Part shown: positions 1-40,804 of the stretch, in pieces
How the letters are laid out: the number at the start of each line of letters is the position of its first letter
How positions within the stretch are numbered: position 1 is the first letter of the stretch
DNA from: Escherichia phage mEp234
DNA length: 40,804 nucleotides
Sequence record: PV340539
Direction: 5' to 3' (one strand)
The notes under the pieces: generated by a model
The model's database searches: none
The model's input: only the letters and a program-made list of their open reading frames with translations
What the model was told of the DNA's origin: nothing
Made by a program: the position numbers and the translations under genes

Positions 1-177
1 TTCGTAATCGTGAAAGAGGAAGGTAGGTTGTTTATCTGTGTCTGTCATTGTCTAGCATTGTCCACTGTAGTTAATTAACTGTCTGTTATAACTCGAAAAA
101 CAACCATTTTTTCACCTGAGTATGTCTACTAACGTCAAATATAGTTGTTTACTGTGCGCTGTTGTCCATGTGATATT

Positions 178-224
178 GTGTACCAGATGTGTACCAAACC
201 ATTATTTCTGAGCGTACCAAATAT
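178..224 (+). repeat. Cluster of three GTACCA(A/G) direct repeats just upstream of int; putative integrase arm-type binding sites (attL-side arm)
   Basis: 'tgtgtaccag', 'tgtgtaccaaacc', 'gcgtaccaaata' within 50 bp; same motif recurs at 40727-40749. Confidence 0.4.
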
Positions 225-229
225 TATTT

Positions 230-1408
230 ATGGCTATAAGCGACACAAAACTGCGTACTATTTATGGTAAACCATATTCGGGCCCACAAGAAGTGGCTGA
301 TGCCGATGGCCTCAGCGTACGAATTTCACCGAAGGGGGTCATCCAGTTCCAGTACCGCTATCGCTGGCATGGCAAGCCTAATCGACTTGGGCTTGGTCGA
401 TACCCATCCCTGTCTTTGAAGGATGCCAGACAGATCACTGCTGACTTGCGAAAGCTCTATTTCTCAGGAACGGATCCACGCACTTATTTTGAAGAGAAGG
501 TGGAGAACTCCATGACGGTCGCCCAGTGTCTCGACTACTGGTTCGACAATTACGTCTCTACAACTCTCAGAGAAAAGACCCAGGCACTTTACCGATCAAC
601 GGTTATGAAGCGCATGCATGACGCCTTCCCTAATCGACCGGCATCTTCTATCACGGTTAAGCAATGGGTTGACCTGCTTACCGAAGAAGAAAAAGATAAT
701 CCACGCCGAGCAAGGCAGGTGCTAAGTCAACTAAGATCAGCAATTAGTTGGTGCATGCGGCGTCAGTTGATAGATAGTTGCGCAATTATGAGCATCCAGC
801 CAAGGGACTTCGGCTCCCGCGCTGAGGTAGGGGATCGGGTACTGTCGTATCACGAACTGGCTAAGATTTGGCTTGCTATTGAAAGAAGCCGTGCGTCTAC
901 GTCAAATAAGCTCCTTCATCAGATGCTTATGCTGTGGGGGGCGAGGCTCTCAGAGCTTAGGCTGGCAACAAAGACAGAATTTGACCTGCTGGACAACGTA
1001 TGGACCGTACCGAAAGAGCATAGCAAGATGGGTAATGTTATCCGCCGTCCAATCTTCGAACAAATTAAGCCTTTTCTCGAAAAGGCCATGACAACGTACA
1101 ATGATGTTCTTTTCCCTGGAGAAGACATAAACAAACCGATCAGCATCGCTGCAGCCAACCGATTCGTAAACAGAATAAGGGGAGGGATGGATCTAGGTTA
1201 CTGGCGAACACATGATTTCAGAAGAACGCTTGTTACACGTCTGTCCGAGATGAATGTCGAGCCTCATGTTACTGAGCGAATGCTCGGTCATGAACTTGGC
1301 GGGATAATGTCCGTATACAATAAACACGACTGGATAGAGGCTCAGCGCAAAGCGTATGAGCTTCACGCTGATAAATTGTTCTGGCACATCAGGAGCATTT
1401 CTGATTAA
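230..1408 (+). CDS. int: Tyrosine site-specific integrase, P4-like with N-terminal arm-binding (DUF4102-type) domain
   Basis: 392 aa; N-terminus '...GLSVRISPKGVIQFQYRYRWHGKPNRLGLGRYPSLSLKDAR', C-terminal 'HDFRRT...RMLGHE...Y' catalytic signature. Confidence 0.93.
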   Translation: MAISDTKLRTIYGKPYSGPQEVADADGLSVRISPKGVIQFQYRYRWHGKPNRLGLGRYPSLSLKDARQITADLRKLYFSGTDPRTYFEEKVENSMTVAQCLDYWFDNYVSTTLREKTQALYRSTVMKRMHDAFPNRPASSITVKQWVDLLTEEEKDNPRRARQVLSQLRSAISWCMRRQLIDSCAIMSIQPRDFGSRAEVGDRVLSYHELAKIWLAIERSRASTSNKLLHQMLMLWGARLSELRLATKTEFDLLDNVWTVPKEHSKMGNVIRRPIFEQIKPFLEKAMTTYNDVLFPGEDINKPISIAAANRFVNRIRGGMDLGYWRTHDFRRTLVTRLSEMNVEPHVTERMLGHELGGIMSVYNKHDWIEAQRKAYELHADKLFWHIRSISD

Positions 1409-1580
1409 CGCCACCGTTAAGAATCCACCCTTCAACAGCTTCACGAAGGTATGATTTGGGGTGGGTTCTGACTGGCTTCGGAAATCCGTGCCGTTTGGTA
1501 TAGTTCCAGATTGTCTGACGTGATGAAACACCGAGCTTGTTCATCACTTCTTTCTCAGGAATCAGGCTGGTATCGGTCAT
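1389..1580 (-). CDS. AlpA/excisionase-family small DNA-binding protein (putative Xis or regulator)
   Basis: 63 aa, HTH-like '...LGVSSRQTIWNYTKRHGFPKPV...'; convergent with int, 20-nt 3' overlap. Confidence 0.75.
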   Translation of the reverse strand: MTDTSLIPEKEVMNKLGVSSRQTIWNYTKRHGFPKPVRTHPKSYLREAVEGWILNGGVNQKCS

Positions 1581-1659
1581 CTTAATTCTCCAGGCAAAAA
1601 TAAACCGCCATATAGCGGCTCTATCAGATATGTACAGGCCTCATCGAGTGTGAGGCGGG

Positions 1660-2004
1660 TTAGTCCTTGCGTAGCTCACTGATTCTTCTGTAAGTCTCTG
1701 GTGCTTTGTTCCCGTACGTCTTCATTTCAGACTTCAACAGAGCAACGAGGGGATCCCATTCGTTGAGGATGCCTTTGAATGCCGGAACGCGCTTTGCAAC
1801 CTTGTCGAATGAATCTCTGATTTCTGGAATCTGCTCGACAAGTGCAACGCATCGTCTGAAATCGGCTGCGTCATGAGGAGCGCCGAAGTGATGACCATAG
1901 ATATTCTTTTTCAGGCCACATGCGATTGAGGCAAGAGTTGCGCTACTGATGCCGACATCGCCAGTCGATAGCCATTTCAAAACCTTCATAGCCAAATCTG
2001 ACAT
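1660..2004 (-). CDS. Hypothetical phage protein (distal end of the leftward early operon)
   Basis: 114-aa ORF with GGAG RBS upstream of ATG; no family recognised. Confidence 0.55.
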   Translation of the reverse strand: MSDLAMKVLKWLSTGDVGISSATLASIACGLKKNIYGHHFGAPHDAADFRRCVALVEQIPEIRDSFDKVAKRVPAFKGILNEWDPLVALLKSEMKTYGNKAPETYRRISELRKD

Positions 2005-2026
2005 TTCTTGTCTCCATAAAACAAAA

Positions 2027-2050
2027 CTCGCCGTAGCGAGTTCAGATAAA
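2027..2050 (-). terminator. Putative intrinsic terminator (hairpin 'aactcgc-tacg-gcgagtt' + U-run on minus strand) between IS and 114-aa gene
   Basis: Stem-loop followed by TTTTGTTTT on minus strand. Confidence 0.3.
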
Positions 2051-2218
2051 AGAAATCCCCGCGAGTGCGAGGATTGTTATGTAATATTGGGTTTAATCAT
2101 CTATATGTTTTGTACAGAGAGGGCAAGTATCGTTTCCACCGTACTCGTGACCTGCTCCCCGTTGATTAGTACACCCCGATGTTAGTAATGTCTTCATAAG
2201 CCACATGAGGACATCCCC

Positions 2219-2482
2219 ATGAAGAAGCGTTTTTCCGACGAACAGATCATCAGTATTCTCCGCGAAGCCGAAGCTGGGGTACCCGCCCGTGAACTCTGCC
2301 GCAAGCATGCCATTTCCGATGCCACGTTTTACACCTGGCGTAAGAAGTATGGCGGTATGGAGGTGCCTGAAGTTAAGCGCCTGAAGTCGCTTGAGGAAGA
2401 GAACACCAGACTCAAGAAGCTGCTTGCCGAAGCCATGCTGGATAAAGAGGCGCTTCAGGTGGCTCTTGGGCGAAAGTACTGA
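2219..2482 (+). CDS. IS3-family transposase OrfA (HTH DNA-binding part)
   Basis: 87 aa '[46 protein letters not shown]...' typical IS3/IS407 OrfA with leucine zipper. Confidence 0.9.
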
Positions 2483-2505
2483 CGACAGACCAGAAGCGGG
2501 AAGCC

Positions 2506-3339
2506 GTGATGTTGATGTGTGATGCGACCGGTCTGTCGCAACGTCGTGCCTGCAGGCTTACAGGTTTATCCCTGTCGACCTGCCGCTATGAGGCTCACCG
2601 TCCGGCTGCTGATGCGCATTTATCAGGGCGCATCACTGAGCTGGCACTGGAGCGCAGGCGTTTTGGCTACCGTCGTATTTGGCAGTTGCTGCGCCGTGAA
2701 GGGCTTCATGTTAATCATAAGCGCGTGTACCGGCTTTATCACCTCAGTGGCCTGGGCGTAAAACGCAGAAGACGTCGTAAAGGGCTGGCAACAGAACGTC
2801 TGCCGCTGCTCCGTCCGGCGGCGCCCAATCTGACCTGGTCGATGGATTTCGTCATGGACGCACTTTCCACCGGTCGCAGGATCAAGTGTCTTACCTGCGT
2901 CGATGATTTCACAAAGGAATGCCTGACGGTCACTGTTGCCTTTGGGATTTCAGGCGTTCAGGTCACGCGTATTCTGGACAGCATTGCACTGTTTCGAGGC
3001 TATCCGGCGACGATAAGAACTGACCAGGGGCCGGAGTTCACTTGCCGTGCACTGGATCAATGGGCCTTTGAGCATGGTGTTGAGTTGCGCTTAATCCAGC
3101 CGGGCAAGCCAACGCAGAACGGATTTATTGAGAGCTTTAACGGACGATTTCGCGATGAATGTTTGAATGAGCACTGGTTCAGCGATATCGTTCATGCCAG
3201 GAAAATTATTAATGACTGGCGGCAGGATTATAACGAATGCCGCCCGCACTCCACGCTGAATTATCAGACACCGTCTGAATTTGCAGCGGGCTGGAGAAAG
3301 GGTCATTCTGAGAATGAAGATTCCGACGTTACTAACTGA
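2506..3339 (+). CDS. IS3-family transposase OrfB (DDE catalytic domain); probably expressed as OrfAB fusion by -1 frameshift in 2446-2482
   Basis: 277 aa with '...[54 protein letters not shown]...'; frame -1 relative to orfA, open from 2446. Confidence 0.9.
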
Positions 3340-3368
3340 GTGTTGTATCTAATCGTGGGGGCAGGTCA

Positions 3369-3513
3369 CAACGGCGCTGTAGTTTGTCCATTCTTTCTTT
3401 TTTGTCTGGCGATCGTAATACTGAACGCCAGCACGGATGTTGAATCCGATATTTTCCCCGGCCTGAAACTCTCTTGCGGGCTTGTTTAGTCTTACAGTAA
3501 TCGAATGTGCCAT
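3369..3513 (-). pseudogene. 5' fragment (~48 codons) of a gene translationally coupled to erf, truncated by the IS element; weakly SSB/OB-fold-like
   Basis: ATG overlaps erf stop (TAATG); 'MAHSITVRLNKPAREFQAGENIGFNIRAGVQYYDRQTKKKEWTNYSAVV' then runs into the IS inverted repeat; no continuation beyond the IS. Confidence 0.45.
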
Positions 3514-4118
3514 TAAGCAGCCGCTCCTTCTAATTCGTCTCGTCTGATGTTGTAAACGTCCTGCGCTTTGTGCTGCTCCGGTGTTCCTTCGAGCATCTTC
3601 CACGCTTTGGCGAACGCCTGTTTAAGCTCTTCCACGGTGTTTTTTTGCATTGCTGCGTCAGTGAATGCTTTTAGAACCTGTTCAGGTGTAGGTGATGGTT
3701 TTGATTGCTTTGCTGCTGCGTTCTGCTGATGTTTATGTTCGTCGGTATCTGCATCTTTCGCATCATCAATGCCGAACAAACCATTAAGGCAATACTTGCG
3801 CGCATAAGAGCTTGTAGCTCCAGTAACTTGTGCAGAATCCATTCCTTTCTTGCTTTCTTCCTCTCGTGCAAGAGCAGTTGCCGTATGACTGTTTTCGCCA
3901 TCGGTAATAGTTGCCGTGGCTTTCACGTAATACCGATCACCAATCAACACAACTTCATCGCTGATTGATAAAAACAGGCCATTCAGTAACGGCTTAACGC
4001 CTTCAAGAATGTCTTCGCAGCTTCTGTATTTATATTTACCGAATGAGTTGTACTGATTCTTTGGCGCGTTCAGATTCTCCTGAATAGCTGCCAGTCTTGC
4101 GTAAAATTCTTTGCTCAT
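3513..4118 (-). CDS. erf: Erf-family ssDNA annealing recombinase (P22 Erf-like)
   Basis: 'MSKEFYARLAAIQENLNAPKNQYNSFGKYKYRSCEDILEGVKPLL...' recalled as matching P22 Erf; likely start is the internal ATG at 4118 (track ORF 3513..4148). Confidence 0.85.
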   Translation of the reverse strand: MSKEFYARLAAIQENLNAPKNQYNSFGKYKYRSCEDILEGVKPLLNGLFLSISDEVVLIGDRYYVKATATITDGENSHTATALAREEESKKGMDSAQVTGATSSYARKYCLNGLFGIDDAKDADTDEHKHQQNAAAKQSKPSPTPEQVLKAFTDAAMQKNTVEELKQAFAKAWKMLEGTPEQHKAQDVYNIRRDELEGAAA

Positions 4119-4128
4119 ATGATTGTTC

Positions 4129-4299
4129 TCAGAATGGACACGGCCCAAGGAAATAACGCTGATTTAATACTTCAGTCTTTGCCGCATTTAAAAATACGCG
4201 AACACCTTCACGATCTCCCTTCTGGCGATACATTAACGCCTGCTGCGTGTACATGCGTCTCTGTAACTTGCTCTCCTTCACTGTGGTTGCAAGTGACAT
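4129..4299 (-). CDS. Small ORF (56 aa) between kil-like and erf; possible Arf-like accessory gene. A 56-aa ORF in another frame (4208..4378) overlaps it, so only one is likely real
   Basis: Strong RBS GAAGGAGATATTCATG; 'MSLATTVKESKLQRRMYTQQALMYRQKGDREGVRVFLNAAKTEVLNQRYFLGPCPF'; below the ORF-track size cutoff. Confidence 0.3.
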   Translation of the reverse strand: MSLATTVKESKLQRRMYTQQALMYRQKGDREGVRVFLNAAKTEVLNQRYFLGPCPF

Positions 4300-4374
4300 G
4301 AATATCTCCTTCGTTACCGATTAATTCTTTCATCTGACGAATGAATTCTTCGTCTGACCAGTTATCTGTAAAAC

Positions 4375-4527
4375 TCATTTCCTGCGATACAACGGAAGGT
4401 TGATAGCTGATTTCATCGCTTTATTTGCTTCAAACCACATTTTGGAATCACCAATAAATCTGGCTATTACTGCTTTGTTTTGTGCAGCACGAAGCATCTG
4501 ATGATTTATGGCTATTTCATTGCGCAT
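4375..4527 (-). CDS. Kil-like small protein (50 aa), putative host cell-division inhibitor
   Basis: 'MRNEIAINHQMLRAAQNKAVIARFIGDSKMWFEANKAMKSAINLPLYRRK'; '...IA(R/T)FIGD..KM...' resembles lambdoid Kil; sits between cIII and erf as in P22/lambda. Confidence 0.4.
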   Translation of the reverse strand: MRNEIAINHQMLRAAQNKAVIARFIGDSKMWFEANKAMKSAINLPLYRRK

Positions 4528-4643
4528 AATAAGACCTCAACTCTTTTCCATCCGTCACGTAATTTACGGGTGATTCGTTCAAGTAAAGATTCATTTAGTT
4601 GGAAGGCACCCATGCGAGCGCCTCCCGCGATTGCGTAAATCAT
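4512..4643 (-). CDS. cIII: cIII-like FtsH inhibitor (43 aa)
   Basis: 'MIYAIAGGARMGAFQLNESLLERITRKLRDGWKRVEVLLCAMK'; 'YAIAG' and 'ESLLERITRKLRDGWKR' match the lambda CIII core as recalled. Confidence 0.75.
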   Translation of the reverse strand: MIYAIAGGARMGAFQLNESLLERITRKLRDGWKRVEVLLCAMK

Positions 4644-4667
4644 GGGTGGTTCCTTATGTTGGTTTTA

Positions 4668-5636
4668 TTAGTAGGTTATTTTTGTTGCGAATACTTCGCC
4701 TTTTACGATGGCTGTTATGATATTTTTAGCAACATCTTCTGATGCACCAACCTTGATAAGGTCAGCAAGTATTTTGTTATTTACTTCTTTCCGGTGAGCT
4801 TTATCCTTTGCTCTACGCTCTTCTTCGTCCTTGATTCTTTTTTCTTCTGCTATTCTGGCTTGCTCTTTTGCTTCAGCCTCGCGCCGGATTCGTTCTGCCT
4901 CCTCCTGTGCTTTTCGGCGTTCTGCTTCAATTGCCACCTGCTTTTCTCTTTCAGCTCGTTCTGCTGCCTCTTTTGCTTCGCGCTGTGCTCGTTGCTCGGC
5001 TTCAATGCGTTCACGCTCTGCACGTTCCGCTGCGGCCTTAGCTTCTGCTTCTCGCCTTGCTGCTGCTTCAATTTCGGCTTTTGCCTTTGCTTCGGCTTCA
5101 GCTCTGGCTTTCTCTTCAGCTTCTCTTTTTAAGCGTTCTTCATGCTCTCGCTTTTCCTGCTCCGCTTTGAGTCTTGCCTCTTCTCTTTGGCGGTCAAATT
5201 CGCGATCCATCAAAATCGCTATTTCATGGTCAGACTCAATTTGCTTTGCGAGAGCTTCAGCTGCTGCCTTAGCTTCTTCTTCGGCTTTAATCCGTGCCTG
5301 CTCCTCCTCATAATCAGTAAGAGGCTGACGCGCCTTGGCTTTCAGCTCATCAAGTCGATCACGCACTGTCTTGCGGTTGGCATCAATTAGCTTTGGAATT
5401 TCCTTCAGTTCAGCAACAAGGTCTTTTCCAAGACCATCGAGATATGTTTTCGTCTGCGCAACTTTATACGCCAGAGAAGCGATCTCCTTTCTGCCCTTTG
5501 CCGTTGTGATATCAGGCACAAAGGACATAACTTCACGTTCAACCTTTTGGAGAATTTCTTCAATCTGGTCGGCAGACTGAAATACAGTCATTGCATTTGC
5601 TTTTTCAATAACAACTAAATCTGTTACTTCACTCAT
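4668..5636 (-). CDS. Early-operon protein with long E/A/K/R-rich coiled-coil central region; function unknown
   Basis: RBS GGAGGATATATG; 322 aa from MSEVTDLVV; central ~200 aa of '(A/E)EAKA...RREAEA' repeats; spurious low-complexity plus-strand ORFs overlap. Confidence 0.7.
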   Translation of the reverse strand: MSEVTDLVVIEKANAMTVFQSADQIEEILQKVEREVMSFVPDITTAKGRKEIASLAYKVAQTKTYLDGLGKDLVAELKEIPKLIDANRKTVRDRLDELKAKARQPLTDYEEEQARIKAEEEAKAAAEALAKQIESDHEIAILMDREFDRQREEARLKAEQEKREHEERLKREAEEKARAEAEAKAKAEIEAAARREAEAKAAAERAERERIEAEQRAQREAKEAAERAEREKQVAIEAERRKAQEEAERIRREAEAKEQARIAEEKRIKDEEERRAKDKAHRKEVNNKILADLIKVGASEDVAKNIITAIVKGEVFATKITY

Positions 5637-5794
5637 ATATCCTCCGTCAAAAAAATTGCCCTCACACTGGAGGGCAAAGAAGATTTCCAATAATCAGAAC
5701 AAGTCGGCTCCTGTTTAGTTACGAGCGACATTGCTCCGTGTATTCACTCGTTGGAATGAATACACAGTGCAGTGTTTATTCTGTTATTTATGCC

Positions 5795-5821
5795 AAAAAT
5801 AAAGGCCGCCATCAGGCAGCC
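5795..5821 (-). terminator. Putative intrinsic terminator at 3' end of the 83-aa gene (minus strand)
   Basis: Hairpin 'ggctgcc-tgat-ggcggcc' followed by UUUAUUUUU on minus strand. Confidence 0.35.
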
Positions 5822-6063
5822 TTGTTGTAAATGTTGCAGGTATCAAGTAAGTAATTAGATGGAGCGCCATAAATTATGAATTCATCGTTTGTCGGGTCCA
5901 TCTCCATCTCTTGGCCTATTGCCATTCTTGCGTCAGTGTCATCAGCGGCGAAGCATAAAACAGCCCACGCACCCATTGTTTTAAAAAGAACTGCAATTGG
6001 CTGTGGTTTTACTGAATTTGCGTTAGCGCGAAAATCACAAATCGCACTTTCATGAAATTCCAT
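5812..6063 (-). CDS. Hypothetical small protein (83 aa) downstream of N
   Basis: ORF in the position of lambdoid ral/sieB-type accessory genes; no family recognised. Confidence 0.45.
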   Translation of the reverse strand: MEFHESAICDFRANANSVKPQPIAVLFKTMGAWAVLCFAADDTDARMAIGQEMEMDPTNDEFIIYGAPSNYLLDTCNIYNKAA

Positions 6064-6121
6064 ATATCACCTCAAATAAGTGGTTTGCTGCCTAATTTTA
6101 TTTTCTGGCGACCAACACAAG

Positions 6122-6505
6122 TCACCTTGCTGTCAGTTGTTTTGATTTCCTGTAGCCTGCCGCGTAAAGAGCTACATTTGGAAGACATACACCAGTTTCT
6201 GGTTGCCTATGCCCAAACTCATTCGCGTACACAATGGCCGCTCTCTCCAGATTGCGTCTGTATTCTTTCTGTTGCCAGATCACGTCCTGTGCCATGAACT
6301 TAATTGGCTTAGCGTCTTCTATGCGCTCAGGCGTTTCGTGAGTACCTTTAGCCTGAATCTGCGCTCTGCTTAGAGTAGGGCGGTGTAATACTTCTGAACT
6401 TATTGCTTCTTCGCGGGCCAGTACGCCGTTAGCTAATGCCTTTGCCTTTAAACGCTCACGACGACGAGAACGTGAATTGCCTTTGAACTGAGTTCTGCGT
6501 GTCAT
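6122..6505 (-). CDS. N: N-type transcription antiterminator, P22 gene-24-like
   Basis: Arg-rich N-terminus 'MTRRTQFKGNSRSRRRERLKAKA'; C-terminus '...LPNVALYAAGYRKSKQLTAR' recalled as matching P22 gp24; first gene after pL/nutL. Confidence 0.8.
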   Translation of the reverse strand: MTRRTQFKGNSRSRRRERLKAKALANGVLAREEAISSEVLHRPTLSRAQIQAKGTHETPERIEDAKPIKFMAQDVIWQQKEYRRNLERAAIVYANEFGHRQPETGVCLPNVALYAAGYRKSKQLTAR

Positions 6506-6670
6506 ATAGACCTCCTGATGAACTTTGGTGGTGTGGTAGGTGGGAGACCCATTTCGACCTGTTTCGGCCTACTTCAATTCGGCAATAGTCCCGCAGGCCT
6601 CGCCGCTTTACGTGCGACATATTCCCGTCCATGAACCCTTCACCACACCCCAAAGTTCACTTTGGTTATT

Positions 6671-6685
6671 GCGCTTTGTCAGCGC
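6671..6685 (-). promoter_or_regulatory. nutL boxB hairpin, P22 type (GCGCUGACAAAGCGC on transcript)
   Basis: Forward 'gcgctttgtcagcgc'; perfect 5-bp stem with GACAA-containing loop in the N leader. Confidence 0.6.
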
Positions 6686-6753
6686 CGTAGATTCATCTCT
6701 GAATCGTTGTATATTCACCGCCCTGGTGAGTAGTGCGTCCTGCTGATGTGTTT

Positions 6754-6817
6754 AGTATCACCGCCAGTGGTATTTATGTCAACACCGCCAGAGATAATTT
6801 ATCACCGCAGATGGTTA
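6754..6817 (-). promoter_or_regulatory. pL promoter with operators oL1-oL2-oL3, lambda type
   Basis: oL1 'TATCACCGCCAGTGGTA' (6756-6772), oL2 'CAACACCGCCAGAGATA', oL3 'TATCACCGCAGATGGTTA'; -35 TTGACA / -10 GATACT on minus strand. Confidence 0.9.
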
Positions 6818-6965
6818 TCTGTATGTTTTTTATATAGATTTATTTTTTTGCAGGGGTGTGTGGCTTGGGAGGTGATCGAGAGATCTGAATTGCGATGTTT
6901 AGTGAGTTGTATCTATTAATTTTCAAATAAATACAATTGGTTATGTGTTTTGGGGCGAACGTGAG

Positions 6966-6993
6966 GCAAAGAAAACCCGGCGCGGTGGCCGGG
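6966..6993 (-). terminator. t-imm-like intrinsic terminator ending the cI-side leftward transcript
   Basis: Hairpin 'cccggccaccgcgccggg' + UUUUCUUUG on minus strand, directly after the acidic-protein stop; lambda-like flank. Confidence 0.7.
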
Positions 6994-7000
6994 TTGGAGA

Positions 7001-7426
7001 TTATTTTCTAGATGATGTTGGGGACCAAGGTAACGTTATAGTATCTAACACTGTGTTTTTGAACATATTTTCAAAAACTGTTTTTGTACATACATATACA
7101 TAATTTTCAAAAAACCAAGCATTTTCATTATAAAAATCCTCAGTTACTTCTTCATCGAGGTCACACTCAAATGTTAGTGTCAAGGTAGCCTCTGCCTTGA
7201 ACAATACATCCTCACCATCATCAAAATCTTTTTTATCGCGAGGGAAACCAGTTATCGATGGCTTAACTTCAATAAAGAGCCAATTTCCATCTTCATCTTT
7301 TTGAGGAACAACGTGATGCTCAGAAAATTTTAAGCTATATTTTCCGCCTTCAGAATTATCACTGTCGTCGATAAAAAGGGAAGAACCCTCGAGATCAAAT
7401 CCCTTAAAGCGAATTTTATCAAGCAT
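7001..7426 (-). CDS. Strongly acidic 141-aa protein of unknown function, third gene of the rex-slot cassette
   Basis: ATG overlaps hicB-like stop (TGATG); D/E- and aromatic-rich ('DDSDNSEGG', 'DKKDFDDGED', 'ECDLDEEVTEDFYNENAWFFENY'); track ORF 7001..7462 starts at a TTG, the ATG at 7426 is preferred. Confidence 0.6.
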   Translation of the reverse strand: MLDKIRFKGFDLEGSSLFIDDSDNSEGGKYSLKFSEHHVVPQKDEDGNWLFIEVKPSITGFPRDKKDFDDGEDVLFKAEATLTLTFECDLDEEVTEDFYNENAWFFENYVYVCTKTVFENMFKNTVLDTITLPWSPTSSRK

Positions 7427-7899
7427 CAATGTGGCACTCCGTTGTCTACTGAAACTTCCCAATAGGTCTCTTCTGTACGTCTACGGGATGAGAAGAAAGT
7501 AACTTCTCTAACATCCCTCGGTTTTTCAAAGTGGTAGTGAACCTCTTTTTTCCCATTAACTGACTCACTGACAGCCTGTTTTACATAATCGTTTAAAGTC
7601 ATATTCTTAGCTTTAGCAGCTAAATATGCTTTTTTATGCAGGGATTCACCTATCCGGATGTTAAACGAACCACTCATTGTCTTATCTGGAGATTTTCCTA
7701 TCTCTTCACAAGTGGAGAGGTAATCGTCCACGGCCTCCTCAAAGGCTGCACGGAGTTCTGCAACCGTTGCACCCTCATAAGTGACGAGATCATTTATACA
7801 TTCGAGTTTTCCATGCATCACCCCATCTTCAAATGAAATGCTGGAGCTACCATAGTAACCTTTGTATTTCATCAAGTTATTCATGATCATCAATCTCAT
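7426..7899 (-). CDS. HicB-like antitoxin-family protein with ~45-aa C-terminal extension (start ambiguous: 7899/7890/7884/7872)
   Basis: '...MKYKGYYGSSSISFEDGVMHGKLECINDLVTYEGATVAELRAAFEEAVDDYLSTCEEIGKSPDKTMSGSFNIRIGESLHKKAYLAAKAKNMTLNDYVKQAV' matches the HicB fold/RHH pattern; overlaps hicA-like 3' end. Confidence 0.7.
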   Translation of the reverse strand: MRLMIMNNLMKYKGYYGSSSISFEDGVMHGKLECINDLVTYEGATVAELRAAFEEAVDDYLSTCEEIGKSPDKTMSGSFNIRIGESLHKKAYLAAKAKNMTLNDYVKQAVSESVNGKKEVHYHFEKPRDVREVTFFSSRRRTEETYWEVSVDNGVPH

Positions 7900-8131
7900 C
7901 TAACAGCTGTTTAACTTCTTCCAAGACGTACCTTTTGAGGGTGTTTTCAGGATGAGGCTCATGAAAAATGACCAATCTATCAACACGTTGGTTGTAAAAT
8001 TTACGGCCAGAACCTCGTTTAGCATTCAAAAGCTTGAAGCCATACTGGTTCATGAGAGTAACGAACTCATCCCAAGTAAAATTTTTGGGTAAGCCGTCTA
8101 ACTTTGACTTTAGCTTTTCCTTTCTTCCCAC
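7877..8131 (-). CDS. HicA-like (YcfA-fold) toxin-family protein, GTG start
   Basis: 84 aa; '...GFKLLNAKRGSGRKFYNQRVDRLVIFHEPHPENTLKRYVLEEVKQLL' resembles the HicA motif but has GSGR where GS(N/H)H is expected; toxin-first order as in hicAB. Confidence 0.6.
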   Translation of the reverse strand: MGRKEKLKSKLDGLPKNFTWDEFVTLMNQYGFKLLNAKRGSGRKFYNQRVDRLVIFHEPHPENTLKRYVLEEVKQLLDEIDDHE

Positions 8132-8157
8132 GAAGGATACATCCTCTGTTAAAGGTA

Positions 8158-8180
8158 GTGCAACTGAAATCTAGTTGCAA
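8158..8180. promoter_or_regulatory. Imperfect palindrome GTGCAACT-n7-AGTTGCAA upstream of hicA-like start; candidate operator/promoter of the cassette
   Basis: Inverted repeat 7/8 match, ~30 bp upstream of the GTG start at 8131. Confidence 0.3.
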
Positions 8181-8291
8181 GCTATGCTATCTATAGACAA
8201 AATGTTTCATTGTTATATCAGAAGATACCCGATCTGTTTCACCTTCAACTACTATAATTTGTTATAAGCTATCAACCGGTGGAACTGCGAA

Positions 8292-8390
8292 TTAGCCGCT
8301 GGGTGTTGCGTATCCATCGATGATAAACCATGCCATAAACCCCATAGCTACGATGAACACCAAGATCGGAAACACTATACCAATTCTCAT
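8292..8390 (-). CDS. Small hydrophobic ORF (32 aa, single predicted TM helix) between cI and hicA-like
   Basis: RBS AGGGA-n7-ATG; 'MRIGIVFPILVFIVAMGFMAWFIIDGYATPSG'; below ORF-track cutoff. Confidence 0.3.
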   Translation of the reverse strand: MRIGIVFPILVFIVAMGFMAWFIIDGYATPSG

Positions 8391-8494
8391 GATTTTATCC
8401 CTGTCTACCCATGCTTCCTGGGCACCAGCGGCTCGTTACTCGGCATCACCCTTAATCCGCCGCCCCATGTGTTTGTTGTGATCCGTTGCTGGCC

Positions 8495-9211
<717 letters not shown>

Positions 9212-9218
9212 TTAAATC

Positions 9219-9284
9219 TATCACCGCAAGGGATAAATATCTAACACCGTGCGTGTTGACTATTTTACCTCTAGCGGTGATAAT
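9219..9284. promoter_or_regulatory. oR3-oR2-oR1 with divergent pRM and pR, lambda type
   Basis: oR3 'TATCACCGCAAGGGATA', oR2 'TAACACCGTGCGTGTTG', oR1 'TACCTCTAGCGGTGATA' (one base differs from my recollection of lambda oR1); pR -35 TTGACT / -10 GATAAT. Confidence 0.9.
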
Positions 9285-9299
9285 GGTTGCATGTACTAA

Positions 9300-9509
<210 letters not shown>

Positions 9510-9516
9510 GTAACAC

Positions 9517-9562
9517 CGCTCTTTTCACAATGGACATTCGTCCTACGTCGCTGACAAAGCGA
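9517..9562 (+). promoter_or_regulatory. nutR: boxA-like 'CGCTCTTTT' and boxB hairpin 'TCGCTGACAAAGCGA'
   Basis: boxA consensus-like element 22 nt upstream of a 5-bp stem / GACAA-loop hairpin, right after cro. Confidence 0.6.
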
Positions 9563-9647
9563 GTCCCAATATATCTGACCAACTAAGGCCATATGCGTTT
9601 CCACGCATACCTTTCAACTAACTATTCACTATTGGAAATCTTAAGAA

Positions 9648-9944
9648 ATGGAAAGAACAAGTTACAGCAAACTATCACAGCGTGACGTTGATCGCGCAGA
9701 AACAGATTTACTCATCAACCTGTCAACGCTTACCCAGCGCGGTCTGGCAAAGATGATTGGCTGTCATGAATCGAAGATAAGCAGAACGGACTGGAGATTT
9801 ATTGCTTCGGTCTTGTGTGCTTTTGGAATGGCATCAGACATCAGTCCGATTAGCAGGGCTTTTAAGTATGCGCTTGATGAAATCACAAAGAAAAAATCCC
9901 CGGCCGCCACCGAGGATTTTAAGCAAATTGATATGCAATTCTGA
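9648..9944 (+). CDS. cII: CII-family transcriptional activator
   Basis: 98 aa; HTH '...GLAKMIGCHESKISRTDW...' and C-terminus '...KKKSPAATEDFKQIDMQF' resemble lambda CII ('...KKRPAATERSEQIQMEF'). Confidence 0.7.
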   Translation: MERTSYSKLSQRDVDRAETDLLINLSTLTQRGLAKMIGCHESKISRTDWRFIASVLCAFGMASDISPISRAFKYALDEITKKKSPAATEDFKQIDMQF

Positions 9945-9976
9945 GGGAATTACTGGATCAATCCACAGGAGTAATT

Positions 9977-10141
9977 ATGACAAAACGTCGTAAGAAATAC
10001 CAGGAAAAAGAAGAGATTCGACACCCTGATTCACCTGAGGGATTAGTGGTAGCCGCAGCAAATAACAGGGCGTTCGCAGAGCGCCTTGTTGGTGTTTACA
10101 GACTAGCCAAAGCAGGAGTGAAGCATGGGCGTCGTTAAGTT
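9977..10141 (+). CDS. Small basic ORF (54 aa) between cII and the replication initiator
   Basis: RBS AGGAG-n7-ATG; 'MTKRRKKYQEKEEIRHPDSPEGLVVAAANNRAFAERLVGVYRLAKAGVKHGRR'; overlaps initiator start by 17 nt. Confidence 0.35.
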
Positions 10142-11015
10142 AGCTGATTACAGGCATAACCCTGTACAACATCAGGAGGCATCCAGTATGGGGTATGTCT
10201 CTATACACCGCCAGTTTATGGACAGCAGGCTCTATAAGGACTCTCAGGCAGTACATCTTTGGCTTCACTTAATCCTCAAGGCTAATCACGAATCTACTGT
10301 CGTCAATACGGATATCGGTCCGATAACTGTTGATCGCGGTCAGATGATAACTGGACGCCCGTCGCTGGTCAGAGAAACATTCATCCCCGACAACAAAGTT
10401 CGGAGCTTATTACGGACTTTTGAGTCGAAAGGGATGCTTAATATTTGCTCGATGGGGAAGAAATTTAGCCTGTTTACAATCGTTAAATATGACGATTTTC
10501 AGGCAAAAAATTGTCCAACGGTTGTCCAACGGTTGTCCAACGCAAACACCAGTAATGGCGCGGATCTCAGCGGAGATTGTCCAACGGTTGTCCAACGGTT
10601 GTCCATAAACAATAATATAAATAATATCTCTAATACTGACGTATTAGAGAGTGCCACAGCAGACAAAAAGTCTGACAAGAAAAAACCTTCCGTTAGCTGT
10701 CAGGATGTTGTCGATGCTTACCACGAAATCCTTCCTGAAGCGCCAAGAATCCGCGCACTGAATGACAAGCGTAAAAACCAGATCCGAACGTTCTGGCGCA
10801 AAGCCGGAGTGATAACCCGTCAGCTTGACGGGCATGGGTTCACGATGCAGGACTGGAGAAATTATTTGAGCTACGTAGGCGAAAATTGCCGATGGATGTT
10901 CGAAGAGCGCCCAAACCATCAACGCGGAACCGTCTGGCACAAAAAGGGATTTGATTTCCTGCTTAACGATAATACCTACCTGAAAGTTCGTGAGGGTGAA
11001 CACGATGACCGATAA
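10125..11015 (+). CDS. Replication initiator (O-like replisome organiser) with internal ori iterons
   Basis: 296 aa; good RBS; iterons and AT-rich tract inside the gene as in lambda O; followed by helicase gene. Confidence 0.75.
   Translation: MGVVKLADYRHNPVQHQEASSMGYVSIHRQFMDSRLYKDSQAVHLWLHLILKANHESTVVNTDIGPITVDRGQMITGRPSLVRETFIPDNKVRSLLRTFESKGMLNICSMGKKFSLFTIVKYDDFQAKNCPTVVQRLSNANTSNGADLSGDCPTVVQRLSINNNINNISNTDVLESATADKKSDKKKPSVSCQDVVDAYHEILPEAPRIRALNDKRKNQIRTFWRKAGVITRQLDGHGFTMQDWRNYLSYVGENCRWMFEERPNHQRGTVWHKKGFDFLLNDNTYLKVREGEHDDR
10511..10606 (+). repeat. Origin iterons: TTGTCCAACGG x3, 33-bp spacer, x2.7, followed by AT-rich tract (10607-10640)
   Basis: Perfect 11-bp tandem repeats read directly in sequence, inside the initiator gene. 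Confidence 0.85.
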
Positions 11016-12441
11016 TTTTTATGCGCCGCCCCATAGTATCGAGGCAGAGCAGGCGGTGATTGGTGGATTGCTTCTGGATGATGACAGCAGTGAGCGCGTC
11101 CAGAAAGTTCTGGCGATACTGAAGCCTGATTCATTTTACAGCCGACCACACAAAATCCTTTTCGAAGAAATAACCAGAATGCACCGGGAGCAAAAGCCAG
11201 TAGATGGGCTGACGCTTTTCGATGAACTGGAGCGCAAATCGTTAACGGCGTCTGTTGGCGGTTTTGCTTATATCGCTGAGATCGCAAAGAACACGCCAAG
11301 CGCAGCAAACATCGTTGCCTATGCAATGCAGGTTCGTGAAACCGCAATGGAACGCTACGCCATCAACCGCATGACTGAAGCGACGGAATTGCTCTATTCC
11401 CGCAACGGAATGACTGCAACGCAGAAGTACGAAGCTATTCAGTCGATTTTCACGCAACTGACAGACCATGCAAAAACCGGATCGCGTCGCGGCCTTCGCT
11501 CATTTGGTGAGGTCATGGAAGACTGGGTTAGCGACCTTGAGAAGCGATTTGACCCGTCAGGCGAACAACGAGGAATGAGCACAGGGATCCCATCGTTGGA
11601 CAGGATGCTGTCACCGAAAGGTCTGGTAAAAGGCTCTCTGTTTGTCATTGGCGCTCGCCCTAAGATGGGGAAAACGACGCTATACAGCCAGATGGCAATC
11701 AACTGCGCAGTGCATGAGAAAAAGCCCGCTCTGATGTTCAGCCTTGAAATGCCAGGTGACCAGATACTGGAAAAACTGGTGGGACAGAAGTCAGGTGTTA
11801 ACCCGAATATTTTTTACCTTCCGGCGACAAATGACGCTGATGACGGCTATCAGGGTGATTACGATGGTGACTTCAACAGGGCGATCGAGACAGCCAATCG
11901 CTTGAGTGAAATCGACCTGCTTTACATCGACGACACGCCGGGATTATCTCTGGCTCAAATCGTCAGCGAAAGCCGTCGAATCAAACGAGAAAAAGGATGC
12001 GTTGGCATGATTCTGGTCGATTACCTGACGCTAATGACCGCTGAAAAGGCCGATCGCAACGACCTTGCATACGGCATGATCACCAAAGGACTGAAGAACC
12101 TTGCCAAAGAGCTTGATTGCGTTGTTGTGCTTCTGACACAGCTTAACCGCGCATTGGAAAGCCGAACCAATAAACGCCCATTACCATGTGACTCGCGCGA
12201 TACAGGGCAGATTGAACAGGATTGCGATTATTGGGTGGGGATCCATCGGGAAGGTGCTTTTGATGACAGTGTTCCACCTGGTGAAACCGAACTAATCCTT
12301 CGTCTCAACCGTCATGGCAATACCGGCACGGTGTATTGCATTCAGGCAAATGGCGCTATTTATGACACAGACCAACAGTCTGCTGAAATGCGCCGCCGTG
12401 AACGCGAGGAACCGCAATCCAAGAAGAAAGGAGGATTCTGA
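11005..12441 (+). CDS. Replicative DNA helicase, DnaB family (P22 gp12-like)
   Basis: Walker A 'GARPKMGKT', N-terminal DnaB-like 'SIEAEQAVIGGLLLD'; ATG at 11005 overlaps initiator stop. Confidence 0.9.
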   Translation: MTDNFYAPPHSIEAEQAVIGGLLLDDDSSERVQKVLAILKPDSFYSRPHKILFEEITRMHREQKPVDGLTLFDELERKSLTASVGGFAYIAEIAKNTPSAANIVAYAMQVRETAMERYAINRMTEATELLYSRNGMTATQKYEAIQSIFTQLTDHAKTGSRRGLRSFGEVMEDWVSDLEKRFDPSGEQRGMSTGIPSLDRMLSPKGLVKGSLFVIGARPKMGKTTLYSQMAINCAVHEKKPALMFSLEMPGDQILEKLVGQKSGVNPNIFYLPATNDADDGYQGDYDGDFNRAIETANRLSEIDLLYIDDTPGLSLAQIVSESRRIKREKGCVGMILVDYLTLMTAEKADRNDLAYGMITKGLKNLAKELDCVVVLLTQLNRALESRTNKRPLPCDSRDTGQIEQDCDYWVGIHREGAFDDSVPPGETELILRLNRHGNTGTVYCIQANGAIYDTDQQSAEMRRREREEPQSKKKGGF

Positions 12442-12521
12442 TGACCATCTACATCACTGAGCTAATAACAGGCCTGCTGGTAATCGCAGGCCTTTTTATT
12501 TGGGGGAGAGGGAAGTCATGA
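12441..12521 (+). CDS. Small hydrophobic ORF (26 aa) translationally coupled between helicase and ninB
   Basis: RBS AGGAGG; TGATG overlap with helicase stop, ATGA overlap with ninB start; '[26 protein letters not shown]'. Confidence 0.35.
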   Translation: MTIYITELITGLLVIAGLFIWGRGKS

Positions 12522-12958
12522 AAAAACTAACCTTTGAAATTCGATCTCCGGCACATCAGCAAAACGCTATTCACGCGGTACAGCAAATTCTTCCAGACCC
12601 AACCAAACCAATCGTAGTAACCATTCAGGAACGCAACCGCAGCTTAGACCAAAACAGGAAGCTATGGGCCTGCTTAGGTGACGTCTCTCGTCAGGTTGAA
12701 TGGCATGGTCGCTGGCTGGATGCAGAAAGCTGGAAGTGTGTTTTTACAGCAGCATTAAAGCAGCAGGACGTTGTTCCTAACCTTGCCGGGAATGGCTTTG
12801 TGGTAATAGGCCAGTCAACCAGCAGGATGCGTGTAAGCGAATTTGCGGAGTTATTAGAGCTTATACAGGCATTCGGTACAGAGCGTGGCGTTAAGTGGTC
12901 AGACGAAGCGCGACTGGCTCTGGAGTGGAAAGCGAGATGGGGAGACAAGGCTGCATGA
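12518..12958 (+). CDS. ninB: NinB recombination protein, lambda type
   Basis: '[56 protein letters not shown]...' near-identical to lambda NinB as recalled. Confidence 0.93.
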
Positions 12959-13131
12959 GACGACAGCGACGAAGTATCACCGACATCATCTGTGAAAACT
13001 GCAAATACCTTCCAACGAAACGCTCCAGAAATAAACGCAAGCCAATCCCAAAAGAATCTGACGTAAAAACCTTCAACTACACGGCTCACCTGTGGGATAT
13101 CCGGTGGCTAAGACATCGTGCGAGGAAATGA
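12955..13131 (+). CDS. ninD: NinD, lambda type
   Basis: 58 aa '[58 protein letters not shown]'; ATGA-coupled to ninB. Confidence 0.85.
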
Positions 13132-13496
13132 CAATGGATTATTCACAGTTAAGTGATTTTGAAATTAACAAGCGAGTGGCAATTTGCTGTGGATTTGCTC
13201 CCGAAGATTGCGAAATCGCAAAGTTGGGAACATCAATCGTTGGTGTTGAGTGGGATGACGAAACTGGTTATGCAATAAAAACGGTTGATTACTGTAAAAG
13301 ACCATCAGACGCATGGCCGATTATCACTGAAAACAACATCAGCATAATTTTAGACAATCCCTCAATGCCGTGCGCTACAGACAACGCAAGGGACTTGTTT
13401 GATGATGCCGGACCGAATGTTGGTGTCGCATATGACAATCCACTCCGTGCCGCCATGATTGTCTTTCTCATGATTCAGGACGCCAATAATGCTTAG
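13128..13496 (+). CDS. Nin-region protein of unknown function (NinX/DUF-type)
   Basis: 122 aa from '[23 protein letters not shown]...'; ATGA-coupled to ninD. Confidence 0.6.
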
Positions 13497-13665
13497 CCCA
13501 TCCCAATCCCTTCAATACCAGAAAGAAAGCGTCGAGCGGGCATTAACGTGCGCTAACTGCGGTCAGAAGTTGCATGTGCTGGAAGTTCACGTGTGTGAGC
13601 ACTGCTGCGCAGAACTGATGAGCGATCCGAATAGCTCAATGTACGAGGAAGAAGACGATGGCTAA
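13489..13665 (+). CDS. ninF: NinF, lambda type
   Basis: 58 aa '[58 protein letters not shown]'; below ORF-track cutoff. Confidence 0.8.
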
Positions 13666-14269
13666 ACCAGCGCGAAGACGATGTAAAAACGATGAATGTC
13701 GGGAATGGTTTCACCCTGCATTCGCCAATCAGTGGTGGTGCTCTCCAGAGTGTGGAACCAAGATAGCACTCGAACGACGAAGTAAAGAACGCGAAAAAGC
13801 GGAAAAAGCAGCAGAGAAGAAACGACGACGAGAGGAGCAGAAACAGAAAGATAAACTTAAGATTCGAAAACTCGCCTTAAAGCCCCGCAGTTACTGGATT
13901 AAACAAGCCCAACAAGCCGTAAACGCCTTCATCAGAGAAAGAGACCGCGACTTACCATGTATCTCGTGCGGAACGCTCACGTCTGCTCAGTGGGATGCCG
14001 GACATTACCGGACAACTGCTGCGGCACCTCAACTCCGATTTGATGAACGCAATATTCACAAGCAATGCGTGGTGTGCAACCAGCACAAAAGCGGAAATCT
14101 CGTTCCGTATCGCGTCGAACTGATTAATCGCATCGGGCAGGAAGCAGTAGACGAAATCGAATCAAACCATAACCGCCATCGCTGGACTGTCGAAGAGTGC
14201 AGGGCCATCAAGGCGGAGTATCAGCAGAAACTCAAAGACCTGCGAAATAGCAGAAGTGAGGCCGCATGA
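13658..14269 (+). CDS. ninG: NinG (Rap) recombination endonuclease, lambda type
   Basis: 203 aa '[41 protein letters not shown]...'. Confidence 0.92.
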
Positions 14270-14472
14270 CGTTCTCAGTAAAAACCATTCCAGACATGCT
14301 CGTTGAAGCATACGGAAACCAGACAGAAGTAGCACGCAGACTGAAATGTAGTCGCGGTACGGTCAGAAAATACGTTGATGATAAAGACGGGAAAATGCAC
14401 GCCATCGTCAACGACGTTCTCATGGTTCATCGCGGATGGAGTGAAAGAGATGCGCTATTACGAAAAAATTGA
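14266..14472 (+). CDS. ninH: NinH, lambda type
   Basis: 68 aa '[39 protein letters not shown]...'. Confidence 0.85.
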
Positions 14473-15115
14473 TGGCAGCAAATACCGAAATATTTGGGTA
14501 GTTGGCGATCTGCACGGATGCTACACGAACCTGATGAAAAAACTGGAGACGATAGGATTCGACACCAAAAAAGACCTGCTTATCTCGGTTGGCGATTTGG
14601 TCGATCGCGGTACAGAGAACGTCGAATGCCTGGAATTAATCACATTCCCCTGGTTCAGAGCTGTACGTGGAAACCATGAGCAAATGATGATTGATGGCTT
14701 ATCAGAGCGCGGAAACGTCAATCACTGGATGCTTAATGGCGGTGGCTGGTTCTTTAATCTCGATTACGACAAAGAAATTCTGGCTAAAGCTCTTGCCCAT
14801 AAAGCAGATGAACTTCCGTTAATCATCGAACTGGTGAGCAAAGATAAAAAATATGTCATCTGCCACGCCGATTATCCTTGTGACGAATACGAGTTTGGAA
14901 AGCCAGTTGATCATCAGCAGGTAATCTGGAACCGCGAACGAATCAGCAACTCACAAAACGGGATCGTGAAAGAAATCAAAGGCGCGGACACGTTCATCTT
15001 TGGTCATACGCCAGCAGTGAAACCACTCAAGTTTGCCAACCAAATGTATATCGATACCGGCGCAGTGTTCTGCGGAAACCTAACATTGATTCAGGTACAG
15101 GGAGAAGGCGCATGA
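14450..15115 (+). CDS. ninI: Ser/Thr protein phosphatase (lambda NinI / PPase)
   Basis: 221 aa from '[24 protein letters not shown]...GDLVDRG...GNHE' metallophosphatase motifs. Confidence 0.93.
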
Positions 15116-15735
15116 GACTCGAAAGCGTAGCTAAATTTCATTCGCCAAAAAGCCCGATGATGAGCGACTCACCACGGGCCACGGCTTCTGACTCTCTTTC
15201 CGGTACTGATGTGATGGCTGCTATGGGGATGGCGCAATCACAAGCCGGATTCGGTATGGCTGCATTCTTCGGTAAGCACGAACTCAGCCAGAACGACAAA
15301 CAAAAGGCTATCAACTATCTGATGCAATTTGCACACAAGGTATCGGGGAAATACCGTGGTGTGGCAAAGCTTGAAGGAAATACTAAGGCAAAGGTACTGC
15401 AAGTGCTCGCAACATTCGCTTATGCGGATTATTGCCGTAGTGCCGCGACGCCGGGGGCAAGATGCAGAGATTGCCATGGTACAGGCCGCGCGGTTGATAT
15501 AGCAAAAACAGAGCAGTGGGGGAGAGTTGTTGAGAAAGAGTGCGGAAGATGCAAAGGTGTCGGCTATTCAAGGATGCCAGCAAGCGCCGCATATCGCGCT
15601 GTAACGATGCTAATCCCAAACCTTACTCAACCCACCTGGTCACGCACTGTTAAGCCGCTGTATGACGCTCTGGTGGTGCAATGCCACAAGGAAGAGTCAA
15701 TCGCAGACAATATCTTGAATGCGGTCACACGTTAG
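15112..15735 (+). CDS. Q: Q late-gene antiterminator, lambda type
   Basis: 207 aa '[29 protein letters not shown]...[12 protein letters not shown]...CGRCKGVGY' as in lambda Q. Confidence 0.93.
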
Positions 15736-15777
15736 CAGCATGATTGCCACGGATGGCAACATATTAACGGCATGATA

Positions 15778-15806
15778 TTGACTTTTTGAATAAAGTTGGG
15801 TAAATT
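15778..15806 (+). promoter_or_regulatory. pR' late promoter (-35 TTGACT, -10 TAAATT) with overlapping qut region
   Basis: 'ttgactttttgaataaagttgggtaaatttgacatcaacgatgg' closely resembles lambda pR'. Confidence 0.8.
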
Positions 15807-15843
15807 TGACATCAACGATGGATAAATTCACTCGTTAAATAAA

Positions 15844-15874
15844 GCCCTGAGTTAATATCTCGGGGTTTTTTGCG
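15844..15874 (+). terminator. tR' intrinsic terminator very close to pR' (short 6S-like transcript)
   Basis: Hairpin 'gccctgag-ttaatat-ctcgggg' (one G.U) + TTTTTTG, ~40-60 nt after the predicted start. Confidence 0.6.
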
Positions 15875-16169
15875 TTTTAAGCACGGCCTTTCTGAAAGCA
15901 CATCAAACCAAATACCAGACAGACAAAAATAATCAACTTATCCGCTGTGGCTACGGTGCGGTGTGCTTTGCATAAAAGAAAACCAGCGCAATGGCTGGCT
16001 TCGTGAAAGCGGGTGGCATGAGGTTGCCCTAACAACCTCCTGCCGTTTTGCCCGTGCATATCGGTCACGAACAAATCTGATTACTAAACACAGTAGCCTG
16101 GATTTGTTCTATCAGTAATCGACCTTATTCCTAATTAAATAGAGCAAATCCCCTTATTGGGGGTAAGAC

Positions 16170-16493
16170 ATGAAGATGCCAGAAAAAAATGACCTGTTAG
16201 CCGCCATTCTCGCGGCAAAGGAACAAGGCATCGGGGCAATCCTTGCGTTTGCAATGGCGTACCTTCGCGGCAGATATAATGGCGGTGCGTTTACAAAAAC
16301 AGTAATCGACGCAACGATGTGCGCCATTATCGCCTGGTTCATTCGTGACCTTCTCGGCTTCGCCGGACTAAGTAGCAATCTCGCTTATATAACGAGCGTG
16401 TTTATCGGCTACATCGGTACTGACTCGATTGGTTCGCTTATCAAACGCTTCGCTGCTAAAAAAGCCGGAGTAGAAGATGGTGGGAATCAATAA
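16170..16493 (+). CDS. S: Holin S (class I, dual-start MKM), lambda type
   Basis: 107 aa '[62 protein letters not shown]...'. Confidence 0.95.
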
Positions 16494-16953
16494 TCAACGT
16501 AAGGCGTTCCTCGATATGCTGGCATGGTCAGAAGGAACGGATAACGGACGGCAGAAAACCAGAAATCATGGTTATGACGTCATTGTAGGCGGAGAGCTAT
16601 TTACTGATTACTCCGATCACCCTCGCAAGCTTGTCACGCTAAACCCCAAACTCAAATCAACAGCAGCCGGACGTTATCAGCTTCTTTCACGCTGGTGGGA
16701 TGCTTACCGTAAGCAGCTTGGCCTGAAAGACTTCTCCCCCAAAAGCCAGGACGCAGTGGCATTGCAGCAGATTAAAGAACGTGGCGCTTTACCGATGATT
16801 GATCGCGGTGATATCCGTCAGGCAATCGACCGTTGCAGCAATATCTGGGCTTCACTGCCGGGGGCTGGTTATGGTCAGTTCGAGCATAAGGCTGATAACC
16901 TGATTGCAAAATTCAAAGAAGCTGGCGGAATGGTCAGAGAGATTGAGGTATGA
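16477..16953 (+). CDS. R: Endolysin R (lytic transglycosylase), lambda type
   Basis: 158 aa '...[48 protein letters not shown]...'. Confidence 0.95.
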
Positions 16954-17387
16954 GCAGAGTAACCGCGATTATCTCCGCTCTGGTTATCTGCATCATCGTC
17001 TGCCTGTCATGGGCGGTTAATCATTACCGTGATAACGCCATTACCTACAAAGAGCAGCGCGATAAGGCCACATCCACAATCGCTGACATGCAGAAGCGTC
17101 AACATGATGTAGCAGAACTCGACGCCAGATACACAAAGGAGCTTGCTGATGCTAACGCGACTATCGAAAGTCTCCGTGCTGATGTTTCTGCTGGGCGTAA
17201 GCGCCTGCAAGTCGCCGCCACCTGTGCAAAGTCAACGACCGGAGCCAGCAGCATGGGCGATGGAGAAAGCCCAGGACTTACAGCAGATGCTGAACTCAAT
17301 TATTACCGTCTCCGAAGTGGAATCGACAAGATAACCGCGCAGGTTAACTACCTGCAGGAATACATCAGGACGCAATGCCTGAAATAA
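16950..17387 (+). CDS. Rz: Rz i-spanin
   Basis: 145 aa, N-terminal TM '[34 protein letters not shown]' as in lambda Rz, divergent C-terminal half. Confidence 0.9.
17143..17334 (+). CDS. Rz1: Rz1 o-spanin lipoprotein embedded in +1 frame of Rz
   Basis: Lipobox 'LLGVSAC' and Pro-rich mature region; fully nested in Rz. Confidence 0.8.
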
Positions 17388-17419
17388 TTTTTTTGCAAAT
17401 CACAAAGTCAATTTAATGA

Positions 17420-17442
17420 GCCTCGCGATGCGGGGCTTTTTT
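17420..17442 (+). terminator. Intrinsic terminator after lysis cassette
   Basis: Hairpin 'gcctcgc-gat-gcggggc' + TTTTTT. Confidence 0.5.
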
Positions 17443-17593
17443 ACATCTGCAGTAAACCGCGCATTCTCGTGCGCATATCAACCAAGAGCTTTTCGGGATA
17501 TGAGACAGAGACAGGACGGTGGCTTACATCGTGCCGCTCTTGGGCTGTCCATGTCTGCGAGAACTGGCTCATATCACCAAAAAGGTAAATACG

Positions 17594-18322
17594 ATGTCCA
17601 ATATCATCCCGATTGATTTCGAAGGCCATCCCATGCGTTTTTCTGACGATGGCTGGTTTGACGCGACTGCGGCAGCTGACAAGTTCAACAAGGAGCCGGC
17701 TCAGTGGCTTAGGCTTCCTGAGACTGTCCGTTACATCGAGGCGTTAAAGAGTAGATATGGGAATATCACATATGTAAAAACCAGCCGCGCTCGCAAAGAC
17801 CGTGGCGGCGGAACATGGCTTCACCCAAAACTGGCGGTCAGATTTGCTCGATGGCTTTCTGTAGATTTTGAGATCTGGTGTGATGAGCAAATTGACGCAA
17901 TCATTCAGGGTTCCGTTCATCATATCGACGATGAAAGAATAAAGGCTATTTTCCTTCTGGATAAATCTCAGCCATGGGAAAAGAGGTTTAGCGATCCGTT
18001 TTATTCTGCGATGTTCAAAATGTCAGGGCTGCCCCGCCATCGACCAGGTCGTCGCCCAGCACTATTTGGGATGATCAGTGCCAAGTGGGTATATGGCCCG
18101 GTATTACCACCAGAAGTATATGCAGAGGTTAAAAGACGGCTGGCTGCGGGAGACAAAATCCATCAGCACCTTAAACCTGACGCGCTGACATTGGTTGAGC
18201 GACAGATCATTGCCGTTACCAGCATTGCCAATGGGTGCTCTGATTATCGTGATTTCGAAGCGCGTTGCATGTCGGCATTCCAGGTGAAAGGGCAGATGAA
18301 ATTGCTCTATGCGGCGGCCTGA
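17594..18322 (+). CDS. KilA-N domain protein with P63C-like C-terminal domain (antirepressor-like)
   Basis: 242 aa from 'MSNIIPIDFEGHPMRFSDDGWFDATAAADKFNKEPAQWLRL...'; track ORF begins earlier at 17519. Confidence 0.6.
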   Translation: MSNIIPIDFEGHPMRFSDDGWFDATAAADKFNKEPAQWLRLPETVRYIEALKSRYGNITYVKTSRARKDRGGGTWLHPKLAVRFARWLSVDFEIWCDEQIDAIIQGSVHHIDDERIKAIFLLDKSQPWEKRFSDPFYSAMFKMSGLPRHRPGRRPALFGMISAKWVYGPVLPPEVYAEVKRRLAAGDKIHQHLKPDALTLVERQIIAVTSIANGCSDYRDFEARCMSAFQVKGQMKLLYAAA

Positions 18323-18324
18323 TC

Positions 18325-18582
18325 ATGAGCACCCGAATAATAGAATGCGCCTCCAGAGCGGGGCGCGACTTCTCAGAGTTCATGAAAGGCGAGAAGGGCA
18401 TGATGGAAGCATTGGCCTCGGTGGATGAGTTTGGCGAGCAGCTGCGCCTCAACGGCTGTGTCAATCATCACTTTGTTAGCTACATGATGCGGAACTCGAT
18501 CATGCAGGCATTCATGGACATGGCAAAAGCCGAGAGGAAAGAAGAGCGCCGGCGTAAGCGAGCGGAAGCAAAAGCGAAGTAG
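18325..18582 (+). CDS. Hypothetical small protein (85 aa) with Lys/Arg-rich tail
   Basis: Start 3 nt after KilA-N stop; 'MSTRIIECASRAGRDFSEFMKGEKG...KAERKEERRRKRAEAKAK'. Confidence 0.5.
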   Translation: MSTRIIECASRAGRDFSEFMKGEKGMMEALASVDEFGEQLRLNGCVNHHFVSYMMRNSIMQAFMDMAKAERKEERRRKRAEAKAK

Positions 18583-18973
18583 CCATTACAAAGCCCAACT
18601 ACTGGTGGGCTTGATAATGAAACCGGAATTTATTCTGGGCAACCAGTTACGGCAGTACAGCGAAACAACCCAAGCCAGTAAGTGGGGAAATAACACTGGC
18701 AGCCACTGAAAGATGAACCTCCTGCCTTATGGCAAAAAAGATTCTTTGTGGTGGCGGACTGATGGAAAGACATCGGTTATTGCAGAGACCATTCAATGAG
18801 TGGTCTCGACAATAGCTTATACCCTACACGGGATAACTTAACTGATATCCCTTTTAACGGATAAACGGAGCCAACAATGGCAGAGATTATTCTCATGACT
18901 GAAGAACAGAAATTCCAGTTAGAGATTTACAAACTGGTCATGAACCAGAACGCCGCCGTGCATGGAGACTGGC

Positions 18974-19315
18974 ATGAACAAAGAGCCCCGCGTATATGGC
19001 AGCCGATGGGATAAGGCCCGTCTGCGTTTTCTCCAGCAGCACCCACTGTGTGTGATGTGCGAGCAGCAGGGGCGCATAACACCAGCAACGGTGGTCGACC
19101 ATATCGTGCCCCACAAACTGAAAGATGCGCTTAAGTCAGGTAACCCTCTGGCCATATCGAAAGCACAGCTCCTGTTCTGGAGTAAAGAGAACTGGCAGCC
19201 ACTGTGCAAAGCGCATCATGACTCAACGAAACAGAGAATGGAGAAGAGCGGCGCGGTAATCGGTTGTGATGCCAACGGCTACCCGCTCGATCCTGCGTCT
19301 CACTGGAGCACGTAA
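18974..19315 (+). CDS. HNH endonuclease (packaging-associated, upstream of terminase)
   Basis: '...RWDKARLRFLQQHPLCVMCEQQGRITPATVVDHIVPHK...WQPLCKAHHDSTK' HNH motif; alternative start 18962. Confidence 0.85.
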   Translation: MNKEPRVYGSRWDKARLRFLQQHPLCVMCEQQGRITPATVVDHIVPHKLKDALKSGNPLAISKAQLLFWSKENWQPLCKAHHDSTKQRMEKSGAVIGCDANGYPLDPASHWST

Positions 19316-19518
19316 TGAAAGACCTCATCATTGAATACCGAGACGGTAAGTTTGTTCAGCTGGCGATTGATGGCGTGGAGATGAAGCGCGTAACGTCTAT
19401 CCAGTTCTCCCACACCTTAGGCGAGGACGTACCGACATTGACCGTGTCAGGACATGTGTGGTCCGAGTATGGGAAAGGCGATCACAAACTCGAACAGGTA
19501 GACAAACATTCGGCATAG
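19315..19518 (+). CDS. Hypothetical small protein (67 aa)
   Basis: ORF coupled to HNH stop (TAATG). Confidence 0.45.
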   Translation: MKDLIIEYRDGKFVQLAIDGVEMKRVTSIQFSHTLGEDVPTLTVSGHVWSEYGKGDHKLEQVDKHSA

Positions 19519-19705
19519 CGCGGCGGCGGCAAGTAGATTATCTATCATGTGAAATCATTTCAAATGCAACGATATCAAATGAGAATGAATCGCATTCAGG
19601 GCAGGGGGGGGGGGATCAAATCTTCAAAACCTTTGCCCCAAATGACCGCCGCCAAAGTTTGAATTTAACGCTAACCCGATTTTTTTAGTTTTAAGGTGTT
19701 GACAT
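19519..19705. other. Candidate cos/packaging-recognition region between HNH and terS; contains G11 homopolymer (19604-19614) and GC-rich inverted repeats
   Basis: Position (HNH-cos-terS in HK97-like phages); 'gcgcggcggcggcaag' ... 'gaccgccgccaaag'; no ORFs. Confidence 0.3.
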
Positions 19706-20191
19706 ATGGCAGATAAACGAATCCGTTCCGACAGTTCGGCGGCAGCGGTTCAGGCCATGAAAAATGCAGCTGTGGACACCATCGATCCGCCGTCCCATGC
19801 AGGTTTGGAGAAAAAAGCCGAACCATTCTGGCATGACAATATCAGATCGAAAGCTCTGGACAGCTGGACGCCTGCCGACCTTCTAGCCGCCGTAGAACTT
19901 GCTAATAATCAGCTCTATATCACCGTTTTACGCAAGGATTTACGCAAAGAAGAGCGCATACGCGGGGAGGAGCGAGACGAAGGCCTTATAAAAGACCTCC
20001 GCAAGCAAATTGTTGAGCTACAACGAACTATCCTGGCTCAGCGCCGCGACCTCCAGATCCACTCCCACGCAACCAACGGCGAAAGTCGCGACCAGAAGAA
20101 ACGTAATCAGAACGATCGTGATGCACGGAATACCAAAAACGAGCATCAGGACCAGGACGATAACCTGATCGCCTTTCCCAAGCACGGATAA
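19706..20191 (+). CDS. Terminase small subunit
   Basis: 161 aa, directly upstream of terminase large subunit. Confidence 0.75.
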   Translation: MADKRIRSDSSAAAVQAMKNAAVDTIDPPSHAGLEKKAEPFWHDNIRSKALDSWTPADLLAAVELANNQLYITVLRKDLRKEERIRGEERDEGLIKDLRKQIVELQRTILAQRRDLQIHSHATNGESRDQKKRNQNDRDARNTKNEHQDQDDNLIAFPKHG

Positions 20192-20197
20192 AAGACT

Positions 20198-21712
20198 ATG
20201 ACGCGAGGTGAGCGTGTAATAGCGTTCATTGAGCGCTTTTGCATCGTGCCAGAAGGCAAGCTTATCGGCCAACCTATGCGGTTGGACCCCTTTCAGAAAG
20301 ATTTCATCCTGGCGGTTTACGACAATCCAGCCGGAACGGATATGGCGATCCTCTCCATCGCCCGAAAAAATGGTAAGACTGGCCTGATTGCCGGAATTCT
20401 GCTGGCTCACCTGGTGGGGCCTGAAGCGGTGCAGAACACGCAGATTGTCAGCGGTGCACTCAGCCGGGAACAGGCGGCCATCGTTTTTAACCTCGCGGTG
20501 AAGATGGTTAACCTGAACCCCAAGCTGCAGGAGATTGTGCACATTACGCCCAGCGGCAAAAAGCTGATCGGCCTGCCGTGTAACGTCGAATACAAGGCTT
20601 TATCCGCAGAAGGTAAGACGACGCACGGCCTTTCCCCCATTCTGGCCATTCTCGATGAAACAGGGCAGGTTAGGGGCCCGCAGGATGATTTTATCGATGC
20701 AATAACTACGGCGCAGGGGGCTCATGAAAACCCGCTGCTAATCGTTATCAGTACGCAGGCAGCAAACGATGCTGACCTGCTTAGCATCTGGATTGATGAT
20801 GCGGTCAAATCGAAAGATCCGCACATCGTGTGCCACGTTTATGAAGCGCCAAAAGACGCTGATATCAGTAAACGCGAGTCCTGGCTGGCTGCGAACCCGG
20901 CACTGGGAACATTCAGGTCAGAAAAAGACATGGCGCGCCAGGCTGAGAAAGCTGGCCGAATGCCAAGCTTCGAAAACACCTTCCGAAACCTCAACCTCAA
21001 TCAGCGCGTGTCTACCGTATCGCCGTTTATCTCCCGCAGCGTGTGGGAGCTTTGCGGAGAGATGCCGATTAACACCCCGAGGAAGTGGTACGCGGGGCTG
21101 GATCTGTCAGCCAGGAACGACTTAACGGCGCTGGTTATCGCTGGTGAAGCAGATGATGGTGTCTGGGATGTTTTCCCCTTCTTCTGGACACCGCAAAAGA
21201 CTCTTGAAGAGCGAACCAAAACGGACCGAGCACCCTATGACGTTTGGGTGAGGGAGGGGCTGCTGCGCACCACGCCAGGAGCTTCGGTGGATTACTCATT
21301 CGTCGTTGCGGATATCGCTGAAATTATCGGTGATTTCGACCTTACCTCGATGGCTTTTGACCGCTGGCGCATTGACCAGTTCAGGAAGGATGCCGATGCC
21401 ATTGGGCTGAGCCTCCCGCTGGTCGAGTTCGGCCAGGGCTTTAAGGATATGGGGCCAGCTGTAGACACGCTGGAGTCTCTGATGCTTAACGGGCGCGTGA
21501 GGCATGGCATGCACCCCGTATTAACGATGTGTGCTGTGAATGCGGTGGTGGTGAAAGATGCTGCTGGCAACCGCAAGCTCGATAAATCCAAAGCAACGGG
21601 CCGTATTGATGGCATGGTCGCAATGACAATGTCCGTTGGTGCTGCTAATGGGGAAGTTACCGAACAGGGTGGTGACTTCGACGACTTCATTTTCCGACCG
21701 CTGAGCATGTGA
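20198..21712 (+). CDS. Terminase large subunit (ATPase + nuclease)
   Basis: 504 aa, Walker A 'ARKNGKTG'. Confidence 0.9.
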   Translation: MTRGERVIAFIERFCIVPEGKLIGQPMRLDPFQKDFILAVYDNPAGTDMAILSIARKNGKTGLIAGILLAHLVGPEAVQNTQIVSGALSREQAAIVFNLAVKMVNLNPKLQEIVHITPSGKKLIGLPCNVEYKALSAEGKTTHGLSPILAILDETGQVRGPQDDFIDAITTAQGAHENPLLIVISTQAANDADLLSIWIDDAVKSKDPHIVCHVYEAPKDADISKRESWLAANPALGTFRSEKDMARQAEKAGRMPSFENTFRNLNLNQRVSTVSPFISRSVWELCGEMPINTPRKWYAGLDLSARNDLTALVIAGEADDGVWDVFPFFWTPQKTLEERTKTDRAPYDVWVREGLLRTTPGASVDYSFVVADIAEIIGDFDLTSMAFDRWRIDQFRKDADAIGLSLPLVEFGQGFKDMGPAVDTLESLMLNGRVRHGMHPVLTMCAVNAVVVKDAAGNRKLDKSKATGRIDGMVAMTMSVGAANGEVTEQGGDFDDFIFRPLSM

Positions 21713-22986
21713 TGGAAGAACCTAAATACACGATTGACCTGCGAACCAATAACGGCTGGTGGGCAAGGCTGCAGTCCTGGTTTGTCGGCGGGCGTTTAGT
21801 CACCCCAAATCAGGGCTCACAGACGGGGCCTGTTTCGGCCCACGGACACCTGGGCGATTCATCCATTAACGATGAACGGATACTGCAAATTTCGACTGTG
21901 TGGCGCTGCGTGAGCCTGATTTCAACGCTCACGGCATGCTTACCGCTTGATGTCTTCGAAACAGACCAGAATGACAACCGTAAAAAAGTGGATTTGAGCA
22001 ATCCACTGGCGCGACTGCTGCGCTACTCACCGAATCAGTACATGACCGCCCAAGAATTCAGGGAGGCCATGACGATGCAGCTCTGTTTCTACGGTAACGC
22101 ATATGCACTTGTGGACCGCAACAGCGCAGGTGACGTGATCAGCCTTCTCCCGCTTCAGTCTGCCAATATGGATGTGAAGCTCGTCGGAAAAAAAGTGGTT
22201 TATCGCTATCAACGCGACAGCGAATACGCCGACTTTTCGCAGAAAGAGATTTTTCACCTTAAAGGCTTCGGATTCACCGGGCTTGTAGGCCTGTCACCCA
22301 TTGCTTTTGCCTGTAAATCGGCAGGTGTGGCAGTTGCGATGGAGGACCAGCAGCGAGATTTCTTTGCCAACGGCGCCAAGTCTCCGCAAATCCTCTCAAC
22401 TGGCGAAAAAGTGCTAACTGAACAGCAGCGCTCCCAGGTCGAAGAGAACTTCAAAGAGATCGCCGGCGGCCCGGTAAAAAAACGCCTCTGGATTCTGGAA
22501 GCGGGTTTTTCTACATCGGCAATTGGCGTAACTCCGCAGGATGCCGAAATGATGGCGTCCCGAAAATTTCAGGTAAGTGAACTGGCGCGATTCTTTGGCG
22601 TACCGCCTCACCTTGTCGGCGACGTCGAGAAATCAACGAGCTGGGGATCGGGCATCGAGCAGCAGAATCTCGGCTTCCTGCAGTACACCCTGCAGCCCTA
22701 TATCTCCAGGTGGGAAAACAGCATTCAGCGGTGGCTTATTCCTGCTAAGGATGTTGGCCGCATTCATGCTGAGCACAACCTCGACGGCCTGCTGAGGGGC
22801 GATTCGGCATCCCGCGCTGCCTTTATGAAGGCAATGGGAGAGGCAGGGCTACGCACCATCAACGAGATGCGACGAACGGACAACCTCCCGCCATTGCCGG
22901 GTGGCGATGTGGCAATGCGCCAGTCGCAATACGTGCCGATCACCGATTTAGGAACCAACAAAGAGCCCCGTAATAACGGGGCTTAA
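21712..22986 (+). CDS. Portal protein (HK97-type head module)
   Basis: ~424 aa, follows terL with TGATG overlap (track GTG start 21709). Confidence 0.8.
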   Translation: MEEPKYTIDLRTNNGWWARLQSWFVGGRLVTPNQGSQTGPVSAHGHLGDSSINDERILQISTVWRCVSLISTLTACLPLDVFETDQNDNRKKVDLSNPLARLLRYSPNQYMTAQEFREAMTMQLCFYGNAYALVDRNSAGDVISLLPLQSANMDVKLVGKKVVYRYQRDSEYADFSQKEIFHLKGFGFTGLVGLSPIAFACKSAGVAVAMEDQQRDFFANGAKSPQILSTGEKVLTEQQRSQVEENFKEIAGGPVKKRLWILEAGFSTSAIGVTPQDAEMMASRKFQVSELARFFGVPPHLVGDVEKSTSWGSGIEQQNLGFLQYTLQPYISRWENSIQRWLIPAKDVGRIHAEHNLDGLLRGDSASRAAFMKAMGEAGLRTINEMRRTDNLPPLPGGDVAMRQSQYVPITDLGTNKEPRNNGA

Positions 22987-23003
22987 TTTTTATGGGGGCC
23001 GTA

Positions 23004-23681
23004 ATGCCTGAAATCGTAAAAACGCTGTCCTTCGACGAGACAGAAATCAAATTCACCGGTGACGGTAAACAGGGGATTTTTGAAGGCTACGCCTCTGTTT
23101 TTAATAACACCGATTCCGATGGCGACATCATTCTGCCCGGGGCGTTTAAAAACGCGCTGGCGAACCAGACCCGAAAAGTGGCGATGTTTTTTAACCACAG
23201 GACGTGGGAACTGCCGGTTGGCAAATGGGACAGCCTGGCTGAGGACGAAAAAGGCCTGTATGTGCGCGGTCAACTTACCCCAGGACACAGCGGCGCCGCT
23301 GACCTAAAAGCGGCAATGCAGCACGGTACGGTTGAAGGTATGTCGGTTGGCTTTTCCGTTGCGAAAGACGATTACACCATCATTCCAACAGGCCGCATTT
23401 TTAAGAATATCCAGGCTCTGCGCGAAATCAGCGTCTGCACTTTCCCCGCCAACGAACAGGCTGGCATCGCAGCCATGAAAAGTGTCGATGGCATTGAAAC
23501 GATTCGTGATGTGGAGAACTGGCTGAGGGATTCAGTCGGCCTCACCAAATCACAGGCAGTTGGGCTAATTGCCCGGTTTAAGTCAGCGATTCGGAGCGAG
23601 TCCGAGGGCGACGGAAACGAAGCACAAATAAACGCTCTGCTTCAGAGCATCAAATCTTTCCCTTCTAACTTAGGTAAATAA
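23004..23681 (+). CDS. Prohead maturation protease (HK97 family)
   Basis: ~225 aa between portal and major capsid; track start 22992. Confidence 0.8.
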   Translation: MPEIVKTLSFDETEIKFTGDGKQGIFEGYASVFNNTDSDGDIILPGAFKNALANQTRKVAMFFNHRTWELPVGKWDSLAEDEKGLYVRGQLTPGHSGAADLKAAMQHGTVEGMSVGFSVAKDDYTIIPTGRIFKNIQALREISVCTFPANEQAGIAAMKSVDGIETIRDVENWLRDSVGLTKSQAVGLIARFKSAIRSESEGDGNEAQINALLQSIKSFPSNLGK

Positions 23682-23683
23682 TT

Positions 23684-24838
23684 ATGTCTGAACTCGCTCT
23701 CATTCAAAAAGCTATCGAAGAATCCCAGCAGAAAATGACCCAGCTTTTCGATGCGCAGAAAGCAGAAATCGAAAGCACAGGCCAGGTTTCCAAACAGTTG
23801 CAGTCCGACCTGATGAAAGTACAGGAAGAGCTGACCAAATCCGGCGCTCGCCTCTTCGATCTGGAACAGAAACTGGCATCCGGCGCTGAGAATCCTGGTG
23901 AGAAGAAATCCTTCTCTGAACGGGCTGCTGAAGAGCTTATTAAGTCATGGGACGGTAAACAGGGCACCTTTGGCGCTAAAACGTTTAACAAGTCACTAGG
24001 CAGTGACGCTGATTCGGCTGGCTCACTGATCCAGCCTATGCAGATCCCAGGCATCATCATGCCAGGCCTGCGCCGTCTTACCATTCGTGATCTGCTGGCT
24101 CAGGGCCGCACTTCCAGTAACGCTCTGGAATATGTGCGTGAAGAGGTGTTTACCAATAACGCCGACGTGGTGGCAGAGAAAGCACTGAAGCCAGAATCGG
24201 ATATCACCTTCAGCAAACAAACCGCGAACGTGAAGACCATCGCGCACTGGGTGCAGGCATCACGTCAGGTGATGGATGATGCGCCAATGCTTCAGTCCTA
24301 CATTAACAACCGCCTCATGTACGGCCTGGCACTGAAGGAAGAGGGCCAGCTGCTGAACGGCGACGGTACCGGGGATAACCTGGAAGGGCTGAACAAAGTG
24401 GCAACCGCCTATGACACCTCGCTGAATGCCACCGGCGACACCCGCGCTGACATTATCGCTCACGCTATTTATCAGGTGACCGAGTCTGAGTTCAGCGCTT
24501 CCGGTATCGTCCTGAACCCGCGCGACTGGCACAACATCGCGTTGCTGAAAGACAATGAAGGCCGCTATATCTTCGGTGGTCCTCAGGCATTCACCAGTAA
24601 CATCATGTGGGGCTTGCCAGTGGTTCCGACTAAGGCGCAGGCCGCCGGCACCTTTACCGTAGGCGGTTTCGATATGGCCTCACAGGTCTGGGATCGCATG
24701 GATGCCACCGTGGAAGTTAGCCGTGAAGACCGCGATAACTTCGTGAAAAACATGCTGACCATCCTGTGCGAAGAGCGTCTGGCGCTGGCGCATTATCGCC
24801 CGACAGCAATCATCAAGGGCACCTTCTCTGCTGACTAA
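23684..24838 (+). CDS. Major capsid protein (HK97 fold) with N-terminal delta/scaffold-like domain
   Basis: 384 aa, coiled-coil N-terminal ~100 aa then capsid domain. Confidence 0.85.
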   Translation: MSELALIQKAIEESQQKMTQLFDAQKAEIESTGQVSKQLQSDLMKVQEELTKSGARLFDLEQKLASGAENPGEKKSFSERAAEELIKSWDGKQGTFGAKTFNKSLGSDADSAGSLIQPMQIPGIIMPGLRRLTIRDLLAQGRTSSNALEYVREEVFTNNADVVAEKALKPESDITFSKQTANVKTIAHWVQASRQVMDDAPMLQSYINNRLMYGLALKEEGQLLNGDGTGDNLEGLNKVATAYDTSLNATGDTRADIIAHAIYQVTESEFSASGIVLNPRDWHNIALLKDNEGRYIFGGPQAFTSNIMWGLPVVPTKAQAAGTFTVGGFDMASQVWDRMDATVEVSREDRDNFVKNMLTILCEERLALAHYRPTAIIKGTFSAD

Positions 24839-24847
24839 TGATGGAGG

Positions 24848-24869
24848 GGGCGGGGAAACCCGCCCTTTT
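24848..24869 (+). terminator. Intrinsic terminator after major capsid gene
   Basis: Hairpin 'gggcggg-gaaa-cccgccc' + TTTT. Confidence 0.6.
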
Positions 24870-24874
24870 AACGT

Positions 24875-25201
24875 ATGGCGATAGATGTTCTGGATGTAAT
24901 TCCCCTCAGTCTGTTTAAGCAGCAGATTGAGTTTGAGGAAGACGACAGGGACGAGCTGATCACGCTGTACGCCCAGGCCGCTTTTGACTACTGCATGCGC
25001 TGGTGCGATGAACCAGCATGGAAGGTTGCGGCTGATATTCCTGCCGCCGTTAAGGGCGCCGTTCTGCTTGTCTTTGCTGACATGTTTGAACACCGGACGG
25101 CACAAAGTGAAGTGCAGCTTTATGAGAATGCAGCCGCCGAACGCATGATGTTCATTCATCGCAACTGGCGCGGTAAAGCCGAATCAGAGGAGGGCTCCTG
25201 A
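24875..25201 (+). CDS. Head-tail connector (gp6-like)
   Basis: 108 aa, position and size. Confidence 0.65.
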   Translation: MAIDVLDVIPLSLFKQQIEFEEDDRDELITLYAQAAFDYCMRWCDEPAWKVAADIPAAVKGAVLLVFADMFEHRTAQSEVQLYENAAAERMMFIHRNWRGKAESEEGS

Positions 25202-25539
25202 TGGAACCGGGACGATTCAGGCACCGGGTAAAAATTCTCACCTTCACAACCTCGCGTGATCCATCTGGCCAGCCGGTTGAATCGTGGAGGGGTGGCAGGC
25301 CGATTTCTGCCGAGGTGAAGGGGATCAGCGGCAGAGAGCAGATGTCAGGCGGCGTGGAGACGGCGCAGGCAACTATTCGCGTCTGGATGCGCTTCAGGGC
25401 TGACCTGAACGCCTCTTCTCGTCTGGAAGTGCTAAGCGGGCCGTATAAAGGCCAGGTGCTAAATATCATCGGTCCTCCGGTAGCAAATTCGACCGGCACT
25501 CGCCTGGAAATTCTTTGCAAAACGGGAGCTGAAAAATGA
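25201..25539 (+). CDS. Head closure/head-tail adaptor protein
   Basis: 112 aa, position and size. Confidence 0.65.
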   Translation: MEPGRFRHRVKILTFTTSRDPSGQPVESWRGGRPISAEVKGISGREQMSGGVETAQATIRVWMRFRADLNASSRLEVLSGPYKGQVLNIIGPPVANSTGTRLEILCKTGAEK

Positions 25540-25985
25540 TAGAAACGAGCCTCGATTTTTCCGGCCTGAATGACATAGCAAAGGATCTGGAGGCGCTTAG
25601 CCGCGCTGAAAACAATAAGGTTCTTCGTGATGCCACGCGCGCCGGCGCGGAAGTGCTTAAGGAAGAAGTGATCGCACGTGCACCGGTACGCACCGGAAAA
25701 CTGAAAAAAAACGTGGTGGTGGTTACCCAAAAAAGCCGCCGCCGCGGGGAGATTTCTTCCGGCGTCCATATTCGTGGCGTTAACCCGCGCACCGGCAACA
25801 GCGATAACACGATGAAGGCGAATAACCCGAGAAACGCCTTTTACTGGCGATTCGTTGAGCTGGGCACCGCGAACATGCCTGCACATCCGTTTGTGCGACC
25901 CGCTTACGATACGCGCGAGGAAGAGGCCGCCAGCGTCGCCATTGCCAGGATGAATCATGCTATTGATGAGGTATTGAGCAAGTGA
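25536..25985 (+). CDS. HK97 gp10-like neck/tail-completion protein
   Basis: 149 aa, position and size. Confidence 0.6.
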   Translation: MIETSLDFSGLNDIAKDLEALSRAENNKVLRDATRAGAEVLKEEVIARAPVRTGKLKKNVVVVTQKSRRRGEISSGVHIRGVNPRTGNSDNTMKANNPRNAFYWRFVELGTANMPAHPFVRPAYDTREEEAASVAIARMNHAIDEVLSK

Positions 25986-26329
25986 ATGAAGATAATATCT
26001 ACGCCTTGCTTTCTCCCCTGGCAGAGGGGCGGGTATACCCCTATGTTGCGCCATTAGGTAGTGACGGGAAACCGTCTGTCTCTCCACCCTGGATTATCTT
26101 TTCCATCGTCGATGATGTTTCCGCTGACGTACTGTGTGGCCAGGCAGAGAGCAGGGTTTCCGTTCAGGTCGATGTGTATGCCACAACGATCACTGAATCA
26201 CGATCCCTGAGAGATTTGGCGCTCGCTTCGCTTAAGCAGTTAAACCCTACAGAGGTGGTAAAAATCCCCGGGTACGAGCCAGATTATCGGCTCTACCGTG
26301 CCACCCTGGATTTTAAAGTTACCCCCTGA
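25982..26329 (+). CDS. Tail terminator protein (gpU-like)
   Basis: 115 aa immediately upstream of major tail gene. Confidence 0.6.
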   Translation: MNEDNIYALLSPLAEGRVYPYVAPLGSDGKPSVSPPWIIFSIVDDVSADVLCGQAESRVSVQVDVYATTITESRSLRDLALASLKQLNPTEVVKIPGYEPDYRLYRATLDFKVTP

Positions 26330-26348
26330 CGATTAATTCACCCAACGA

Positions 26349-26375
26349 ACCCGCCTGATGGCGGGTTTTCTTTTT
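26349..26375 (+). terminator. Intrinsic terminator between head-completion and tail genes
   Basis: Hairpin 'acccgcc-tgat-ggcgggt' + TTTCTTTTT. Confidence 0.6.
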
Positions 26376-26388
26376 CCAGGAGACAGCT

Positions 26389-27093
26389 ATGTCTGCACTT
26401 TATGAAAAATCGCAGCTGACGAAGATCCTTATTTCCTCCCTGCCAGCCACCAAAGAAACGATGGATTCCGCCACCTTTCTCGATCTGAGTTGCACCATCA
26501 AAGAAATTCAGTTCACTGGTGGCCAGAAGCAGGATATCGACGTAACAACACTTTGCTCTACCGAGCAGGAGAACATCAACGGCCTGCCTTCTCCGTCAGA
26601 AATCTCTCTGTCCGGCAACTTCTACAATAATCCAGCGCAGGACGCCTTGCGTGATGCGTATGACAACGACACCACTTACGGCTTCCAGATCATCTTCCCG
26701 TCAGGTAATGGTTTTAAGTTCCTGGCCGAAGTTCGCCAGCATACCTGGTCATCTGGTACCAATGGTGTTGTGGCAGCTACATTCTCACTGCGCCTTAAAG
26801 GCAAGCCTGTCCCGATTGACTCTGTACTTAAACTGACCACTGATCTTCCTTCCTCACTGTCTGTAGCGGTGGGGGCTGCGATCAGCATGGCTGTAGTAGC
26901 TGCCGGTGGTAAGCCTCCGTATGCCTACACCTGGAAGAAGGCAGGTAGCACCGTCAGCGGGCAGACATCCGATACCTTTAATAAAGCCACCGCAGTTTCA
27001 GGTGATGCAGGTGATTACACCTGTGTGGTTACGGATTCTTCTTCTCCGGTCAAAACGGTTACCTCAGCTGCCTGCACCCTTACTATCAGTTAA
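26389..27093 (+). CDS. Major tail (tube) protein with C-terminal Ig-like domain
   Basis: 234 aa; C-terminal '...GGKPPYAYTWKKAGSTVSGQTSDTFNKATAVSGDAGDYTCVVTDSSSP' Ig-like. Confidence 0.8.
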   Translation: MSALYEKSQLTKILISSLPATKETMDSATFLDLSCTIKEIQFTGGQKQDIDVTTLCSTEQENINGLPSPSEISLSGNFYNNPAQDALRDAYDNDTTYGFQIIFPSGNGFKFLAEVRQHTWSSGTNGVVAATFSLRLKGKPVPIDSVLKLTTDLPSSLSVAVGAAISMAVVAAGGKPPYAYTWKKAGSTVSGQTSDTFNKATAVSGDAGDYTCVVTDSSSPVKTVTSAACTLTIS

Positions 27094-27127
27094 TGGAGAT
27101 GCCGGGTTGTCCCGGCATGGATAAGCG

Positions 27128-27514
27128 ATGTCGCAAACTTTAAAACAATTAGCCATGGCGAAAATGGCTGGCTTTCGCCATAAGACGGTCGTTGTCCCTG
27201 AGTGGGAAGGTGTCAAAGTGGTTCTCCGTGAGCCGTCAGGTGAAGCCTGGCTGCGCTGGCAGGAGGTGGTGAAAGGGGGGGCCGACGATGAAAATGTGTC
27301 GGTATCGGAAAAGGCGCACCGTAATCTTTGCGCTGACGTGGTGCTCTTCATTGACGTTCTGTGTGACACCGATAAGCAACCGGTATTCAGCGTAGACGAA
27401 GAAGAGCAGGTGCGTGAAATTTACGGGCCAGTGCACTCACGTCTGCTCAAACAGGCGCTTGACCTGATCAACAATGCGGACGAAGCGCGGGAAAAGTCTC
27501 AACCCCCGGCGTAA
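27128..27514 (+). CDS. Tail assembly chaperone (gpG-like)
   Basis: 128 aa, upstream of tape measure; -1 frame ORF follows. Confidence 0.75.
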   Translation: MSQTLKQLAMAKMAGFRHKTVVVPEWEGVKVVLREPSGEAWLRWQEVVKGGADDENVSVSEKAHRNLCADVVLFIDVLCDTDKQPVFSVDEEEQVREIYGPVHSRLLKQALDLINNADEAREKSQPPA

Positions 27515-27522
27515 AGTTTCTG

Positions 27523-27801
27523 ATGTCGCTTGCGCTCCGGATGGGGCGCACGCTCTCAGAGCTTCGGCAGAATATGACGGCAAGCGAGCTTCTGATGTGG
27601 ATTGAGTACGACAGGCAAAGCCCGGTTGGCGATATTCGCGGTGATATCCATGCAGCGCAGATTGTCTCTGCCATCTACGGCTCGCAGGGGGCAAAAGTAC
27701 CGCTGGACGATGCGATCCTGCGCTGGGGTGGTGATGAGCAATCAGAACCGAAGGACCCGTTTGCAGGGCTTGAGGCGGCACTTACAGCTGCGACACAATA
27801 A
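27523..27801 (+). CDS. Tail assembly chaperone frameshift extension (gpT-like; expressed as G-T fusion by -1 frameshift)
   Basis: -1 frame relative to G-like ORF, open from 27463; slippery-like 'GGGAAAAG' at 27489-27496. Confidence 0.65.
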   Translation: MSLALRMGRTLSELRQNMTASELLMWIEYDRQSPVGDIRGDIHAAQIVSAIYGSQGAKVPLDDAILRWGGDEQSEPKDPFAGLEAALTAATQ

Positions 27802-27858
27802 TTGCTTCACATGCCTTCAATGTAGCGATACGCTCTTTCCTTAAGTAAAGGAGGCGTT

Positions 27859-28047
27859 ATGGAACCACTGGTAGTAGTGTTTGGAATATTCGGCTGGCTG
27901 ATAAATCTAATTGTGATTTTTTATTTATTACGGTTTAGCACAAGGGCAAATGAACAAGTTGAAGCCCTTAAAGAGATAAATAAAAAGCAAGATGCGCAAA
28001 TAGATTTATTAATACAAGTCGCTCACCAAAGAAAAGACAGTTTATAA
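27859..28047 (+). CDS. Small single-pass membrane protein (62 aa), moron between G/GT and tape measure; paralog of 33212..33436
   Basis: RBS AAGGAGG; N-terminal TM helix; 'FYLLRFSTRANEQVEALKEINKK' aligns with 'FFINRASVRANRQVELLESIDQK'. Confidence 0.7.
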   Translation: MEPLVVVFGIFGWLINLIVIFYLLRFSTRANEQVEALKEINKKQDAQIDLLIQVAHQRKDSL

Positions 28048-28054
28048 CTCACGA

Positions 28055-28077
28055 CCCGCTATCAAGCGGGTTTTTTT
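28055..28077 (+). terminator. Hairpin + U7 element after the first membrane-protein moron
   Basis: 'cccgct-atca-agcggg' + TTTTTTT, immediately before ATGGG. Confidence 0.6.
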
Positions 28078-31000
28078 ATGGGTGAAAATATGGCTACGTT
28101 GCGCGAACTGATCATCAAAATATCTGCAAACTCTCAGTCATTCCAGTCTGAAATTTCTCGTGCTTCAAGAATGGGGAATGACTATTACCGGGTAATGCAG
28201 ACTGGAGGACGCCAATCGGCCGCAGCTTCGCGTGAAACTCAGCGTGCCTTGGCTGAGGTAACTAGTCAAATAAACACCGCGAAGGCCTCAGCACTGGGAA
28301 TGGCTGGTGCATTTGCTGGAGCATTTGCGACTGGTCATCTTATATCGCTGGCCGATGAATGGAGCTCTATTAATGCCAGGCTAAAGCAGGCTTCCCAGTC
28401 GTCAGATGATTTCACGGAGTCCCAGCGGGCGCTGATGGATATTAGCCAGCGAACCGGAACCGCCTTCTCTGATAATGCGAGTCTTTTTGCGCGTTCAGCC
28501 GCTTCTATGCGTGAATATGGCTACAGTTCAGAAGAGGTTCTGAAGGTAACCGAGGCTATATCAACAGGGCTTAAGCTGTCAGGCGCAAGCGCGTCTGAAG
28601 CGAGTTCGGTAATCACGCAGTTCAGCCAGGCTCTGGCGCAGGGTGTTCTTCGAGGCGAGGAATTTAACTCCGTCAACGAAAACGGTGATCGAGTTATCCG
28701 TGCTCTTGCCGCAGGGATGGGTGTAGCTCGTAAAGATCTGAAGGCAATGGCCGATCAGGGGATGCTAACCGCAGATAAAGTTGTCCCGGCCCTGATAAGT
28801 CAACTTGGCACTATGCGTGGTGAATTTGAGGCAATGCCGCAGACCGTTTCTGCTGCCACGACGAAAGTCGAAAATGCTTTCATGGCATGGGTAGGTGGCG
28901 CTAATGAAGCCACTGGTGCGACAAGTACTCTTGTTGCCGTATTGAATACGGTTTCTGACAATATAGACACTGTGGCTACGGCTGCCGGAGCTTTGGCTGC
29001 GATAGGTGGAGCTCGCTATCTTGGAGGGATGTTTGGCGATCTTGGGAACCAGACGGCGCAATTAATAGATGCCAGAAAGAACGAAATTGCGCTCGCAGCT
29101 GCAAGGGCTGAATCTGCTACCCAATCACAACGCAAGGCCGCCGCCGATGCTATTGCTGCTGAGCGAGCTTACCAGCTTGCTCAGTCAGAACTTGTGCTGG
29201 CAAAGAATACTAATGCTGAGGCTACTGCCACTCAAAATGCCATATCCAAGCGCCGGGCAATGATTACAGCAAATGCGGCACTGGTACAGTCAAACAGAGC
29301 CGTTGCAGCCTCTCAGCAGGCACTTAACTCTGCAACATCAGTGCTGGGGCTTGTAAAAACTGGCGCTACGGGTCTTTTGTCGTTAGTTGGTGGTTTGCCA
29401 GGAATTTTAATGTTGGGTGCTGGGGCGTGGTACACGATGTATCAACGCCAAGAACAAGCCAGGGAATCTGCAATCAAATATGCGGACACAATAGAGCAGG
29501 TACGAGATAATCTGAAATCAATGTCTCAGACGCAGATATCCGCCAACCTTGGACAGGCGAATATTTCACTGGATGCTCAGAATAGTGCGATTGAACAGCA
29601 GAAGCAGAAAGTTGCTGAATTATCCAATCAACTTTATAACGCAAAATTAGCAGCCAATTCTGCTTCAGAGGGGACATGGCTGTATAACGATGCGGTTGAG
29701 AAAGCCGCAGACTTTGCTTCAGAACTTGCGGTTGAAGAAGGCCGACTTGAGCAAATGCTCAATAAAAGAAAGCAAACACAACAGTTAATAAACGACATAA
29801 CTGATCAGGCTATAAATAAAACAGTAGAAATGGCTGGCGCCGTAAGTTCTCTTACAGAGATGTATGACCGGCTGAACAAGGTTTCCAGACAGTCTACAGC
29901 AGTGTCCCCACCAAAATATGCAGGACCTGTACTTCCTGCGCTTGATAATAAGCAACAACAAGCTATTGAGAAAGCACAGCGACAGCTTGAGTTATCTGGC
30001 CTTCAGGGTTTGGATAAGGCTCGAAAGCAGGCAGAATTCGATGCATCTGATCTGAACCTTCCAGCTGGTTGGCGTGAGAAATATGTCAGCATGGAAGTTG
30101 AGTCTGCCAGGCAATTACAAGCAATTCGTAACTCAAGCCGCCATAAGGGTGGAAAATCCGAGGCGGAAAAAACAGCTGATACCTATGACAAGCTGATCAA
30201 GCAGCAAAAAGAGCAGATCGCTCTGCAAGGGCAGAATACCGAGCTGGCAAAGGTTAAATATCAGGTAAGCCAGGGTGAGCTTTCTACGCTAAGTCAGGCC
30301 CAGAAAGCCGAAGTTATGCGTAATGCTGCTCTCATCGATCAGGTTAAATTGCGTGAGCAACTGCGAAATTACGAAGCCAACCTTGCTGACAGTAACGCCA
30401 GCGCCCGCGCAGCCAATGAAGCGCAACTGCTGGGATACGGGCAGGGAACCAGGTTCCGTGAAAGACTTCAGGAGCAGTTCAATCTGCGTAAGGAGTTTGA
30501 GCAGAAGAATACCGATCTTCTCCGCCAGCGTCAGGCTGGTGAAATCGACGAGACGTTCTATCAGCAGGGGCTGGCACTTAATAAGCGCTACCTCGAAGAG
30601 CGCCTGCGCGACCAGGAGGGATATTACGCAGCTTCTGATGCGCAGCGTGACGACTGGATGACGGGACTGTCTGAGGGTTATGCGAACTGGGTGGACGAAG
30701 CGACAGATTACTCCTCCATGGCCGCTGACGGCATGAAGCAGGCCATGGGTGGCGCGGTCACCACGATCACCGACATGCTCAATGGCAACGTTGACAGCTG
30801 GAAGGACTGGGGCGTGAGCGTACTGAAGATCATCCAGAACGTTCTGGTGAACATGGCTGTTGCTAACGGCGTCAGTTCAATTGGTTCTCTCTTCAGCTTT
30901 GGCGCATCTTCCGCCGCTGCCGCCAGTAGCGGTACTGCAATTCAGAACGCTGGCGCGAACTTCACCTTTAACGCGAAGGGTAATGTTTACGACTCTCCGT

Positions 31001-31356
31001 CCCTGAGCGCATACAGCAATGGCGTGTTTCAGACCCCTCAGCTTTTTGCTTTTGCCAAAGGAGCGGGTGTGTTTGCAGAGGCTGGACCTGAAGCCATTAT
31101 GCCGCTTACCCGTGCTGCTGATGGTTCGCTTGGCGTTCGGGCTGTTGGCACTGGTGGTGGTCAGGCTGTATCTTCGGCTCCACAGGTTTACATCACCATC
31201 GATGGCAACGGAAATACTTCCACGCAGACTTCACCCGGCCTTGAGCAATTTGGTGCTGATGTCGGTAAATATATTGATCAGCGATATAAGCAGAACATCA
31301 TGCGAGATATTCGCCCTGGCGGTGACATCTGGAACGCAATGAAAGGAACCCGATAA
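28078..31356 (+). CDS. Tail tape measure protein
   Basis: 1092 aa, alpha-helical/Ala-Gln-rich, between chaperone and M/L/K/I/J. Confidence 0.9.
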   Translation: MGENMATLRELIIKISANSQSFQSEISRASRMGNDYYRVMQTGGRQSAAASRETQRALAEVTSQINTAKASALGMAGAFAGAFATGHLISLADEWSSINARLKQASQSSDDFTESQRALMDISQRTGTAFSDNASLFARSAASMREYGYSSEEVLKVTEAISTGLKLSGASASEASSVITQFSQALAQGVLRGEEFNSVNENGDRVIRALAAGMGVARKDLKAMADQGMLTADKVVPALISQLGTMRGEFEAMPQTVSAATTKVENAFMAWVGGANEATGATSTLVAVLNTVSDNIDTVATAAGALAAIGGARYLGGMFGDLGNQTAQLIDARKNEIALAAARAESATQSQRKAAADAIAAERAYQLAQSELVLAKNTNAEATATQNAISKRRAMITANAALVQSNRAVAASQQALNSATSVLGLVKTGATGLLSLVGGLPGILMLGAGAWYTMYQRQEQARESAIKYADTIEQVRDNLKSMSQTQISANLGQANISLDAQNSAIEQQKQKVAELSNQLYNAKLAANSASEGTWLYNDAVEKAADFASELAVEEGRLEQMLNKRKQTQQLINDITDQAINKTVEMAGAVSSLTEMYDRLNKVSRQSTAVSPPKYAGPVLPALDNKQQQAIEKAQRQLELSGLQGLDKARKQAEFDASDLNLPAGWREKYVSMEVESARQLQAIRNSSRHKGGKSEAEKTADTYDKLIKQQKEQIALQGQNTELAKVKYQVSQGELSTLSQAQKAEVMRNAALIDQVKLREQLRNYEANLADSNASARAANEAQLLGYGQGTRFRERLQEQFNLRKEFEQKNTDLLRQRQAGEIDETFYQQGLALNKRYLEERLRDQEGYYAASDAQRDDWMTGLSEGYANWVDEATDYSSMAADGMKQAMGGAVTTITDMLNGNVDSWKDWGVSVLKIIQNVLVNMAVANGVSSIGSLFSFGASSAAAASSGTAIQNAGANFTFNAKGNVYDSPSLSAYSNGVFQTPQLFAFAKGAGVFAEAGPEAIMPLTRAADGSLGVRAVGTGGGQAVSSAPQVYITIDGNGNTSTQTSPGLEQFGADVGKYIDQRYKQNIMRDIRPGGDIWNAMKGTR

Positions 31357-31358
31357 AA

Positions 31359-31697
31359 ATGGCTATCGAAACTTTCACCTGGTGCCCACGACTTAACGCT
31401 GAGGCAGATATAAATTTCCGCGTCAGGAAAGCACAGTTTGGTGATGGATATGAGCAGGTTTCAGGGGATGGATTGAACACCAGAACCCAGCAATGGACGC
31501 TCAACTTCACTGGCAACGAAACCTACATTTCTGCCATTAAATCTTTTCTCGACAGGCATGAAGGAACGAAAGCCTTTCAATGGAAGCCACCGCTCGAACC
31601 TTTGGGTTTGTATCGTTGCGAAACGTATAAACCCACCGGGCTTGGCGCGGGGAAATTCAACCTTGAAGCAACATTCATCCAGGCATTTAAACCATGA
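31359..31697 (+). CDS. M: Minor tail protein M-like
   Basis: 112 aa; '...FGDGYEQ...' as in lambda gpM; position after tape measure. Confidence 0.75.
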   Translation: MAIETFTWCPRLNAEADINFRVRKAQFGDGYEQVSGDGLNTRTQQWTLNFTGNETYISAIKSFLDRHEGTKAFQWKPPLEPLGLYRCETYKPTGLGAGKFNLEATFIQAFKP

Positions 31698-32452
31698 GCT
31701 TAAACGCAGATTATCAGAAGCTGGAATCCGGAAACGATGTTCGTCTGATTGAGGTGGACGGTTCTTCCTTTGGGCTAACGGACGTTCTCCGCTTTCACAA
31801 TTACAGCATTCCCCACACAGAAGCGGAAATCATCGCCGCTGGTGGGGATGAGTCCAAGCTTCCGGCGAAACCAATCTGGTGGCAGGGAAATGAATACGCC
31901 GCCTGGCCGTATCAGCTGGAAGGTCTGGAGAAATCAACCAGTGGGAGCAATGCAACGCCATCACTGACGGTTGCGAACATCGAAAGCTCCATTTCTGCTC
32001 TGTGTCTTGCGTATGACGATCTGCTGCAGGCTAAAGTCACTATTCACGACACAAAAGAGAAATATCTCGATGCCAGGAATTTCGCAGACGGTAACCCTTC
32101 TGCAGACCAGACTCAGGAAAAGCTGCAGGTCTGGTATATCGACGGGAAAACGGGCGAGCTTGCCGGTGAAACCGTTGAATTTGTTCTGTCCAGCCCGATG
32201 GACCTGCAGGGGCAAATGATCCCGACGCGACAGCTTCATTCCCTGTGTACCTGGTGCATCCGGAATAAATATCGCACCGGCGACGGCTGCGACTATGCCG
32301 GCACCCGCTATTTCGACAAAAACAACAACCCGGTAAGCGATCCGTCGCTGGATGAATGCAACGGCACGCTGACGGCCTGCAAACTCCGATTCGGCGAAAA
32401 TAACGAACTCTCGTTTGGTGGCTTCCCGGGCACGTCTTTGATCAGGAGTTGA
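31694..32452 (+). CDS. L: Minor tail protein L-like
   Basis: 252 aa, Cys-rich C-terminus 'CTWCIRNKYRTGDGCDYAG...CNGTLTACKLRFGENNELSFGGFPG'. Confidence 0.85.
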   Translation: MSLNADYQKLESGNDVRLIEVDGSSFGLTDVLRFHNYSIPHTEAEIIAAGGDESKLPAKPIWWQGNEYAAWPYQLEGLEKSTSGSNATPSLTVANIESSISALCLAYDDLLQAKVTIHDTKEKYLDARNFADGNPSADQTQEKLQVWYIDGKTGELAGETVEFVLSSPMDLQGQMIPTRQLHSLCTWCIRNKYRTGDGCDYAGTRYFDKNNNPVSDPSLDECNGTLTACKLRFGENNELSFGGFPGTSLIRS

Positions 32453-32453
32453 T

Positions 32454-33164
32454 ATGCGTCAGAAAACCGTCGATGAGATTATGGCGCATGCTGCAGCTGA
32501 ATATCCTCGCGAGTGTTGCGGCGTGGTGGCGCAGAAAAGCCGTGTTGAACGTTATTTCCCGTGCCGGAATCTTGCCGCGGCGCCGGAGGACAATTTTGTC
32601 CTTTGCCCGGAAGATTACGCAGCTGCTGAGGACTGGGGTACGGTGATCGCCATCGTTCACAGTCACCCTGACGCCACAACGCAACCGAGCGAACTGGATA
32701 AAGCGCAATGCGACGCAACGCTTTTACCCTGGCACATCGTGAGCTGGCCTGAGGGGGATTTGCGCACCATCCAGCCGCGTGGGGAACTGCCGCTGCTGGA
32801 GCGTCCGTTTGTGCTTGGCCACTTCGACTGCTGGGGTCTGGTAATGAGCTATTTCCGGCAAACGCATGGTATCGAGCTCCACGATTACCGGGTTGATTAT
32901 CCCTGGTGGGAAAACGACTATCCGGACAACTTCTATCAGGATTGCTGGTATGAGTGCGGATTCCGTGAATTCGACGGACCACCGAAACCCGGCGATATGG
33001 TGATCATGCAGGTCCAGGCTGATAAGTGGAACCACGCTGGAATTCTGCTGGAGGGCAATATGCTGCTGCACCACCTGTACGGACATCTGAGCCAGCGCGT
33101 GCCGTATGGTGGCTACTGGCAGGAAAGGACGATGAAGATTCTTAGACATCAGAATTTTATTTAA
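32454..33164 (+). CDS. K: Tail assembly protein K-like (JAB/MPN + NlpC/P60 domains)
   Basis: 236 aa; JAMM motif 'HSHPD', Cys/His NlpC-like region. Confidence 0.85.
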   Translation: MRQKTVDEIMAHAAAEYPRECCGVVAQKSRVERYFPCRNLAAAPEDNFVLCPEDYAAAEDWGTVIAIVHSHPDATTQPSELDKAQCDATLLPWHIVSWPEGDLRTIQPRGELPLLERPFVLGHFDCWGLVMSYFRQTHGIELHDYRVDYPWWENDYPDNFYQDCWYECGFREFDGPPKPGDMVIMQVQADKWNHAGILLEGNMLLHHLYGHLSQRVPYGGYWQERTMKILRHQNFI

Positions 33165-33211
33165 CAAACTGTCACTGATACTATCGTGTAGTACACAGCA
33201 AGGAGAACGAT

Positions 33212-33436
33212 ATGTATACAGTTGGGTTTGGTTGGATCTTCGTCGGTATTTTTATTGGGTTAATTCTCTGGTTTTTCATCAACCGCGCCAGCGTCAGAGC
33301 GAACAGGCAGGTTGAATTACTTGAGTCTATCGACCAGAAATTATCAAAAATAGTAGATCCAAACTTCGAGGCAAATAACAAAGACCAGTCGAAAGAAAAC
33401 TACCTTGAAGAAGCAAGGAAAAAAGCTGGGCTTTGA
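33212..33436 (+). CDS. Small single-pass membrane protein (74 aa), moron between K and I; paralog of 27859..28047
   Basis: RBS AAGGAGA; N-terminal TM helix; shared RAN(E/R)QVE motif. Confidence 0.7.
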   Translation: MYTVGFGWIFVGIFIGLILWFFINRASVRANRQVELLESIDQKLSKIVDPNFEANNKDQSKENYLEEARKKAGL

Positions 33437-33452
33437 GAGCGTAAATTAACAA

Positions 33453-33474
33453 ACCACCTACGGGTGGTTTTTTT
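33453..33474 (+). terminator. Hairpin + U7 element after the second membrane-protein moron
   Basis: 'accacc-tacg-ggtggt' + TTTTTTT before ATGGGGG. Confidence 0.6.
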
Positions 33475-33485
33475 ATGGGGGCAGC

Positions 33486-34094
33486 ATGCAAGAGGTAATG
33501 ACAAGAATTGAGCTAAGTGGCGTGCTAGCTAAGACATATGGAAGGGTTCATCACCGTCTGGTTCGCACTACTGCTGAAGCCATTAATGCACTCGCGAAAA
33601 CCATCAATGGATTCGAGAAATTCTTAAACACAAGCAAAGCCCGAGGGCTGACGTATGCCGTTTATAGAGATAAAAAGAATATTGGCGTTGATGATCTCGG
33701 CTTTCCCGTCACCGGCGAAGTGATCCGGATTGTCCCTGTAGTAATAGGGAGTAAAAAGGCTGGTCTTTTGCAGACGATCTTGGGGGCCGTGCTTATTACT
33801 GCTGCTGTGTTGACTGGAGCCGGCGGTATTGGCGCTGCTTTCGCTGCTGGTGGATTGACGGGGTTTGCTGCTGCCACTGGTGCCTCGTTGGTCCTCGGTG
33901 GGGTTATTCAGCTGCTTTCACCGCAGCCATCAGGCATAGCCAGTAAACAAAGCGCAGATAACCGTGCATCGTATGCGTTTGGCGGGGTAACCAACACTGC
34001 AGCGCAAGGCTACCCGGTGCCTCTGCTTTATGGTAAGCGTCGAATCGGCGGAGCGATTATTTCTGCCGGAATTTATGTCGAAGATCAGCAGTAG
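33486..34094 (+). CDS. I: Tail assembly protein I-like
   Basis: 202 aa with Gly/Ala-rich hydrophobic C-terminal half typical of lambda gpI. Confidence 0.8.
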   Translation: MQEVMTRIELSGVLAKTYGRVHHRLVRTTAEAINALAKTINGFEKFLNTSKARGLTYAVYRDKKNIGVDDLGFPVTGEVIRIVPVVIGSKKAGLLQTILGAVLITAAVLTGAGGIGAAFAAGGLTGFAAATGASLVLGGVIQLLSPQPSGIASKQSADNRASYAFGGVTNTAAQGYPVPLLYGKRRIGGAIISAGIYVEDQQ

Positions 34095-34113
34095 ATAACT
34101 AACCTTTTTTCTG

Positions 34114-34135
34114 GCCACCTTCGGGTGGCTTTTTT
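34114..34135 (+). terminator. Hairpin + U6 element upstream of J-like gene (third copy of the element)
   Basis: 'gccacc-ttcg-ggtggc' + TTTTTT before ATGGGCG. Confidence 0.5.
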
Positions 34136-34146
34136 ATGGGCGCAAT

Positions 34147-37100
34147 ATGGCTACAGATAAAGTGTTAAAAGGCCGCAAGGGCGGCAGCTCAAGTTCCCGA
34201 ACCCCTACCGAACAGCCTGATGATCTGCAATCTGTAGCGAAGGCAAAGATCCTCGTTGCGCTTGGGGAAGGGGAGTTTGCTGGACAGCTCACCGGGAAGG
34301 ATATCTACCTGGACGGAACAGCGCTGGAGAATGCTGACGGCTCCCAAAACTTCAGCGGGGTAACGTGGGAGTTTCGCGCGGGAACGCAGGCGCAAAAATA
34401 TATTCAGGGTATTCCCGGTACCGAAAACGAGATCAGCGTAGGAACTGAGGTATCAAGTGCCACAGCCTGGACGCGCACGTTTACCAATACGCAGCTTTCA
34501 GCAGTTCGCCTGCGTCTTAAATGGCCCTCGCTTTTCAAACAGGAAGACGACGGCGATCTGGTGGGTTACTCGGTCAATTATGCGATTGACCTGCAGACGG
34601 ACGGCGGCACATGGCAGACGGTACTCAATACCAGCGTGACCGGCAAAACGACGTCTGGTTATGAGCGCAGCCACCGTATCGATTTACCGCAGGCTGGCAG
34701 CACATGGACAATACGTCTGCGTAAGATTACCTCTGACGCCAACAGCGCGAAGATCGGCGACACGATGATGCTGCAGAGCTTCACCGAGGTGATTGATGCC
34801 AAACTGCGCTACCCGAACACCGCGCTGCTCTACGTCGAATTCGACTCAAGCCAGTTCAACGGCTCTATTCCTCAAATTTCATGCGAACCGCGCGGCCGCG
34901 TTATCCGCGTTCCAGATACCTACGACCCTGAAACCCGCACTTATAGCGGTACATGGACCGGTGCGTTTAAGTGGGCATGGACGGATAACCCTGCGTGGAT
35001 TTTTTACGACCTGGTTGTTTCTGACCGGTTTGGCCTCGGGCACCGTTTGACCGCTGCGAATATTGATAAATGGACTCTTTATCAGGTTGCTCAGTATTGT
35101 GATCAGATGGTACCAGACGGCAAAGGGGGCAACGGTACAGAACCACGCTATACCTGCAACGTGTACATTCAGGACCGGAACGACGCCTACACAGTCCTGC
35201 GTGATTTTGCCGCTATCTTCCGTGGCATGACCTACTGGGGCGGGGATCAGATTGTGGCCCTGGCTGACATGCCGCGCGATGTTGATTACAGCTATACGCG
35301 CGCTAACGTTGTTGGCGGTCGCTTCACCTATTCGAGCAGCACCACGAAAAGCCGCTACACCACAGCGCTGGTTTCATGGTCAGATCCGGGTAACGCTTAT
35401 GCCGACGCAATGGAGCCGGTATTTGAGCAGGCGCTGGTGGCGCGATACGGCTTCAATCAGCTGGAAATGACAGCCATCGGCTGCACCAGGCAGTCAGAGG
35501 CGAACCGAAAGGGGCGCTGGGGTATTCTCACCAACAACAAGGATCGCGTTGTTTCGTTTGATGTCGGGCTGGACGGAAACATTCCGCAGCCGGGCTACAT
35601 CATCGCCGTGGCAGACGAGCTGCTTTCCGGAAAGGTTATGGGCGGCCGCATCAGCGCCGTTAACGGTCGCGTTATCAAACTTGACCGCGTAGCTGATGCA
35701 GCACCAGGTGATCGCCTTATTCTCAACCTGCCTTCCGGAGCGTCGCAGAGCAGGACCATTCAGGCCGTGAACGGGGAATCAGTCACAGTCACCACGGCAT
35801 ACAGTGAGACGCCACAGGCCGAAGCTGTTTGGGTTGTTGAATCTGACGAGCTTTACGCGCAGCAGTATCGTGTTGTCAGCGTCTCCGACAACGGTGATGG
35901 CACTTTCTCAATCACCGGCGCATGGCACGACCCGGATAAATATGCCCGCATCGATACCGGAGCCATCATTGACCAGCGGCCGGTGAGCGTGATCCCGCCT
36001 GGTAACCAGTCGCCGCCTGCGAACATCGTGATCAGCTCGTTTTCCGTGGTGCAGCAAAATATCAGCGTCGAAACGATGCGCGTGAGCTGGGACCAGGCGC
36101 AGAACGCTATCGCCTATGAAGCGCAATGGCGCCGCAACGACGGGAACTGGGTTAACGTGCCGCGCACCTCCACCACGTCATTCGACGTCCCGGGGATTTA
36201 TGCCGGGCGCTACCTGGTGCGGGTGCGCGCAATCAATGCCGCAGAAATTTCATCCGGATGGGGCTATTCAGAAGAGAAAACGCTGACGGGTAAAGTGGGC
36301 AATCCACCGAAGCCGGTTGGCTTCATCGCTTCTGAAAATGTGGTTTTCGGCATCGAGCTGAACTGGGGATTCCCGGCGAATACCGACGACACGCTGAAGA
36401 CGGAAATTCAGTACAGCCTGACCGGAACCGAGGACGATGCGATGCTGCTGGCCGATGTGCCTTATCCGCAGCGCAAATATCAGCAGATGGGCCTCAAGGC
36501 TGGGCAGATTTTCTGGTACCGCGCTCAGCTGGTGGACCGCAGCGGCAACGAATCAGGGTACACAGAATGGGTGCGAGGACAGGCCAGCATCGATGTTTCC
36601 GACATCACAGATGTGATCCTGGAGGACATGAAAGGCTCCGATACGTTCAAAGACCTGATCGAGAACGCTGTGGACAGCAATGAAAAAATTGCTGGCATGG
36701 CTGACGAAATCAAAAACCATGCCGACGAACTCGAGCAGCAGGCGAAAGACATCCAGGAAAACGCTGACGGGCTGGCCCAGGCCGAAGTGAAGATCGACGA
36801 GATTTCTGTGTCGATGGATGGCATGACGGGAGGCGTGAAGAACTCGGCAATCGCGATTATCCAGAATGGGCTGGCGCAGGTTGTCAGTCGTCGTTCCCAG
36901 ACCGCGACAAACGCAGGGAACAGCGCCAGCATTGACCGTATCGACACGACCATAGCCGACACCAGCTCGGCGGTTGCTCGCGCGCTGGTGACGCTGGATG
37001 CTTCAGCTGGTGGGAATATCTCCAACTCTACCGATCTCACTGAAACTCTGGCCGATTTCACGCAGGCATCGGCGACAAAAATTAACACCCTGAATGTTAA

Positions 37101-37602
37101 ATCTGGCGAAAACAGTGCCGCGATAAATGTCAACGCACAGGCTATCGCAGATGTAAACGGTAACCTAAGTGCGATGTACAACATCAAGGTTGGTGTCTCC
37201 AGCAATGGACAGTATTACGCCGCGGGGATGGGTATCGGCGTGGAGAATACGCCATCCGGCATGCAGTCGCAGGTTATCTTCCTGGCTGATCGCTTCGCCG
37301 TCACCACGGCGGCCGGAAATAGCGTGGCTTTGCCGTTCGTGATCCAGAACGGGCAGACATTCATCCGGGCCAGTTTCATCCAGGACGGCACTATCAGCAA
37401 CGCAAAGATTGGTAATTTTATCCAGTCGAACAATTATGTTGCTGGTTCTGCTGGCTGGAAGCTTGATAAAGGGGGGACGTTTGAGAACTACGGTTCGACT
37501 GCTGGTGAGGGAGCCATGAAACTGACAAATCAGACGATCAGCGTCAAAGATGGCAGTAATGTTCTTAGGGTGCAGGTTGGCCGATTAACGGGAGTATTCT
37601 GA
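34147..37602 (+). CDS. J: Central tail fibre / host specificity protein J-like
   Basis: 1151 aa; conserved J-like N-terminal two-thirds with fibronectin-type region; divergent C-terminus. Confidence 0.9.
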   Translation: MATDKVLKGRKGGSSSSRTPTEQPDDLQSVAKAKILVALGEGEFAGQLTGKDIYLDGTALENADGSQNFSGVTWEFRAGTQAQKYIQGIPGTENEISVGTEVSSATAWTRTFTNTQLSAVRLRLKWPSLFKQEDDGDLVGYSVNYAIDLQTDGGTWQTVLNTSVTGKTTSGYERSHRIDLPQAGSTWTIRLRKITSDANSAKIGDTMMLQSFTEVIDAKLRYPNTALLYVEFDSSQFNGSIPQISCEPRGRVIRVPDTYDPETRTYSGTWTGAFKWAWTDNPAWIFYDLVVSDRFGLGHRLTAANIDKWTLYQVAQYCDQMVPDGKGGNGTEPRYTCNVYIQDRNDAYTVLRDFAAIFRGMTYWGGDQIVALADMPRDVDYSYTRANVVGGRFTYSSSTTKSRYTTALVSWSDPGNAYADAMEPVFEQALVARYGFNQLEMTAIGCTRQSEANRKGRWGILTNNKDRVVSFDVGLDGNIPQPGYIIAVADELLSGKVMGGRISAVNGRVIKLDRVADAAPGDRLILNLPSGASQSRTIQAVNGESVTVTTAYSETPQAEAVWVVESDELYAQQYRVVSVSDNGDGTFSITGAWHDPDKYARIDTGAIIDQRPVSVIPPGNQSPPANIVISSFSVVQQNISVETMRVSWDQAQNAIAYEAQWRRNDGNWVNVPRTSTTSFDVPGIYAGRYLVRVRAINAAEISSGWGYSEEKTLTGKVGNPPKPVGFIASENVVFGIELNWGFPANTDDTLKTEIQYSLTGTEDDAMLLADVPYPQRKYQQMGLKAGQIFWYRAQLVDRSGNESGYTEWVRGQASIDVSDITDVILEDMKGSDTFKDLIENAVDSNEKIAGMADEIKNHADELEQQAKDIQENADGLAQAEVKIDEISVSMDGMTGGVKNSAIAIIQNGLAQVVSRRSQTATNAGNSASIDRIDTTIADTSSAVARALVTLDASAGGNISNSTDLTETLADFTQASATKINTLNVKSGENSAAINVNAQAIADVNGNLSAMYNIKVGVSSNGQYYAAGMGIGVENTPSGMQSQVIFLADRFAVTTAAGNSVALPFVIQNGQTFIRASFIQDGTISNAKIGNFIQSNNYVAGSAGWKLDKGGTFENYGSTAGEGAMKLTNQTISVKDGSNVLRVQVGRLTGVF

Positions 37603-37603
37603 A

Positions 37604-37906
37604 ATGGCTTATGGAATACAGACCTGGGATGCTTCAGGAAAACCCAACAACTATGGCATCAAACCCGTTTCCGTCGTTGGGCGAATACAGCTGGCTGCCG
37701 GGCAAACCTCCGGCAGCTGGTCTTTTACGGTGCCCTCAGGAATGAAAGTTGGTTTTGTTCTTTCACTTGATGAAGGAGGTAACAGCGTAGGGCGGCGCAT
37801 TGTCGCGTCAGGGAGCACAATAACCGTAAGCGCTGCATCTTCTGTAGGTCTGGGTAATTATCCGGCCTCAAAGTGTGAAGTGGTCGTTTTCATGGAGAAA
37901 GCATAA
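37604..37906 (+). CDS. Hypothetical protein (100 aa) downstream of J
   Basis: ORF tightly coupled to J stop. Confidence 0.5.
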   Translation: MAYGIQTWDASGKPNNYGIKPVSVVGRIQLAAGQTSGSWSFTVPSGMKVGFVLSLDEGGNSVGRRIVASGSTITVSAASSVGLGNYPASKCEVVVFMEKA

Positions 37907-38544
37907 TGGCCGAATTTGGCGCGATGATATTAATGGACAACGGGAACCCATTTGTAACGCCCCAGTCAACGCCTTTTTGTCTTTACGGCAAGTACACTTT
38001 CAACTCCTCTGCTAATGGCAGTTCGCAGCAGGTTGCTCAGAATATTGCATTAAATGCTGACTACCCTGTGATGGTATTTATCAGGACCACAAATACCGCC
38101 CAGCCCACGCCAGTAATATCTTACCGGAACGGCGGAAATATATATGTCGCGGGGGTTAATCCCTATAACCAGAGCTTCACGTTAACCGCATATATTTTTG
38201 CCATATTTCCCCAGACGTTACCGAAATGGGGGATGGCCATCTGGGATTCGAGCGGGAAGCTGGTACTCACTAATGAGTCCCGCGTGCTGTCAGACTTGCA
38301 GACAATCGGAACGCCTGGAGCAAACGGCGGGATTAACATTGACCAGACGCTTGATGGTTCATGGGCAGTGGCTCCATCAAGGCTGGGGCAAGTGAACAGA
38401 AACGACGCTTACTCATCTTGTAGGTATTCAGGCACAAGTACAAGAATAAACGCCGGTACAGCCGCAAATACACCTGGCGGTGCTGGAGGGGTGATAAATA
38501 ATGGAATTATCCTGACAGCAATTAAAACAGACGCCTATGATTGA
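37906..38544 (+). CDS. Hypothetical protein (212 aa) downstream of J; shares a short 'WD(A/S)SGK' segment with the preceding ORF
   Basis: ATGA-coupled to the 100-aa ORF. Confidence 0.5.
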   Translation: MAEFGAMILMDNGNPFVTPQSTPFCLYGKYTFNSSANGSSQQVAQNIALNADYPVMVFIRTTNTAQPTPVISYRNGGNIYVAGVNPYNQSFTLTAYIFAIFPQTLPKWGMAIWDSSGKLVLTNESRVLSDLQTIGTPGANGGINIDQTLDGSWAVAPSRLGQVNRNDAYSSCRYSGTSTRINAGTAANTPGGAGGVINNGIILTAIKTDAYD

Positions 38545-38651
38545 TTGTTTTGAGCGATCAATAACAAATAATTTATCTATCTAATCAATTATATCCATCG
38601 ATTATGTATTGGTATCTTCGAAGCTACTGAATACCTCTGGATACTATCAAA

Positions 38652-38885
38652 ATGAAAAGGCTAATTATCTGCATAGCGGGCGCTTTAATGCTGTCTGGTT
38701 GCGCTGGTGTACTTGAGAAACAGAAACCGATTTGCAGCGGCACGGCATATATGGGTGGCCATGAGAATACCGTTATGATTTACGCCGTTCGAAAGCAAAA
38801 CAACCAGACGCAATACCGGGCCGGATATCCCTTTAACTGGCGCTGGGTAAGTGCGAACACATTCACAAGCACGACATGTAAATAA
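38652..38885 (+). CDS. Small lipoprotein (77 aa), Cor-like superinfection-exclusion candidate
   Basis: Signal peptide + lipobox 'LSGCAG'; AT-rich upstream region and downstream hairpin/U-run; typical position for lambdoid cor genes. Confidence 0.55.
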   Translation: MKRLIICIAGALMLSGCAGVLEKQKPICSGTAYMGGHENTVMIYAVRKQNNQTQYRAGYPFNWRWVSANTFTSTTCK

Positions 38886-38905
38886 CTCATGATTTTCAAT
38901 GCAAA

Positions 38906-38927
38906 CCTCGCCTCGGCGGGGTTTTTT
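38906..38927 (+). terminator. Putative intrinsic terminator after lipoprotein gene
   Basis: GC hairpin 'cctcgcctcggcgggg' + TTTTTT. Confidence 0.45.
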
Positions 38928-38943
38928 ATTGCCTGGAGAAAAT

Positions 38944-40212
38944 ATGCTTTATAACACTGGAACCATCGCCATTAACGGAAACAGCGCCACCGGCACGGGC
39001 ACGAACTGGACGGCAACCGCCAGCCAGGTTCGCGCTGGCCAGACGATTATCGTGATGTCTAACCCGGTGCAGCTGTTCCAGATTTCATCCGTGAACAGCG
39101 CCACGTCAATGACGGTTACGCCAGCTGCATCACCGGCGCTGAGCGGCCAGAAGTACGGCATTCTGGTATCAGACAATATCTCGGTTGATGGGCTGGCGCT
39201 GGCCATGTCGCAGCTTATCAAGGAGTATGACGAGAATATTGGTGCGTGGGAGACGTTCGCCACAACCTCAGCCAACCAGAACATTACCGTTACGATCAAT
39301 GGCACCAGTTTATCAATCCCGGCTCTTGGGAAATTACTGCAGAAGGGGAGCAACGGAGCTTTGCCGGTTAATCAAGGTGGTACCGGCGCAACGAATGCCG
39401 CAGACGCTCGCACAAACCTTGGTCTGGGAAGTGCGGCGACAAAAAACACAGGAGCGTCCTTCGGCGATGTAATGACAGTGGGGGCTTTTGGGCTGGGAAG
39501 CGTTGCGGACGGGTACTACTACGGTGCGCCAACGGGGTTTTACGGCAGCCCTCCGGATAACCCAAGCAGTGGCATTGGGGTAGCAACAATAAAGAGCGTT
39601 GTGGGTGGATATTCAACAGATTTATCCATGACCCTTGCATCCACAGCCCGCCTTTTTCTGAGAAATATCGGACCTGGTGGCGGCGGTCTATGGGCAGAAT
39701 TTTACAGCAACAGAAATACTACAACAGCTGCAGACGGAACCCTGAAAGTGGCATCCCCCATTGTTAAAATACTTCACGATGGTCGGCATGAAAACAATGA
39801 TGAATCTTATGGCTGCACAGTTACCAGGCTCGGGGTTGGTGAATATCTCATTGAAGGATGTACGGGGCTCAATTCTGATGCAGCCTGGGGTGGTATCGAT
39901 GGCGGCTTTGACATCCCCAAAGATCGAAACAGGCAACCACTGATATGGCTGGACTATGAGATCAACGCTGACGGTTCGGTGCTGGTAAAAACCTATCATC
40001 GTACCCATCCTGACGCTCCAGTTTTTGCACGTAACGAGCGGGACGGATACGCCAGTGGTGACCCGATTGATATTCCTGCCGACCAGTTCGTGTCAGTACG
40101 TGTAGAGATGCCACGCGACAGTATCTGGCACCAGAAACAGAAGGAGATGCGGGAAGTGATGGAGGACGCTGAGCGTGGGCGCCAGCAAAATCAGCAGAAT
40201 ACCCAGTCGTAA
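38944..40212 (+). CDS. Side tail fibre protein
   Basis: ~422 aa from 'MLYNTGTIAINGNSATGTGTNWTA...'; 'LPVNQGGTGATNAADARTNLGLGSAA' fibre motif; track ORF begins at 38899. Confidence 0.8.
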   Translation: MLYNTGTIAINGNSATGTGTNWTATASQVRAGQTIIVMSNPVQLFQISSVNSATSMTVTPAASPALSGQKYGILVSDNISVDGLALAMSQLIKEYDENIGAWETFATTSANQNITVTINGTSLSIPALGKLLQKGSNGALPVNQGGTGATNAADARTNLGLGSAATKNTGASFGDVMTVGAFGLGSVADGYYYGAPTGFYGSPPDNPSSGIGVATIKSVVGGYSTDLSMTLASTARLFLRNIGPGGGGLWAEFYSNRNTTTAADGTLKVASPIVKILHDGRHENNDESYGCTVTRLGVGEYLIEGCTGLNSDAAWGGIDGGFDIPKDRNRQPLIWLDYEINADGSVLVKTYHRTHPDAPVFARNERDGYASGDPIDIPADQFVSVRVEMPRDSIWHQKQKEMREVMEDAERGRQQNQQNTQS

Positions 40213-40726
40213 AAATTATAACTGCCGCAACCATGCCGTATGCAAGAGCATGATTGCGGCCGACTAGCGAACGTTCGATAGTGCGAGTATTGAATGATTT
40301 CAAGCCGTTACCGATTTTACTATGTTTTCAGTAGAACGCTTAGACAAAACTGAGGCGCACAAAGCTTTGCACTGGATTGCAAGACTTTGTTCTATTCGAT
40401 AGTTTAAGGTCGCTCACTCTACCTTTTCATCAAGCCAGTCCGCCCACCACAGCATCATTTCTCTGCGCTTAATGTAGCGGATGCCTCACTATCACATAGT
40501 GATGGTTCATTACTGCTTTGTAGAATGGATAGAGAACTGAGGATAAAAAGATATCCCAAAACCCCAAAATCTCATCTTTAGGATTTGCAGAAAGGGAGGC
40601 GTGAACAGATACCTGCGCATGAAGACGGAACTAGTCCAGATGTGATATTTGTGGTGATCACATACATCATCAACGATGCTCGTTATGGTGAGTTTGATGA
40701 CTACCCGCTGAAGTGAAAATAGTGTT

Positions 40727-40749
40727 GTGTACCAAATTGCGTACCAAAC
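40727..40749 (+). repeat. Two GTACCAAA direct repeats near the right end; putative integrase arm-type sites (attR-side arm)
   Basis: 'tgtgtaccaaatt' + 'gcgtaccaaacta', same orientation as the 178-224 cluster. Confidence 0.4.
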
Positions 40750-40804
40750 TAAAATCACAAATCATGAAACCCTTGTTCATGGCGGTTCTCAGGGGTATTG
40801 CGCG

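Follow-up and report, generated by a model that had tools for sequence, protein, structure and literature searches.

A conserved, folded leader RNA predicted to sequester the ribosome-binding site of a KilA-N/P63C gene in the late operon of phage mEp234

Introduction

What is encoded in the slot between the lysis and packaging genes of HK97-like temperate phages, and how is its expression controlled? The question is raised here by Escherichia phage mEp234, whose record of 40,804 nucleotides (PV340539) is the whole stretch of DNA analysed and is referred to below as the window. A preliminary description of this slot had proposed a moron pair made of an antirepressor-like KilA-N/P63C protein and a small protein with a basic tail. 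We have analysed both genes, the DNA around them and their counterparts in other phages, and we find that more is learned about the locus from a structured leader RNA upstream of the first gene, missed in the preliminary description, than from anything else in it.

Results

Positions 17390-18900 of the window are 100% identical to the gp58/gp59 region of mEp234, so that the two open reading frames studied here (ORF1 and ORF2) are gp58 and gp59, the equivalents of HK97 gp73 and of the ORF after it; the same DNA is 96.5-98.3% identical to that of mEp506, HK97, HK446, mEp235, mEpX2 and HK022. In HK97 (gp73 and HK97p61) and HK022 (p55 and p56), as in mEp234, the genes lie after Rz and before the homologue of the HNH gene gp74, and the public records of these three phages give no function for them and do not annotate the leader. 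Both are, in short, already catalogued, dispensable phage genes whose function is hypothetical in public records, and a literature search found no paper on HK97 gp73/KilA-N-P63C genes or on the leader RNA. The features of the region are:

16950-17387: Rz, upstream of the terminator (Pfam Phage_lysis, E 1.5e-35)
17418..17446, + strand: intrinsic terminator after Rz, 9-bp stem GAGCCTCGC/GCGGGGCTT, loop GAT and T-run (terminator scan, site at 17418-17438)
17594..18322, + strand: ORF1, mEp234 gp58 and homologue of HK97 gp73, ATG start, 242 aa, TGA at 18320-18322
18325..18582, + strand: ORF2, mEp234 gp59, hkbL family, ATG start, 85 aa, three helices
18591..18612, + strand: hairpin after ORF2, AAGCCCA-N8-TGGGCTT, read from the sequence
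18877..19014, + strand: 45-aa chimeric ORF, N-terminal DUF2560 remnant (HK620 hkbM / P22 Orf80)
18962-19315: HNH endonuclease gene (HK97 gp74 homologue), downstream of ORF2
19706: TerS, downstream of ORF2
20198: TerL, downstream of ORF2

This arrangement agrees with the preliminary description, which had placed two co-oriented ORFs of 242 and 85 aa after a post-Rz terminator and between lysis and packaging genes. Its domain call for ORF1 also held, both domains scoring above the Pfam gathering thresholds: KilA-N (PF04383) covers residues 8-105 (E 1.2e-22, 80.2 bits, cut-off 23.8) and P63C (PF10546) residues 117-192 (E 7.7e-11, 42.9 bits, cut-off 26.1). ORF1, with a Shine-Dalgarno (SD) AAAGG 7-8 nt 5' of its ATG, has 1133 homologues at E<=1e-5, in which the full-length KilA-N plus P63C architecture is kept (both present among precomputed Pfam domains). 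In its AF2 model (pLDDT 83.6) the N-domain has the APSES-like alpha/beta DNA-binding fold expected of KilA-N. ORF1 can be placed among the predicted DNA-binding proteins of the "Bro network", whose members swap domains; in its case a KilA-N/APSES-like N-domain is joined to a helical P63C C-domain. The fungal APSES domains of Mbp1, PCG2 and Bqt4 are only 14-16% identical to its KilA-N domain and belong to eukaryotic transcription factors without P63C, which ORF1 carries.

Pfam at E<=0.01 gave KilA-N and P63C as the only domains of ORF1, with no ANT (PF03374)/KilA-C, AntA or P22_AR, and there was likewise no Pfam match to Phage_pRha (PF09669). Searches with Pfam, PDB profiles and folds detected a nuclease domain (HNH, GIY-YIG, LAGLIDADG etc.) in neither ORF, and structural searches with the P63C and ORF2 folds returned no informative match. 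A defence or anti-defence role was considered and rejected: the PADLOC match of ORF1 covered only a 30-residue KilA-N core (PDC-S22, E 9e-5), an NCBIfam search for such a role found nothing, and PADLOC on ORF2 gave noise only.

ORF2 starts at 18325 and not at 18326, because the frame from 18326 holds 6 stops. Since its ATG is only 2 nt past the TGA of ORF1, ORF2 is probably translationally coupled to ORF1. A programmed -1 frameshift yielding an ORF1-ORF2 fusion was discarded, as the overlap has no X_XXY_YYZ slippery site; the ORF2 frame stays free of stops over the 60 nt before its start, and this apparent extension mirrors the conserved C-terminus of ORF1, and the longer ORF2-containing proteins in databases resemble ORF-calling or deletion variants. 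ORF2 has no Pfam match and is matched over its full length by phrog_875 (E 1e-53). Its 137 homologues conserve C8, GRDFS, C45, H48 and H49, its AF2 model reaches a pLDDT of 92.5, and its C-terminal helix is rich in Lys and Arg (tail KAERKEERRRKRAEAKAK); the HK97 copy diverges past residue 54. On the basis of homologue numbers and AF2 models, both ORFs are genuine genes and not chance ORFs.

A KilA-N gene stands immediately 5' of the ORF2 homologue in all 76 scorable related loci, and to this extent the two are the pair proposed in the preliminary description. Most ORF1 homologues, however, lack ORF2, and ORF2 is more often preceded by a gene of the hkbK type (KilA-N plus ORF11CD3; 68 against 8), so that its association with ORF1 is not an obligate one. 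One such case is HK620 hkbK-hkbL (also in phage Dewey), where, as in the window, a leader and a KilA-N gene precede a tightly coupled 85-aa hkbL. There, hkbL and the DNA downstream are about 97% identical to the ORF2 region of the window, whereas hkbK carries ORF11CD3 in place of P63C, has a KilA-N domain only 22% identical to that of ORF1 and overlaps hkbL by 4 nt instead of leaving the 2-nt gap seen here. The ORF2 domain is also found fused to T5orf172/MUG113 (nuclease-like, GIY-YIG-like) in P0251, P0254 and the L257 protein, and can be added to the Bro domain-swapping network as an unnamed member. Farther downstream, the 45-aa chimeric ORF is identical to hkbM in 26 of 29 aa and diverges afterwards, being truncated by a junction with the HK97-type HNH-terminase module (DNA alignment of HK620, HK97 and HK75).

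Between the terminator and the ATG of ORF1 lies a structured leader of about 140 nt (17459-17593), composed of:

17459..17474, + strand: P0 hairpin, GCGCAU-UCUC-GUGCGC (MFE fold)
17475-17481, + strand: A-rich linker ATATCAA, 3' of P0
17482..17488, + strand: a, the 5' strand of helix P1 (CCAAGAG), pairing with a' at 17537-17543 and adjoining the anti-SD
17489..17493, + strand: anti-SD (CTTTT), pairing with AAAAG at 17580-17584 of the SD region
17497..17517, + strand: 5' strand of the rod, ext+x at 17497-17508 and y at 17509-17517
17518..17530, + strand: apical hairpin GGTG-GCTTA-CATC (82% of cells paired, 4/4 pairs changed on both sides)
17537..17543, + strand: a', the 3' strand of P1 (CTCTTGG), 3 nt 5' of y'
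17547..17575, + strand: 3' strand of the rod, y' at 17547-17556, 7-nt bulge GCGAGAA at 17557-17563 and x'+ext' at 17564-17575
17580..17585, + strand: SD region of ORF1, AAAAGG, paired in the rod conformer

The rod, of about 110 nt with an asymmetric bulge and with the anti-SD at its base, is the MFE structure or close to it (z = -3.1 against shuffles for the leader of the window), and in this thermodynamically favoured predicted fold the SD is shown paired with the anti-SD. The rod is favoured over the nested conformer with P1 only by about 12 kcal/mol on average. By geometric reasoning, P1 and the basal SD-sequestering helix appear to be mutually exclusive, because P1 takes the 7 nt 5' of the anti-SD plus the apical rod segment; the gap between a and the anti-SD is 0-2 nt across leaders. 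Several unpaired positions vary little or not at all, namely the GAG at the x/y junction (17508-17510, invariant), a G in the bulge and the GGC after a'. A hairpin at the P0 position occurs in essentially all 66 leaders, with the compensatory variants GTGCA/TGCAC, GCGCC/GGCGC, GCTC/GAGC, TGCGT/ACGCA and TTGCC/GGCAA. The leader order P1, P2, hairpin, P1', P2' superficially resembles an HDV-like topology. An HDV-like or other ribozyme was nevertheless not supported, the P4, P1.1 and L3 signatures being absent and no Rfam ribozyme being matched.

Comparison of distinct leaders indicated that the predicted P1 and rod/anti-SD:SD pairings covary strongly. P1, mostly of 6-8 bp, could be formed in 64/64 leaders (RNAduplex) with at least 15 compensatory variants, and 6 of its 7 pairs were changed on both sides (column counts). 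Likewise, all 64 leaders had anti-SD:SD duplexes, which included CTTTT/AAAAG, CTTTC/GAAAG, CCTACAG/CTGTAGG, CCTTA/TAAGG and CTTTA/TAAAG; in the Providencia/Xenorhabdus subgroup the pairing is weaker and covers the sequence just 5' of the SD, not the SD itself. RNAalifold recovered x:x' and part of y:y' from the raw MAFFT alignment (A3), in which 78% of the cells were paired (69% in shuffles and at most 52% in slid controls) and 215 were changed on both sides, a number that none of 500 shuffles reached (90+/-9 in shuffles). The CM-fitted alignment (A4) raised these figures to 81.8% paired and to 282 changed on both sides (103+/-11.5 in shuffles), the basal SD:anti-SD helix being paired in 92%. 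When the alignment was fitted to P1 and the hairpin only (A5), the rod helices left unfitted were still 87%, 99% and 76% paired, with both-side changes in 16 of 20 pairs.

Searches of Rfam 15 (C4 and isrK included) with 221 nt disclosed no relevant match to the leader even at E<=10, and there was no second copy in the window, also with filters off. The IHF consensus WATCAANNNNTTR had no match near 17400-17600. Many leaders carry ATCAA after P0, without the TTR half of that consensus.

Concerning transcription, the terminator at 17418 marks the 5' boundary of an exchangeable cassette, since homology between phages with differing upstream contexts begins there. A terminator-like hairpin with a T-run lies within 75 nt 5' of 50 of the 66 distinct leaders, the other 16 having no recognisable upstream terminator. 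On the + strand, a scan of 17440-17594, which is taken up by the covarying leader structure, found no sigma-70-like promoter, nor was anything convincing seen by eye from the terminator to P0; a weak or non-sigma-70 promoter may lie inside the cassette. The terminator scan called none 3' of ORF2, so that the sole terminator is at the 5' end of the cassette; the hairpin at 18591..18612 is not a canonical one, as it has no T-run and went unreported by the scan. The annotation of the mEp234 late operon contains many internal terminators, in keeping with Q read-through.

In the same slot, leaders of this family also lie 5' of phi80 rha, of HK620 hkbK and of genes of the HNH and GIY-YIG-like types. 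The leader model R1 gives the window a score of 102 bits and phi80 one of 74.8 bits. Of 5426 complete E. coli genomes, 953 (about one in six) have a rha-type leader, and the carriers of this type include phi80, its remnant in DH5alpha, HK620 and many Stx2a-converting phages. The claim of the preliminary description that the locus is accessory was borne out by comparison with related phages, which also showed it to be exchangeable: HK75 has an approximately 940-bp deletion that removes P63C and ORF2, HK542 and HK633 retain only about 75 aa of KilA-N, and in other phages the slot holds rha, hkbK, HNH, GIY-YIG-like or glycosyltransferase genes. The cassette occupies other late-operon positions as well (Klebsiella tail modules, Gilliamella post-lysis), always with the leader and in all cases co-oriented with the late operon, in siphovirus and myovirus prophages. 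Tandem cassettes have one leader each. In phage Dewey and locus L047, an HNH gene is inserted between the leader and the KilA-N gene, and a leader fragment lies just 5' of the latter.

Discussion

What is new here is a conserved folded leader that hides the ribosome-binding site of ORF1 in its predicted fold and also precedes rha; the proteins themselves were already known. Pairing of the SD limits initiation in the alternative structures of lambda cIII, in the hairpins of T4 mobE/I-TevI and in the metastable folds of hok, and toxic proteins and homing endonucleases are the kind of product that such SD-sequestering mRNA devices control. The leader of the window has another sequence and architecture, a rod of about 110 nt with a competing long-range helix, and its operation is predicted. 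Bro-network genes are also under RNA-level control in P1 c4-icd-ant, P4 CI/seqA and Gifsy-1 isrK, and in P1 c4-icd-ant this control acts by occlusion of the ribosome-binding site. The C4/isrK type, however, is a processed antisense RNA, whereas in the window the anti-SD is within the same leader fold. Matches to C4 and isrK have been described in the Bro zones of satellites (PMC10111431). A strongly covarying leader that is absent from Rfam 15 defines a putatively regulated slot for interchangeable DNA-binding and nuclease genes, and bears on how phages tolerate potentially toxic accessory genes in essential late operons.

We believe, by a modest margin over even chances, that ORF1 and ORF2 are dispensable accessory genes in the "rha slot" of an HK97-like temperate phage, transcribed late, throttled by the leader and encoding Rha-like DNA-binding products. 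Their transcription would occur only within the Q-antiterminated late operon, by read-through of the terminator. Judging from the sequence, the leader would gate or throttle translation of ORF1, the rod being the OFF state and formation of P1 the ON state, and P1 might form transiently during transcription or when some factor stabilises it. The two products would probably be late DNA-binding proteins, harmful if over-made. This last point is an analogy with phi80, where rha occupies the same slot after Rz, behind the same terminator sequence and a leader of the same family, and such harm would explain the tight control. According to a passage quoted in PMC4936722 and a note in the phi80 record, Rha prevents phage growth and DNA synthesis when the host is deficient in IHF. 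P22 orf201 is grouped with phi80 rha under this Rha phenotype, in which a gene of the late operon inhibits growth of the phage in such hosts. Both Rha and ORF1 are predicted Bro-network DNA-binding proteins, but Rha has the winged-helix Phage_pRha domain (PF09669; E 6e-31 in phi80) instead of KilA-N plus P63C and no detectable sequence similarity to ORF1; because ORF1 lacks the Rha domain, a Rha phenotype can be ascribed to it by analogy only. The leader is in any case a concrete, mutable element with which to address how rha-type genes stay silent and why they are harmful in IHF-deficient hosts.

The two apparently mutually exclusive, independently covarying pairings, together with the invariant or near-invariant unpaired nucleotides (x/y GAG, bulge G and GGC after a'), are also what would be expected if the leader were a true sensor, riboswitch-like and responsive to a protein, an RNase or temperature, in which a factor that stabilises the P1 pseudoknot or cleaves the rod turns translation on. 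Candidate signals would be IHF status, RNase III or temperature, as in the leaders of lambda cIII or N. That unrelated downstream proteins share the leader suggests a common external signal rather than autoregulation, and for the same reason autoregulation by ORF1 itself is unlikely; a passage of PMC4936722 reports, moreover, that rha is regulated via IHF. Nevertheless, there is no IHF consensus near the leader, nothing in the analysis points to a particular ligand, protein or processing site, and a purely kinetic, co-transcriptional role of P1 fits the same data, so that we regard a sensor as rather unlikely. Similarly doubtful is a broader proposal, that the leader represents a regulatory RNA of a new class, namely a pseudoknot switch with two stable states that may respond to temperature, an RNase or an effector, gates the translation of interchangeable selfish or toxic DNA-binding and nuclease cassettes (Rha, KilA-N-P63C, KilA-N-ORF11CD3, HNH, T5orf172) and supplies the missing post-transcriptional layer of the decades-old, IHF-dependent Rha phenotype. 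If true, such a switch would act in temperate phages of Enterobacterales and Orbales, Stx2 phages and phi80 among them, within their late operons.

The moron pair of the preliminary description would, if taken in full, be an autonomous unit that the prophage expresses, and its ORF1 would act like an antirepressor and might, for example, induce this or other prophages. The Bro network, to which KilA-N belongs, does include antirepressors; a Klebsiella phage homologue of ORF1 is annotated "antirepressor", a passage of PMC4936722 names phi80 Rha an antirepressor, and the locus is accessory with hairpins on both flanks. Presence or absence between collinear genomes is indeed moron-like. However, no sigma-70-like promoter was found from the terminator to the ATG, and no terminator after ORF2; the SD is predicted to be base-paired by the leader, and the cassette is always co-oriented in late operons. 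The antirepressor analogy is weak, because ANT/KilA-C (like AntA and P22_AR) is absent from ORF1 and nothing ties P63C to repressor binding. Autonomy was thus not borne out, and we consider this explanation improbable.

Slightly less probable still is a selfish, homing-type cassette in which ORF1 and ORF2 spread themselves in the manner of free-standing homing endonucleases and the main use of the leader is to provide homology, as a "linker", for cassette exchange. It would account for the occurrence of the terminator-leader-gene unit in sipho- and myovirus prophages at late-operon sites that are unrelated to one another, for the HNH and GIY-YIG/T5orf172 genes that share leader and slot, for the HNH insertions in Dewey and L047, for the tandem cassettes with their own leaders and for the fusion of the ORF2 domain to T5orf172. 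Yet searches of P63C and ORF2 revealed neither a nuclease motif nor a nuclease fold, and the compensatory changes point to selection on RNA pairing, not on DNA homology alone. Finally, that the conserved region is a DNA element (an operator or a recombination or packaging-related site) is hardly credible, since, although cos follows about 2 kb downstream, the terminase module is adjacent and P0 is palindromic and operator-like, five helices keep their complementarity despite sequence change, G-U pairs are meaningful only as + strand RNA, the SD itself is paired and the element moves with its gene to tail operons far from cos.

Annotations extended to a GTG (263 and 267 aa) traverse the structured leader; the start sites are corrected here.

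Gene content and identity of the locus

The window was 100% identical to mEp234 (NC_019715) and permuted at attP, giving the integrated-prophage gene order (window position 3 is mEp234 21098, and window 19706 is mEp234 position 1). The sole difference from published mEp234 was an extra 1222-bp IS3-family element at 2148-3369 (orfA HTH at about 2220-2480; orfB, with rve/rve_3/HTH_21 domains, at 2506-3339), which interrupts gp28 (HK97 gp40-like).

Features around the two ORFs
15112-15735, Q
15778-15869, pR'-like promoter with a qut-like site, and tR'
16170-16493, holin
16477-16953, lysin
16950-17387, Rz
17418-17438, intrinsic terminator-like hairpin and T-run (terminator scan)
17594-18322, + strand, ORF1, ATG start, 242 aa
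18325-18582, + strand, ORF2, ATG start, 85 aa
18962-19315, HNH endonuclease, 3' of the two ORFs
between HNH endonuclease and TerS, 67-aa ORF
19706, TerS
20198, TerL

As the preliminary description had stated, two co-oriented ORFs follow the post-Rz terminator in a slot between lysis and packaging genes; Rz lies upstream, and HNH, TerS and TerL downstream. The ORF2 ATG lies 2 nt past the ORF1 TGA; a start at 18326 was rejected, the frame from there containing six stops. The KilA-N/P63C assignment was likewise confirmed by Pfam, both domains of ORF1 lying over the gathering cut-offs (KilA-N, residues 8-105, E 1.2e-22; P63C, residues 117-192, E 7.7e-11). The Pfam search gave no match for ORF2, and phrog_875 matched it along its full length (E 1e-53). 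Because they match mEp234 gp58 ('KilA-N domain-containing protein') and gp59 ('hypothetical protein'), and HK97 gp73 plus the next ORF, both are already known as genes, with no assigned function. Their DNA was 96.5-98.3% identical to the HK97 pair and to HK022, mEp235, mEpX1/X2, HK446 and mEp506, a 2025 record of the last naming ORF1 'KilA-N-P63C'; nothing on gp58/gp59-type genes was found in the literature searched. The short 6S-like transcript region at 15778-15869 gave a sub-threshold Rfam isrJ match (28 bits vs 37).

A covarying leader RNA upstream of ORF1

The DNA upstream of scattered ORF1 homologues presented, each time, a terminator hairpin with T-run and then about 150-190 nt conserved up to the Shine-Dalgarno sequence (SD). 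BLAST homology across differing contexts started at the terminator, and a terminator-like hairpin plus T-run preceded 50 of 66 leaders. Two sets of pairings were recognized: a long rod (anti-SD:SD, ext:ext', x:x', y:y' and the apical hairpin) and a helix, P1, formed by a:a'.

Elements of the leader in the window
17459-17474, first hairpin (P0)
17475-17481, A-rich linker, ATATCAA
17482-17488, a, CCAAGAG
17489-17493, anti-SD, CTTTT
17497-17517, rod 5' strand (ext+x, y), invariant GAG at the x/y junction
17518-17530, apical hairpin
17537-17543, a', CTCTTGG
17547-17556, y'
17557-17563, 7-nt bulge
17564-17575, x' and ext'
17580-17585, SD, AAAAGG
17594, start codon, ATG

Fifty non-redundant leaders, aligned with MAFFT (raw alignment A3), showed obvious compensatory substitutions. 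For the combined structure, 78.1% of its cells were paired vs 69.2% in column shuffles, with both sides changed in 215 cells vs 89.7+/-9.3 (0 of 500 shuffles reached 215); when the 3' partners were displaced by 1-3 columns, pairing did not exceed 52.5%, nor the count of both-side-changed cells 114. RNAalifold, run unaided on A3, recovered x:x' and part of y:y', 8 of the 11 pairs being compensatory. In A4, aligned to the rod with covariance model R1, these values were 81.8% paired and 282 both-side-changed cells vs 102.7+/-11.5. As a cross-check, a second model (R2) with P1 and the hairpin only gave an alignment, A5, in which the unfitted rod helices were 87%, 99% and 76% paired, with both sides changed in 16 of 20 pairs, and in 6 of 7 pairs of P1. 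Since a and anti-SD shift a few columns among subgroups, per-sequence duplex searches were needed, and these found P1 (mostly 6-8 bp) and a covarying anti-SD:SD helix in all 64 distinct leaders. Compensatory versions of P1 included CCAAGAG/CTCTTGG, CCGAGAG/CTCTCGG, CACAGAA/TTCTGTG, CGTCGAA/TTCGACG, CGCAGAA/TTCTGCG, CATCGAG/CTCGATG and TACCGAA/TTCGGTG, among others; those of anti-SD:SD were CTTTT/AAAAG, CTTTC/GAAAG, CCTACAG/CTGTAGG, CCTTA/TAAGG and CTTTA/TAAAG. P0 also covaried (GTGCA/TGCAC, GCGCC/GGCGC, GCTC/GAGC, TGCGT/ACGCA), and the fold of the window leader had z = -3.1 against dinucleotide shuffles. That the conserved region acts as a DNA-level element is essentially excluded, for the changes are compensatory and the pairing takes in the SD.

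Rfam 15 held no family matching a 221-nt query, even at E<=10, and no description was found in the literature searchable here. The leader is an RNA motif that is new and widespread; its kind, SD-sequestering leaders or switches, is known.

Many leaders carry, between P0 and P1, the motif ATCAA (window 17475-17481), which corresponds to one half of the IHF core consensus; the TTR half was absent beside it. Some records (mEpX1 and the 263-aa metagenomic proteins P0121-P0123) set the ORF1 start at an upstream GTG within the leader (the stretches concerned are window 17519-17593 and L008 1632-2435), and the annotated start of phi80 rha (2593 in L176, the phi80 locus) also falls within it, the conserved ATG being at 2629. 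For ORF1, 17594 is indicated as the true start by conservation of the SD and the ATG and, in Gilliamella, by a stop codon in frame five codons upstream.

Proposed working of the leader

In the computed rod the SD takes part in base pairs. For 44% of leaders the rod was the MFE fold or came within about 1 kcal/mol of it, and for most others it was near the MFE. One strand of P1 is formed by the 7 nt directly 5' of anti-SD (spacing 0-2 nt), the other by a segment just 3 nt from the rod top. Since the full rod, estimated at about 30 bp, puts a and a' at opposite ends, we infer that P1 and the basal SD-sequestering helix would exclude each other. A nested fold with P1 only was less stable than the rod, by 12 kcal/mol on average. 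The basal helix contributes -5 to -19 kcal/mol, and trading it alone for P1 would, by our estimate, be energetically about neutral, pseudoknot energy left out. P1 and the upper rod could form together as a pseudoknot with the SD left free. On the simplest reading the rod would be the OFF state and P1, keeping anti-SD off the SD, the ON state, reached either briefly during transcription, when a and a' are made ahead of y', x' and the SD, or through stabilisation by some factor; the A-rich single strand after P0 may serve as a ribosome standby site. That the leader is a genuinely effector-responsive switch is retained as a rival explanation.

A promoter scan revealed no promoter-like site from the terminator to the ATG. 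Transcription most likely comes from pR', Q-antiterminated, and the mEp234 late operon has many annotated internal terminators that require read-through; the 5' terminator would bar non-antiterminated transcripts from the cassette. Of the 'moron pair' proposed in the preliminary description, the functional linkage of the two genes is supported by sequence; the moron label does not hold, as the scan showed neither a promoter of its own nor a 3' terminator, a 5' terminator and an SD-sequestering leader being found instead. That first reading is, overall, partly supported.

The same leader precedes rha, hkbK and nuclease genes

R1 matches lay directly upstream of HK620 hkbK, of an HNH_3-AP2 endonuclease in Dewey and locus L047, of a 198-aa HNH protein (L123, L159) and of a second, hkbK-like cassette in Pantoea. 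By BLAST, the HK620-type leader was present in 157 phage records, including phi80, HK639, APC_JM3.2 and 73 Stx2a-converting phages. The phi80 copy was 100% identical and positioned before rha, in the order Rz, terminator (sequence as in the window), P0, leader (R1 74.8 bits) and rha ATG. Of 5426 complete E. coli genomes, 953 had this rha-type leader, DH5alpha, O111 and UTI89 among them; it usually lay under the annotation 'Rha family transcriptional regulator' and in some cases under 'GIY-YIG nuclease family protein'. The window type was rare (26/5426).

According to PMC4936722, which cites Mozola & Friedman 1985, the product of rha, the classic gene of this kind in the late operon, blocks the growth of phage in IHF-deficient hosts; a note in the phi80 record reads 'DNA synthesis inhibition in IHF- hosts'. 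ORF1 shares this regulated slot but is not of the Rha family, since PF09669, present in Rha, is absent from it. The shared slot therefore makes a Rha-like role, that of a late DNA-binding protein harmful when over-made, the best available analogy for ORF1. The antirepressor-like character once proposed has no specific support, because the ANT/KilA-C domain is absent.

Weak second R1 matches (34-39 bits) were seen at L176 4107-4211 (phi80), L178 3420-3524 and L233 3624-3726. The one in phi80, just upstream of a 242-aa N15 gp59-like ORF near cos that is not KilA-N, may from its sequence be a diverged leader copy; the window had no counterpart. A different conserved leader ('..CTAGGGTAGCTCCCGAAAG..'), which R1 does not detect, occupied about -130 to -1 of KilA-N/P63C homologues of Acinetobacter, Moraxellaceae, Alcaligenaceae and Oceanisphaera (L034, L039, L043, L046, L052, L053, L054), with its own covarying closing helix (e.g. 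GCCGAC/GTCGGC, TGCTGGC/GCCAGCA, TGCAGGA/TCCTGCA).

Protein families and exchange at the locus

ORF1 had 1133 homologues (E<=1e-5), the full-length KilA-N+P63C architecture being seen in Enterobacterales, Gilliamella, Alcaligenaceae, Comamonadaceae and Acinetobacter. The ORF2 family was small (137 proteins; a set of 1.84 billion proteins yielded just 21 cluster representatives) and conserved C8, a GRDFS motif, C45 and H48/H49. Among the best 80 loci with ORF2 homologues in IMG/VR, a KilA-N gene lay directly 5' in 76 of the 76 scorable ones (68 of hkbK type, KilA-N+ORF11CD3, and 8 of P63C type), yet most ORF1 homologues were without ORF2; on this gene-order evidence ORF2 accompanies KilA-N proteins as a facultative and tightly coupled partner. 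In the remote homologues P0251 and P0254, as in an E. coli prophage protein of 161 aa (30% identity to ORF2 by BLASTP, E 4e-11), the ORF2 domain was N-terminal to a fused T5orf172/MUG113 (GIY-YIG-like) domain. By these sequence relationships it is a module, unnamed until now, of the domain-swapping Bro network described in PMC10111431. The predicted fold has three helices, the last long and basic (pLDDT 92.5), and a fold search matched generic helical bundles only. Together, the conserved Cys8, Cys45, His48 and His49 may make up a metal site.

Related phages varied at the locus, in agreement with the accessory nature first attributed to it: HK75 misses a stretch of about 940 bp that starts within the KilA-N gene and ends at 18793; HK542 and HK633 have KilA-N cut to about 75 aa and followed by glycosyltransferase genes; Dewey carries an HNH_3-AP2 endonuclease, hkbK and ORF2; HK620 carries hkbK-hkbL; and mEpX1 has an additional Gp49-family gene. 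Distant ORF1 homologues occupied quite different late-operon sites. In Gilliamella prophages the gene follows the lysis genes and precedes HNH-terminase; in one myovirus-like prophage of Klebsiella it is flanked by the tail tube and tape-measure genes; and in siphovirus-like prophages of Klebsiella, where it comes with the 83-aa partner, it is placed between tail chaperone and tape measure. That the cassette is selfish and of homing type is retained as a rival explanation. Tandem cassettes, each with its own leader, were found in L123 (593-710 and 1480-1604) and L117 (2560-2680 and 3887-4006), in the orders HNH then KilA-N/P63C and hkbK-like then KilA-N/P63C, which suggests an array-like build-up of leader-gene units. 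Downstream of ORF2, a chimeric 45-aa ORF (18877-19014) matches the N-terminus of DUF2560 (HK620 hkbM/P22 Orf80) at 26 of its first 29 residues and diverges where the HK97-type HNH endonuclease gene begins (18962), marking an intragenic mosaic joint.

Follow-up and report, generated by a model that had tools for sequence, protein, structure and literature searches.

A probable HK97-type cos site with a G-rich box in its upstream arm in the prophage form of Escherichia phage mEp234

Results and Discussion

Genes and features at the HNH–terS junction

The sequence analysed here (the window, 40,804 bases in its entirety) displays 100 % nucleotide identity to phage mEp234 (NC_019715, Wanchaivirus, Hendrixvirinae), including a run of eleven G residues (G11), with the sole exception of one 1222-bp insertion. 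All of the mEp234 genome is present, arranged as in a prophage and opened at the attP core: the window starts at mEp234 position 21098 (annotated attP core 21098–21110) and ends at 21099, with the cos region in the middle of the element. In contrast, the mEp234 record begins at the ATG of terS, leaves cos unannotated and is without the insertion, which is of the IS3 family and occupies 2148–3369. Around the region of interest the genes follow the order HNH (18962–19315), a 67-aa ORF (19315–19518), a gap of 187 bp, terS, terL, portal, prohead protease and major capsid protein. The order of HNH gene, cos and terS that an earlier note on this DNA had given for HK97-like phages is thus the one seen here. 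The individual features, numbered with +1 at 19657 where relative positions are given, are as follows.

18962–19315, plus strand: HNH endonuclease, homologue of HK97 gp74 (cos-cleavage accessory factor); Pfam HNH, phrog_2323 (3e-53), 101 of 102 residues identical to gp74.
19315–19518, plus strand: predicted 67-aa ORF between the HNH gene and cos, no assigned function; phrog_10282 (unknown function), 2e-47.
19549–19603, unstranded: moderately conserved upstream stretch containing the palindrome CATGTGAAATcATTTCAAATG and the motif AATGAGAATGAATCGCAT; 70–100 % per column in 94 close relatives, unalignable in distant ones.
19604–19614, plus strand: G11 run, −53 to −43 from the top-strand cut; local, uninterrupted version of the conserved G-rich box found in Hendrixvirinae cos sites; unique in the window, 6–13 in relatives.
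19615–19646, unstranded: conserved upstream arm of the proposed cos, ATCAAATCTTCAAAACCTTTGCCCCAAATGAC, ending at the bottom-strand nick (19646/19647) within an invariant AC/C; 90–100 % per column in 94 distinct sequences.
19647–19656, plus strand: predicted 10-nt 3′ cohesive end, CGCCGCCAAA; termini of the HK97, HK022 and HK75 records, HK75 annotation, PMC11331095 and PMC9410871.
19671–19685, unstranded: predicted TerS minimal binding site, CTAACCCGATTTTTT, +15 to +29; identical to the HK97 site, which is defined by EMSA and cryo-EM.
19706–20191, plus strand: terS (small terminase, HK97 gp1); 161 of 161 residues identical to PDB 8POP, the TerS:DNA cryo-EM entry, and to 6Z6E; phrog_5601.
20198–21712, plus strand: terL (large terminase, HK97 gp2); Pfam TerL_ATPase and TerL_nuclease, full-length match to PDB 6Z6D (1143 bits).

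The 67-aa ORF is annotated as "hypothetical protein" in both mEp234 and HK75.

Cleavage positions and TerS binding site

A megablast search with 19300–19720 matched 38 phage records. In the linear records of HK97, HK022 and HK75 the last base corresponds to window position 19656 and the first to 19657 (...ATGACCGCCGCCAAA / GTTTGAATTT...), the cleavage sequence ...ATGAC/CGCCGCCAAA/GTTTGAATTT of the window being that of the termini of these three records, and the HK75 record labels its final 10 nt, CGCCGCCAAA, as 'cos site'. HK97 virion DNA carries 10-nt 3′ overhangs (PMC11331095, PMC9410871). For HK633, HK140 and AsXd-1 the record ends ten bases sooner, at ...AAATGAC (window 19646). In HK140 (NC_019710) a single 44-nt foreign sequence, CCTATCCCCTGTGTGCCTTGAGAGACGCCGACTACTACGTCTCT, is found at the left end and its reverse complement at the right end, joined to GTTTGAATTT and to ...AAATGAC, respectively, and the 10-nt cohesive end is absent from the record. 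This 44-nt sequence starts with what we take to be 454 primer B and is probably a sequencing adaptor; we read the ends of HK140 as adaptors ligated to blunt-polished virion ends after loss of the 10-nt 3′ overhang. The adaptor junctions therefore provide independent physical support for nicks at 19646/19647 on the bottom strand and at 19656/19657 on the top strand. The HK633 record, which is also without the 10 nt, has an extra ACT at its start. At the cos junction of phage LMessi (PP925823), AAATGC is followed by the reverse complement of CGCCGCCAAAGTTTGATTTTAACGC and then by ATTTTAACGCTAACCC, an inverted duplication of the left end located exactly at cos, most likely produced by misassembly of the genome terminus.

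The cohesive-end sequence (positions −10 to −1) occurs in 28 variants among Hendrixvirinae-type cos sites, for example CGACGCCTAA, CGCTCGCATC and CGGCGCCAGC. The flanking AC/C and the TerS site remain constant while the overhangs vary, which suggests that the flanking elements, rather than the overhang sequence, determine where the nicks fall.

The minimal TerS site of HK97 spans +15 to +29, as established by EMSA and cryo-EM, with contacts involving T16, the G at position 21 and the A-tract (PMC11331095, Chechik et al. 2024). T16, the G opposite C21 and the A-tract of the HK97 site fit the window numbering when +1 is placed at 19657. The site is present in every TerS relative retrieved via the protein, a set in which its invariance is free of circularity; in the IMG/VR set, picked with the TerS-site pattern itself, the invariance is circular. 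In HK97, gp74 boosts cos cleavage in vitro (PMC11331095, PMC9410871). TerL cuts with the help of gp74, and rightward packaging halts at the next cos, where the motor is stalled by TerS bound downstream of the nicks (sources including PMC11331095 and PMC9410871).

The mEp234 gap lies between a gp74-type HNH gene and terS, upstream of the terL, portal, protease and capsid genes, and it combines the 10-nt 3′-end cleavage sequence with the TerS site at +15 to +29 and with the cognate TerS and TerL. The experiments were done on HK97, and since the termini, the TerS site, TerS, TerL and the HNH protein all match those of that phage, we assign the HNH–terS gap to the HK97 cos. We put at roughly 0.9 the probability that 19604–19705 serves as cos in a temperate phage of HK97 type (Hendrixvirinae), integrated as an mEp234 prophage; for the prophage, the argument from identity with HK97 is indirect, though very strong. 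The claim of the earlier note that this interval holds the packaging site is borne out by the termini at 19656/19657, by the TerS site at 19671–19685 and by a match of the TerS, TerL and HNH proteins to their HK97 counterparts that is complete or nearly so. Its description of a 'candidate' cos region was right as to location; what does not stand is the word itself, as the region is the known HK97 cos and the phage, mEp234, had already been sequenced. As a cos site, this well-characterised interval is nothing new.

According to papers citing Juhala et al. 2000, the cos of HK97 occupies the same place between gp74 (HNH) and gp1 (terS). The segment from the end of the G-run to the ATG of terS (19615–19705) is identical in the two phages, as are the overhang, the TerS site and the TerS protein. 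The differences comprise the length of the run (G9 in HK97, G11 here), a few substitutions upstream of it, a dissimilar left GC stretch and the location of the present site inside an integrated prophage.

Conservation across the HNH–terL region

Among nine diverged relatives the segment 19312–19611, which takes in the 67-aa ORF together with the left half of the gap, is the most variable part of the region from HNH to TerL, with a mean pairwise identity of 68–79 %. In contrast, 19612–19861 is the most conserved, at 96–100 % compared with 86–95 % in the terS and terL coding sequences. The same picture emerges from the alignment of 94 distinct sequences, in which 19608–19705 is conserved at 90–100 % per column. 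Distant lineages retain AAA/TTCA/GCCC/AC-C of the 19615–19646 arm, and it is uncertain whether the stretch at 19549–19603 forms part of cos.

The palindrome CATGTGAAATcATTTCAAATG is located at 19546–19566, and its core, TGAAAT(C/G)(A/G)TTTCA, is retained in close and mid-distance relatives and lost in distant ones. The annotations of mEp234 and HK140 include a minus-strand promoter-like site, TTGAAA-N15-GATAAT, equivalent to window 19537–19563. The promoter scan applied here needs a spacer of 16–18 nt, and this N15 site is therefore left uncalled; over 19200–19900 the promoter/terminator scan revealed no promoter-like site, and the sole terminator-like hairpin of that range is inside the 67-aa ORF, with none in the gap. 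Rfam at permissive thresholds returned no match. The IHF consensus WATCAANNNNTTR is matched in the window at chance level, with no match between the G-run and the nicks.

The block of nucleotide conservation of cos extends about 150 bp into terS. Across 61 distinct terS genes, codons 1–52 (19706–19861) display 0.10–0.11 synonymous differences per codon pair, against 0.25–0.31 in codons 53–130. The 5′ part of terS may thus be under DNA- or RNA-level constraint beyond that on the protein, for example as a further cos element or through effects on translation start.

Rarity and length variation of the G-run

The G11 tract at 19604–19614 is the only run of at least eight G or C residues in the 40,804 bases, and none of 100 dinucleotide-preserving shuffles of the window produced a G11; the run is far beyond chance. 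The longest uninterrupted run in the 94 distinct sequences is G6 in three, G7 in 23, G8 in 37, G9 in 21, G10 in five, G11 in four and G13 in a single case, HK75, with HK97 itself carrying G9. Phages that were sequenced twice agree (G9 and G9 in mEpX2, G8 and G8 in mEpX1, G11 in both the mEp234 record and the window), a relative with 99.93 % identity across 2.75 kb carries G9 instead of G11, and a single flanking haplotype, CATTCATGGCA, occurs with G6, G8, G9 and G10. The differences in run length are thus not merely sequencing noise and testify to repeated slippage. The earlier note had called the run unusual and slippage-prone and had proposed comparing its length among isolates; both descriptions hold, the comparison giving lengths from 6 to 13. 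Run length changes exclusively on the 5′ side, the 3′ edge being fixed. As the homopolymer differs in length between isolates, care is needed in the assemblies and cos annotations of these phages.

The G-rich box in distant relatives

TerS homologues of 60–88 % identity were retrieved via the protein, and their upstream regions were lined up on the TerS site. These 11 relatives, from Pantoea, Hafnia, Serratia, Yersinia, Providencia, Xenorhabdus, Salmonella, Sodalis and three further assemblies, all align without gaps from about −55 to +30. The addition of an IMG/VR pattern scan brought the number of distinct cohesive-end sequences to 28. In these 28 overhang lineages a G-rich box with the consensus GGGGGAGGG is found in ungapped register about 33–43 bp upstream of the bottom-strand nick. 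It contains 6–11 G in 13 nt, and in the 26 aligned lineages the GG at −48/−47 (19609–19610) is invariant. TAAA at −41 to −38 and AC/C at the bottom-strand nick are likewise in register across the lineages. In contrast, the 10-nt overhang and the spacer from +1 to +10 vary, and the flank 5′ of the box is unalignable. The prophage holds the box once. Judged from these alignments, the conserved box has become a pure, uninterrupted G-run, a derived state, in the HK97/mEp clade. In the searchable literature, which leaves older relevant papers outside its coverage, we found no description of a G tract in the HK97 cos, and none of a dissection of the upstream arm of this cos (−80 to −1).

Possible roles of the G-rich box

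After induction and formation of concatemers, the TerS nonamer would bind 19671–19685. TerL, together with the HNH protein encoded just upstream, would introduce the staggered nicks at 19646/19647 (bottom) and 19656/19657 (top), generating virion DNA with the 10-nt 3′ cohesive ends CGCCGCCAAA, and packaging would proceed rightwards into terS to end at the next cos. All these steps are transferred from HK97 by identity. The G11 run would then lie on the last-packaged side, and according to the comparison the whole subfamily keeps the box at one constant distance, with no gaps, from the nick and the TerS site. We consider it probable, on this comparative basis, that the box is a real upstream element that functions in cos. 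It would act as a duplex-DNA part of the upstream arm, positionally analogous to cosQ of phage lambda.

The lambda cos displays a three-part layout (cosQ, cosN, cosB) to which the present region can be compared, with the TerS-binding cosB, downstream of the nicks, corresponding to 19671–19685, cosN with its staggered nicks to 19646–19657 and the G-rich box to the position of cosQ. In lambda, cosQ is required for termination (PMC6739421, PMC7617512). The likeness of the box to cosQ is one of position, and lambda differs in its 12-nt 5′ overhangs, in having no HNH partner and in its unrelated TerS, which binds R-repeats. The box is a conserved element upstream of the nicks at the last-packaged end (−53 to −43, 28 overhang lineages). 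More tentatively, and by analogy, it might be a cosQ-like termination signal and as such a so far undescribed third component of HK97-family cos sites, a proposal to which we give distinctly less credence than to a role in cos as such. In that case TerL, the HNH protein gp74 or the portal could recognise the box in its duplex form on arrival of the motor at cos, and the pure G-run of the HK97/mEp clade would make packaging efficiency tunable by slippage. The tolerated lengths (6–13) speak against any element 5′ of the box depending on strict spacing or phasing. The box may also be dispensable, since TerS binding requires only +15 to +29 (PMC11331095) and packaging of HK97 in vitro is possible without cos (PMC9410871).

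As a possible alternative, the G-run might be a functionless, slippage-prone homopolymer beside cos that persists by recent common ancestry or by hitch-hiking with the cos core. Such a tract would be expected to vary freely in length, and the run does so from 6 to 13 with no visible compensation, the haplotype CATTCATGGCA alone carrying G6, G8, G9 and G10; the run also marks the left edge of the conserved block, and the requirements of TerS binding end at +15 to +29. A neutral tract would, however, be expected to decay or shift over the divergence sampled here. The box instead keeps the same gap-free distance where TerS is down to 60–80 % identity and where the overhang, the +1 to +10 spacer and the flank have changed, and GG at −48/−47 is invariant in 26 lineages. 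The persistence of the box in gap-free register across such deep divergence weakens this explanation, the main rival to a functional box, and we regard it as rather unlikely. The compared lineages are related, and shared ancestry could lie behind part of the conservation.

It is improbable that the G-run acts as a nucleic-acid structure or as a phase-variable switch, be it a G-quadruplex, an RNA element within the late transcript or a switch of reading frame or promoter spacing that controls a small ORF or terS. The late transcript passes through the region, contingency loci typically display length polymorphism, and G11 with the upstream GGG (GGGCAG11) formally provides the four G3 runs of a three-tetrad quadruplex. 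Most relatives, however, have G7 or G8, too short for four G3 runs, and a G-quadruplex was accordingly rejected as a conserved function. RNAalifold on the 26 lineages gave 0 pairs and no single-strand consensus fold and Rfam holds no matching family, and a structured RNA element was likewise discarded. For a contingency locus the length polymorphism itself is present, but the gap is devoid of promoter- or terminator-like sites and no supported ORF crosses the tract. The sole ORF spanning the run, 19458–19688, has no Pfam or PHROG family, is frame-shifted by length differences that are not multiples of three, and was rejected since indels in relatives are incompatible with its frame.

A functional upstream element, the reading we favour, gives the observation a modest value: in the upstream arm of the HK97 cos (−80 to −1), a G-rich box is held at a fixed register subfamily-wide. 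HK97 serves as the structural model of cos packaging, and recognition of the termination point by its motor is still under study, which makes the box a cheap and well-defined target for mutagenesis. The box and its decay into a length-variable G-run are a small observation.

The GC-rich arms and the mode of packaging

The earlier note had also described GC-rich inverted repeats flanking an AT-rich segment. The strings it gave are all in place, with gcgcggcggcggcaag at 19518–19533, G11 at 19604–19614 and gaccgccgccaaag at 19644–19657, and the segment between the arms is indeed AT-rich (GC 0.28–0.48 in 60-nt windows). The reading of the arms as an inverted repeat belonging to cos does not survive. 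A pairing of 19518–19533 with 19644–19657, as a cruciform or a protein-bridged loop delimiting the packaging signal, could draw on a perfect 8-nt complement, GGCGGCGG (19522–19529) with CCGCCGCC (19646–19653). The arms of this complement are, however, separated by 116 nt, and it is one of eight comparable inverted pairs in a stretch of 401 nt, chance alone predicting about one perfect 8-mer pair per 400 nt (400²/2/4⁸ = 1.2). The left arm, directly 3′ of the TAG stop of the 67-aa ORF, is GCGCCGCGGCGGC in HK97, unlike the window, and in many more distant relatives that retain the rest of cos the equivalent positions code for the end of a longer ORF (78 aa) of unrelated sequence. The right arm is the cohesive end, which varies in sequence between lineages. 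Pairing of the arms is thus very improbable; a functional inverted repeat or cruciform flanking cos was rejected, the left arm being absent or different in relatives and the complementarity not above chance. By this comparison the GC-rich 'inverted repeat' would have no role, consisting of the cohesive end and of lineage-specific sequence beside a stop codon.

Headful (pac) packaging, with the interval as a mere intergenic spacer, can practically be set aside, given the defined termini of HK97, HK022 and HK75, the adaptor-tagged ends of HK140 at the same positions and the unit-length cos packaging described for HK97 (PMC11331095, PMC9410871), and evidence in its favour was found nowhere in the material covered here.

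Related systems, the inserted element and distribution

Staphylococcal phages of the phi12/phiSLT type and lactococcal Skunavirus resemble the present region in that cos and the terminase genes adjoin an HNH gene, the product of which aids cos cleavage. Their terminases and cos sequences are unrelated to the HK97 type.

The 1222-bp insertion at 2148–3369 is located between mEp234 positions 23242 and 23243, within gp28 (similar to HK97 gp40). Its terminal inverted repeats, TGACCTGC(T)CCCC, and an ORF at 2506–3339 with rve, rve_3 and HTH_21 domains mark it as an insertion sequence of the IS3 family. Small indels, gccaacgcgacccgctc versus gccaacggctacccgctc, separate the HK97 record from the window near the 3′ end of the HNH gene (19280–19300). 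The gp74 annotated in HK97 displays another C-terminal tail (119 aa versus 117 aa here), identity ending after residue 102, a discrepancy that could be genuine or could stem from an early sequencing error on the HK97 side.

The cos region was detected in only 12 of 5426 complete E. coli genomes, in none of them at 99 % identity or above, a set with too few carriers for statistics on run length, and a scan of species-representative genomes gave two matches only. Prophages with an HK97-type cos are rare in sequenced E. coli, and this type of cos and TerS is found across many genera of Enterobacterales.

Follow-up and report, generated by a model that had tools for sequence, protein, structure and literature searches.

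Annotated terminator hairpins abutting Shine-Dalgarno sequences at four late-gene junctions of the HK97-like phage mEp234

Four hairpins in the late operon

The window, by which we mean the whole 40,804-nt stretch analysed here (Escherichia phage mEp234, PV340539), is the genome of an HK97-like E. coli phage in prophage gene order. It encodes the late antiterminator Q (15112..15735, + strand; PF03589, E=9.5e-57), and this gene is followed on the + strand by a promoter-like site, the candidate pR' (15778-15806), and by a terminator-like, tR'-like hairpin (15841-15869), which, judged from sequence features, is the arrangement of a Q-dependent lambdoid late operon. A series of at least ten terminator-like hairpins on the + strand stretches from candidate pR' to the tail-fibre gene. 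Eight hairpins in series are annotated in the late operon; the hairpins bound blocks of translationally coupled genes, and one is found in each gap longer than 30 nt, except the 5′ regions of morons. Here, we focused on four junctions, S1 (portal to protease), S2 (T|H, before the tape-measure gene H), S3 (K|I, before gene I) and S4 (I|J, before gene J), at which a first-pass annotation had noted a GC hairpin, a T-run and the sequence ATGGGNG in front of a start codon.

All four hairpins lie on the + strand and have perfect stems: GAGCCCCGT-AATA-ACGGGGCTT at S1 (22963-22984), GACCCGCT-ATCA-AGCGGGTT at S2 (28053-28072), AAACCACC-TACG-GGTGGTTT with a UACG loop at S3 (33451-33470), and GGCCACC-TTCG-GGTGGCT with a UUCG loop at S4 (34113-34130). 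The stems are 7-9 bp long, not 5-6 bp as first described, and contain at least 4-6 GC pairs; the loops are of 4 nt, two of them UNCG, and the hairpin energies range from -11.6 to -15.7 kcal/mol. The hairpins of S3 and S4 are alike (CCACC-TNCG-GGTGG) and are paralogous copies of one hairpin, while the stems of S1 and S2 are unrelated to these and to each other.

Together with their T-runs of 5, 7, 7 and 6 nt, the terminators span 22963..22991 (S1; T5 22987-22991), 28053..28077 (S2; T7 28071-28077), 33451..33474 (S3; T7 33468-33474) and 34113..34135 (S4; T6 34130-34135) on the + strand. Their terminator scores were all positive (d=31.6, 18.5 and 36.3 for S2, S3 and S4), with S1 borderline at about 1. 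The S2 hairpin begins 6 nt past the stop of a gp15-like moron gene and the S4 hairpin 20 nt past the I stop. An uninterrupted U-tract follows the stem immediately at S2-S4, as the first-pass annotation had it for all four sites. At S1, the stem and the T-run are separated by TAA (22984-22986), the stop codon of the portal gene, so that the hairpin sits in the coding sequence, within the last 7 portal codons, and the tail, AATTTTTA, provides only a partial, broken U-tract.

In the GenBank records of mEp234 and HK97, each of the four hairpins is annotated as a 'rho-independent terminator'. The window coordinate equals the mEp234 record coordinate plus 19705, and window and record are 100% identical over the late region; the corresponding features are 3260-3286 (S1, window 22965-22991), 8349-8372 (S2), 13746-13771 (S3) and 14409-14430 (S4) in mEp234, and 3309-3335, 8398-8422, 13799-13824 and 15107-15129 in HK97. 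In the late operons of HK97 and HK022, these same objects are known as putative rho-independent terminators (Juhala et al. 2000; GenBank AF069529, JQ182732). The annotation there ends at the T-tract, whereas the element first proposed for mEp234 ran on into the downstream Shine-Dalgarno (SD) sequence and start codon. In the literature, we found no paper on RNA 3′ ends forming at the U-tracts of S1-S4.

The shared motif and the leaders of the downstream genes

In the whole window, the 12-mer TTTTTATGGGNG occurs exactly at 22987, 28073, 33470 and 34131, each time on the + strand, and a search allowing one mismatch returned the same four sites. Every copy has a perfect hairpin with a 4-nt loop upstream and a gene start downstream, and the distance from the motif ATG to the annotated start is 12 nt at S1 (start 23004) and S2 (28090) and 11 nt at S3 (33486) and S4 (34147). 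Both the four copies and the layout of a GC hairpin before and a start codon 11-12 nt after were therefore borne out. The elements are short and of low complexity, which would favour a chance likeness among four unrelated intergenic sequences. However, dinucleotide shuffles contained a mean of 0.01 matches against the 4 observed, no shuffle reached 4, and all copies lie on the coding strand between a hairpin and a start codon. Moreover, all 413 of 413 strict motif matches in 1.44 Mb of related loci fell at the same four orthologous junctions. Together with the shuffle count, this refutes coincidence, to which we assign a negligible probability.

We then examined the leaders between the T-runs and the starts, all on the + strand. 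At S1 (22992..23006), the linker AT is followed by the SD GGGGG (22994-22998), a 5-nt spacer and the protease start ATG at 23004; at S2 (28078..28092), AT is followed by GGGTGA (28080-28085) and the H start ATG at 28090; and at S3 (33475..33488), AT is followed by GGGGG (33477-33481) and the gene I start ATG at 33486. The G-runs of S1, S2 and S3 pair with the 3′ end of 16S rRNA at -8.4, -8.3 and -8.4 kcal/mol, respectively, with spacers of 4-7 nt, while the S4 leader, ATGGGCGCAAT (34136..34149; gene J start ATG at 34147), pairs weakly, at -2.4 kcal/mol. The proposed anatomy of a terminator followed by a G-rich SD thus holds in its hairpins, which are annotated, and in its SD at S1-S3, but the SD of S4 is weak. 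ATGGGNG is a two-base A/T linker plus an SD, to which the 12-mer adds the end of the T-tract, and no independent element.

Across relatives, the 22 columns of the I|J leader have a mean majority frequency of 0.967, versus 0.68-0.73 at the flanking third codon positions. The S4 leader is better conserved than an SD alone would require, and its SD is weak. With S1-S4 already known as annotated terminators, this nearly invariant I|J leader is the only oddity left over.

Variation of the junctions among relatives

The hairpins are conserved in structure and not in sequence. A perfect hairpin was present in 37 of 37 unique upstream sequences at T|H (20 distinct stems), in 44/51 at K|I (17 stems) and in 50/51 at I|J (16 stems). 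At S1, Serratia phage OS31 carries two compensatory double changes in the stem, which come with two amino-acid replacements in the portal tail. A T-run adjoining the start is near-universal across the junctions (18/19, 41/46, 34/35 and 40/41).

The sequence behind the T-run is variable. Strict matches to ATGGGNG do fall at homologous junctions, as the first-pass annotation required, but they make up a minority at K|I (4/46 sequences) and T|H (10/35). Leaders orthologous to S2 read ATTGGGTGA, ATTAGGTGA, ATTTGGTGA or CGCCTGGAGA, those orthologous to S3 read ATGGAGAA, ATTGGAG, ATTTGGAGG or ATTTAGGAG, and OS31 at S1 reads TTTTTTAGGGGGC, with no ATG. Linkers in relatives include AT, ATT, ATTT, CGCCT, CGTCC and GTTTCT, and their SDs include GGGGG, GGTGA and GGAG, with GGAG or GGTGA standing where the SD of S1-S4 stands. 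With no constant linker or SD in relatives, and with an ATG that only the I|J leader keeps and that goes missing at junctions orthologous to S1-S3, a single conserved, repeated element is not supported. We found no consensus common to the four copies beyond generic terminator and SD constraints, only S3 and S4 being alike, and an Rfam search of the S1-S4 elements gave no match. Taken together, the motif is a composite of a structurally conserved hairpin with many stems, a T-tract, a variable linker and an SD, and S1 and S2 resemble S3 and S4 through shared constraints.

The same comparison bears on whether the ATG of the motif is itself functional, either as the true start at S1 and S2, where it is in frame 4 codons upstream, or, at S3 and S4, as a decoy or the start of an upstream ORF, out of frame, that holds down translation of I and J. 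In the record of Klebsiella phage KPP5665-2 the protease starts there, and a GGGUGG 3′ arm precedes the motif AUG by 7 nt, with duplexes of -9.5 (S3) and -7.3 (S4) kcal/mol. Of 41 unique I|J leaders, 39 keep the ATG, 11 nt upstream and out of frame, and a comparable out-of-frame ATG is present in lambda. However, it is missing from OS31 at S1, from 24/35 T|H leaders and from 24/46 K|I leaders, the would-be SD is locked within the hairpin stem, and the small ORFs at S3 and S4 vary in length and sequence between phages. A functional motif ATG is therefore very improbable.

The architecture extends beyond these junctions and this phage group. In mEp234, a terminator after cor and before stf (38903..38929, + strand; TTTTTTATTGCCTGGAG) has the same architecture with another linker, and the terminator before the major tail gene (26347..26375, + strand) has the T-tract TTTTCTTTTT followed by a CCAGGAG SD. 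Lambda shares the architecture at I|J, where AAACCGCC-TGCG-GGCGGTTT is followed by TTGTCATTTATGGAGCGTGAGGAATG before J, and at lom|stf, where AGCCCGCCGGAACCGGTGGGC and T6 are followed by GTGGGGTGAATATG before stf. Lambda's I|J junction differs by its weaker T-tract and additional GAGGA SD, and the lambda T|H and K|I junctions lack hairpins.

Moron slots, Q and the role of the hairpins

Of the four junctions, S2, S3 and S4 correspond to the classic moron slots T|H, K|I and I|J, while S1 is no moron slot. In mEp234, the T|H slot holds a gp15-like gene (27859..28047, + strand; 62 aa, YebO-like, PF13974, E=1.2e-9), whose product is similar to HK97 gp15 and which is ended by S2, and the K|I slot holds a gp20-like gene (33212..33436, + strand; 74 aa, YebO-like, PF13974, E=1.8e-12), which is ended by S3 and whose HK022 counterpart, gene 20, is annotated 'moron gene product'. 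Their GC contents, 0.33 and 0.40, compare with 0.52 for the late region. Since the T|H and K|I slots are empty in many relatives, the genes before S2 and S3, and only these, are extra genes in the moron sense. The I|J slot is empty in mEp234, but it holds genes 22 and 23 in HK97/HK022 and morons in others too. PMC3594210, which summarises Juhala 2000 and Cumby et al. 2012, reports prophage expression of HK97 gp15 and describes morons as bringing along a promoter and a terminator of their own. A sigma-70 consensus scan upstream of both mEp234 morons gave no site at 9/12 or better.

S2 and S3 thus follow homologues of HK97 gene 15 and of gene 20, both low-GC and YebO-like, as in gene 15-type moron units. 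Unlike the terminators of such units, the S2-S4 hairpins behave as though resident in the slot, or in the leader of the next gene, and not as cargo: moron-less relatives keep the hairpin at all three slots. No moron lies upstream of it at K|I in most relatives, at T|H in OS31 and the L230 group, at I|J in mEp234, or at S1 anywhere, and the S4-type hairpin is kept at I|J with or without a moron. HK022 is the exception: its T|H slot is empty and has no hairpin. The suggestion that these junctions mark moron insertion scars accordingly fits the genes before S2 and S3 and the morons found elsewhere in the S4 slot, but not the hairpins in empty slots or S1, which lies outside the slots. Because hairpins occur without an upstream moron, insulation against moron transcripts cannot be the whole story.

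The slots hold variable cargo, which raises the idea that the terminator-SD cassettes are landing pads, or short homology linkers, for moron exchange and owe their likeness to recombination. At T|H, where relatives carry at least 6 cargo types, the hairpin family and leader are paired with at least 6 unrelated cargos or none; at I|J, 10 loci have morons, each followed by the same hairpin; loci that differ in cargo become homologous at the 5′ base of the hairpin; and near-identical hairpin repeats flank gene I in many genomes. On the other hand, the pairwise-identity correlation across I|J (0.55) is only moderately below that within genes (0.72-0.78), the steepest break falls within gene I (0.34), and the stems differ between S1, S2 and S3/S4. 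We consider this explanation improbable. A landing-pad role is compatible with terminator function.

Some hairpins of the series lack a proper T-tail. Those after the major capsid gene (24846..24867, + strand; weak T tail, without ATGGGNG) and after the major tail gene (27099..27118, + strand; no T-run, d=-17) are annotated terminators, and with such poor or absent T-tails they are unlikely to terminate. Stabilising hairpins between cistrons of long polycistronic mRNAs are known from the REP sequences of malE-malF and from the puf operon, and such a role may apply to these two hairpins. Extended to the whole series, hairpins that are read through would be barriers to 3′ exonucleases, with the U-tract maybe an RNase E site, and would divide the 20-kb late mRNA into segments of different half-life. 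The poorly tailed hairpins behind the two most abundant proteins, the retention of hairpins in empty slots and the building of the operon from blocks all suit this. For S1-S4 it is nevertheless unlikely: the portal, the two morons and I, upstream of them, are low-abundance products with little to gain from stabilisation, and the U-tracts of S2-S4 are perfect, as is typical for real terminators. S1-S4 also differ from REP- and puf-type hairpins in having U-tracts and many different stems, with no REP-like consensus.

The first-pass annotation had suggested that partial termination sets the stoichiometry of tail components. An mRNA gradient in lytic growth, fixing the relative amounts of the head and tail proteins, would agree with eight annotated hairpins in series that bound translationally coupled blocks, and read-through by Q is not necessarily 100%. 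We consider it quite unlikely, since mEp234 encodes Q and S1 precedes the protease and the major capsid gene, whose products are needed in far larger amounts than the 12-copy portal, so that any termination there would push the ratio the wrong way. S2-S4 are strong terminators arranged in series; if they stopped an appreciable share of transcripts, J and stf would be starved. Lambda late-protein ratios are reportedly set mainly at translation initiation.

The lambda late operon is under antitermination by Q, and mEp234 also encodes Q. We propose that S1-S4, with the anatomy, structural conservation, SD complementarity, moron context and prior annotation described above, are probably intrinsic terminators of a Q-dependent late operon that directly abut the SD of the next gene, halting transcription in the lysogen and being read through with Q. 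The interrupted U-tract and borderline score of S1 count against this reading, as do the hairpins with no moron before them, the hairpin-less T|H slot of HK022, the failure to find a consensus promoter upstream of either moron, and the weak SD and strongly conserved leader of S4. Termination, read-through and an insulating role are here predicted from sequence. In the lysogen, polymerase without Q modification, coming from the gp15-like and gp20-like moron transcripts and from stray transcription, would halt at S1-S4, leaving H, I and J silent. Upon induction, Q-modified polymerase from pR' would pass S1-S4, and each gene past a hairpin (protease, H, I and J) would be translated from its own SD.

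Hairpin junctions in the late region

Positions 20000-40804 of the window match Escherichia phage mEp234, which belongs to the HK97 group, at 100% identity. The window as a whole is in prophage order, beginning at attP; late-region coordinates equal those of the mEp234 record plus 19705. An IS3-family insertion sequence at 2219-3339 adds about 1.2 kb that is not in the mEp234 record, and its IS1222-type frameshift element was matched by Rfam at 2449-2566 (156.6 bits).

We found that TTTTTATGGGNG occurs exactly four times in the window, at 22987, 28073, 33470 and 34131, always on the + strand, while the mean in dinucleotide shuffles was 0.01. Upstream of every copy stands a perfect hairpin with a 4-nt loop. 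The sites are as the first-pass annotation had described, with a gene start 11-12 nt beyond the motif ATG, although the stems measured 7-9 bp and not the 5-6 bp given there. Annotation places the gene starts at the second ATGs, namely those of the protease (site 1, portal–protease junction; 23004), the tape measure gene H (site 2, T–H junction; 28090), I (site 3, K–I junction; 33486) and J (site 4, I–J junction; 34147). Sites 1 and 2 have the motif ATG in the reading frame of the gene, sites 3 and 4 in another frame. A script was used to parse the hairpins and count the stems. The energies of Shine-Dalgarno (SD) pairing with the 16S 3′-end were -8.4, -8.3, -8.4 and -2.4 kcal/mol at sites 1 to 4. 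By a d'Aubenton-Carafa-type score, sites 2-4 are clear terminators (d = 18-36) and site 1 is borderline (d about 1), values which are approximate, the formula having been run with modern energy parameters. Rfam at gathering thresholds returned no family for the hairpins, the frameshift element being the sole match in the window, and an E-value scan gave terminator-like matches below threshold only. Insulation of the ribosome-binding sites was considered and set aside: the mean unpaired probability from -18 to +12 was 0.41, 0.42, 0.27 and 0.60 at sites 1 to 4, unremarkable beside the 0.28-0.64 of other late genes.

The hairpins of sites 3 and 4 are nearly alike (CCACC-TNCG-GGTGG), while the stems of sites 1 and 2 are unrelated to them, and in a MAFFT alignment of the four copies the hairpin arms fell out of register. 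Site 1 (22963-22986) has its hairpin inside the final seven codons of portal, with the stop TAA separating stem from T-run. In Serratia phage OS31 (L244, 11960-12001) this stem carries two compensatory double substitutions, each combining one synonymous change with one amino-acid replacement, and the portal tail thereby differs at two residues (Ala to Val, Asn to Ser). The stem is kept despite these replacements, and therefore an RNA or DNA structure appears to be selected here over the portal C-terminal residues.

Composition of the motif among relatives

We then compared 240 related loci, drawn from the regions of the protease, of the tape-measure N-terminus and of gene I, together with the records of HK97, HK022, lambda, OS31 and Klebsiella phage KPP5665-2. 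A run of 5 or more T whose end lies within 22 nt of the start codon was present in 18/19 unique portal–protease, 34/35 T–H, 41/46 K–I and 40/41 I–J sequences. Perfect hairpins were found in all 37 unique T–H sequences (20 distinct stems), in 44 of 51 at K–I (17 stems) and in 50 of 51 at I–J (16 stems), so that across the relatives compared the hairpin is almost always present with its sequence free to vary. Linker and SD vary as well, being for example ATGGGTGA, ATTGGGTGA, ATTAGGTGA, ATTTGGTGA, CGCCTGGAG or GTTTCTGGAG before H, ATGGAGAA, ATTGGAG, ATTTGGAGG or ATTTAGGAG before I, and AGGGGGC before the protease of OS31. 'ATGGGNG' is therefore, on this comparison, AT plus an SD. At two junctions the strict ATGGGNG is poorly conserved, with 4/46 sequences retaining it at K–I and 10/35 at T–H. 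All 413 strict matches in 1.44 Mb of related DNA fell at the four orthologous junctions. The matches thus mark four conserved junctions and not a dispersed repeat, and the idea of a single repeated element finds no support, given the unrelated stems and the variable linker and SD.

The terminator and SD anatomy proposed in the first-pass annotation stood: the G-runs pair with 16S rRNA, and the mEp234 and HK97 GenBank records carry eight late-operon 'rho-independent terminators', four of which coincide with sites 1-4. Since the phage family is well studied, its records already list these hairpins as terminators, and the additional motif is linker plus ribosome-binding site, the overall significance is small.

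In the KPP5665-2 record (L245, 3263), the protease is taken to start with the motif ATG, whereas HK97 and mEp234 use a start four codons further downstream. The comparison with relatives favours the downstream ATG.

The leader of gene J

The I–J leader (34130-34149; further loci L083-L162 and L254-L326) consists of a T-run, ATGGGCGC(A/G)AT and ATG; as RNA it reads U-tract, AUGGGCGCAAU, AUG, with the leader segment UUUAUGGGCGCAAUAUG. Over the 22 columns from T-run to ATG the mean majority frequency was 0.967, compared with 0.68-0.73 at the flanking third codon positions. The spacer downstream of the I stop varies, as do J codons 2-8. This leader is conserved despite its weak SD. Of 41 unique leaders, 39 keep an ATG that lies 11 nt upstream of the J start and out of frame with it, and the would-be SD of this AUG is masked in the site 4 hairpin. 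Judged by these frequencies, the constraint on the leader is stronger than a ribosome-binding site alone would explain. It is the residual oddity of the four junctions, and J is the host-specificity gene.

A genome-wide scan with the site 4 sequence gave 81 matches, 20 of them J leaders of enterobacterial prophages; the leader thus recurs upstream of J homologues across 20 enterobacterial species. The other matches were judged coincidental, being generic GCCACC/GGTGGC terminators in GC-rich bacteria. About 60 matches of the form GGTGGC-T6-(N0-2)-ATGGGCGC (L247-L325) come from Burkholderiales, Pseudomonas and other GC-rich bacteria; they often read TTTTTTCATGGGCGC after a AAAGCCACC...GGTGGC hairpin, CATGGGCGC recurs among them, and one of them (L318) forms an extended perfect palindrome, GCGCCCAT-A6-GCCACC...GGTGGC-T6-ATGGGCGC. 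These non-enterobacterial matches are probably generic terminators.

Moron slots and late transcription

Hairpins divide the late operon into blocks of translationally coupled genes, and every gap of more than 30 nt holds a hairpin, the 5′ sides of morons excepted. A gene for a Q antiterminator is present (PF03589, E=9.5e-57); downstream of it come a promoter-like site and then a terminator-like hairpin, in the same arrangement as lambda pR′-tR′. Lambda I–J and lom–stf share the layout of the mEp234 junctions. Strong + strand terminators lie in series between the candidate late promoter and every structural gene, and late expression must therefore resist termination, which we infer by analogy with the known action of lambdoid Q proteins. 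Most likely, sites 2-4 would stop polymerase that lacks Q modification in the lysogen, including the transcripts of both morons, leaving H, I and J unexpressed; once the prophage is induced, polymerase carrying the Q modification would pass these sites. The function first suggested for them, setting stoichiometry by partial termination, fits poorly: site 1 stands ahead of the genes for protease and major capsid, and far more of these than of portal is required, while strong terminators in series would leave J and the tail fibre short of transcripts.

Some hairpins may instead stabilise mRNA. Candidates are the hairpins behind the genes of the two most abundant structural products, capsid and tail tube: the major tail hairpin (27099-27118) lacks a T-run, and the major capsid hairpin (24846-24867) shows only a weak tail. 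Conserved hairpins in empty moron slots may be stabilisers too. GenBank annotates both the capsid and the tail hairpin as terminators, and a literature search found no transcript-end data for late-operon hairpins of HK97-like phages or lambda.

The morons upstream of site 2 (27859-28047, T–H slot, GC 0.33) and site 3 (33212-33436, K–I slot, GC 0.40) lie in a late region of GC 0.52. Both are YebO-like (PF13974) and homologous to the archetypal morons HK97 gene 15 and HK022 gene 20; they are paralogues of the HK97 gp15 superinfection-exclusion family. HK97 gp15 is expressed by the prophage (PMC3594210). In other phages, YebO-like genes ending ...EEYLEEARRKVWEK fill the T–H slot instead. The gene-20 homologue is broken by a TAG in HK97 (CAGGTAGG, L001 13469-13791, vs CAGGCAGG, window 33164-33486), a pseudogene there and intact in mEp234 and HK022.

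The suggestion that the junctions are moron insertion scars stood in part: sites 2 and 3 follow morons and site 4 is a moron slot, but the hairpins also occur in empty slots. Besides HK97 and HK022, eight more loci have morons in the I–J slot, in every case with the same hairpin downstream, and T–H cargo is of at least six types, two lipoproteins among them, a minimum given that 20 T–H loci lack ORF calls. In most relatives the hairpin directly follows K and, in most genomes, I; in OS31 and the L230 group it directly follows T. HK022 is the exception, with an empty T–H slot and no hairpin. By their distribution, the hairpins are not simply moron cargo.

In many genomes gene I is flanked by near-identical hairpin/T-run/ATGG repeats of about 27 bp (33451-33481 and 34113-34142 here; 23838-24552 in OS31). 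Both OS31 flanks carry the mutually identical hairpin AACCCGCTCCGGCGGGTT, which differs from that of other genomes and hints at within-genome homogenisation of the flanking copies. I–J as a recombination linker was rejected: the correlation of left and right pairwise identity drops moderately across the junction (0.55), which is not the main mosaic breakpoint, the main discontinuity lying inside gene I.

We consider it improbable that the cassettes are T–H, K–I and I–J fixtures, with or without a moron, serving as safe moron acceptor sites, with the I–J leader adding an undescribed further control of J translation. A textbook moron is a unit that brings its own terminator. The terminators at the classic moron slots persist in relatives even where these are empty, which refines that picture.

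What the first reader, a model, noticed from the sequence alone, without database searches (positions are those of the whole stretch)
27859..28047. First of two paralogous small membrane-protein morons inserted in the tail gene cluster
Seen in sequence: a 62-aa ORF with strong RBS, N-terminal TM helix and its own hairpin/U-run sits between the G/GT chaperone and tape measure genes, where lambda has no gene. It is clearly homologous to the 74-aa ORF at 33212-33436 (shared 'F..R.S.RAN.QVE.L..I..K'). Inference: duplicated small membrane proteins carried as tail-module morons are candidates for superinfection exclusion, for instance blocking DNA injection at the inner membrane, or another host-interaction function.
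Basis: partly seen in the sequence, partly recalled or inferred. Interest (0 to 1): 0.6.

Follow-up and report, generated by a model that had tools for sequence, protein, structure and literature searches.

The report
HK97 gp15 superinfection-exclusion moron
This small membrane-protein gene is the well-known HK97 "gp15 moron", already shown experimentally to let a prophage block DNA injection by related phages; its second copy between tail genes K and I (HK022 gp20) is a known but functionally untested relative.

Summary
A 62-aa ORF (27859-28047) with a strong ribosome-binding site, one N-terminal membrane helix and its own terminator lies between the tail chaperone genes and the tape measure gene. 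It is homologous to a 74-aa ORF at 33212-33436 (BLASTP E 5e-9; both match Pfam YebO-like PF13974 and phrog_5031).

It is not new. The window is phage mEp234, an HK97 relative. The 62-aa protein is HK97 gp15 with one substitution (L14M). gp15 is the element for which the word "moron" was coined, and Cumby et al. 2012 showed it is a prophage-expressed inner-membrane protein that blocks genome injection by HK97 and HK75. The second ORF is HK022 gp20, annotated as a moron product since 2000. I found no functional test of it.

What this analysis adds:
- In 109 distinct viral loci, phage-borne YebO-like genes always lie in tail clusters with an HK97-related tape measure gene, in one of three slots.
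- They always have lower GC than their flanks and almost always a terminator.
- They carry positionally conserved promoter-like elements and are under strong purifying selection (dN/dS about 0.06-0.09).
- The two copies are old, distinct subfamilies, not a recent duplication.

The parts
27806..27834 (+). Promoter-like element of the gp15 moron: TTCACA, 17-nt spacer, TACGCT (8 of 12 consensus positions)
   Evidence: Found by the relaxed scan; the strict scan missed it. The same architecture sits at the same position in Citrobacter (TTCACA-17-TACGAT) and Raoultella (GTGACA-17-TAGGAT) prophages, although the spacer sequence has diverged. Its function is inferred. Prophage expression of HK97 gene 15 is reported in PMC3594210.
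27848..27854 (+). Shine-Dalgarno sequence AAGGAGG of gene 15
   Evidence: Read directly from the sequence; it lies 4 nt upstream of the ATG at 27859.
27859..28047 (+). Gene 15 (62 aa): a YebO-like single-pass inner-membrane protein and ortholog of the HK97 gp15 superinfection-exclusion protein
   Evidence: 61/62 identical to HK97 Gp15, which is annotated 'moron product'. Identical to the protein in HK75, HK106, HK446, HK544, HK633, mEp234 and mEpX1. Pfam PF13974, 1.2e-9. ORF GC is 0.333 against 0.497 for the window. dN/dS is 0.06-0.09.
28053..28078 (+). Intrinsic terminator of the gp15 moron (hairpin GACCCGCT-ATCA-AGCGGGTT followed by a T-run)
   Evidence: Terminator scan. Annotated as a putative terminator in the HK97 record. 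A hairpin plus T-run follows 35 of 35 gp15-type genes in the viral contigs.
33176..33184 (+). Extended -10-like element TGATACTAT upstream of the second copy (candidate promoter)
   Evidence: TGnTAnnnT occurs 34-40 nt before the ATG in 13 of 19 distinct gp20-type and 12 of 13 Klebsiella-type upstream regions. It occurs in 1% of random 50-nt windows and 5-8% of shuffled upstream sequences. Its function is inferred.
33200..33205 (+). Shine-Dalgarno sequence AAGGAG of the second copy
   Evidence: Read directly from the sequence; it lies 6 nt upstream of the ATG at 33212.
33212..33436 (+). Second YebO-like gene (74 aa), identical to HK022 gp20, between tail genes K and I; function untested
   Evidence: HK022_20 is annotated 'moron gene product'. 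The gene is present and essentially invariant in 13 E. coli phages. Pfam PF13974, 1.8e-12. ORF GC is 0.404. dN/dS is 0.06 against L110. The C-terminal motif YLEEARKKAGL is conserved down to about 50% identity.
33451..33477 (+). Intrinsic terminator of the second moron (hairpin AAACCACC-TACG-GGTGGTTT followed by a T-run)
   Evidence: Terminator scan. Annotated as a putative terminator in the HK97 record. A hairpin plus T-run follows 24 of 29 gp20-type genes.
29341..29427 (+). Context only, inferred: the single strongly hydrophobic segment of the tape measure protein (residues 422-450, VLGLVKTGATGLLSLVGGLPGILMLGAGA), a candidate for the membrane-inserting part that gp15 obstructs
   Evidence: Hydropathy scan. 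The segment is conserved in the Citrobacter, Raoultella and Klebsiella-phage tape measure proteins that sit next to a T-H-slot YebO-like gene. It lies in the N-terminal ~720 residues that have no counterpart in the HK022 tape measure protein. No experiment links this segment to gp15.

Best explanation
The ORF at 27859-28047 is gene 15 of an HK97-type phage (the window is mEp234). It is a self-contained, horizontally acquired transcription unit (a 'moron') made of a promoter, a ribosome-binding site, a 62-codon ORF and a terminator, inserted between the tail chaperone genes and the tape measure gene.

**Shown by others for the near-identical HK97 protein.** It is expressed from the repressed prophage, it sits in the inner membrane, and it stops HK97 and HK75 from delivering their genome after adsorption. 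It does not alter the outer-membrane receptor, and it acts independently of repressor immunity. [quoted passage not shown]

**Inferred here.**
- The protein is oriented N-out/C-in, so almost only its membrane helix is reachable from the periplasm.
- It most likely acts within the membrane against the channel-forming step of the HK97-type tape measure protein, either directly or through a host membrane partner.
- The conserved juxtamembrane R-S-R-N-Q-L motif and the C-terminal helix sit on the cytoplasmic side.

**Second copy.** The ORF at 33212-33436 (HK022 gp20 type) is an old paralog with the same build. It is probably also a prophage-expressed membrane protein that interferes with phage entry, but that has not been tested.
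For: **Identity**
- The stretch around the ORF is 100% identical at DNA level to mEp234 and HK106, and 99.6% to HK97.
- The protein is 61/62 identical to HK97 Gp15, annotated 'moron product'.

**Published function**
- PMC3594210 and PMC10883804, as summarised in the statement.

**Moron anatomy**
- GC falls to 0.34-0.40 against flanks of 0.52-0.58.
- Terminators follow both ORFs.
- HK022 has its chaperone and tape measure genes 20 nt apart with no gene 15 between them.

**Promoter**
- The -35/-10 architecture is positionally conserved in E. coli, Citrobacter and Raoultella versions.
- An extended -10-like element is enriched upstream of the gp20 and Klebsiella types.

**Membrane protein**
- One hydrophobic stretch at residues 3-24, with basic residues on its C-terminal side.

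**Link to the tape measure gene**
- In 109 distinct viral loci, every YebO-like gene lies in a tail cluster whose tape measure protein matches the window's.
- gp15-type genes are always in the T-H slot and have diverged in step with the tape measure gene (73-76% against 66-75% DNA identity).
- The HK022 tape measure protein, which escapes gp15, shares only its C-terminal ~370 residues with the window's.

**Selection**
- dN/dS is 0.06-0.09.
Against: - The primary paper (Cumby et al. 2012, PMC3430355) is not in the held library. The experimental claims rest on the same authors' commentary and on citing papers.
- The window's protein differs from the tested HK97 protein at L14M, inside the membrane helix. 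However, the L14 form is the one found in 7 of the 8 phages, including HK75.
- The molecular target is unknown; the authors themselves say the precise mechanism is unknown.
- The topology and the tape-measure hydrophobic segment as target are my inferences.
- The gp15 promoter matches only 8 of 12 consensus positions and failed the strict scan.
- For the second copy there is no functional evidence. It is identical in phages with HK97-type and HK022-type tape measure genes, so it cannot be matched to the phage's own tape measure type in the way gp15 appears to be.
Confidence: 0.9

Rival explanations
1. The small proteins are tail assembly or structural factors, for example membrane-anchored helpers for the tape measure protein, and not host-protecting passengers.
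For: All 109 distinct viral loci place the gene inside the tail cluster, next to or near the tape measure gene. The gp15 type has diverged in parallel with the tape measure gene. The genes lie in the late operon and would also be transcribed late.
Against: - HK022 lacks gene 15 entirely, and a Pantoea prophage has K and I adjacent.
- HK97, a viable phage, has an amber stop at the invariant Gln33 of its gene 20.
- The genes have much lower GC than all neighbouring tail genes in 109 of 109 loci, and their own terminators in 104 of 109.
- The gene occupies three different slots, which is not expected of a part with a fixed assembly role.
- The published data show a prophage-expressed exclusion function.
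Confidence: 0.03
2. The genes mainly provide the cellular function of chromosomal YebO, whatever that is, to the lysogen. Phage exclusion would be incidental.
For: Both are members of Pfam PF13974 and share the invariant juxtamembrane motif with E. coli K-12 YebO. PGAP names them 'YebO family protein'.
Against: - They are only 31-36% identical to YebO and lack its conserved C-terminal half (LLRRLCEANEPEK...IIRLVAER), which is 75-100% conserved across genera.
- The authors report that overexpressing or deleting E. coli yebO had no effect on HK97 propagation.
- The hosts already carry yebO.
- The strict linkage to tail clusters argues for a phage-related role.
Confidence: 0.04
3. This concerns the second copy only. 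gp20 is not an injection blocker. It either has a different role, such as acting during lytic growth or modulating a host membrane protein, or it is dispensable cargo carried along with gene I.
For: - I found no functional test of it.
- It has no two-hexamer promoter.
- It is inactivated by an amber codon in HK97.
- It forms a single 99.4%-identical block with gene I, so hitch-hiking could explain its spread among E. coli phages.
- It is not matched to the tape measure type.
- It carries a conserved C-terminal motif, YLEEARKKAGL, that gp15 lacks.
Against: - It is under strong purifying selection (dN/dS 0.06; pN stays at 0.16-0.30 where synonymous sites are saturated).
- Its length and motifs are conserved across Enterobacter, Serratia and Pantoea.
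- It has an enriched extended -10-like element and a terminator.
- The Klebsiella-type protein combines gp15 and gp20 motifs in the gp15 slot, which suggests one functional family.
Confidence: 0.3

Closest known systems
HK97 gp15 (Juhala et al. 2000 moron; Cumby et al. 2012 superinfection-exclusion protein)
   Same: It occupies the same slot, with the same promoter, ribosome-binding site and terminator layout. The protein is 61/62 identical, and the DNA is 99.6% identical over the moron.
   Different: One conservative substitution, L14M, in the membrane helix. The window's allele is the commoner one among the sequenced phages.
HK022 gp20 ('moron gene product')
   Same: The window's second ORF has an identical protein in the same K-I slot.
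   Different: Compared with gp15 it is a separate subfamily. It is 74-80 aa, about 31% identical, has a variable linker and a conserved YLEEARKKAGL C-terminus, and can occupy the K-I, H-M or T-H slot. I found no published function.
Chromosomal YebO of Enterobacteriaceae (E. coli b1825, next to mgrB)
   Same: Same Pfam family (PF13974). It has a single N-terminal membrane helix followed by the invariant R-S-R-N-Q...L motif.
   Different: It is 93-96 aa with a different, highly conserved C-terminal half, and only 31-36% identical. It is chromosomal, not in a tail cluster. It is reported to have no effect on HK97 growth. Its function is unknown.
Klebsiella prophage YebO-like protein (e.g. phage ST147-VIM1phi7.2, QBP28426.1)
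   Same: It sits in the same T-H slot directly upstream of an HK97-type tape measure gene, and has low GC and a terminator.
   Different: It is 77 aa and is a hybrid of the gp15 central motif and the gp20 C-terminal motif. It is 44% identical to gp15 and 42% to gp20. Untested.
Other injection-blocking exclusion proteins: P22 SieA, Tuc2009 Sie2009, TP-J34 Ltp, T4 Imm
   Same: They work alike: phage-encoded membrane or envelope proteins that stop genome entry after adsorption. [quoted passage not shown]
   Different: There is no detectable sequence relationship: no PADLOC hits, nothing above cut-off in NCBIfam, nothing significant in the PDB. Ltp is a lipoprotein on the outer face of the membrane, and SieA is a larger polytopic protein. 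The statement about T4 Imm is from general knowledge, not tested here.

Membership tests
HK97 gp15 superinfection-exclusion protein (ortholog) | Near-identical sequence to the characterised HK97 protein | tested here: met
   61/62 residues identical. tblastn gives 98.4% to HK97 and 100% to HK75 and six other phages.
HK97 gp15 superinfection-exclusion protein (ortholog) | Location between the G/GT tail chaperone genes and an HK97-type tape measure gene | tested here: met
   The same slot is used in Citrobacter and Raoultella prophages and in 35 of 35 gp15-type viral loci.
HK97 gp15 superinfection-exclusion protein (ortholog) | Inner-membrane protein with one membrane helix | tested here: met
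   Hydropathy gives one 22-residue uncharged stretch with a mean KD of 2.53. This is a prediction only; actual localisation cannot be tested with these tools.
HK97 gp15 superinfection-exclusion protein (ortholog) | Expression from the prophage and exclusion of HK97 and HK75 at the DNA-entry step | not testable with these tools
   Reported for HK97 gp15 in PMC3594210. Testing the window's allele needs plating and DNA-entry assays.
Moron (Juhala et al. 2000 definition) | Extra DNA between two genes that are adjacent in related phages | tested here: met
   - Gene 15: HK022 has gp14 ending 20 nt before its tape measure gene.
- Gene 20: the Pantoea locus L012 has K and the next gene overlapping, with no gene between.
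Moron (Juhala et al. 2000 definition) | Composition that differs from the flanking genes | tested here: met
   GC is 0.333 and 0.404 against 0.497 for the window. The gene has lower GC than its flanks in 109 of 109 loci.
Moron (Juhala et al. 2000 definition) | Own terminator | tested here: met
   Hairpin plus T-run after both ORFs, and in 104 of 109 loci.
Moron (Juhala et al. 2000 definition) | Own promoter | tested here: inconclusive
   The strict consensus scan found none. A relaxed scan and the comparative data give positionally conserved promoter-like elements. No transcript data are available here.
Pfam PF13974 YebO-like | Score above the curated gathering cut-off (27 bits) | tested here: met
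   38.7 bits for the 62-aa protein and 47.7 bits for the 74-aa protein. Both also hit phrog_5031.
Chromosomal YebO orthologs | Length of about 95 aa, the conserved C-terminal half, and the locus next to mgrB | tested here: not met
   The window's proteins are 62 and 74 aa, lack the LLRRLCEANEPEK...IIRLVAER region, and lie in a phage tail cluster.
Catalogued anti-phage defence systems (PADLOC) | Match to a defence-protein model | tested here: not met
   No families matched either protein at E up to 1.

The most novel reading that the evidence does not exclude
Phage-borne YebO-like genes could be a single, widespread family of injection blockers that travel with HK97-type tape measure modules across Enterobacterales. 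They occur in three slots (T-H, H-M and K-I). In this reading, phages such as this one carry two members with different specificities: gp15 against phages with the same tape measure type, and gp20 against another class or another step of entry. The conserved hydrophobic segment of the tape measure protein (residues 422-450) would be the target of gp15.
Probability: 0.35. Interest if true: 0.45.

Novelty: already known. Interest (0 to 1): 0.2.

Why it matters
The finding rediscovers, from raw sequence alone, the founding example of a phage moron and its experimentally shown role in superinfection exclusion.

What remains open is modest but testable:
- The molecular target of gp15 is still unknown.
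- The second paralog (gp20 type) has no assigned function, although it is conserved, under purifying selection, and present in more phages than gp15.
- The strict association of this small-protein family with HK97-type tape measure modules in several genera suggests a general, portable way of blocking siphophage genome entry.

This association also corrects a statement in one review that gp15 has no homologs in other phages.

Tried and rejected
1. **Host tracking or mimicry.** gp20 shares IGLILWFFINRAS exactly with E. coli K-12 YebO, so I asked whether phage copies recombine with or mimic the host's YebO. I rejected this. Chromosomal YebO has nearly the same segment in Citrobacter, Salmonella and Kosakonia. 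The DNA of this stretch differs at many synonymous positions. gp15-type proteins in Citrobacter do not resemble Citrobacter YebO.
2. **Recent tandem or segmental duplication within the phage.** Rejected. The two copies are about 31% identical, and each has its own subfamily with conserved length in other genera.
3. **An RNA element instead of, or overlapping, the ORFs.** Rfam at gathering threshold finds nothing at either locus.
4. **Reverse-strand ORFs overlapping gene 20** (33181-33381 and 33327-33491). I treated these as spurious, because conservation and dN/dS fit the + strand frame.
5. **NCBIfam, PADLOC and PDB sequence searches.** None gave a significant hit.
6. **Primary paper.** PMC3430355 could not be read.
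7. **A bare 'YebO' literature search.** This was wasted on the surname Yeboah.
8. **Structure prediction.** Not run. A 62-aa helix-plus-helix model would not discriminate between the hypotheses.

Full report
**What is there**

The window carries a lambda-like tail gene cluster on the + strand:
- major tail protein, 26389-27093
- chaperone G, 27128-27514 (Phage_TAC_1, 1.6e-60)
- the T frame, 27523-27801 (Phage_tail_T)
- a 62-codon ORF, 27859-28047
- tape measure gene, 28078-31356 (TMP_3, Phage_HK97_TLTM, Tape_meas_lam_C)
- M, L and K (K at 32454-33164; JAB and NlpC/P60 domains)
- a 74-codon ORF, 33212-33436
- I, 33486-34094
- J, 34147-37602

The 62-codon ORF has the ribosome-binding site AAGGAGG 4 nt before its ATG. 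It has one uncharged hydrophobic stretch at residues 3-24 (mean Kyte-Doolittle 2.53), followed by basic residues. A hairpin and T-run follow at 28053-28078.

**The paralogy is real**

BLASTP between the two peptides gives 43% identity over 44 residues, E 5e-9. Both exceed the Pfam gathering score for PF13974 (YebO-like), and both hit phrog_5031.

**Identity of the window and of the ORFs**

Around the first ORF the DNA is 100% identical to phages mEp234 and HK106 and 99.6% identical to HK97. The left 6 kb matches mEp234 at 100% in two pieces. The window is therefore mEp234 in prophage orientation, starting at the integrase gene.

The 62-aa protein differs from HK97 Gp15 at one residue, L14M. 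The HK97 record annotates gene 15 as "moron product", followed by a putative terminator.

The 74-aa protein is identical to HK022 gp20, annotated "moron gene product". In HK97 the same gene carries a single CAG-to-TAG change at codon 33, which is why that record has no gene 20.

**What is already known**

According to the commentary by the authors of the primary study (PMC3594210):
- The word "moron" was first used for the element containing HK97 gene 15.
- gp15 is expressed from the prophage and inserts into the inner membrane.
[quoted passage not shown] - Overexpressing or deleting E. coli yebO does not affect HK97.
- The precise mechanism is unknown.

[quoted passage not shown] The primary paper itself is not held.

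**Moron anatomy, checked here**

GC drops to 0.34-0.40 at both elements against flanks of 0.52-0.58. HK022 has its chaperone and tape measure genes 20 nt apart with no gene 15. A Pantoea prophage has K and the next gene overlapping, with nothing between.

The strict two-hexamer scan found no promoter upstream of either gene. A relaxed scan finds TTCACA-17-TACGCT at 27806-27834. The same architecture sits at the same place in Citrobacter (TTCACA-17-TACGAT) and Raoultella (GTGACA-17-TAGGAT), while the spacer sequence has diverged.

The second gene has the extended -10-like element TGATACTAT at 33176-33184. The pattern TGnTAnnnT occurs 34-40 nt before the ATG in 13 of 19 distinct gp20-type upstream regions and 12 of 13 Klebsiella-type ones. 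It occurs in 1% of random 50-nt windows and 5-8% of shuffled upstream sequences. Because these sequences are related, this is supporting evidence, not proof.

**Distribution**

- gp15 occurs in 8 distinct sequenced E. coli phages, and the gp20 type in 13.
- Each moron's DNA is found in only 6-7 of 5,426 complete E. coli genomes, where PGAP names both "YebO family protein".
- Each copy has its own subfamily. The gp15 type is 58-62 aa and occurs in Citrobacter, Klebsiella and Raoultella. The gp20 type is 74-80 aa and occurs in Enterobacter, Serratia and Pantoea.
- A 77-aa Klebsiella-prophage form combines gp15's central motif with gp20's C-terminal YLEEARKKAGL, and sits directly upstream of the tape measure gene.

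A survey of IMG/VR gave 158 loci, of which 109 are distinct. In every locus the gene lies in a tail cluster whose tape measure protein matches the window's by phmmer. One gp20-type locus and one Klebsiella-type locus begin at the gene itself; I assign them to H-M and T-H from the gene downstream. The slots are:

| Slot | gp15 type | Klebsiella type | gp20 type |
|---|---|---|---|
| T-H | 35 | 45 | 2 |
| H-M | 0 | 0 | 6 |
| K-I | 0 | 0 | 21 |

The gene has lower GC than its flanks in 109 of 109 loci, and a hairpin plus T-run follows in 104 of 109.

In Citrobacter and Raoultella the gp15 moron has diverged about as much as the adjacent tape measure gene (73-76% against 66-75%). It is therefore an old resident of that module. 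dN/dS is 0.06-0.09 for gp15 and 0.06 for gp20.

**Mechanism**

*Shown by others:* the block comes after adsorption, at genome entry. The protein is in the inner membrane. Specificity maps to the tail-tube and tape-measure region.

*Inferred here:*
- The positive-inside rule puts the N-terminus outside and the C-terminal ~38 residues in the cytoplasm. From the periplasm, little more than the membrane helix is available to an incoming tail.
- HK97-type tape measure proteins have one strongly hydrophobic segment (residues 422-450). It is conserved in all lineages with a T-H-slot YebO-like gene. It lies in the N-terminal ~720 residues that the HK022 protein does not share.
- A reasonable model is that gp15 interferes, within the bilayer, with the insertion or channel formation of that segment, either directly or through a host partner. 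This last step is speculation and can be tested with escape mutants.

**The second copy**

gp20 has the same build as gp15, but it is identical in phages with HK97-type and HK022-type tape measure genes. It forms one 99.4%-identical block with gene I, while K is only 89-94% identical. If it is an exclusion protein, its specificity is not tied to the carrier's tape measure type. I found no paper that tests it.

**Rivals**

A structural or assembly role is unlikely: the genes are absent from close relatives, HK97 carries an amber allele of gene 20, the slot varies, and the moron signature is present. Supplying ordinary YebO function is unlikely given the divergent C-terminal halves and the reported lack of any effect of yebO on HK97.

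**Verdict**

The feature is already known and is a textbook case. The comparative results on slots, promoter elements, the hybrid Klebsiella form and the strength of selection are small additions, not a new kind of system.

Noticed in passing
window 2148-3369: A 1,222-bp IS3-family insertion sequence that mEp234 (JQ182732) lacks. It has inverted ends TGACCTGC..., the Rfam IS1222 frameshift element at 2449-2566 (156.6 bits), and a transposase ORF at 2506-3339 with rve and HTH_21 domains. It interrupts the homolog of mEp234_028 (an HK97 gp40-like gene) and accounts for most of the 1,226-bp length difference (window 40,804 bp against 39,578 bp for mEp234).
   Followed up: partly
L002 1113-1211 (HK97 record 13560-13658), equivalent to window codon 33 of 33212-33436: HK97's copy of gene 20 is inactivated by a single CAG-to-TAG (amber) change at the family-invariant Gln33. 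The rest of the moron is 99.4% identical to the window and to HK022. This explains the missing gene 20 in the HK97 annotation and shows the gene is dispensable for a viable phage. From general knowledge, a supE host would insert Gln at the amber codon and restore the wild-type protein.
   Followed up: yes
window 28053-28082, 33451-33480, 34113-34142: Three terminator-like hairpins, before H, I and J, all end in the same junction, TTTTTTATGGG, followed 5-8 nt later by the ATG of the next essential tail gene. The third lies in an I-J spacer of only 52 nt with no gene, at the place where HK97 and HK022 carry the gp22 and gp23 morons. It looks like an empty or vestigial moron boundary, or a shared recombination joint.
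   Followed up: no
L003 2598-4849 (Klebsiella phage ST147-VIM1phi7.2): An IS21-family element (transposase plus AAA ATPase) is inserted between the T chaperone gene and the YebO-like gene, inside the tail operon. This suggests that the spacer upstream of the moron tolerates insertions.
   Followed up: no
window 33401-33433 (gp20 residues 64-74): The extreme C-terminus YLEEARKKAGL is nearly invariant in gp20-type and Klebsiella-type proteins down to about 45-50% identity, but it is absent from gp15 and from chromosomal YebO. From memory, RKKA followed by a hydrophobic end resembles the MuA-type ClpX recognition tail (RRKKAI). This was not tested.
   Followed up: no
window 33164/33165 (K stop / start of the gp20 moron): There is a mosaic junction here. 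Gene K is only 89-94% identical among the window, HK97 and HK022, whereas the gp20 moron and gene I together form a block that is 99.3-99.5% identical.
   Followed up: partly
window 29341-29427 (tape measure residues 422-450): This is the only strongly hydrophobic segment of the HK97-type tape measure protein (GLLSLVGGLPGILMLGAGA). It is conserved in the Citrobacter, Raoultella and Klebsiella-phage relatives. The HK022 tape measure protein has no such segment at this position; its own lies at residues 43-65.
   Followed up: partly
literature (PMC6379469): [quoted passage not shown] The data here show more than 100 distinct phage or prophage loci with homologs, including a paralog in the same genome.
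   Followed up: yes

Follow-up and report, generated by a model that had tools for sequence, protein, structure and literature searches.

A YebO-family moron between tail genes K and I of an mEp234 genome in prophage order, a diverged relative of HK97 gp15 and a candidate second superinfection-exclusion gene

Why should a single prophage carry two small membrane-protein genes of one family within the same tail operon? The question is raised by the window (the whole 40,804-nt stretch of DNA that was analysed), in which the tail operon is lambda-like, with the order V, G, T, small ORF, H (tape measure), M, L, K, small ORF, I, J (Table 1). The product of the first small ORF is 98.4% identical to gp15 of phage HK97, the founding example of a moron and, to our knowledge, one of only a few injection-blocking exclusion proteins in Gram-negative siphophages. 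According to the summary given in a commentary, HK97 gp15 is expressed from the prophage, inserts into the inner membrane and blocks genome entry by HK97 and HK75 (PMC3594210). The second small ORF encodes a 74-aa protein, here denoted gp20 after its counterpart in phage HK022, for which no experiments and no expression or phenotype data were found in the searchable literature (the original gp15 study lies outside it). So what is gp20, how is it related to gp15, and could it be a second exclusion protein?

The gene itself is by no means new. The tail region of the window (positions 26000-38000) is 100% identical to that of Escherichia phage mEp234, and the window as a whole represents mEp234 in the prophage arrangement, permuted at attP, with a single insertion of 1222 bp. 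The HK022 protein (NP_037680, 'moron gene product') is identical to the product of the 74-aa ORF over the aligned residues 24-74, residues 1-23 being masked by the low-complexity filter of tblastn; the 361 nt around HK022 gp20 differ from the window at 2 positions only, and the K|I site and the terminator are the same. There is nothing of substance that would set the HK022 gene apart from the one described here, which belongs to the same lineage (mEp234), in prophage order and with an IS elsewhere in the genome. The RefSeq/PGAP name is 'YebO family protein', and the gene is found in 7 of 5426 complete E. coli genomes. Thus, the 74-aa gene is already known and, as a sequence feature, changes nothing, having been annotated as a moron since the publication of the HK022 genome. 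Within the phage collection, both small genes are present in at least seven coliphages (HK75, HK106, HK446, HK544, HK633, mEp234 and mEpX1; those other than mEp234, and HK022 as well, have identical homologues of gp20), and gp20 occurs without gp15 in at least five (HK022, HK542, mEp235, mEp506 and ECP1). The genome of HK97 (AF069529) contains a gene 20 homologue with a CAG to TAG change at codon 32 (6528-6530 of the locus, 33305-33307 of the window), on account of which the HK97 record passes directly from Gp19 to Gp21, the stretch in between being unannotated. It follows that the classic gp15 exclusion experiments were performed in a phage without an intact gp20 and, given that HK97 is viable with the nonsense allele, that gp20 is dispensable for phage growth.

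As for the 1222-bp insertion relative to the mEp234 reference, it lies in the early-left region (2148-3369), between the homologues of mEp234_027 and mEp234_028, and encodes an 87-aa HTH_Tnp_1 ORF and a 277-aa ORF with an rve integrase core. Its segment 2449-2566 matches the Rfam IS1222 frameshift element with 156.6 bits, which is the sole match in a scan of the whole window at Rfam gathering thresholds (the hairpins discussed below are unmatched). Judging by these ORFs and this match, the insertion is an IS1222-like element of the IS3 family.

Table 1. Features of the gp20 locus and of the related loci in the window
Feature	Position	Strand	Remarks
Variant (fourth) instance of the hairpin/T-run/ATGGG layout, portal|protease junction	22965-22997		after the portal gene
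Paralogue, 62-aa YebO-family protein (gp15)	27859-28047	+	between tail chaperone T and tape measure H
Terminator, T-run and ATGGG after gp15	28053-28082	+	directly before H
Tail gene K, 236-aa Prok-JAB/NlpC-P60 protein	32454-33164		left neighbour of the 74-aa ORF
Candidate sigma-70-like promoter, TTAACA-15 nt-TATCGT	33161-33187	+	9/12 matches, weak
Shine-Dalgarno sequence of the 74-aa ORF, AAGGAG	33200-33205	+	from the sequence; ATG 6 nt further on
Small-ORF CDS (mEp234_018, HK022 gp20)	33212-33436	+	74 codons, ATG to TGA
Parts of the gp20 CDS			TM helix, residues 5-23; juxtamembrane NRASVRANRQVELLESI; C-terminal YLEEARKKAGL
Intrinsic terminator (predicted)	33451-33474	+	8-bp hairpin and T-run; rho-independent terminator in the mEp234 annotation
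ATGGG and start of gene I	33475-33488	+	ATGGG 33475-33479; G-run 33477-33481, likely RBS; ATG at 33486
Tail gene I, 202-aa protein	33486-34094		right neighbour of the 74-aa ORF
Third hairpin/T-run/ATGGG copy, I|J junction	34113-34140	+	small ORF absent here

The preliminary description of the locus had pointed to an ORF with a ribosome-binding site, a transmembrane helix and a charged C-terminal tail longer than that of its paralogue, and the analysis bears this out. Start, stop and Shine-Dalgarno sequence are in place (Table 1), the hydrophobicity peaks at the 19-residue window that defines the helix, with a mean Kyte-Doolittle value of 2.36, and the tail comprises 51 aa, including 10 K/R and 9 D/E, compared with 40 aa in the paralogue. 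The helix is preceded by no charged residue and followed, within eight residues, by three arginines, so that, under the positive-inside rule, gp20 is predicted to adopt an N-out/C-in topology, with some 4 residues in the periplasm and nearly all of the soluble part in the cytoplasm. An AlphaFold2 model built with 22 homologues consists of helices 2-48 and 52-72 at moderate confidence (pLDDT 71), and the hydrophobic helix, the positive-inside rule and the modelled helices jointly predict an inner-membrane protein. An antisense ORF of 66 aa (33181-33381) was considered as a possible gene and rejected, since it is the plus-strand frame that is conserved.

The designation of this gene as a moron inserted between K and I, which is that of the HK022 annotation and of the preliminary description alike, is supported by its being an extra gene of deviant composition with what appears to be its own terminator. 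The GC content is 0.40-0.42 across positions 33100-33500 as against 0.53-0.61 in K, and there is a similar dip, to 0.34-0.40, at gp15. K and I are 321 nt apart in the window, with the ORF in between; in related tails that lack an intervening gene, K and I abut or overlap, as in a Pantoea locus (L005; K 8427-9146, I 9139-9783) and likewise in a metagenomic one (L006). The definition that we follow is that of Juhala and Hendrix as restated in PMC3594210, which also includes a promoter belonging to the moron itself, a point that is taken up below.

The relationship between gp20 and gp15 is straightforward to establish. In a pairwise BLASTP comparison, 19 of 44 aligned residues are identical (43%; E 5e-9), both proteins clear the Pfam gathering score of 27 for YebO (PF13974; 47.7 bits, E 1.8e-12 for gp20, and 38.7 bits for gp15), and both are matched over their full lengths by PHROG 5031 (E 6.9e-41 and 4e-29, respectively). 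The similarity is not limited to the hydrophobic helix but extends into the polar motif R-x-S-x-RAN-x-QVE-x-L that follows it, and the juxtamembrane pattern N-R-A-S-x-R-x-N-x-Q-x-E-L-L of gp20, which is invariant across the gp20 lineage, aligns with E. coli YebO. Neither small ORF matched any PADLOC family at E <= 1, and the NCBIfam search gave no meaningful matches. The ORF is admittedly short, and low-complexity masking covers its residues 1-23 in tblastn, but the notion that this is a chance ORF whose resemblance to gp15 stems from hydrophobic composition, with neither a real gene nor real paralogy behind it, has a virtually nil probability and is refuted by the BLASTP match with its polar motif, the scores of both ORFs above a curated Pfam threshold, the 38 homologue clusters of conserved length, the nine invariant and fourteen near-invariant alignment columns, and the strong purifying selection in the same reading frame.

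The two copies had been described as diverged, and the divergence is indeed such that synonymous sites are saturated (pS 0.96). A recent duplication within the phage is ruled out by this saturation, by the poor alignment of the flanks except for the T-run/ATGGG, and by the fact that gp20 is closer to YebO than to gp15; by all these sequence comparisons, the gp20/gp15 pair is an old divergence. HK97 gp15 (Cumby et al. 2012, as summarised in PMC3594210 and PMC10883804) and gp20 belong to the same Pfam and PHROG family, share the single N-terminal TM helix, the polar motif and the predicted topology, and are both encoded in low-GC cassettes with terminators of their own inside the tail operon. 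They differ in location, gp15 at T|H being physically linked to a tape measure gene of the HK97 type and gp20 at K|I to the M-L-K-I tip module, and in that gp15 contains the segment KKQDAQIDLLIQVAH, which is missing from gp20, whereas gp20 has the YLEEARKKAGL end, which is missing from gp15. The core of gp20 is closer to chromosomal YebO than to gp15: in the comparison with E. coli K-12 YebO (b1825, 95 aa), the founder of the Pfam family, the segment IGLILWFFINRAS...ELLE is 73% identical over 30 aa (E 1e-13), and from the end of the TM helix through the juxtamembrane region (IGLILWFFINRAS) the two proteins are almost the same. Unlike gp20, YebO has a 9-aa N-terminal extension, a C-terminal half that ends in ..IIRLVAER, and a chromosomal locus by mgrB.

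The wider family allows these relationships to be placed in perspective. A YebO profile search among 1.84 billion representative proteins yielded 73 clusters at 50% identity, and the named matches (Escherichia, Enterobacter, Serratia, Pantoea, Klebsiella, Metakosakonia) delineate a small family restricted to Enterobacterales; one cluster, from a 1.9-kb metagenome contig, is labelled 'MAG: Eubacterium sp.'. Three kinds of YebO proteins can be distinguished, namely, chromosomal ones that end in ..VAER or ..IPER, phage-borne ones that end in YLEEARKKAGL, and gp15-like ones with KKQ-AQIDLLI--AH. A protein of the Klebsiella phage ST101-KPC2phi6.3 (QBQ71586, 77 aa; locus L015) links the gp15 and gp20 lineages in that it combines a gp15-like middle, KQSAQIDLLIALAH, with a gp20-like end, YLEEARKKAGLI, sharing with gp20 the C-terminal motif DYLEEARKKAGLI. 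It is likewise encoded in a tail operon and is about 50% identical to gp15 and gp20 each, but differs from gp20 in its gp15-like middle, in its location at the T|TMP junction and in the tail-tip type of the operon. In the light of this bridging form, gp15 would seem to be an offshoot of this phage-borne clade in which the C-terminus has been shortened. A much weaker, gp15-like match was detected in the Klebsiella phage VLCpiS11a (Guernseyvirinae; L016, 5989-6243): this is an 84-aa membrane ORF, 31% identical at E 6e-3, that runs antiparallel to the tail genes between a tail tube-like gene and the tail chaperone, and it may represent a remote YebO-like moron of an unrelated siphophage, unless the match is due to chance.

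The gp20 lineage proper comprises 38 clusters at 90% identity, with lengths of 74-86 aa, from Enterobacter, Serratia, Pantoea and others. The juxtamembrane segment (Table 1) is invariant or nearly so in this lineage, and the C-terminal YLEEARKKAGL is conserved. Selection on the lineage in this reading frame is purifying: pN is 0.24-0.34 with synonymous sites saturated in most pairs, and omega, computable for five pairs only, is 0.03-0.27. The suggestion that the copies are maintained is thus supported by the data for gp20, and the further suggestion of specialisation is plausible, considering that the C-terminal motif is conserved in the gp20 lineage and lacking in gp15.

The genomic neighborhoods of the gp20-lineage genes vary. 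They are located at K|I in E. coli phages, in Enterobacter sichuanensis and in Serratia, at H|M in Pantoea multigeneris (L005/L012) and in the metagenome contig, and at T|H in Pantoea rwandensis (L011). All homologues examined are inside siphophage tail operons, those of the gp20 lineage in operons of the HK97 type. The survey covers about 10 independent loci and is a sample rather than a census, with a gp20 profile scan of the genome collection accounting for 5 loci; across these, the gp20 cassette is mobile among tail-operon junctions. Some of these regions contain additional DNA next to I: in Serratia prophages (L004, 7278-7610, and L010), an extra 110-aa ORF with no Pfam match lies between the YebO-like gene and I, and in the P. 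rwandensis locus there are about 840 nt of additional DNA between K and I.

Could the mobility be related to the sequence element at the cassette end? The preliminary description had noted that the same hairpin/U-run/ATGGG follows both small ORFs, and the element is present after each; it is not, however, specific to the morons, since further copies are found at the I|J and portal|protease junctions, where there is no small ORF. The pattern GGTGGYTTTTTTATGGG, with up to 2 mismatches, occurs three times in the window, before H, I and J, against 0.01 expected. The hairpin/T-run/ATGGG layout is found in four of the eight late-operon terminators annotated in mEp234, and the junctions involved (portal|protease, gp15|H, gp20|I and I|J) all present a hairpin, a T-run, ATGGG(G/T/C)G, 4-5 nt and the next start codon; the succession of T-run, GGGNG, 4-5 nt and ATG accordingly precedes H, J and the protease gene as well. 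We read this element as a generic late-operon junction, in which the T-run of a terminator appears to abut a G-rich RBS, and see in it no signature of a YebO cassette, because it is also present without the small ORF. An interpretation of ATGGG as the end of a mobile element was rejected for the same reason and because the T-run and G-rich RBS account for the sequence. The cassettes in Pantoea, Serratia and the metagenome contig close with a hairpin, a T-run and ATGGG, ATAGG or ATTGG, with the qualification that in the two Serratia loci L004 and L010 the hairpin after the YebO-like gene is not obvious.

The I|J junction is of some interest in its own right. In the window phage it is 'empty' (34095-34146), consisting of 52 nt with the terminator only; the I|J junctions of HK97 (7315-8012) and HK022 (7315-7820, both in locus coordinates) contain a forward gp22 and a reverse gp23/srb moron upstream of the same hairpin, which there too immediately precedes J. 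The leaders into H (28070-28098) and J (34129-34155) are strikingly alike past the T-run (TTTTTTTATGGGTGAAAATATGGCTAC and TTTTTTATGGGCGCAATATGGCTAC, respectively), and this likeness could reflect shared boundary sequences at the junctions that favour recombination.

If gp20 is to act in a lysogen, it has to be expressed there, which brings us back to the promoter. The standard scan upstream of the gene, for sites with at least 9 of 12 consensus matches at a spacer of 16-18 nt, found none, and the relaxed scan produced candidates at chance level only, the one listed in Table 1 having a spacer of just 15 nt and being equalled by 14% of shuffles. The -10 element of this candidate ends 24 nt before the gp20 ATG. 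No convincing sigma-70 promoter is thus present, and prophage expression of gp20 is a conjecture. Downstream of the gene, termination is predicted at a GC-rich hairpin with a tetraloop (33451-33470; 8 bp, -13.5 kcal/mol, z -2.8) that starts 14 nt after the stop codon and is followed by seven T.

The lack of an upstream promoter that reaches the usual consensus threshold is what would be expected if gp20 were produced only from the Q-antiterminated late transcript, in a lytic role, and were silent in the prophage. The gene is, moreover, co-oriented with and embedded in the late operon, where terminators at 8 junctions require read-through. But the best promoter-like site of gp15 is equally weak (8/12) and sits at the identical offset, and gp15 is nonetheless expressed from the prophage, as summarised in PMC3594210, so that a weak consensus match is not evidence of silence; morons that are expressed autonomously typically have a low GC content and a dedicated terminator, as gp20 does; and the growth of HK97 with the nonsense allele implies that any lytic role would be dispensable. 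Exclusively late expression therefore strikes us as unlikely, and we take an equally reserved view of the particular late roles that can be imagined, such as stopping secondary injection into infected or lysing cells or modulating late membrane events.

The remaining and central question is that of function. P22 SieA, TP-J34 Ltp and Tuc2009 Sie2009 are prophage-encoded membrane proteins that prevent DNA from entering the cell once the phage has adsorbed, and where siphophages are excluded in this way, it is the tape measure protein that has been implicated as the target (PMC10883804). No sequence relationship of SieA, Ltp or Sie2009 to gp20 was detected with Pfam, PHROG or PADLOC. By its predicted location, almost wholly in the membrane or the cytoplasm, gp20 also differs from Ltp, a lipoprotein whose action takes place outside the membrane. 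By analogy with gp15, we propose that gp20 serves in superinfection exclusion, preventing phages with long, non-contractile tails from completing the inner-membrane step of DNA injection, a proposal to which we would give even chances of being correct. The gene forms part of a low-GC cassette, consisting of a ribosome-binding site, the 74 codons and a predicted intrinsic terminator, that is inserted between the tail-tip genes K and I. Under the proposed scenario, the product, made from the prophage and additionally by read-through during late transcription, would be a bitopic inner-membrane YebO protein with an arginine-rich juxtamembrane helix and a second conserved helix in the cytoplasm; and, because almost nothing of gp20 is predicted to be periplasmic, the block to siphophage DNA injection would be exerted by the TM helix together with the cytoplasmic helices. 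Since the cytoplasmic part differs from that of gp15, the specificity of gp20 probably differs as well.

Family membership as such does not make an exclusion protein. Within the account given in PMC3594210, most PSI-BLAST homologues of gp15 are non-phage YebO proteins, and neither overexpression nor deletion of chromosomal YebO had an effect on HK97; given that the gp20 core is nearer to YebO than to gp15, membership in this family cannot be equated with exclusion activity. Conceivably, then, gp20 could be a factor of lysogenic conversion or host physiology that acts in the inner membrane in the manner of chromosomal YebO and is unconnected with phage exclusion, and the near identity of its core to the K-12 protein, together with the largely chromosomal, enterobacterial make-up of the family as described in that commentary, is the evidence that speaks for such a role. 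We nevertheless regard it as improbable, considering that the phage-borne YLEEARKKAGL is missing from the chromosomal YebO proteins with their different ends, that every phage copy is part of a tail operon and has tape measure or tail-tip genes as neighbours, and that gp15, the sole phage-borne member to have been tested, is an exclusion protein, whereas YebO showed no phage phenotype.

Returning to exclusion as the function of gp20, what could its target be? gp15 accompanies the tape measure gene of the HK97 type, and gp20, in identical form, accompanies the module that extends from the end of H through M-L-K-I-J. The identical gp20 is found alongside three very divergent tape measure types, namely, the HK97 type, the HK022 type and an Enterobacter type at 46% identity, which argues against a target that is strictly the cognate tape measure protein. 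A lock directed strictly at the phage itself would be expected to co-vary with the tape measure, which gp20 does not. The most inclusive version of our proposal is that the prophage has in gp20 a second exclusion protein that blocks injection, with a target range unlike that of gp15, and that the phage-borne YebO clade as a whole is a mobile cassette; taken in its entirety, this is a tentative reading to which we assign somewhat less than an even chance. Should it be true, HK97-like prophages would possess a small arsenal of YebO-derived membrane 'locks', gp15 and gp20, in addition to the unrelated Cor; the YebO cassette marked by YLEEARKKAGL would hop among the T|H, H|M and K|I junctions across Enterobacterales; and the step that involves the tape measure and the inner-membrane channel would be the one on which gp20 acts, either from within the membrane or from its cytoplasmic side. 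In practical terms, gp20 is a natural, diverged relative of gp15, and the comparison of the two with the Klebsiella bridge could show which part of these proteins of about 70 residues sets the specificity.

Other genes of this prophage also deserve mention. The mEp234 annotation includes Cor, the exclusion protein that blocks FhuA (38652-38885 in the window, 18947-19180 in mEp234), and, on the minus strand by the repressor (about 7004-8131), a HicA/HicB toxin-antitoxin pair. With Cor and HicA/HicB in the same prophage, gp15 and gp20 are joined by several further candidates for host protection.

Follow-up and report, generated by a model that had tools for sequence, protein, structure and literature searches.

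[quoted passage not shown] A 2026 preprint confirmed the RBP locus downstream of gpJ by genome-wide screens and AF3 models, noted accessory proteins and reported FhuA-predictive k-mers in the J tip (bioRxiv 10.64898/2026.04.02.716166). Relatives of the two genes considered here, ORF1 and ORF2, occur in phages that use FhuA. The Dhillonviruses Teewinot, JLBYU37 and JLBYU60 are FhuA-dependent, and in AF2-Multimer models the ORF2 homologue of JLBYU60 sits both on the J tip and on FhuA; this 'hand-like' 23-kDa protein was proposed to cap the J tip and to bind FhuA, the sole wet-laboratory evidence being a size-matched gel band from a distant Pseudomonas phage (Matusiak et al. 2025; PMC12309495). 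In KlebPhaCol, the Weberviruses sensitive to fhuA mutation possess gp53 and gp54, an insensitive one lacks both, and the larger protein, gp54, was modelled on FhuA with an ipTM of 0.75 (PMC12629751); we infer that gp53 and gp54 are homologues of ORF1 and ORF2. Across the cited literature the pair tracks FhuA dependence, in a correlative manner. The papers are nevertheless split over the T1/phi80 pair: some regard it as an RBP, and one, the 2026 paper on the T1-like phage KanT1, saw no fold matches and suggested an exclusion-related membrane role.

Three further systems serve as references. In phage lambda, terminal receptor binding at the J tip is a task of J itself, whose C-terminal receptor-binding domain (PF12421, Ig_GpJ_C, aa 1001-1132) is covalently part of the fibre and lies C-terminal to PF09327. 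In phage T5, a separate monomeric RBP, pb5, sits on the tip of the trimeric central fibre and binds FhuA, and the lipoprotein Llp, encoded adjacent to it, blocks FhuA from the periplasm (PMC9586334), a logic resembling the one proposed below for ORF2 and cor. The DUF6453 (PF20051) RBPs of Oekolampad (Bas18) and Rtp (Rtp44; PDB 9rpt) differ in several respects: their receptor is LptDE and not FhuA, they consist of a single chain of ~310 aa without an ORF1-like partner, and the Rtp gene is located on the opposite strand.

The window, that is, the whole stretch of 40,804 nt analysed here, originates from Escherichia phage mEp234 (sequence record PV340539). Its two ends (positions 1-3 and 40804) correspond to the mEp234 attP site (record 21098/21099), and the window is therefore laid out in integrated, prophage order and not in virion order. 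It carries an extra segment of ~1.2 kb at 2148-3368 that the mEp234 record lacks; in all other parts the two are 100% identical. This segment contains a 277-aa ORF (2506-3339) with rve, rve_3 and HTH_21 transposase domains, displays imperfect terminal inverted repeats (2147-2159 and 3357-3369) and represents an IS3-family element inserted into the early region, on the erf/kil side.

The genes of interest follow the J homologue, which encodes the central tail fibre and tip attachment protein (34147-37602, plus strand, 1151 aa). The preliminary description had reported two uncharacterised ORFs of 100 and 212 aa downstream of J. Both are present exactly as described, on the plus strand: ORF1 at 37604-37906, whose product is identical to phi80 gp22, and ORF2 at 37906-38544, a homologue of phi80 gp23. 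They are not new, since the region is 100% identical to mEp234 JQ182732, where the genes are named mEp234_021 and mEp234_022 and are both annotated as 'hypothetical protein'. The start/stop overlaps that had been noted at the two junctions hold for one of them: ORF1 and ORF2 share a single nucleotide, whereas J and ORF1 (TGAaATG) are separated by a 1-nt gap. The ORF1/ORF2 junction itself had been read as ATGA; the sequence is GCATAATGG, that is, TAATG with one A in common. A GGAG-type Shine-Dalgarno sequence is positioned 8-9 nt 5' of both start codons, which are also supported by the agreement of the ORF1 and ORF2 N-termini with those of all homologues. In the J-ORF1-ORF2 stretch, no promoter or terminator was found between J and the pair.

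The region immediately downstream is organized differently. A low-GC spacer (38545-38651, 29% GC) lies between ORF2 and cor (38652-38885, plus strand), which encodes a superinfection-exclusion lipoprotein acting on FhuA (NCBIfam NF047972, E = 4e-41; phrog_1119; lipobox LSGC). A candidate cor promoter of sigma-70-like type, CTGACA-18-TATGAT, with a 10/12 match, is found within the 3' end of ORF2 (38512-38541, plus strand), and a Rho-independent terminator, annotated in JQ182732 too, ends the unit at 38903-38924 (plus strand). With its promoter in the 3' end of ORF2, its spacer and its strong terminator, cor apparently forms a self-contained moron unit. The side tail fibre gene (38944-40212, plus strand) begins at ATG 38944, the true start as annotated in mEp234; the mechanical ORF list places the start at 38899, but 38899-38943 holds the cor terminator.

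The J protein provides the first indication of what the pair may do. Its Pfam domains are FNIII-A_GpJ, Phage-tail_3 and Phage_Tail_Tip (aa 993-1126), and a Pfam search of the mEp234 J gave no match to PF12421. The protein terminates 25 residues past the Phage_Tail_Tip domain, and T1 J and Rtp J terminate alike. Since J stops at this point without the lambda-type PF12421, the fibre has no built-in receptor-binding domain, in contrast to the lambda fibre. Searches by sequence and by fold gave no match of J, ORF1 or ORF2 to the lambda PF12421 domain. In the T1 cryo-EM map, J residues 821-1172 and anything attached to them are unresolved.

[quoted passage not shown] Searches of both proteins against Pfam, NCBIfam, PADLOC and PDB sequences returned nothing significant, and the Tfa and Caudo_TAP chaperone families gave no match in Pfam, PHROG or NCBIfam. 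The database labels do not withstand inspection: neither protein has a signal peptide, lipobox, transmembrane helix or hydrophobic segment, the N-termini are polar, and the maximum 19-residue hydropathy (KD19) reaches 1.27 in ORF1 and 0.82 in ORF2, against 2.09 for the Cor signal peptide. The monomer models (AF2 pLDDT 84 for ORF1; pLDDT 88.5 for ORF2) confidently predict soluble all-beta proteins composed of beta-sandwiches and not of beta-barrels. Because there is neither a hydrophobic segment nor a lipobox, nothing separates the genes from J in transcriptional terms and both possess a Shine-Dalgarno sequence, ORF1 and ORF2 are best regarded as soluble products of the late tail operon. Their richness in Ser, Thr, Gly and Asn, remarked upon from the outset, is borne out: these residues make up 37% of both proteins, compared with 31% of J and 36% of the side fibre.

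The only strong structural match of ORF2 is an RBP proven by cryo-EM, whose gene occupies the equivalent place in the genome of another phage. ORF2 and 9rpt_C share a fold, with 13% identity over 136 of the 212 residues. At the sequence level the connection is faint: ORF2 gave no Pfam match to PF20051 at E<=1, whereas Rtp44 scored E = 1e-113; the PDB profile search started from ORF2 did not reach 9rpt; and hhalign comparisons with DUF6453 returned weak values, namely E = 0.0032 at 9.8% probability and E = 0.0044 for the N-terminal halves. Comparison of ORF1 with the C-terminal beta-sandwich of tailspikes (PF21519) gave an E-value of 0.015 and 15.8 bits, below the cut-off of 27; a phmmer comparison with the Sf6 tailspike was weak (E = 1.7-10), and Foldseek aligned ORF1 with the tailspike sandwich at E = 0.16 and a probability of 0.82, with 28-32% identity over ~80 columns. 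An exhaustive profile search of 1.84 billion representatives revealed a small ORF2 family of 131 clusters, in which many distant members match profile positions 1-128 only and which contains no fusion to J or other informative architecture. Two matches of 337 and 1794 aa were set aside as an apparent chimeric call and a repeat-protein artefact, respectively, and the distant members P0304 and P0344 showed no tie to phages with known receptors.

Conservation is high over the first 20-30 residues of both proteins, yet these are the least confident parts of the monomer models, as would be expected, judging from these models, of interface segments that fold only on a partner. In ORF2, the peptide spanning aa 4-27 (FGAMILMDNGNPFVTPQSTPFCLY; 37915-37986, plus strand) is conserved in the family and has a low pLDDT; its entropy is among the lowest in the family, only aa 121-130 being lower, and it resembles the N-terminus of the DUF6453 RBPs (MAQGIYIDLNDGRKP). 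It constitutes a putative docking element for the J tip. The N-terminal motif of ORF1, YGIQTWDASGK (aa 3-13; 37610-37642, plus strand), is conserved as well, has low confidence in the monomer model and represents a putative docking hairpin. A second copy, WGMAIWDSSGK, is internal to ORF2 (aa 108-118; 38227-38259, plus strand), where it marks the start of the second domain.

These copies contain the short WD(A/S)SGK segment that the preliminary description had recognized in both proteins and that we recover as WDASGK at aa 8-13 of ORF1 and WDSSGK at aa 113-118 of ORF2. Comparing the two sequences alone hints weakly at a similarity beyond chance, with a BLASTP E-value of 0.018 and a Smith-Waterman score of 40 that was reached in 370/5000 shuffles (p ~0.07). 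The credibility of the motif comes instead from its conservation in both families: [WY]G-x3-WD-x2-G-K is kept in the ORF1 and in the ORF2 families, and comparing the two family profiles yields E = 1e-4 (probability 57-66%) with only 12-14 columns reliably aligned. It is accordingly a real conserved short motif, which does not imply homology of ORF1 and ORF2 over their whole length.

The pair had been thought specific to the host range of this phage. On the contrary, the same pair follows J in ~345 phage records: ORF2 was detected in 349 and ORF1 in 345, the two agreeing in number within the main host genera (Escherichia 177 and Klebsiella 111 for the pair), and ORF1 is located directly upstream of ORF2 in 84/84 of the ORF2-bearing loci compared. 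Carriers include T1, phi80 (gp22/gp23), N15 (gp22/gp23), Teewinot, JLBYU37, JLBYU60 and the Klebsiella Weberviruses. T1, phi80, N15, Teewinot, Motto and Midgardsormr38 all keep the order J-ORF1-ORF2, with ORF1 and ORF2 overlapping by 1 nt, an arrangement that thus spans Drexlerviridae, Dhillonvirus, N15 and lambdoid phages; the two genes lie after J, on the same strand and with tight spacing, where J has no C-terminal receptor-binding domain of its own. Rtp, a phage of the LptD type, has a homologous J tip (47% identity) and carries rtp44/rtp45 without ORF1 or ORF2. Although cor adjoins the pair in most loci compared, T1, Teewinot and Motto carry it on the opposite strand and Klebsiella phage Sushi has none. 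Since cor inverts or vanishes while the pair stays after J, the pair belongs with J and not with cor.

The closest relatives of the mEp234 genes are those of phi80, N15, T1 (where they follow gp33) and Dhillonvirus JLBYU60 (YP_010740311/312), which belong to the same families, occupy the same position, overlap by 1 nt in the same way and have cor nearby. Identity to the phi80 proteins is 100% for ORF1 (gp22) and 82% for ORF2 (gp23); ORF2 and its T1 counterpart are 50% identical. The phi80-type ORF2 is 224 aa long, whereas the 212-aa allele of mEp234 has a deletion of ~12 residues and a divergent C-terminal half. Relative to the 224-aa phi80/N15 type, the missing residues map to 38380-38420 of the window (ORF2 aa ~161-165). 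The 212-aa allele is of the mEp234/HK type and is not confined to E. coli, Pantoea sesami being one other carrier.

Nucleotide comparison with phi80 shows how this divergence is distributed. Identity is 97-100% from ~600 nt before the end of J, through the whole of ORF1, to ~200-300 nt into ORF2, while the N-terminal and middle parts of J reach only 55-68% protein identity. A co-inherited block can accordingly be delimited at 37000-38200 (plus strand), which takes in the J tip (last ~200 aa), ORF1 as a whole and ~100 aa at the ORF2 N-terminus. Identity falls to 57-74% in the C-terminal half of ORF2 and is ~76-80% in cor before it recovers in the N-terminus of the side fibre. An exchangeable cassette at 38200-38650 (plus strand) consists of the ORF2 C-half and the intergenic spacer, and it exists as 212-aa and 224-aa phi80-type alleles. 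Two loci, L021 and L032, have the break at the boundary of ORF2 and cor, and the C-half of ORF2 is accordingly exchangeable on its own. Alleles of the ORF2 C-half and of cor are only partly linked, as seen in loci L003, L021 and L032: L021 combines a phi80-type C-half with a near-identical cor (99% nt identity over most of the gene; 90% protein identity), and L032 combines a phi80-type C-half with a 100% identical cor.

Correlations of pairwise identities convey the same picture, with r = 0.87 between the J C-terminus and ORF1, r = 0.92 between ORF1 and the N-half of ORF2, and only r = 0.56 between the two halves of ORF2 despite their being one gene; these Mantel values are too high owing to physical linkage and to a small number of distant loci (T1, Motto), and the breakpoint profile was given more weight. 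The co-variation with the J C-terminus that had been suggested as a check on the pair is thus positive, in terms of both the J_C-ORF1 correlation and the shared phi80-identical block.

Taken together with the published predictions, these data lead us to propose, with a probability of about 0.72, that ORF2 is an FhuA receptor-binding protein carried on the J tip, with ORF1 as its partner and cor as a separate exclusion unit. J-ORF1-ORF2-cor would then represent the FhuA-type host-recognition module of T1, phi80, N15, HK022-like, Dhillonvirus and Webervirus siphophages. A J trimer would form the central fibre, ending after Phage_Tail_Tip, and ORF2 would supply the missing function as a separately encoded, FhuA-specific protein. 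Docking on the J tip, probably together with ORF1, would involve the conserved peptide at the N-terminus of ORF2 and its first beta-sandwich, and its more exchangeable C-terminal half would touch the extracellular face of FhuA. ORF1, a predicted small beta-sandwich protein that shares the late transcript with ORF2 and is coupled to it in translation via TAATG, would most likely serve to adapt or stabilise the tip, possibly as a trimer like J; a less likely role is that of an assembly factor absent from the finished virion. The product of cor, from its separately promoted and terminated unit, would block FhuA from the periplasmic side. J itself could contribute to FhuA binding, since its tip co-varies with the pair and was flagged as FhuA-predictive in the preprint.

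The suggestion made at the outset that the two genes encode receptor-binding accessory proteins is therefore upheld in part. They point to a tail-tip host-recognition module and not to a membrane or moron function, and 'accessory' probably understates the part of ORF2, which is probably the primary RBP because J does not possess the lambda receptor-binding domain and the ORF2 fold matches that of a proven RBP. The companion suggestion, fibre-assembly factors, found no positive support, in keeping with the failure to match any Tfa or chaperone family. The position of ORF1, upstream of ORF2, likewise departs from that of a chaperone gene lying downstream of the fibre gene it serves.

Among the other ways of reading this locus, the one already in print holds that ORF1 and ORF2 are membrane or outer-membrane proteins that aid Cor in superinfection exclusion. 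It follows the PHROG annotation and the KanT1 paper of 2026, whose authors proposed a Sie role after seeing no fold matches, and it gains some appeal from the proximity of the pair to cor in most loci. It is hard to reconcile with two proteins devoid of signal peptide, lipobox and hydrophobic segment, predicted to fold as soluble beta-sandwiches rather than beta-barrels and translationally linked to J without an intervening promoter. The strong match of ORF2 to the fold of a proven RBP, the absence of any match in PADLOC, the low membrane-affinity estimates obtained for homologues (PMC12309495) and the loci in which cor is on the opposite strand or missing while the pair stays after J argue in the same direction, and we consider such a role highly improbable. 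We give equally little credence to the idea that ORF1, and not ORF2, contacts the receptor as a separately encoded equivalent of the Ig-like C-terminal domain of lambda J. It draws on the report of a small protein structurally similar to the lambda gpJ C-terminal domain (PMC12309495); in our searches ORF1 and PF12421 were unrelated.

The receptor could also be bound directly by the C-terminal tip of J, ORF1 and ORF2 serving as chaperones or stabilisers that are either not retained or do not touch FhuA. Small genes adjoining fibre genes often encode chaperones, the pair and the J tip co-vary, and the T1 cryo-EM map resolves neither the outermost third of J nor anything on it; the FhuA-predictive k-mers located in the J tip speak for this arrangement as well (bioRxiv 10.64898/2026.04.02.716166). 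However, J has no domain beyond Phage_Tail_Tip, and Rtp, which uses LptD via a separate RBP, has the same tip domain at 47% identity. Moreover, the ORF2 fold is RBP-like and not chaperone-like, no Tfa or chaperone family was matched, and AF modelling of homologues speaks for contact of FhuA with ORF2 rather than with J. Direct recognition by J with a purely supporting role for the pair is, in our estimation, unlikely.

Returning to ORF2 as the receptor-binding protein, the fold match to a cryo-EM-proven RBP and the mosaic pattern favour this side of the divided literature on the T1/phi80 pair, and they allow correction of both the PHROG-derived 'outer membrane' and 'membrane associated' labels and the RefSeq 'hypothetical protein' label. 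The pair and its probable role are already known from close homologues, and our results agree with the published predictions; what the present analysis contributes is an independent connection, by fold, to an RBP proven by experiment, and a map of the mosaic at domain level. The latter suggests boundaries for specificity swaps in lambdoid and T1-like phages, with the J tip, ORF1 and the ORF2 N-half as chassis and the ORF2 C-half as cassette.

The resemblance to DUF6453 invites a further, rather doubtful thought, namely that ORF1 and ORF2 are a split form of an ancient RBP architecture common to the single-chain LptD binders. The lengths are compatible (100 + 212 aa against about 311 aa), and a hairpin motif, G-h-x-h-x-D/N-x-x-G-x-P (h = hydrophobic), heads each unit of ~100 aa, at aa 3-14 of ORF1, aa 4-15 and 108-119 of ORF2, and aa 4-15 and ~208-220 of Rtp44. 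The idea is speculative because only the motif of 12-14 residues aligns reliably. For the same reason we rejected ORF1 as a paralogue of an ORF2 domain and a one-to-one mapping onto the thirds of Rtp44, all other ORF1/ORF2/Rtp44 domain pairs giving E-values of 0.004-0.8. Were it true, the motif would be a universal plug into the J tip or the neighbouring unit, and the C-half of ORF2 would be a cassette whose recombination is not tied even to cor and which perhaps follows FhuA loop variants or escapes heterologous Cor.

Two minor observations concern the database records. Eight entries labelled 'Campylobacter jejuni phage' (A136/A14a; MG065687, MG065641 and others) contain a T1-like J-ORF1-ORF2 arrangement with ~72% identity to E. 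coli phages, and they are probably coliphage contaminants or mislabelled. At >=80% nt identity, the pair is present in 49/5426 complete E. coli genomes, where it is annotated as two hypothetical proteins; among them are laboratory strains lysogenic for phi80, XL10-Gold for instance.

Follow-up and report, generated by a model that had tools for sequence, protein, structure and literature searches.

The cor locus of an integrated mEp234 prophage and its association with an HK022-type, FhuA-dependent tail tip

The 77-codon reading frame preceding the side tail fibre gene in this prophage is best explained as cor, which serves lysogenic conversion and superinfection exclusion in lambdoid prophages of the HK022/mEp234 type, a reading to which a probability of about 0.92 can be attached. 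Both the identity of the product as Cor and FhuA as its target are near certain. The window (the whole stretch of 40,804 nucleotides analysed here) is an integrated mEp234 prophage, permuted at its att site and 100% identical to JQ182732 except for one insertion sequence. This 1222-bp element (window positions 2148-3369) sits between positions 23242 and 23243 of JQ182732, inside the HK97 gp40-like ORF mEp234_028, and encodes a 277-aa transposase with rve and HTH_21 domains (2506-3339); identical copies, annotated as 'IS3-like element ISSen4 family transposase', occur 20 times each in E. coli C and WG5. The GenBank table also lists a HicA/HicB toxin-antitoxin pair in the immunity region, between PL and the cI repressor gene (mEp234_037/038), which coordinate transfer places at about 7426-8131 of the window. 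The features of the cor locus itself are collected in Table 1.

Table 1. Position of cor, its flanking genes and the signals considered in the text (window coordinates)
Feature	Position	Strand	Remarks
J, central tail fibre / tail-tip protein, 1151 aa	34147-37602	+	'central tail fiber J' in mEp234
Post-J ORF 1, 100 aa, first cassette gene	37604-37906	+	PHROG 557, E 2e-36
Post-J ORF 2, 212 aa, second cassette gene	37906-38544	+	PHROG 425, E 1e-74
Candidate promoter A (sigma-70), CTGACA-18-TATGAT	38512-38541	+	10/12 matches; inside 3' end of upstream ORF
AT-rich conserved non-coding spacer/leader of cor, 107 bp	38545-38651	+	29.0% GC
Candidate promoter B, TTGTTT-16-AATAAT	-35 at 38545-38550, -10 at 38567-38572	+	8/12 matches
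Weak SD-like GGA 5' of cor	38639-38641	+	from sequence
cor, phage exclusion lipoprotein precursor	38652-38885	+	77 aa plus stop
Cor signal peptide codons	38652-38699	+	
Cys17 codon	38700-38702	+	
Mature Cor, 61 aa	38700-38882	+	
Rho-independent terminator of cor	38903-38930	+	9-bp stem, 4-nt loop, T-run
stf ribosome-binding site, GGAG	38935-38938	+	5' of ATG 38944
Side tail fibre gene (stf-like), 422 aa	38944-40212	+	PHROG 1591, E 7e-180; Pfam PF25670, E 2e-58

Identity and coding features of Cor

Profile searches place the product of the reading frame (MKRLIICIAGALMLSGCAGVLEKQKPICSGTAYMGGHENTVMIYAVRKQNNQTQYRAGYPFNWRWVSANTFTSTTCK) in the Cor family. The NCBIfam equivalog NF047972, 'phage exclusion lipoprotein Cor', is matched with 138.8 bits (E 4.2e-41), more than four-fold above the 31-bit cutoff of the model, in a full-length alignment in which residues 1-76 cover positions 1-76 of the 78 in the model. 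A match with an E-value of 2.4e-37 is obtained to PHROG 1119 ('Cor superinfection exclusion protein'). With an E-value of 4e-41 to the Cor equivalog model, the observation of this ORF exceeds what chance would provide. Furthermore, the protein is 100% identical to the Cor of HK022 (AAF30376.1), and the same sequence is found, across 23 database records, in HK022 and in ten other sequenced lambdoid phages (HK75, HK106, HK446, HK542, HK544, HK633, mEp234, mEp235, mEp506, and mEpX1); identity is 79% to the Cor of phi80, 64.5% to that of N15 and 35.5% to that of T1. Over the 2.7 kb surrounding cor, the window is 100% identical to mEp234 and HK446, and the GenBank records of these two phages already show the gene, as 'Cor protein', together with its rho-independent terminator in the corresponding places, while the HK022 gene is annotated as 'moron gene product; gp27; phage exclusion'. 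The first-pass annotation of this DNA had described a 77-aa ORF with a signal peptide and an LSGC lipobox, had read it as a Cor-like exclusion lipoprotein, and had proposed a homology search against the Cor family; the ORF and its signals are present, and both the curated Cor equivalog model and the identity to HK022 Cor bear out the reading at the level of sequence.

Megablast matches to the locus are limited to 9 of 5426 complete E. coli genomes, and the label assigned by PGAP to the gene in nine complete genomes carrying it is 'cor: phage exclusion lipoprotein Cor'. Two laboratory strains, XL10-Gold (NZ_CP081008.1) and JCL301 (NZ_CP107281.1), contain a phi80-type cor locus (78.9% identity to the present one) that presumably stems from phi80-derived constructs. 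Pfam has no family for Cor, returning only noise (MiAMP1, E 0.12; LPAM_1, E 0.94), and the PADLOC defence models give no match for Cor or for the two ORFs upstream of it.

The precursor begins with a type II signal peptide, MKRLIICIAGALM, made up of an n-region (MKR), an h-region (LIICIAGALM), and the LSGC lipobox, in which Cys17 occupies position +1 and is followed by an alanine at +2. From these features and the known E. coli pathway, export of the 77-aa precursor by Sec would be followed by lipidation of Cys17 and removal of the signal peptide by signal peptidase II. Across 44 aligned homologues, with identities down to 56%, Cys17 and Cys76 are invariant, Cys28 is nearly so, and a RAGYPFNW motif is conserved. 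Cys28 and Cys76 align with cysteine pairs in T1 Cor and in the Llp lipoprotein of T5, and a putative disulfide between them probably clamps the mature protein. Comparison with phi80 reveals 88-90% identity at first and second codon positions and 57% at third positions, and the corresponding values for N15 are 74-75% and 32%, a pattern indicative of purifying selection on the protein.

Receptor specificity and the genes upstream of cor

The tail-tip gene upstream of cor points to the receptor on which this Cor should act. J is 91% identical overall to HK022 J and its last ~165 residues (~987-1151) are identical, so that its C-terminal receptor-binding end is, on sequence grounds, of the HK022, FhuA-dependent type. 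The receptor of HK022 is encoded by fhuA (PMC6814406). Since the exclusion protein is HK022 Cor itself, J ends as HK022 J does, and HK022 uses FhuA, FhuA is the expected target of this Cor, and the earlier statement that the target receptor was unknown proves too cautious. As a whole, J is a mosaic with respect to its HK022 counterpart: the two proteins agree completely or almost so over the N-terminal 840 and the C-terminal 165 residues, and residues ~842-988 (36670-37110) are divergent and contain a 32-residue deletion.

Published work on Cor is in line with this assignment. The Cor proteins of HK022, N15, and phi80 guard lysogens against FhuA-dependent phages through FhuA inactivation, with lower ferrichrome uptake as a cost and protection against colicin M as a benefit, and exclusion of FhuA phages together with impaired FhuA functions has likewise been published for the Cor of mEp167, according to the summary of this work given in PMC3594210 (citing Uc-Mass 2004). 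In the mEp collection of lambdoid phages from which mEp234 derives, FhuA dependence and cor are said to predominate (Hernandez-Sanchez 2008, as cited), and in mEp234 itself cor has been treated as dispensable and exchanged for a kanamycin cassette (PMC7986917). Given the identity to the studied protein, this literature argues that the Cor encoded here would exclude phages and inactivate FhuA in the same manner. Cor-like proteins are also known from BtuB-dependent phages (PMC13164509), and Rtp45 acts on LptDE (PMC12685063), which might suggest that Cor here targets a different outer-membrane receptor, such as BtuB or LptD. Such a target is nevertheless extremely improbable for a protein that is HK022 Cor residue for residue, that comes with a J matching the J of FhuA-dependent HK022 exactly at the receptor-binding end, and that is accompanied by a two-ORF cassette reported only with FhuA-dependent phages (PMC13164509).

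The placement of cor after J and two post-J ORFs, and ahead of the side tail fibre gene, was correctly recognized in the first-pass annotation, which also likened it to the position of cor in phi80, N15, and HK022; the order J-orf-orf-cor-terminator-stf is common to all three phages. The HK022 locus shows no difference from the one analysed here, sharing flanking gene order, spacer (99% identity) and terminator, whereas the prophage around it is of the mEp234 type, with lambda immunity and a different integrase and att site. The Cor proteins of phi80 and N15, the original lysogenic-conversion proteins, share lipobox, cysteine pair, position and a terminator before stf with the present one, and N15 differs in a segment of ~150 extra bp between the cor stop codon and the terminator. 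In the virulent phage T1 (Drexlerviridae), Cor has the same lipoprotein architecture and cysteine pattern, and its gene also adjoins homologues of both post-J ORFs, but this gene runs on the other strand, convergently to the two ORFs, and its product acts in lytic instead of lysogenic conversion (PMC11990801).

The two post-J ORFs have no significant match to a Pfam, NCBIfam or PADLOC family, and no fold is recognised for their products. Post-J ORF 1 is 55% identical to CPTT1_046 of T1 and post-J ORF 2 is 51% identical to CPTT1_047, so that both are better conserved with respect to T1 than Cor (35.5%). A three-gene 'cor cassette', tied to the FhuA-dependent phages T1, HK022, N15, ES18, and phi80, has been described, as PMC13164509 relates it from Wietzorrek 2006. 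Post-J ORF 1 is present in HK022, phi80, and N15, and absent in HK97, a LamB phage in which J leads straight to stf. Neither cor nor either of the post-J ORFs is found in HK97, whose J also ends differently at the C-terminus. Homology between the window and HK97 returns only at the stf ribosome-binding site, at about position 38935, and HK97 therefore does not display the pattern of a single-gene insertion, in which the flanking genes would lie adjacent to each other when the insert is missing. The absence of the whole block from HK97 hence identifies cor as the last gene of a receptor-specificity block, and its position directly 3' of the FhuA-specific tail-tip module implies that exclusion specificity is passed on along with receptor specificity. 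A more speculative suggestion is that the post-J ORFs act as partners of Cor, in a three-component exclusion cassette, or are themselves the true FhuA-binding tail-tip proteins, with the related notion that the conserved cor leader may hold a regulatory element governing expression of the gene in the prophage state; on present evidence this appears rather unlikely.

Transcription signals and moron status

The non-coding spacer upstream of cor is AT-rich, as the first-pass annotation had observed: its GC content is 29.0%, whereas the genes on either side have 48-55% and the window as a whole 49.7%. Its identity is 80.4% to phi80 and 45% to N15, and the value for phi80 exceeds that of cor third codon positions in the same comparison (57%), which indicates that the spacer is under constraint. 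FhuA is Fur-regulated, and a Fur box was for this reason looked for in the spacer, where the best match (10/19) falls under the mean of shuffled sequences (11.4) and was discarded. Repeats in the spacer amount to short imperfect inverted ones (9-11 nt), none of them compelling.

A consensus scan combined with comparison to HK022, phi80, and N15 located no convincing conserved promoter for cor. Candidate A, inside the 3' end of the upstream ORF, has the better consensus match and reads TTGACG-18-TACGAT in the corresponding columns of N15, but HK022 and phi80 read TATGAC and thus lack the T at the sixth position of the -10 element; since it is preserved in neither of these two phages, it is not accepted as an established promoter. 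Candidate B matches the consensus less well, and its -10 element is positionally conserved, with phi80 reading GATAAT at the same columns. Promoter-like sites near cor are not enriched, with 2 observed and 4.6 expected from shuffles.

The terminator agrees with the GC hairpin and U-run initially noted after the gene. Its hairpin (38903-38924), AAACCTCGC-CTCG-GCGGGGTTT, comprises nine pairs, five of them G-C, and is followed by a T-run reaching to near 38930; the 50 nt around it fold with -16.1 kcal/mol (z = -2.64 against dinucleotide shuffles). The same terminator is annotated in mEp234 and phi80, and it is 86-93% conserved with respect to phi80 and N15, whereas conservation is lacking in the stretch from the cor stop codon to the hairpin. 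A match to the Rfam istR family over the 3' end of cor and the terminator (38786-38927) reaches 24 bits against a gathering threshold of 45 (E 0.043), and was rejected as due to chance or driven by the terminator. A mechanically generated ORF list starts stf at ATG 38899, which would make it overlap the cor terminator. Most likely the gene begins instead at ATG 38944, the start given in GenBank and the point from which stf is conserved with HK97.

These observations qualify the initial description of cor as a self-contained moron. The terminator half of that description is solid, but a promoter was not located and the comparison with HK97 shows cor travelling in a larger block instead of alone. 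In a lysogen, a weak promoter within the conserved AT-rich spacer or immediately ahead of it would probably drive cor, and the strong terminator would end the transcript. In the lytic cycle, late transcription antiterminated by Q should run through the gene as well; the scan revealed no terminator separating cor from the upstream ORF, so that late transcripts should enter it. An alternative is that cor is no autonomous moron but the final member of the receptor-specificity block (the J C-terminus, the two ORFs and cor), transcribed mainly with the late operon and acting chiefly in lytic conversion, where it would spare progeny phage adsorption to cell debris, instead of in exclusion by the prophage. 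Besides the uninterrupted entry of late transcripts, such an arrangement would fit the failure to find a conserved consensus promoter, the lack in HK97 of the entire block and not of cor alone, the association of the cassette with FhuA phages (PMC13164509), and the use of Cor and Llp for lytic conversion by the virulent phages T1 and T5 (PMC11990801). On the other hand, conservation of the spacer above the synonymous level (80% versus 57%) suggests regulatory content, the strand of T1 cor, opposite to that of its two cassette ORFs, indicates that the gene is separately transcribed from its own promoter there, the HK022 gene is annotated as a moron, and Cor is credited with protecting lysogens in the account that PMC3594210 gives of Uc-Mass 2004. 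Expression in the lysogen and from a late operon are, moreover, not mutually exclusive, and a mainly late-operon role for cor appears doubtful, if worth weighing, next to its assignment as a lysogenic-conversion gene.

Fold, mechanism, and consequences for the host

The mature protein of 61 residues was modelled with AlphaFold2 on the alignment of 44 sequences, giving a mean pLDDT of 84.6 and five beta-strands; as modelled, mature Cor is a small five-stranded SH3-like beta-barrel, and it shares the fold of T5 Llp (PDB 8A60). A Foldseek comparison of the Cor model with Llp gives an E-value of 0.47, with generic Tudor/chromo SH3-like barrels ranking better by this measure. Llp and Cor have precursors of equal length (77 aa) and mature proteins of equal length (61 aa), and all three cysteines of the two proteins align, the Llp sequence having been verified against GenBank; identity in the alignment is 19%. 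Searches of PDB sequences with phmmer (single protein) and hmmsearch (44-member profile) did not find Llp, returning matches to TraV and DotD that were dismissed as lipoprotein signal-peptide noise, and hhalign between the Cor family and Llp aligned residues 1-31 only, spanning the signal peptide and first cysteine. In view of this lack of a match at the sequence level, the relationship between Cor and Llp is argued from fold, cysteine pattern and function. The two also differ in context, as Llp is an early gene of the virulent phage T5, unlike Cor here.

For Llp, structures have been determined in complex with FhuA (PDB 8A60) and in free form (PDB 7QJF), and the protein sits on the periplasmic face of FhuA, where it refolds the extracellular loops allosterically and keeps the phage receptor-binding protein off (PMC9586334). 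[quoted passage not shown] The authors of PMC9586334 and two 2026 papers conclude that Cor, that of HK022 included, has the Llp fold and probably its mechanism. By analogy with Llp, a similar mechanism is likely for the Cor encoded here, although inferred. According to this scheme, which draws on the fold match and on published Cor work, mature Cor would bind the periplasmic face of the TonB-dependent transporter FhuA and lock it, leaving the extracellular loops in a state that refuses FhuA-binding tail tips. If FhuA is locked with loops that do not accept tail tips, FhuA-dependent phages (HK022-type, phi80, N15, T1, T5) would consequently be blocked at adsorption or DNA entry, at the price of less ferrichrome uptake by the cell.

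The same lack of significant sequence homology between Cor and Llp leaves room for a different route, in which Cor would not bind FhuA in the manner of Llp and would exclude phages indirectly, acting through or depending on other outer-membrane proteins (such as the major porins or OmpA) and so changing the environment or assembly of FhuA. The title and the citations of Arguijo-Hernandez et al. speak for such a route, and a 2026 preprint states that the mechanism of Cor 'has not yet been elucidated'. An indirect mode of exclusion is nonetheless quite unlikely, and direct, Llp-like action on FhuA is the preferred reading.

The cor gene and its name, the terminator, the moron status, the FhuA receptor, the linkage to the cassette and the predicted Llp-like fold were all already known from GenBank annotations and the literature, and the practical value of assigning cor in this prophage is one of annotation, with its content on record wherever sequence can assess it. 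For the bacterium that carries the prophage, the assignment predicts that cor should confer resistance to FhuA-dependent phages such as T1, T5, phi80, and those of the HK022 type, and that ferrichrome uptake of the host is lowered and its sensitivity to colicin M and albomycin probably diminished.
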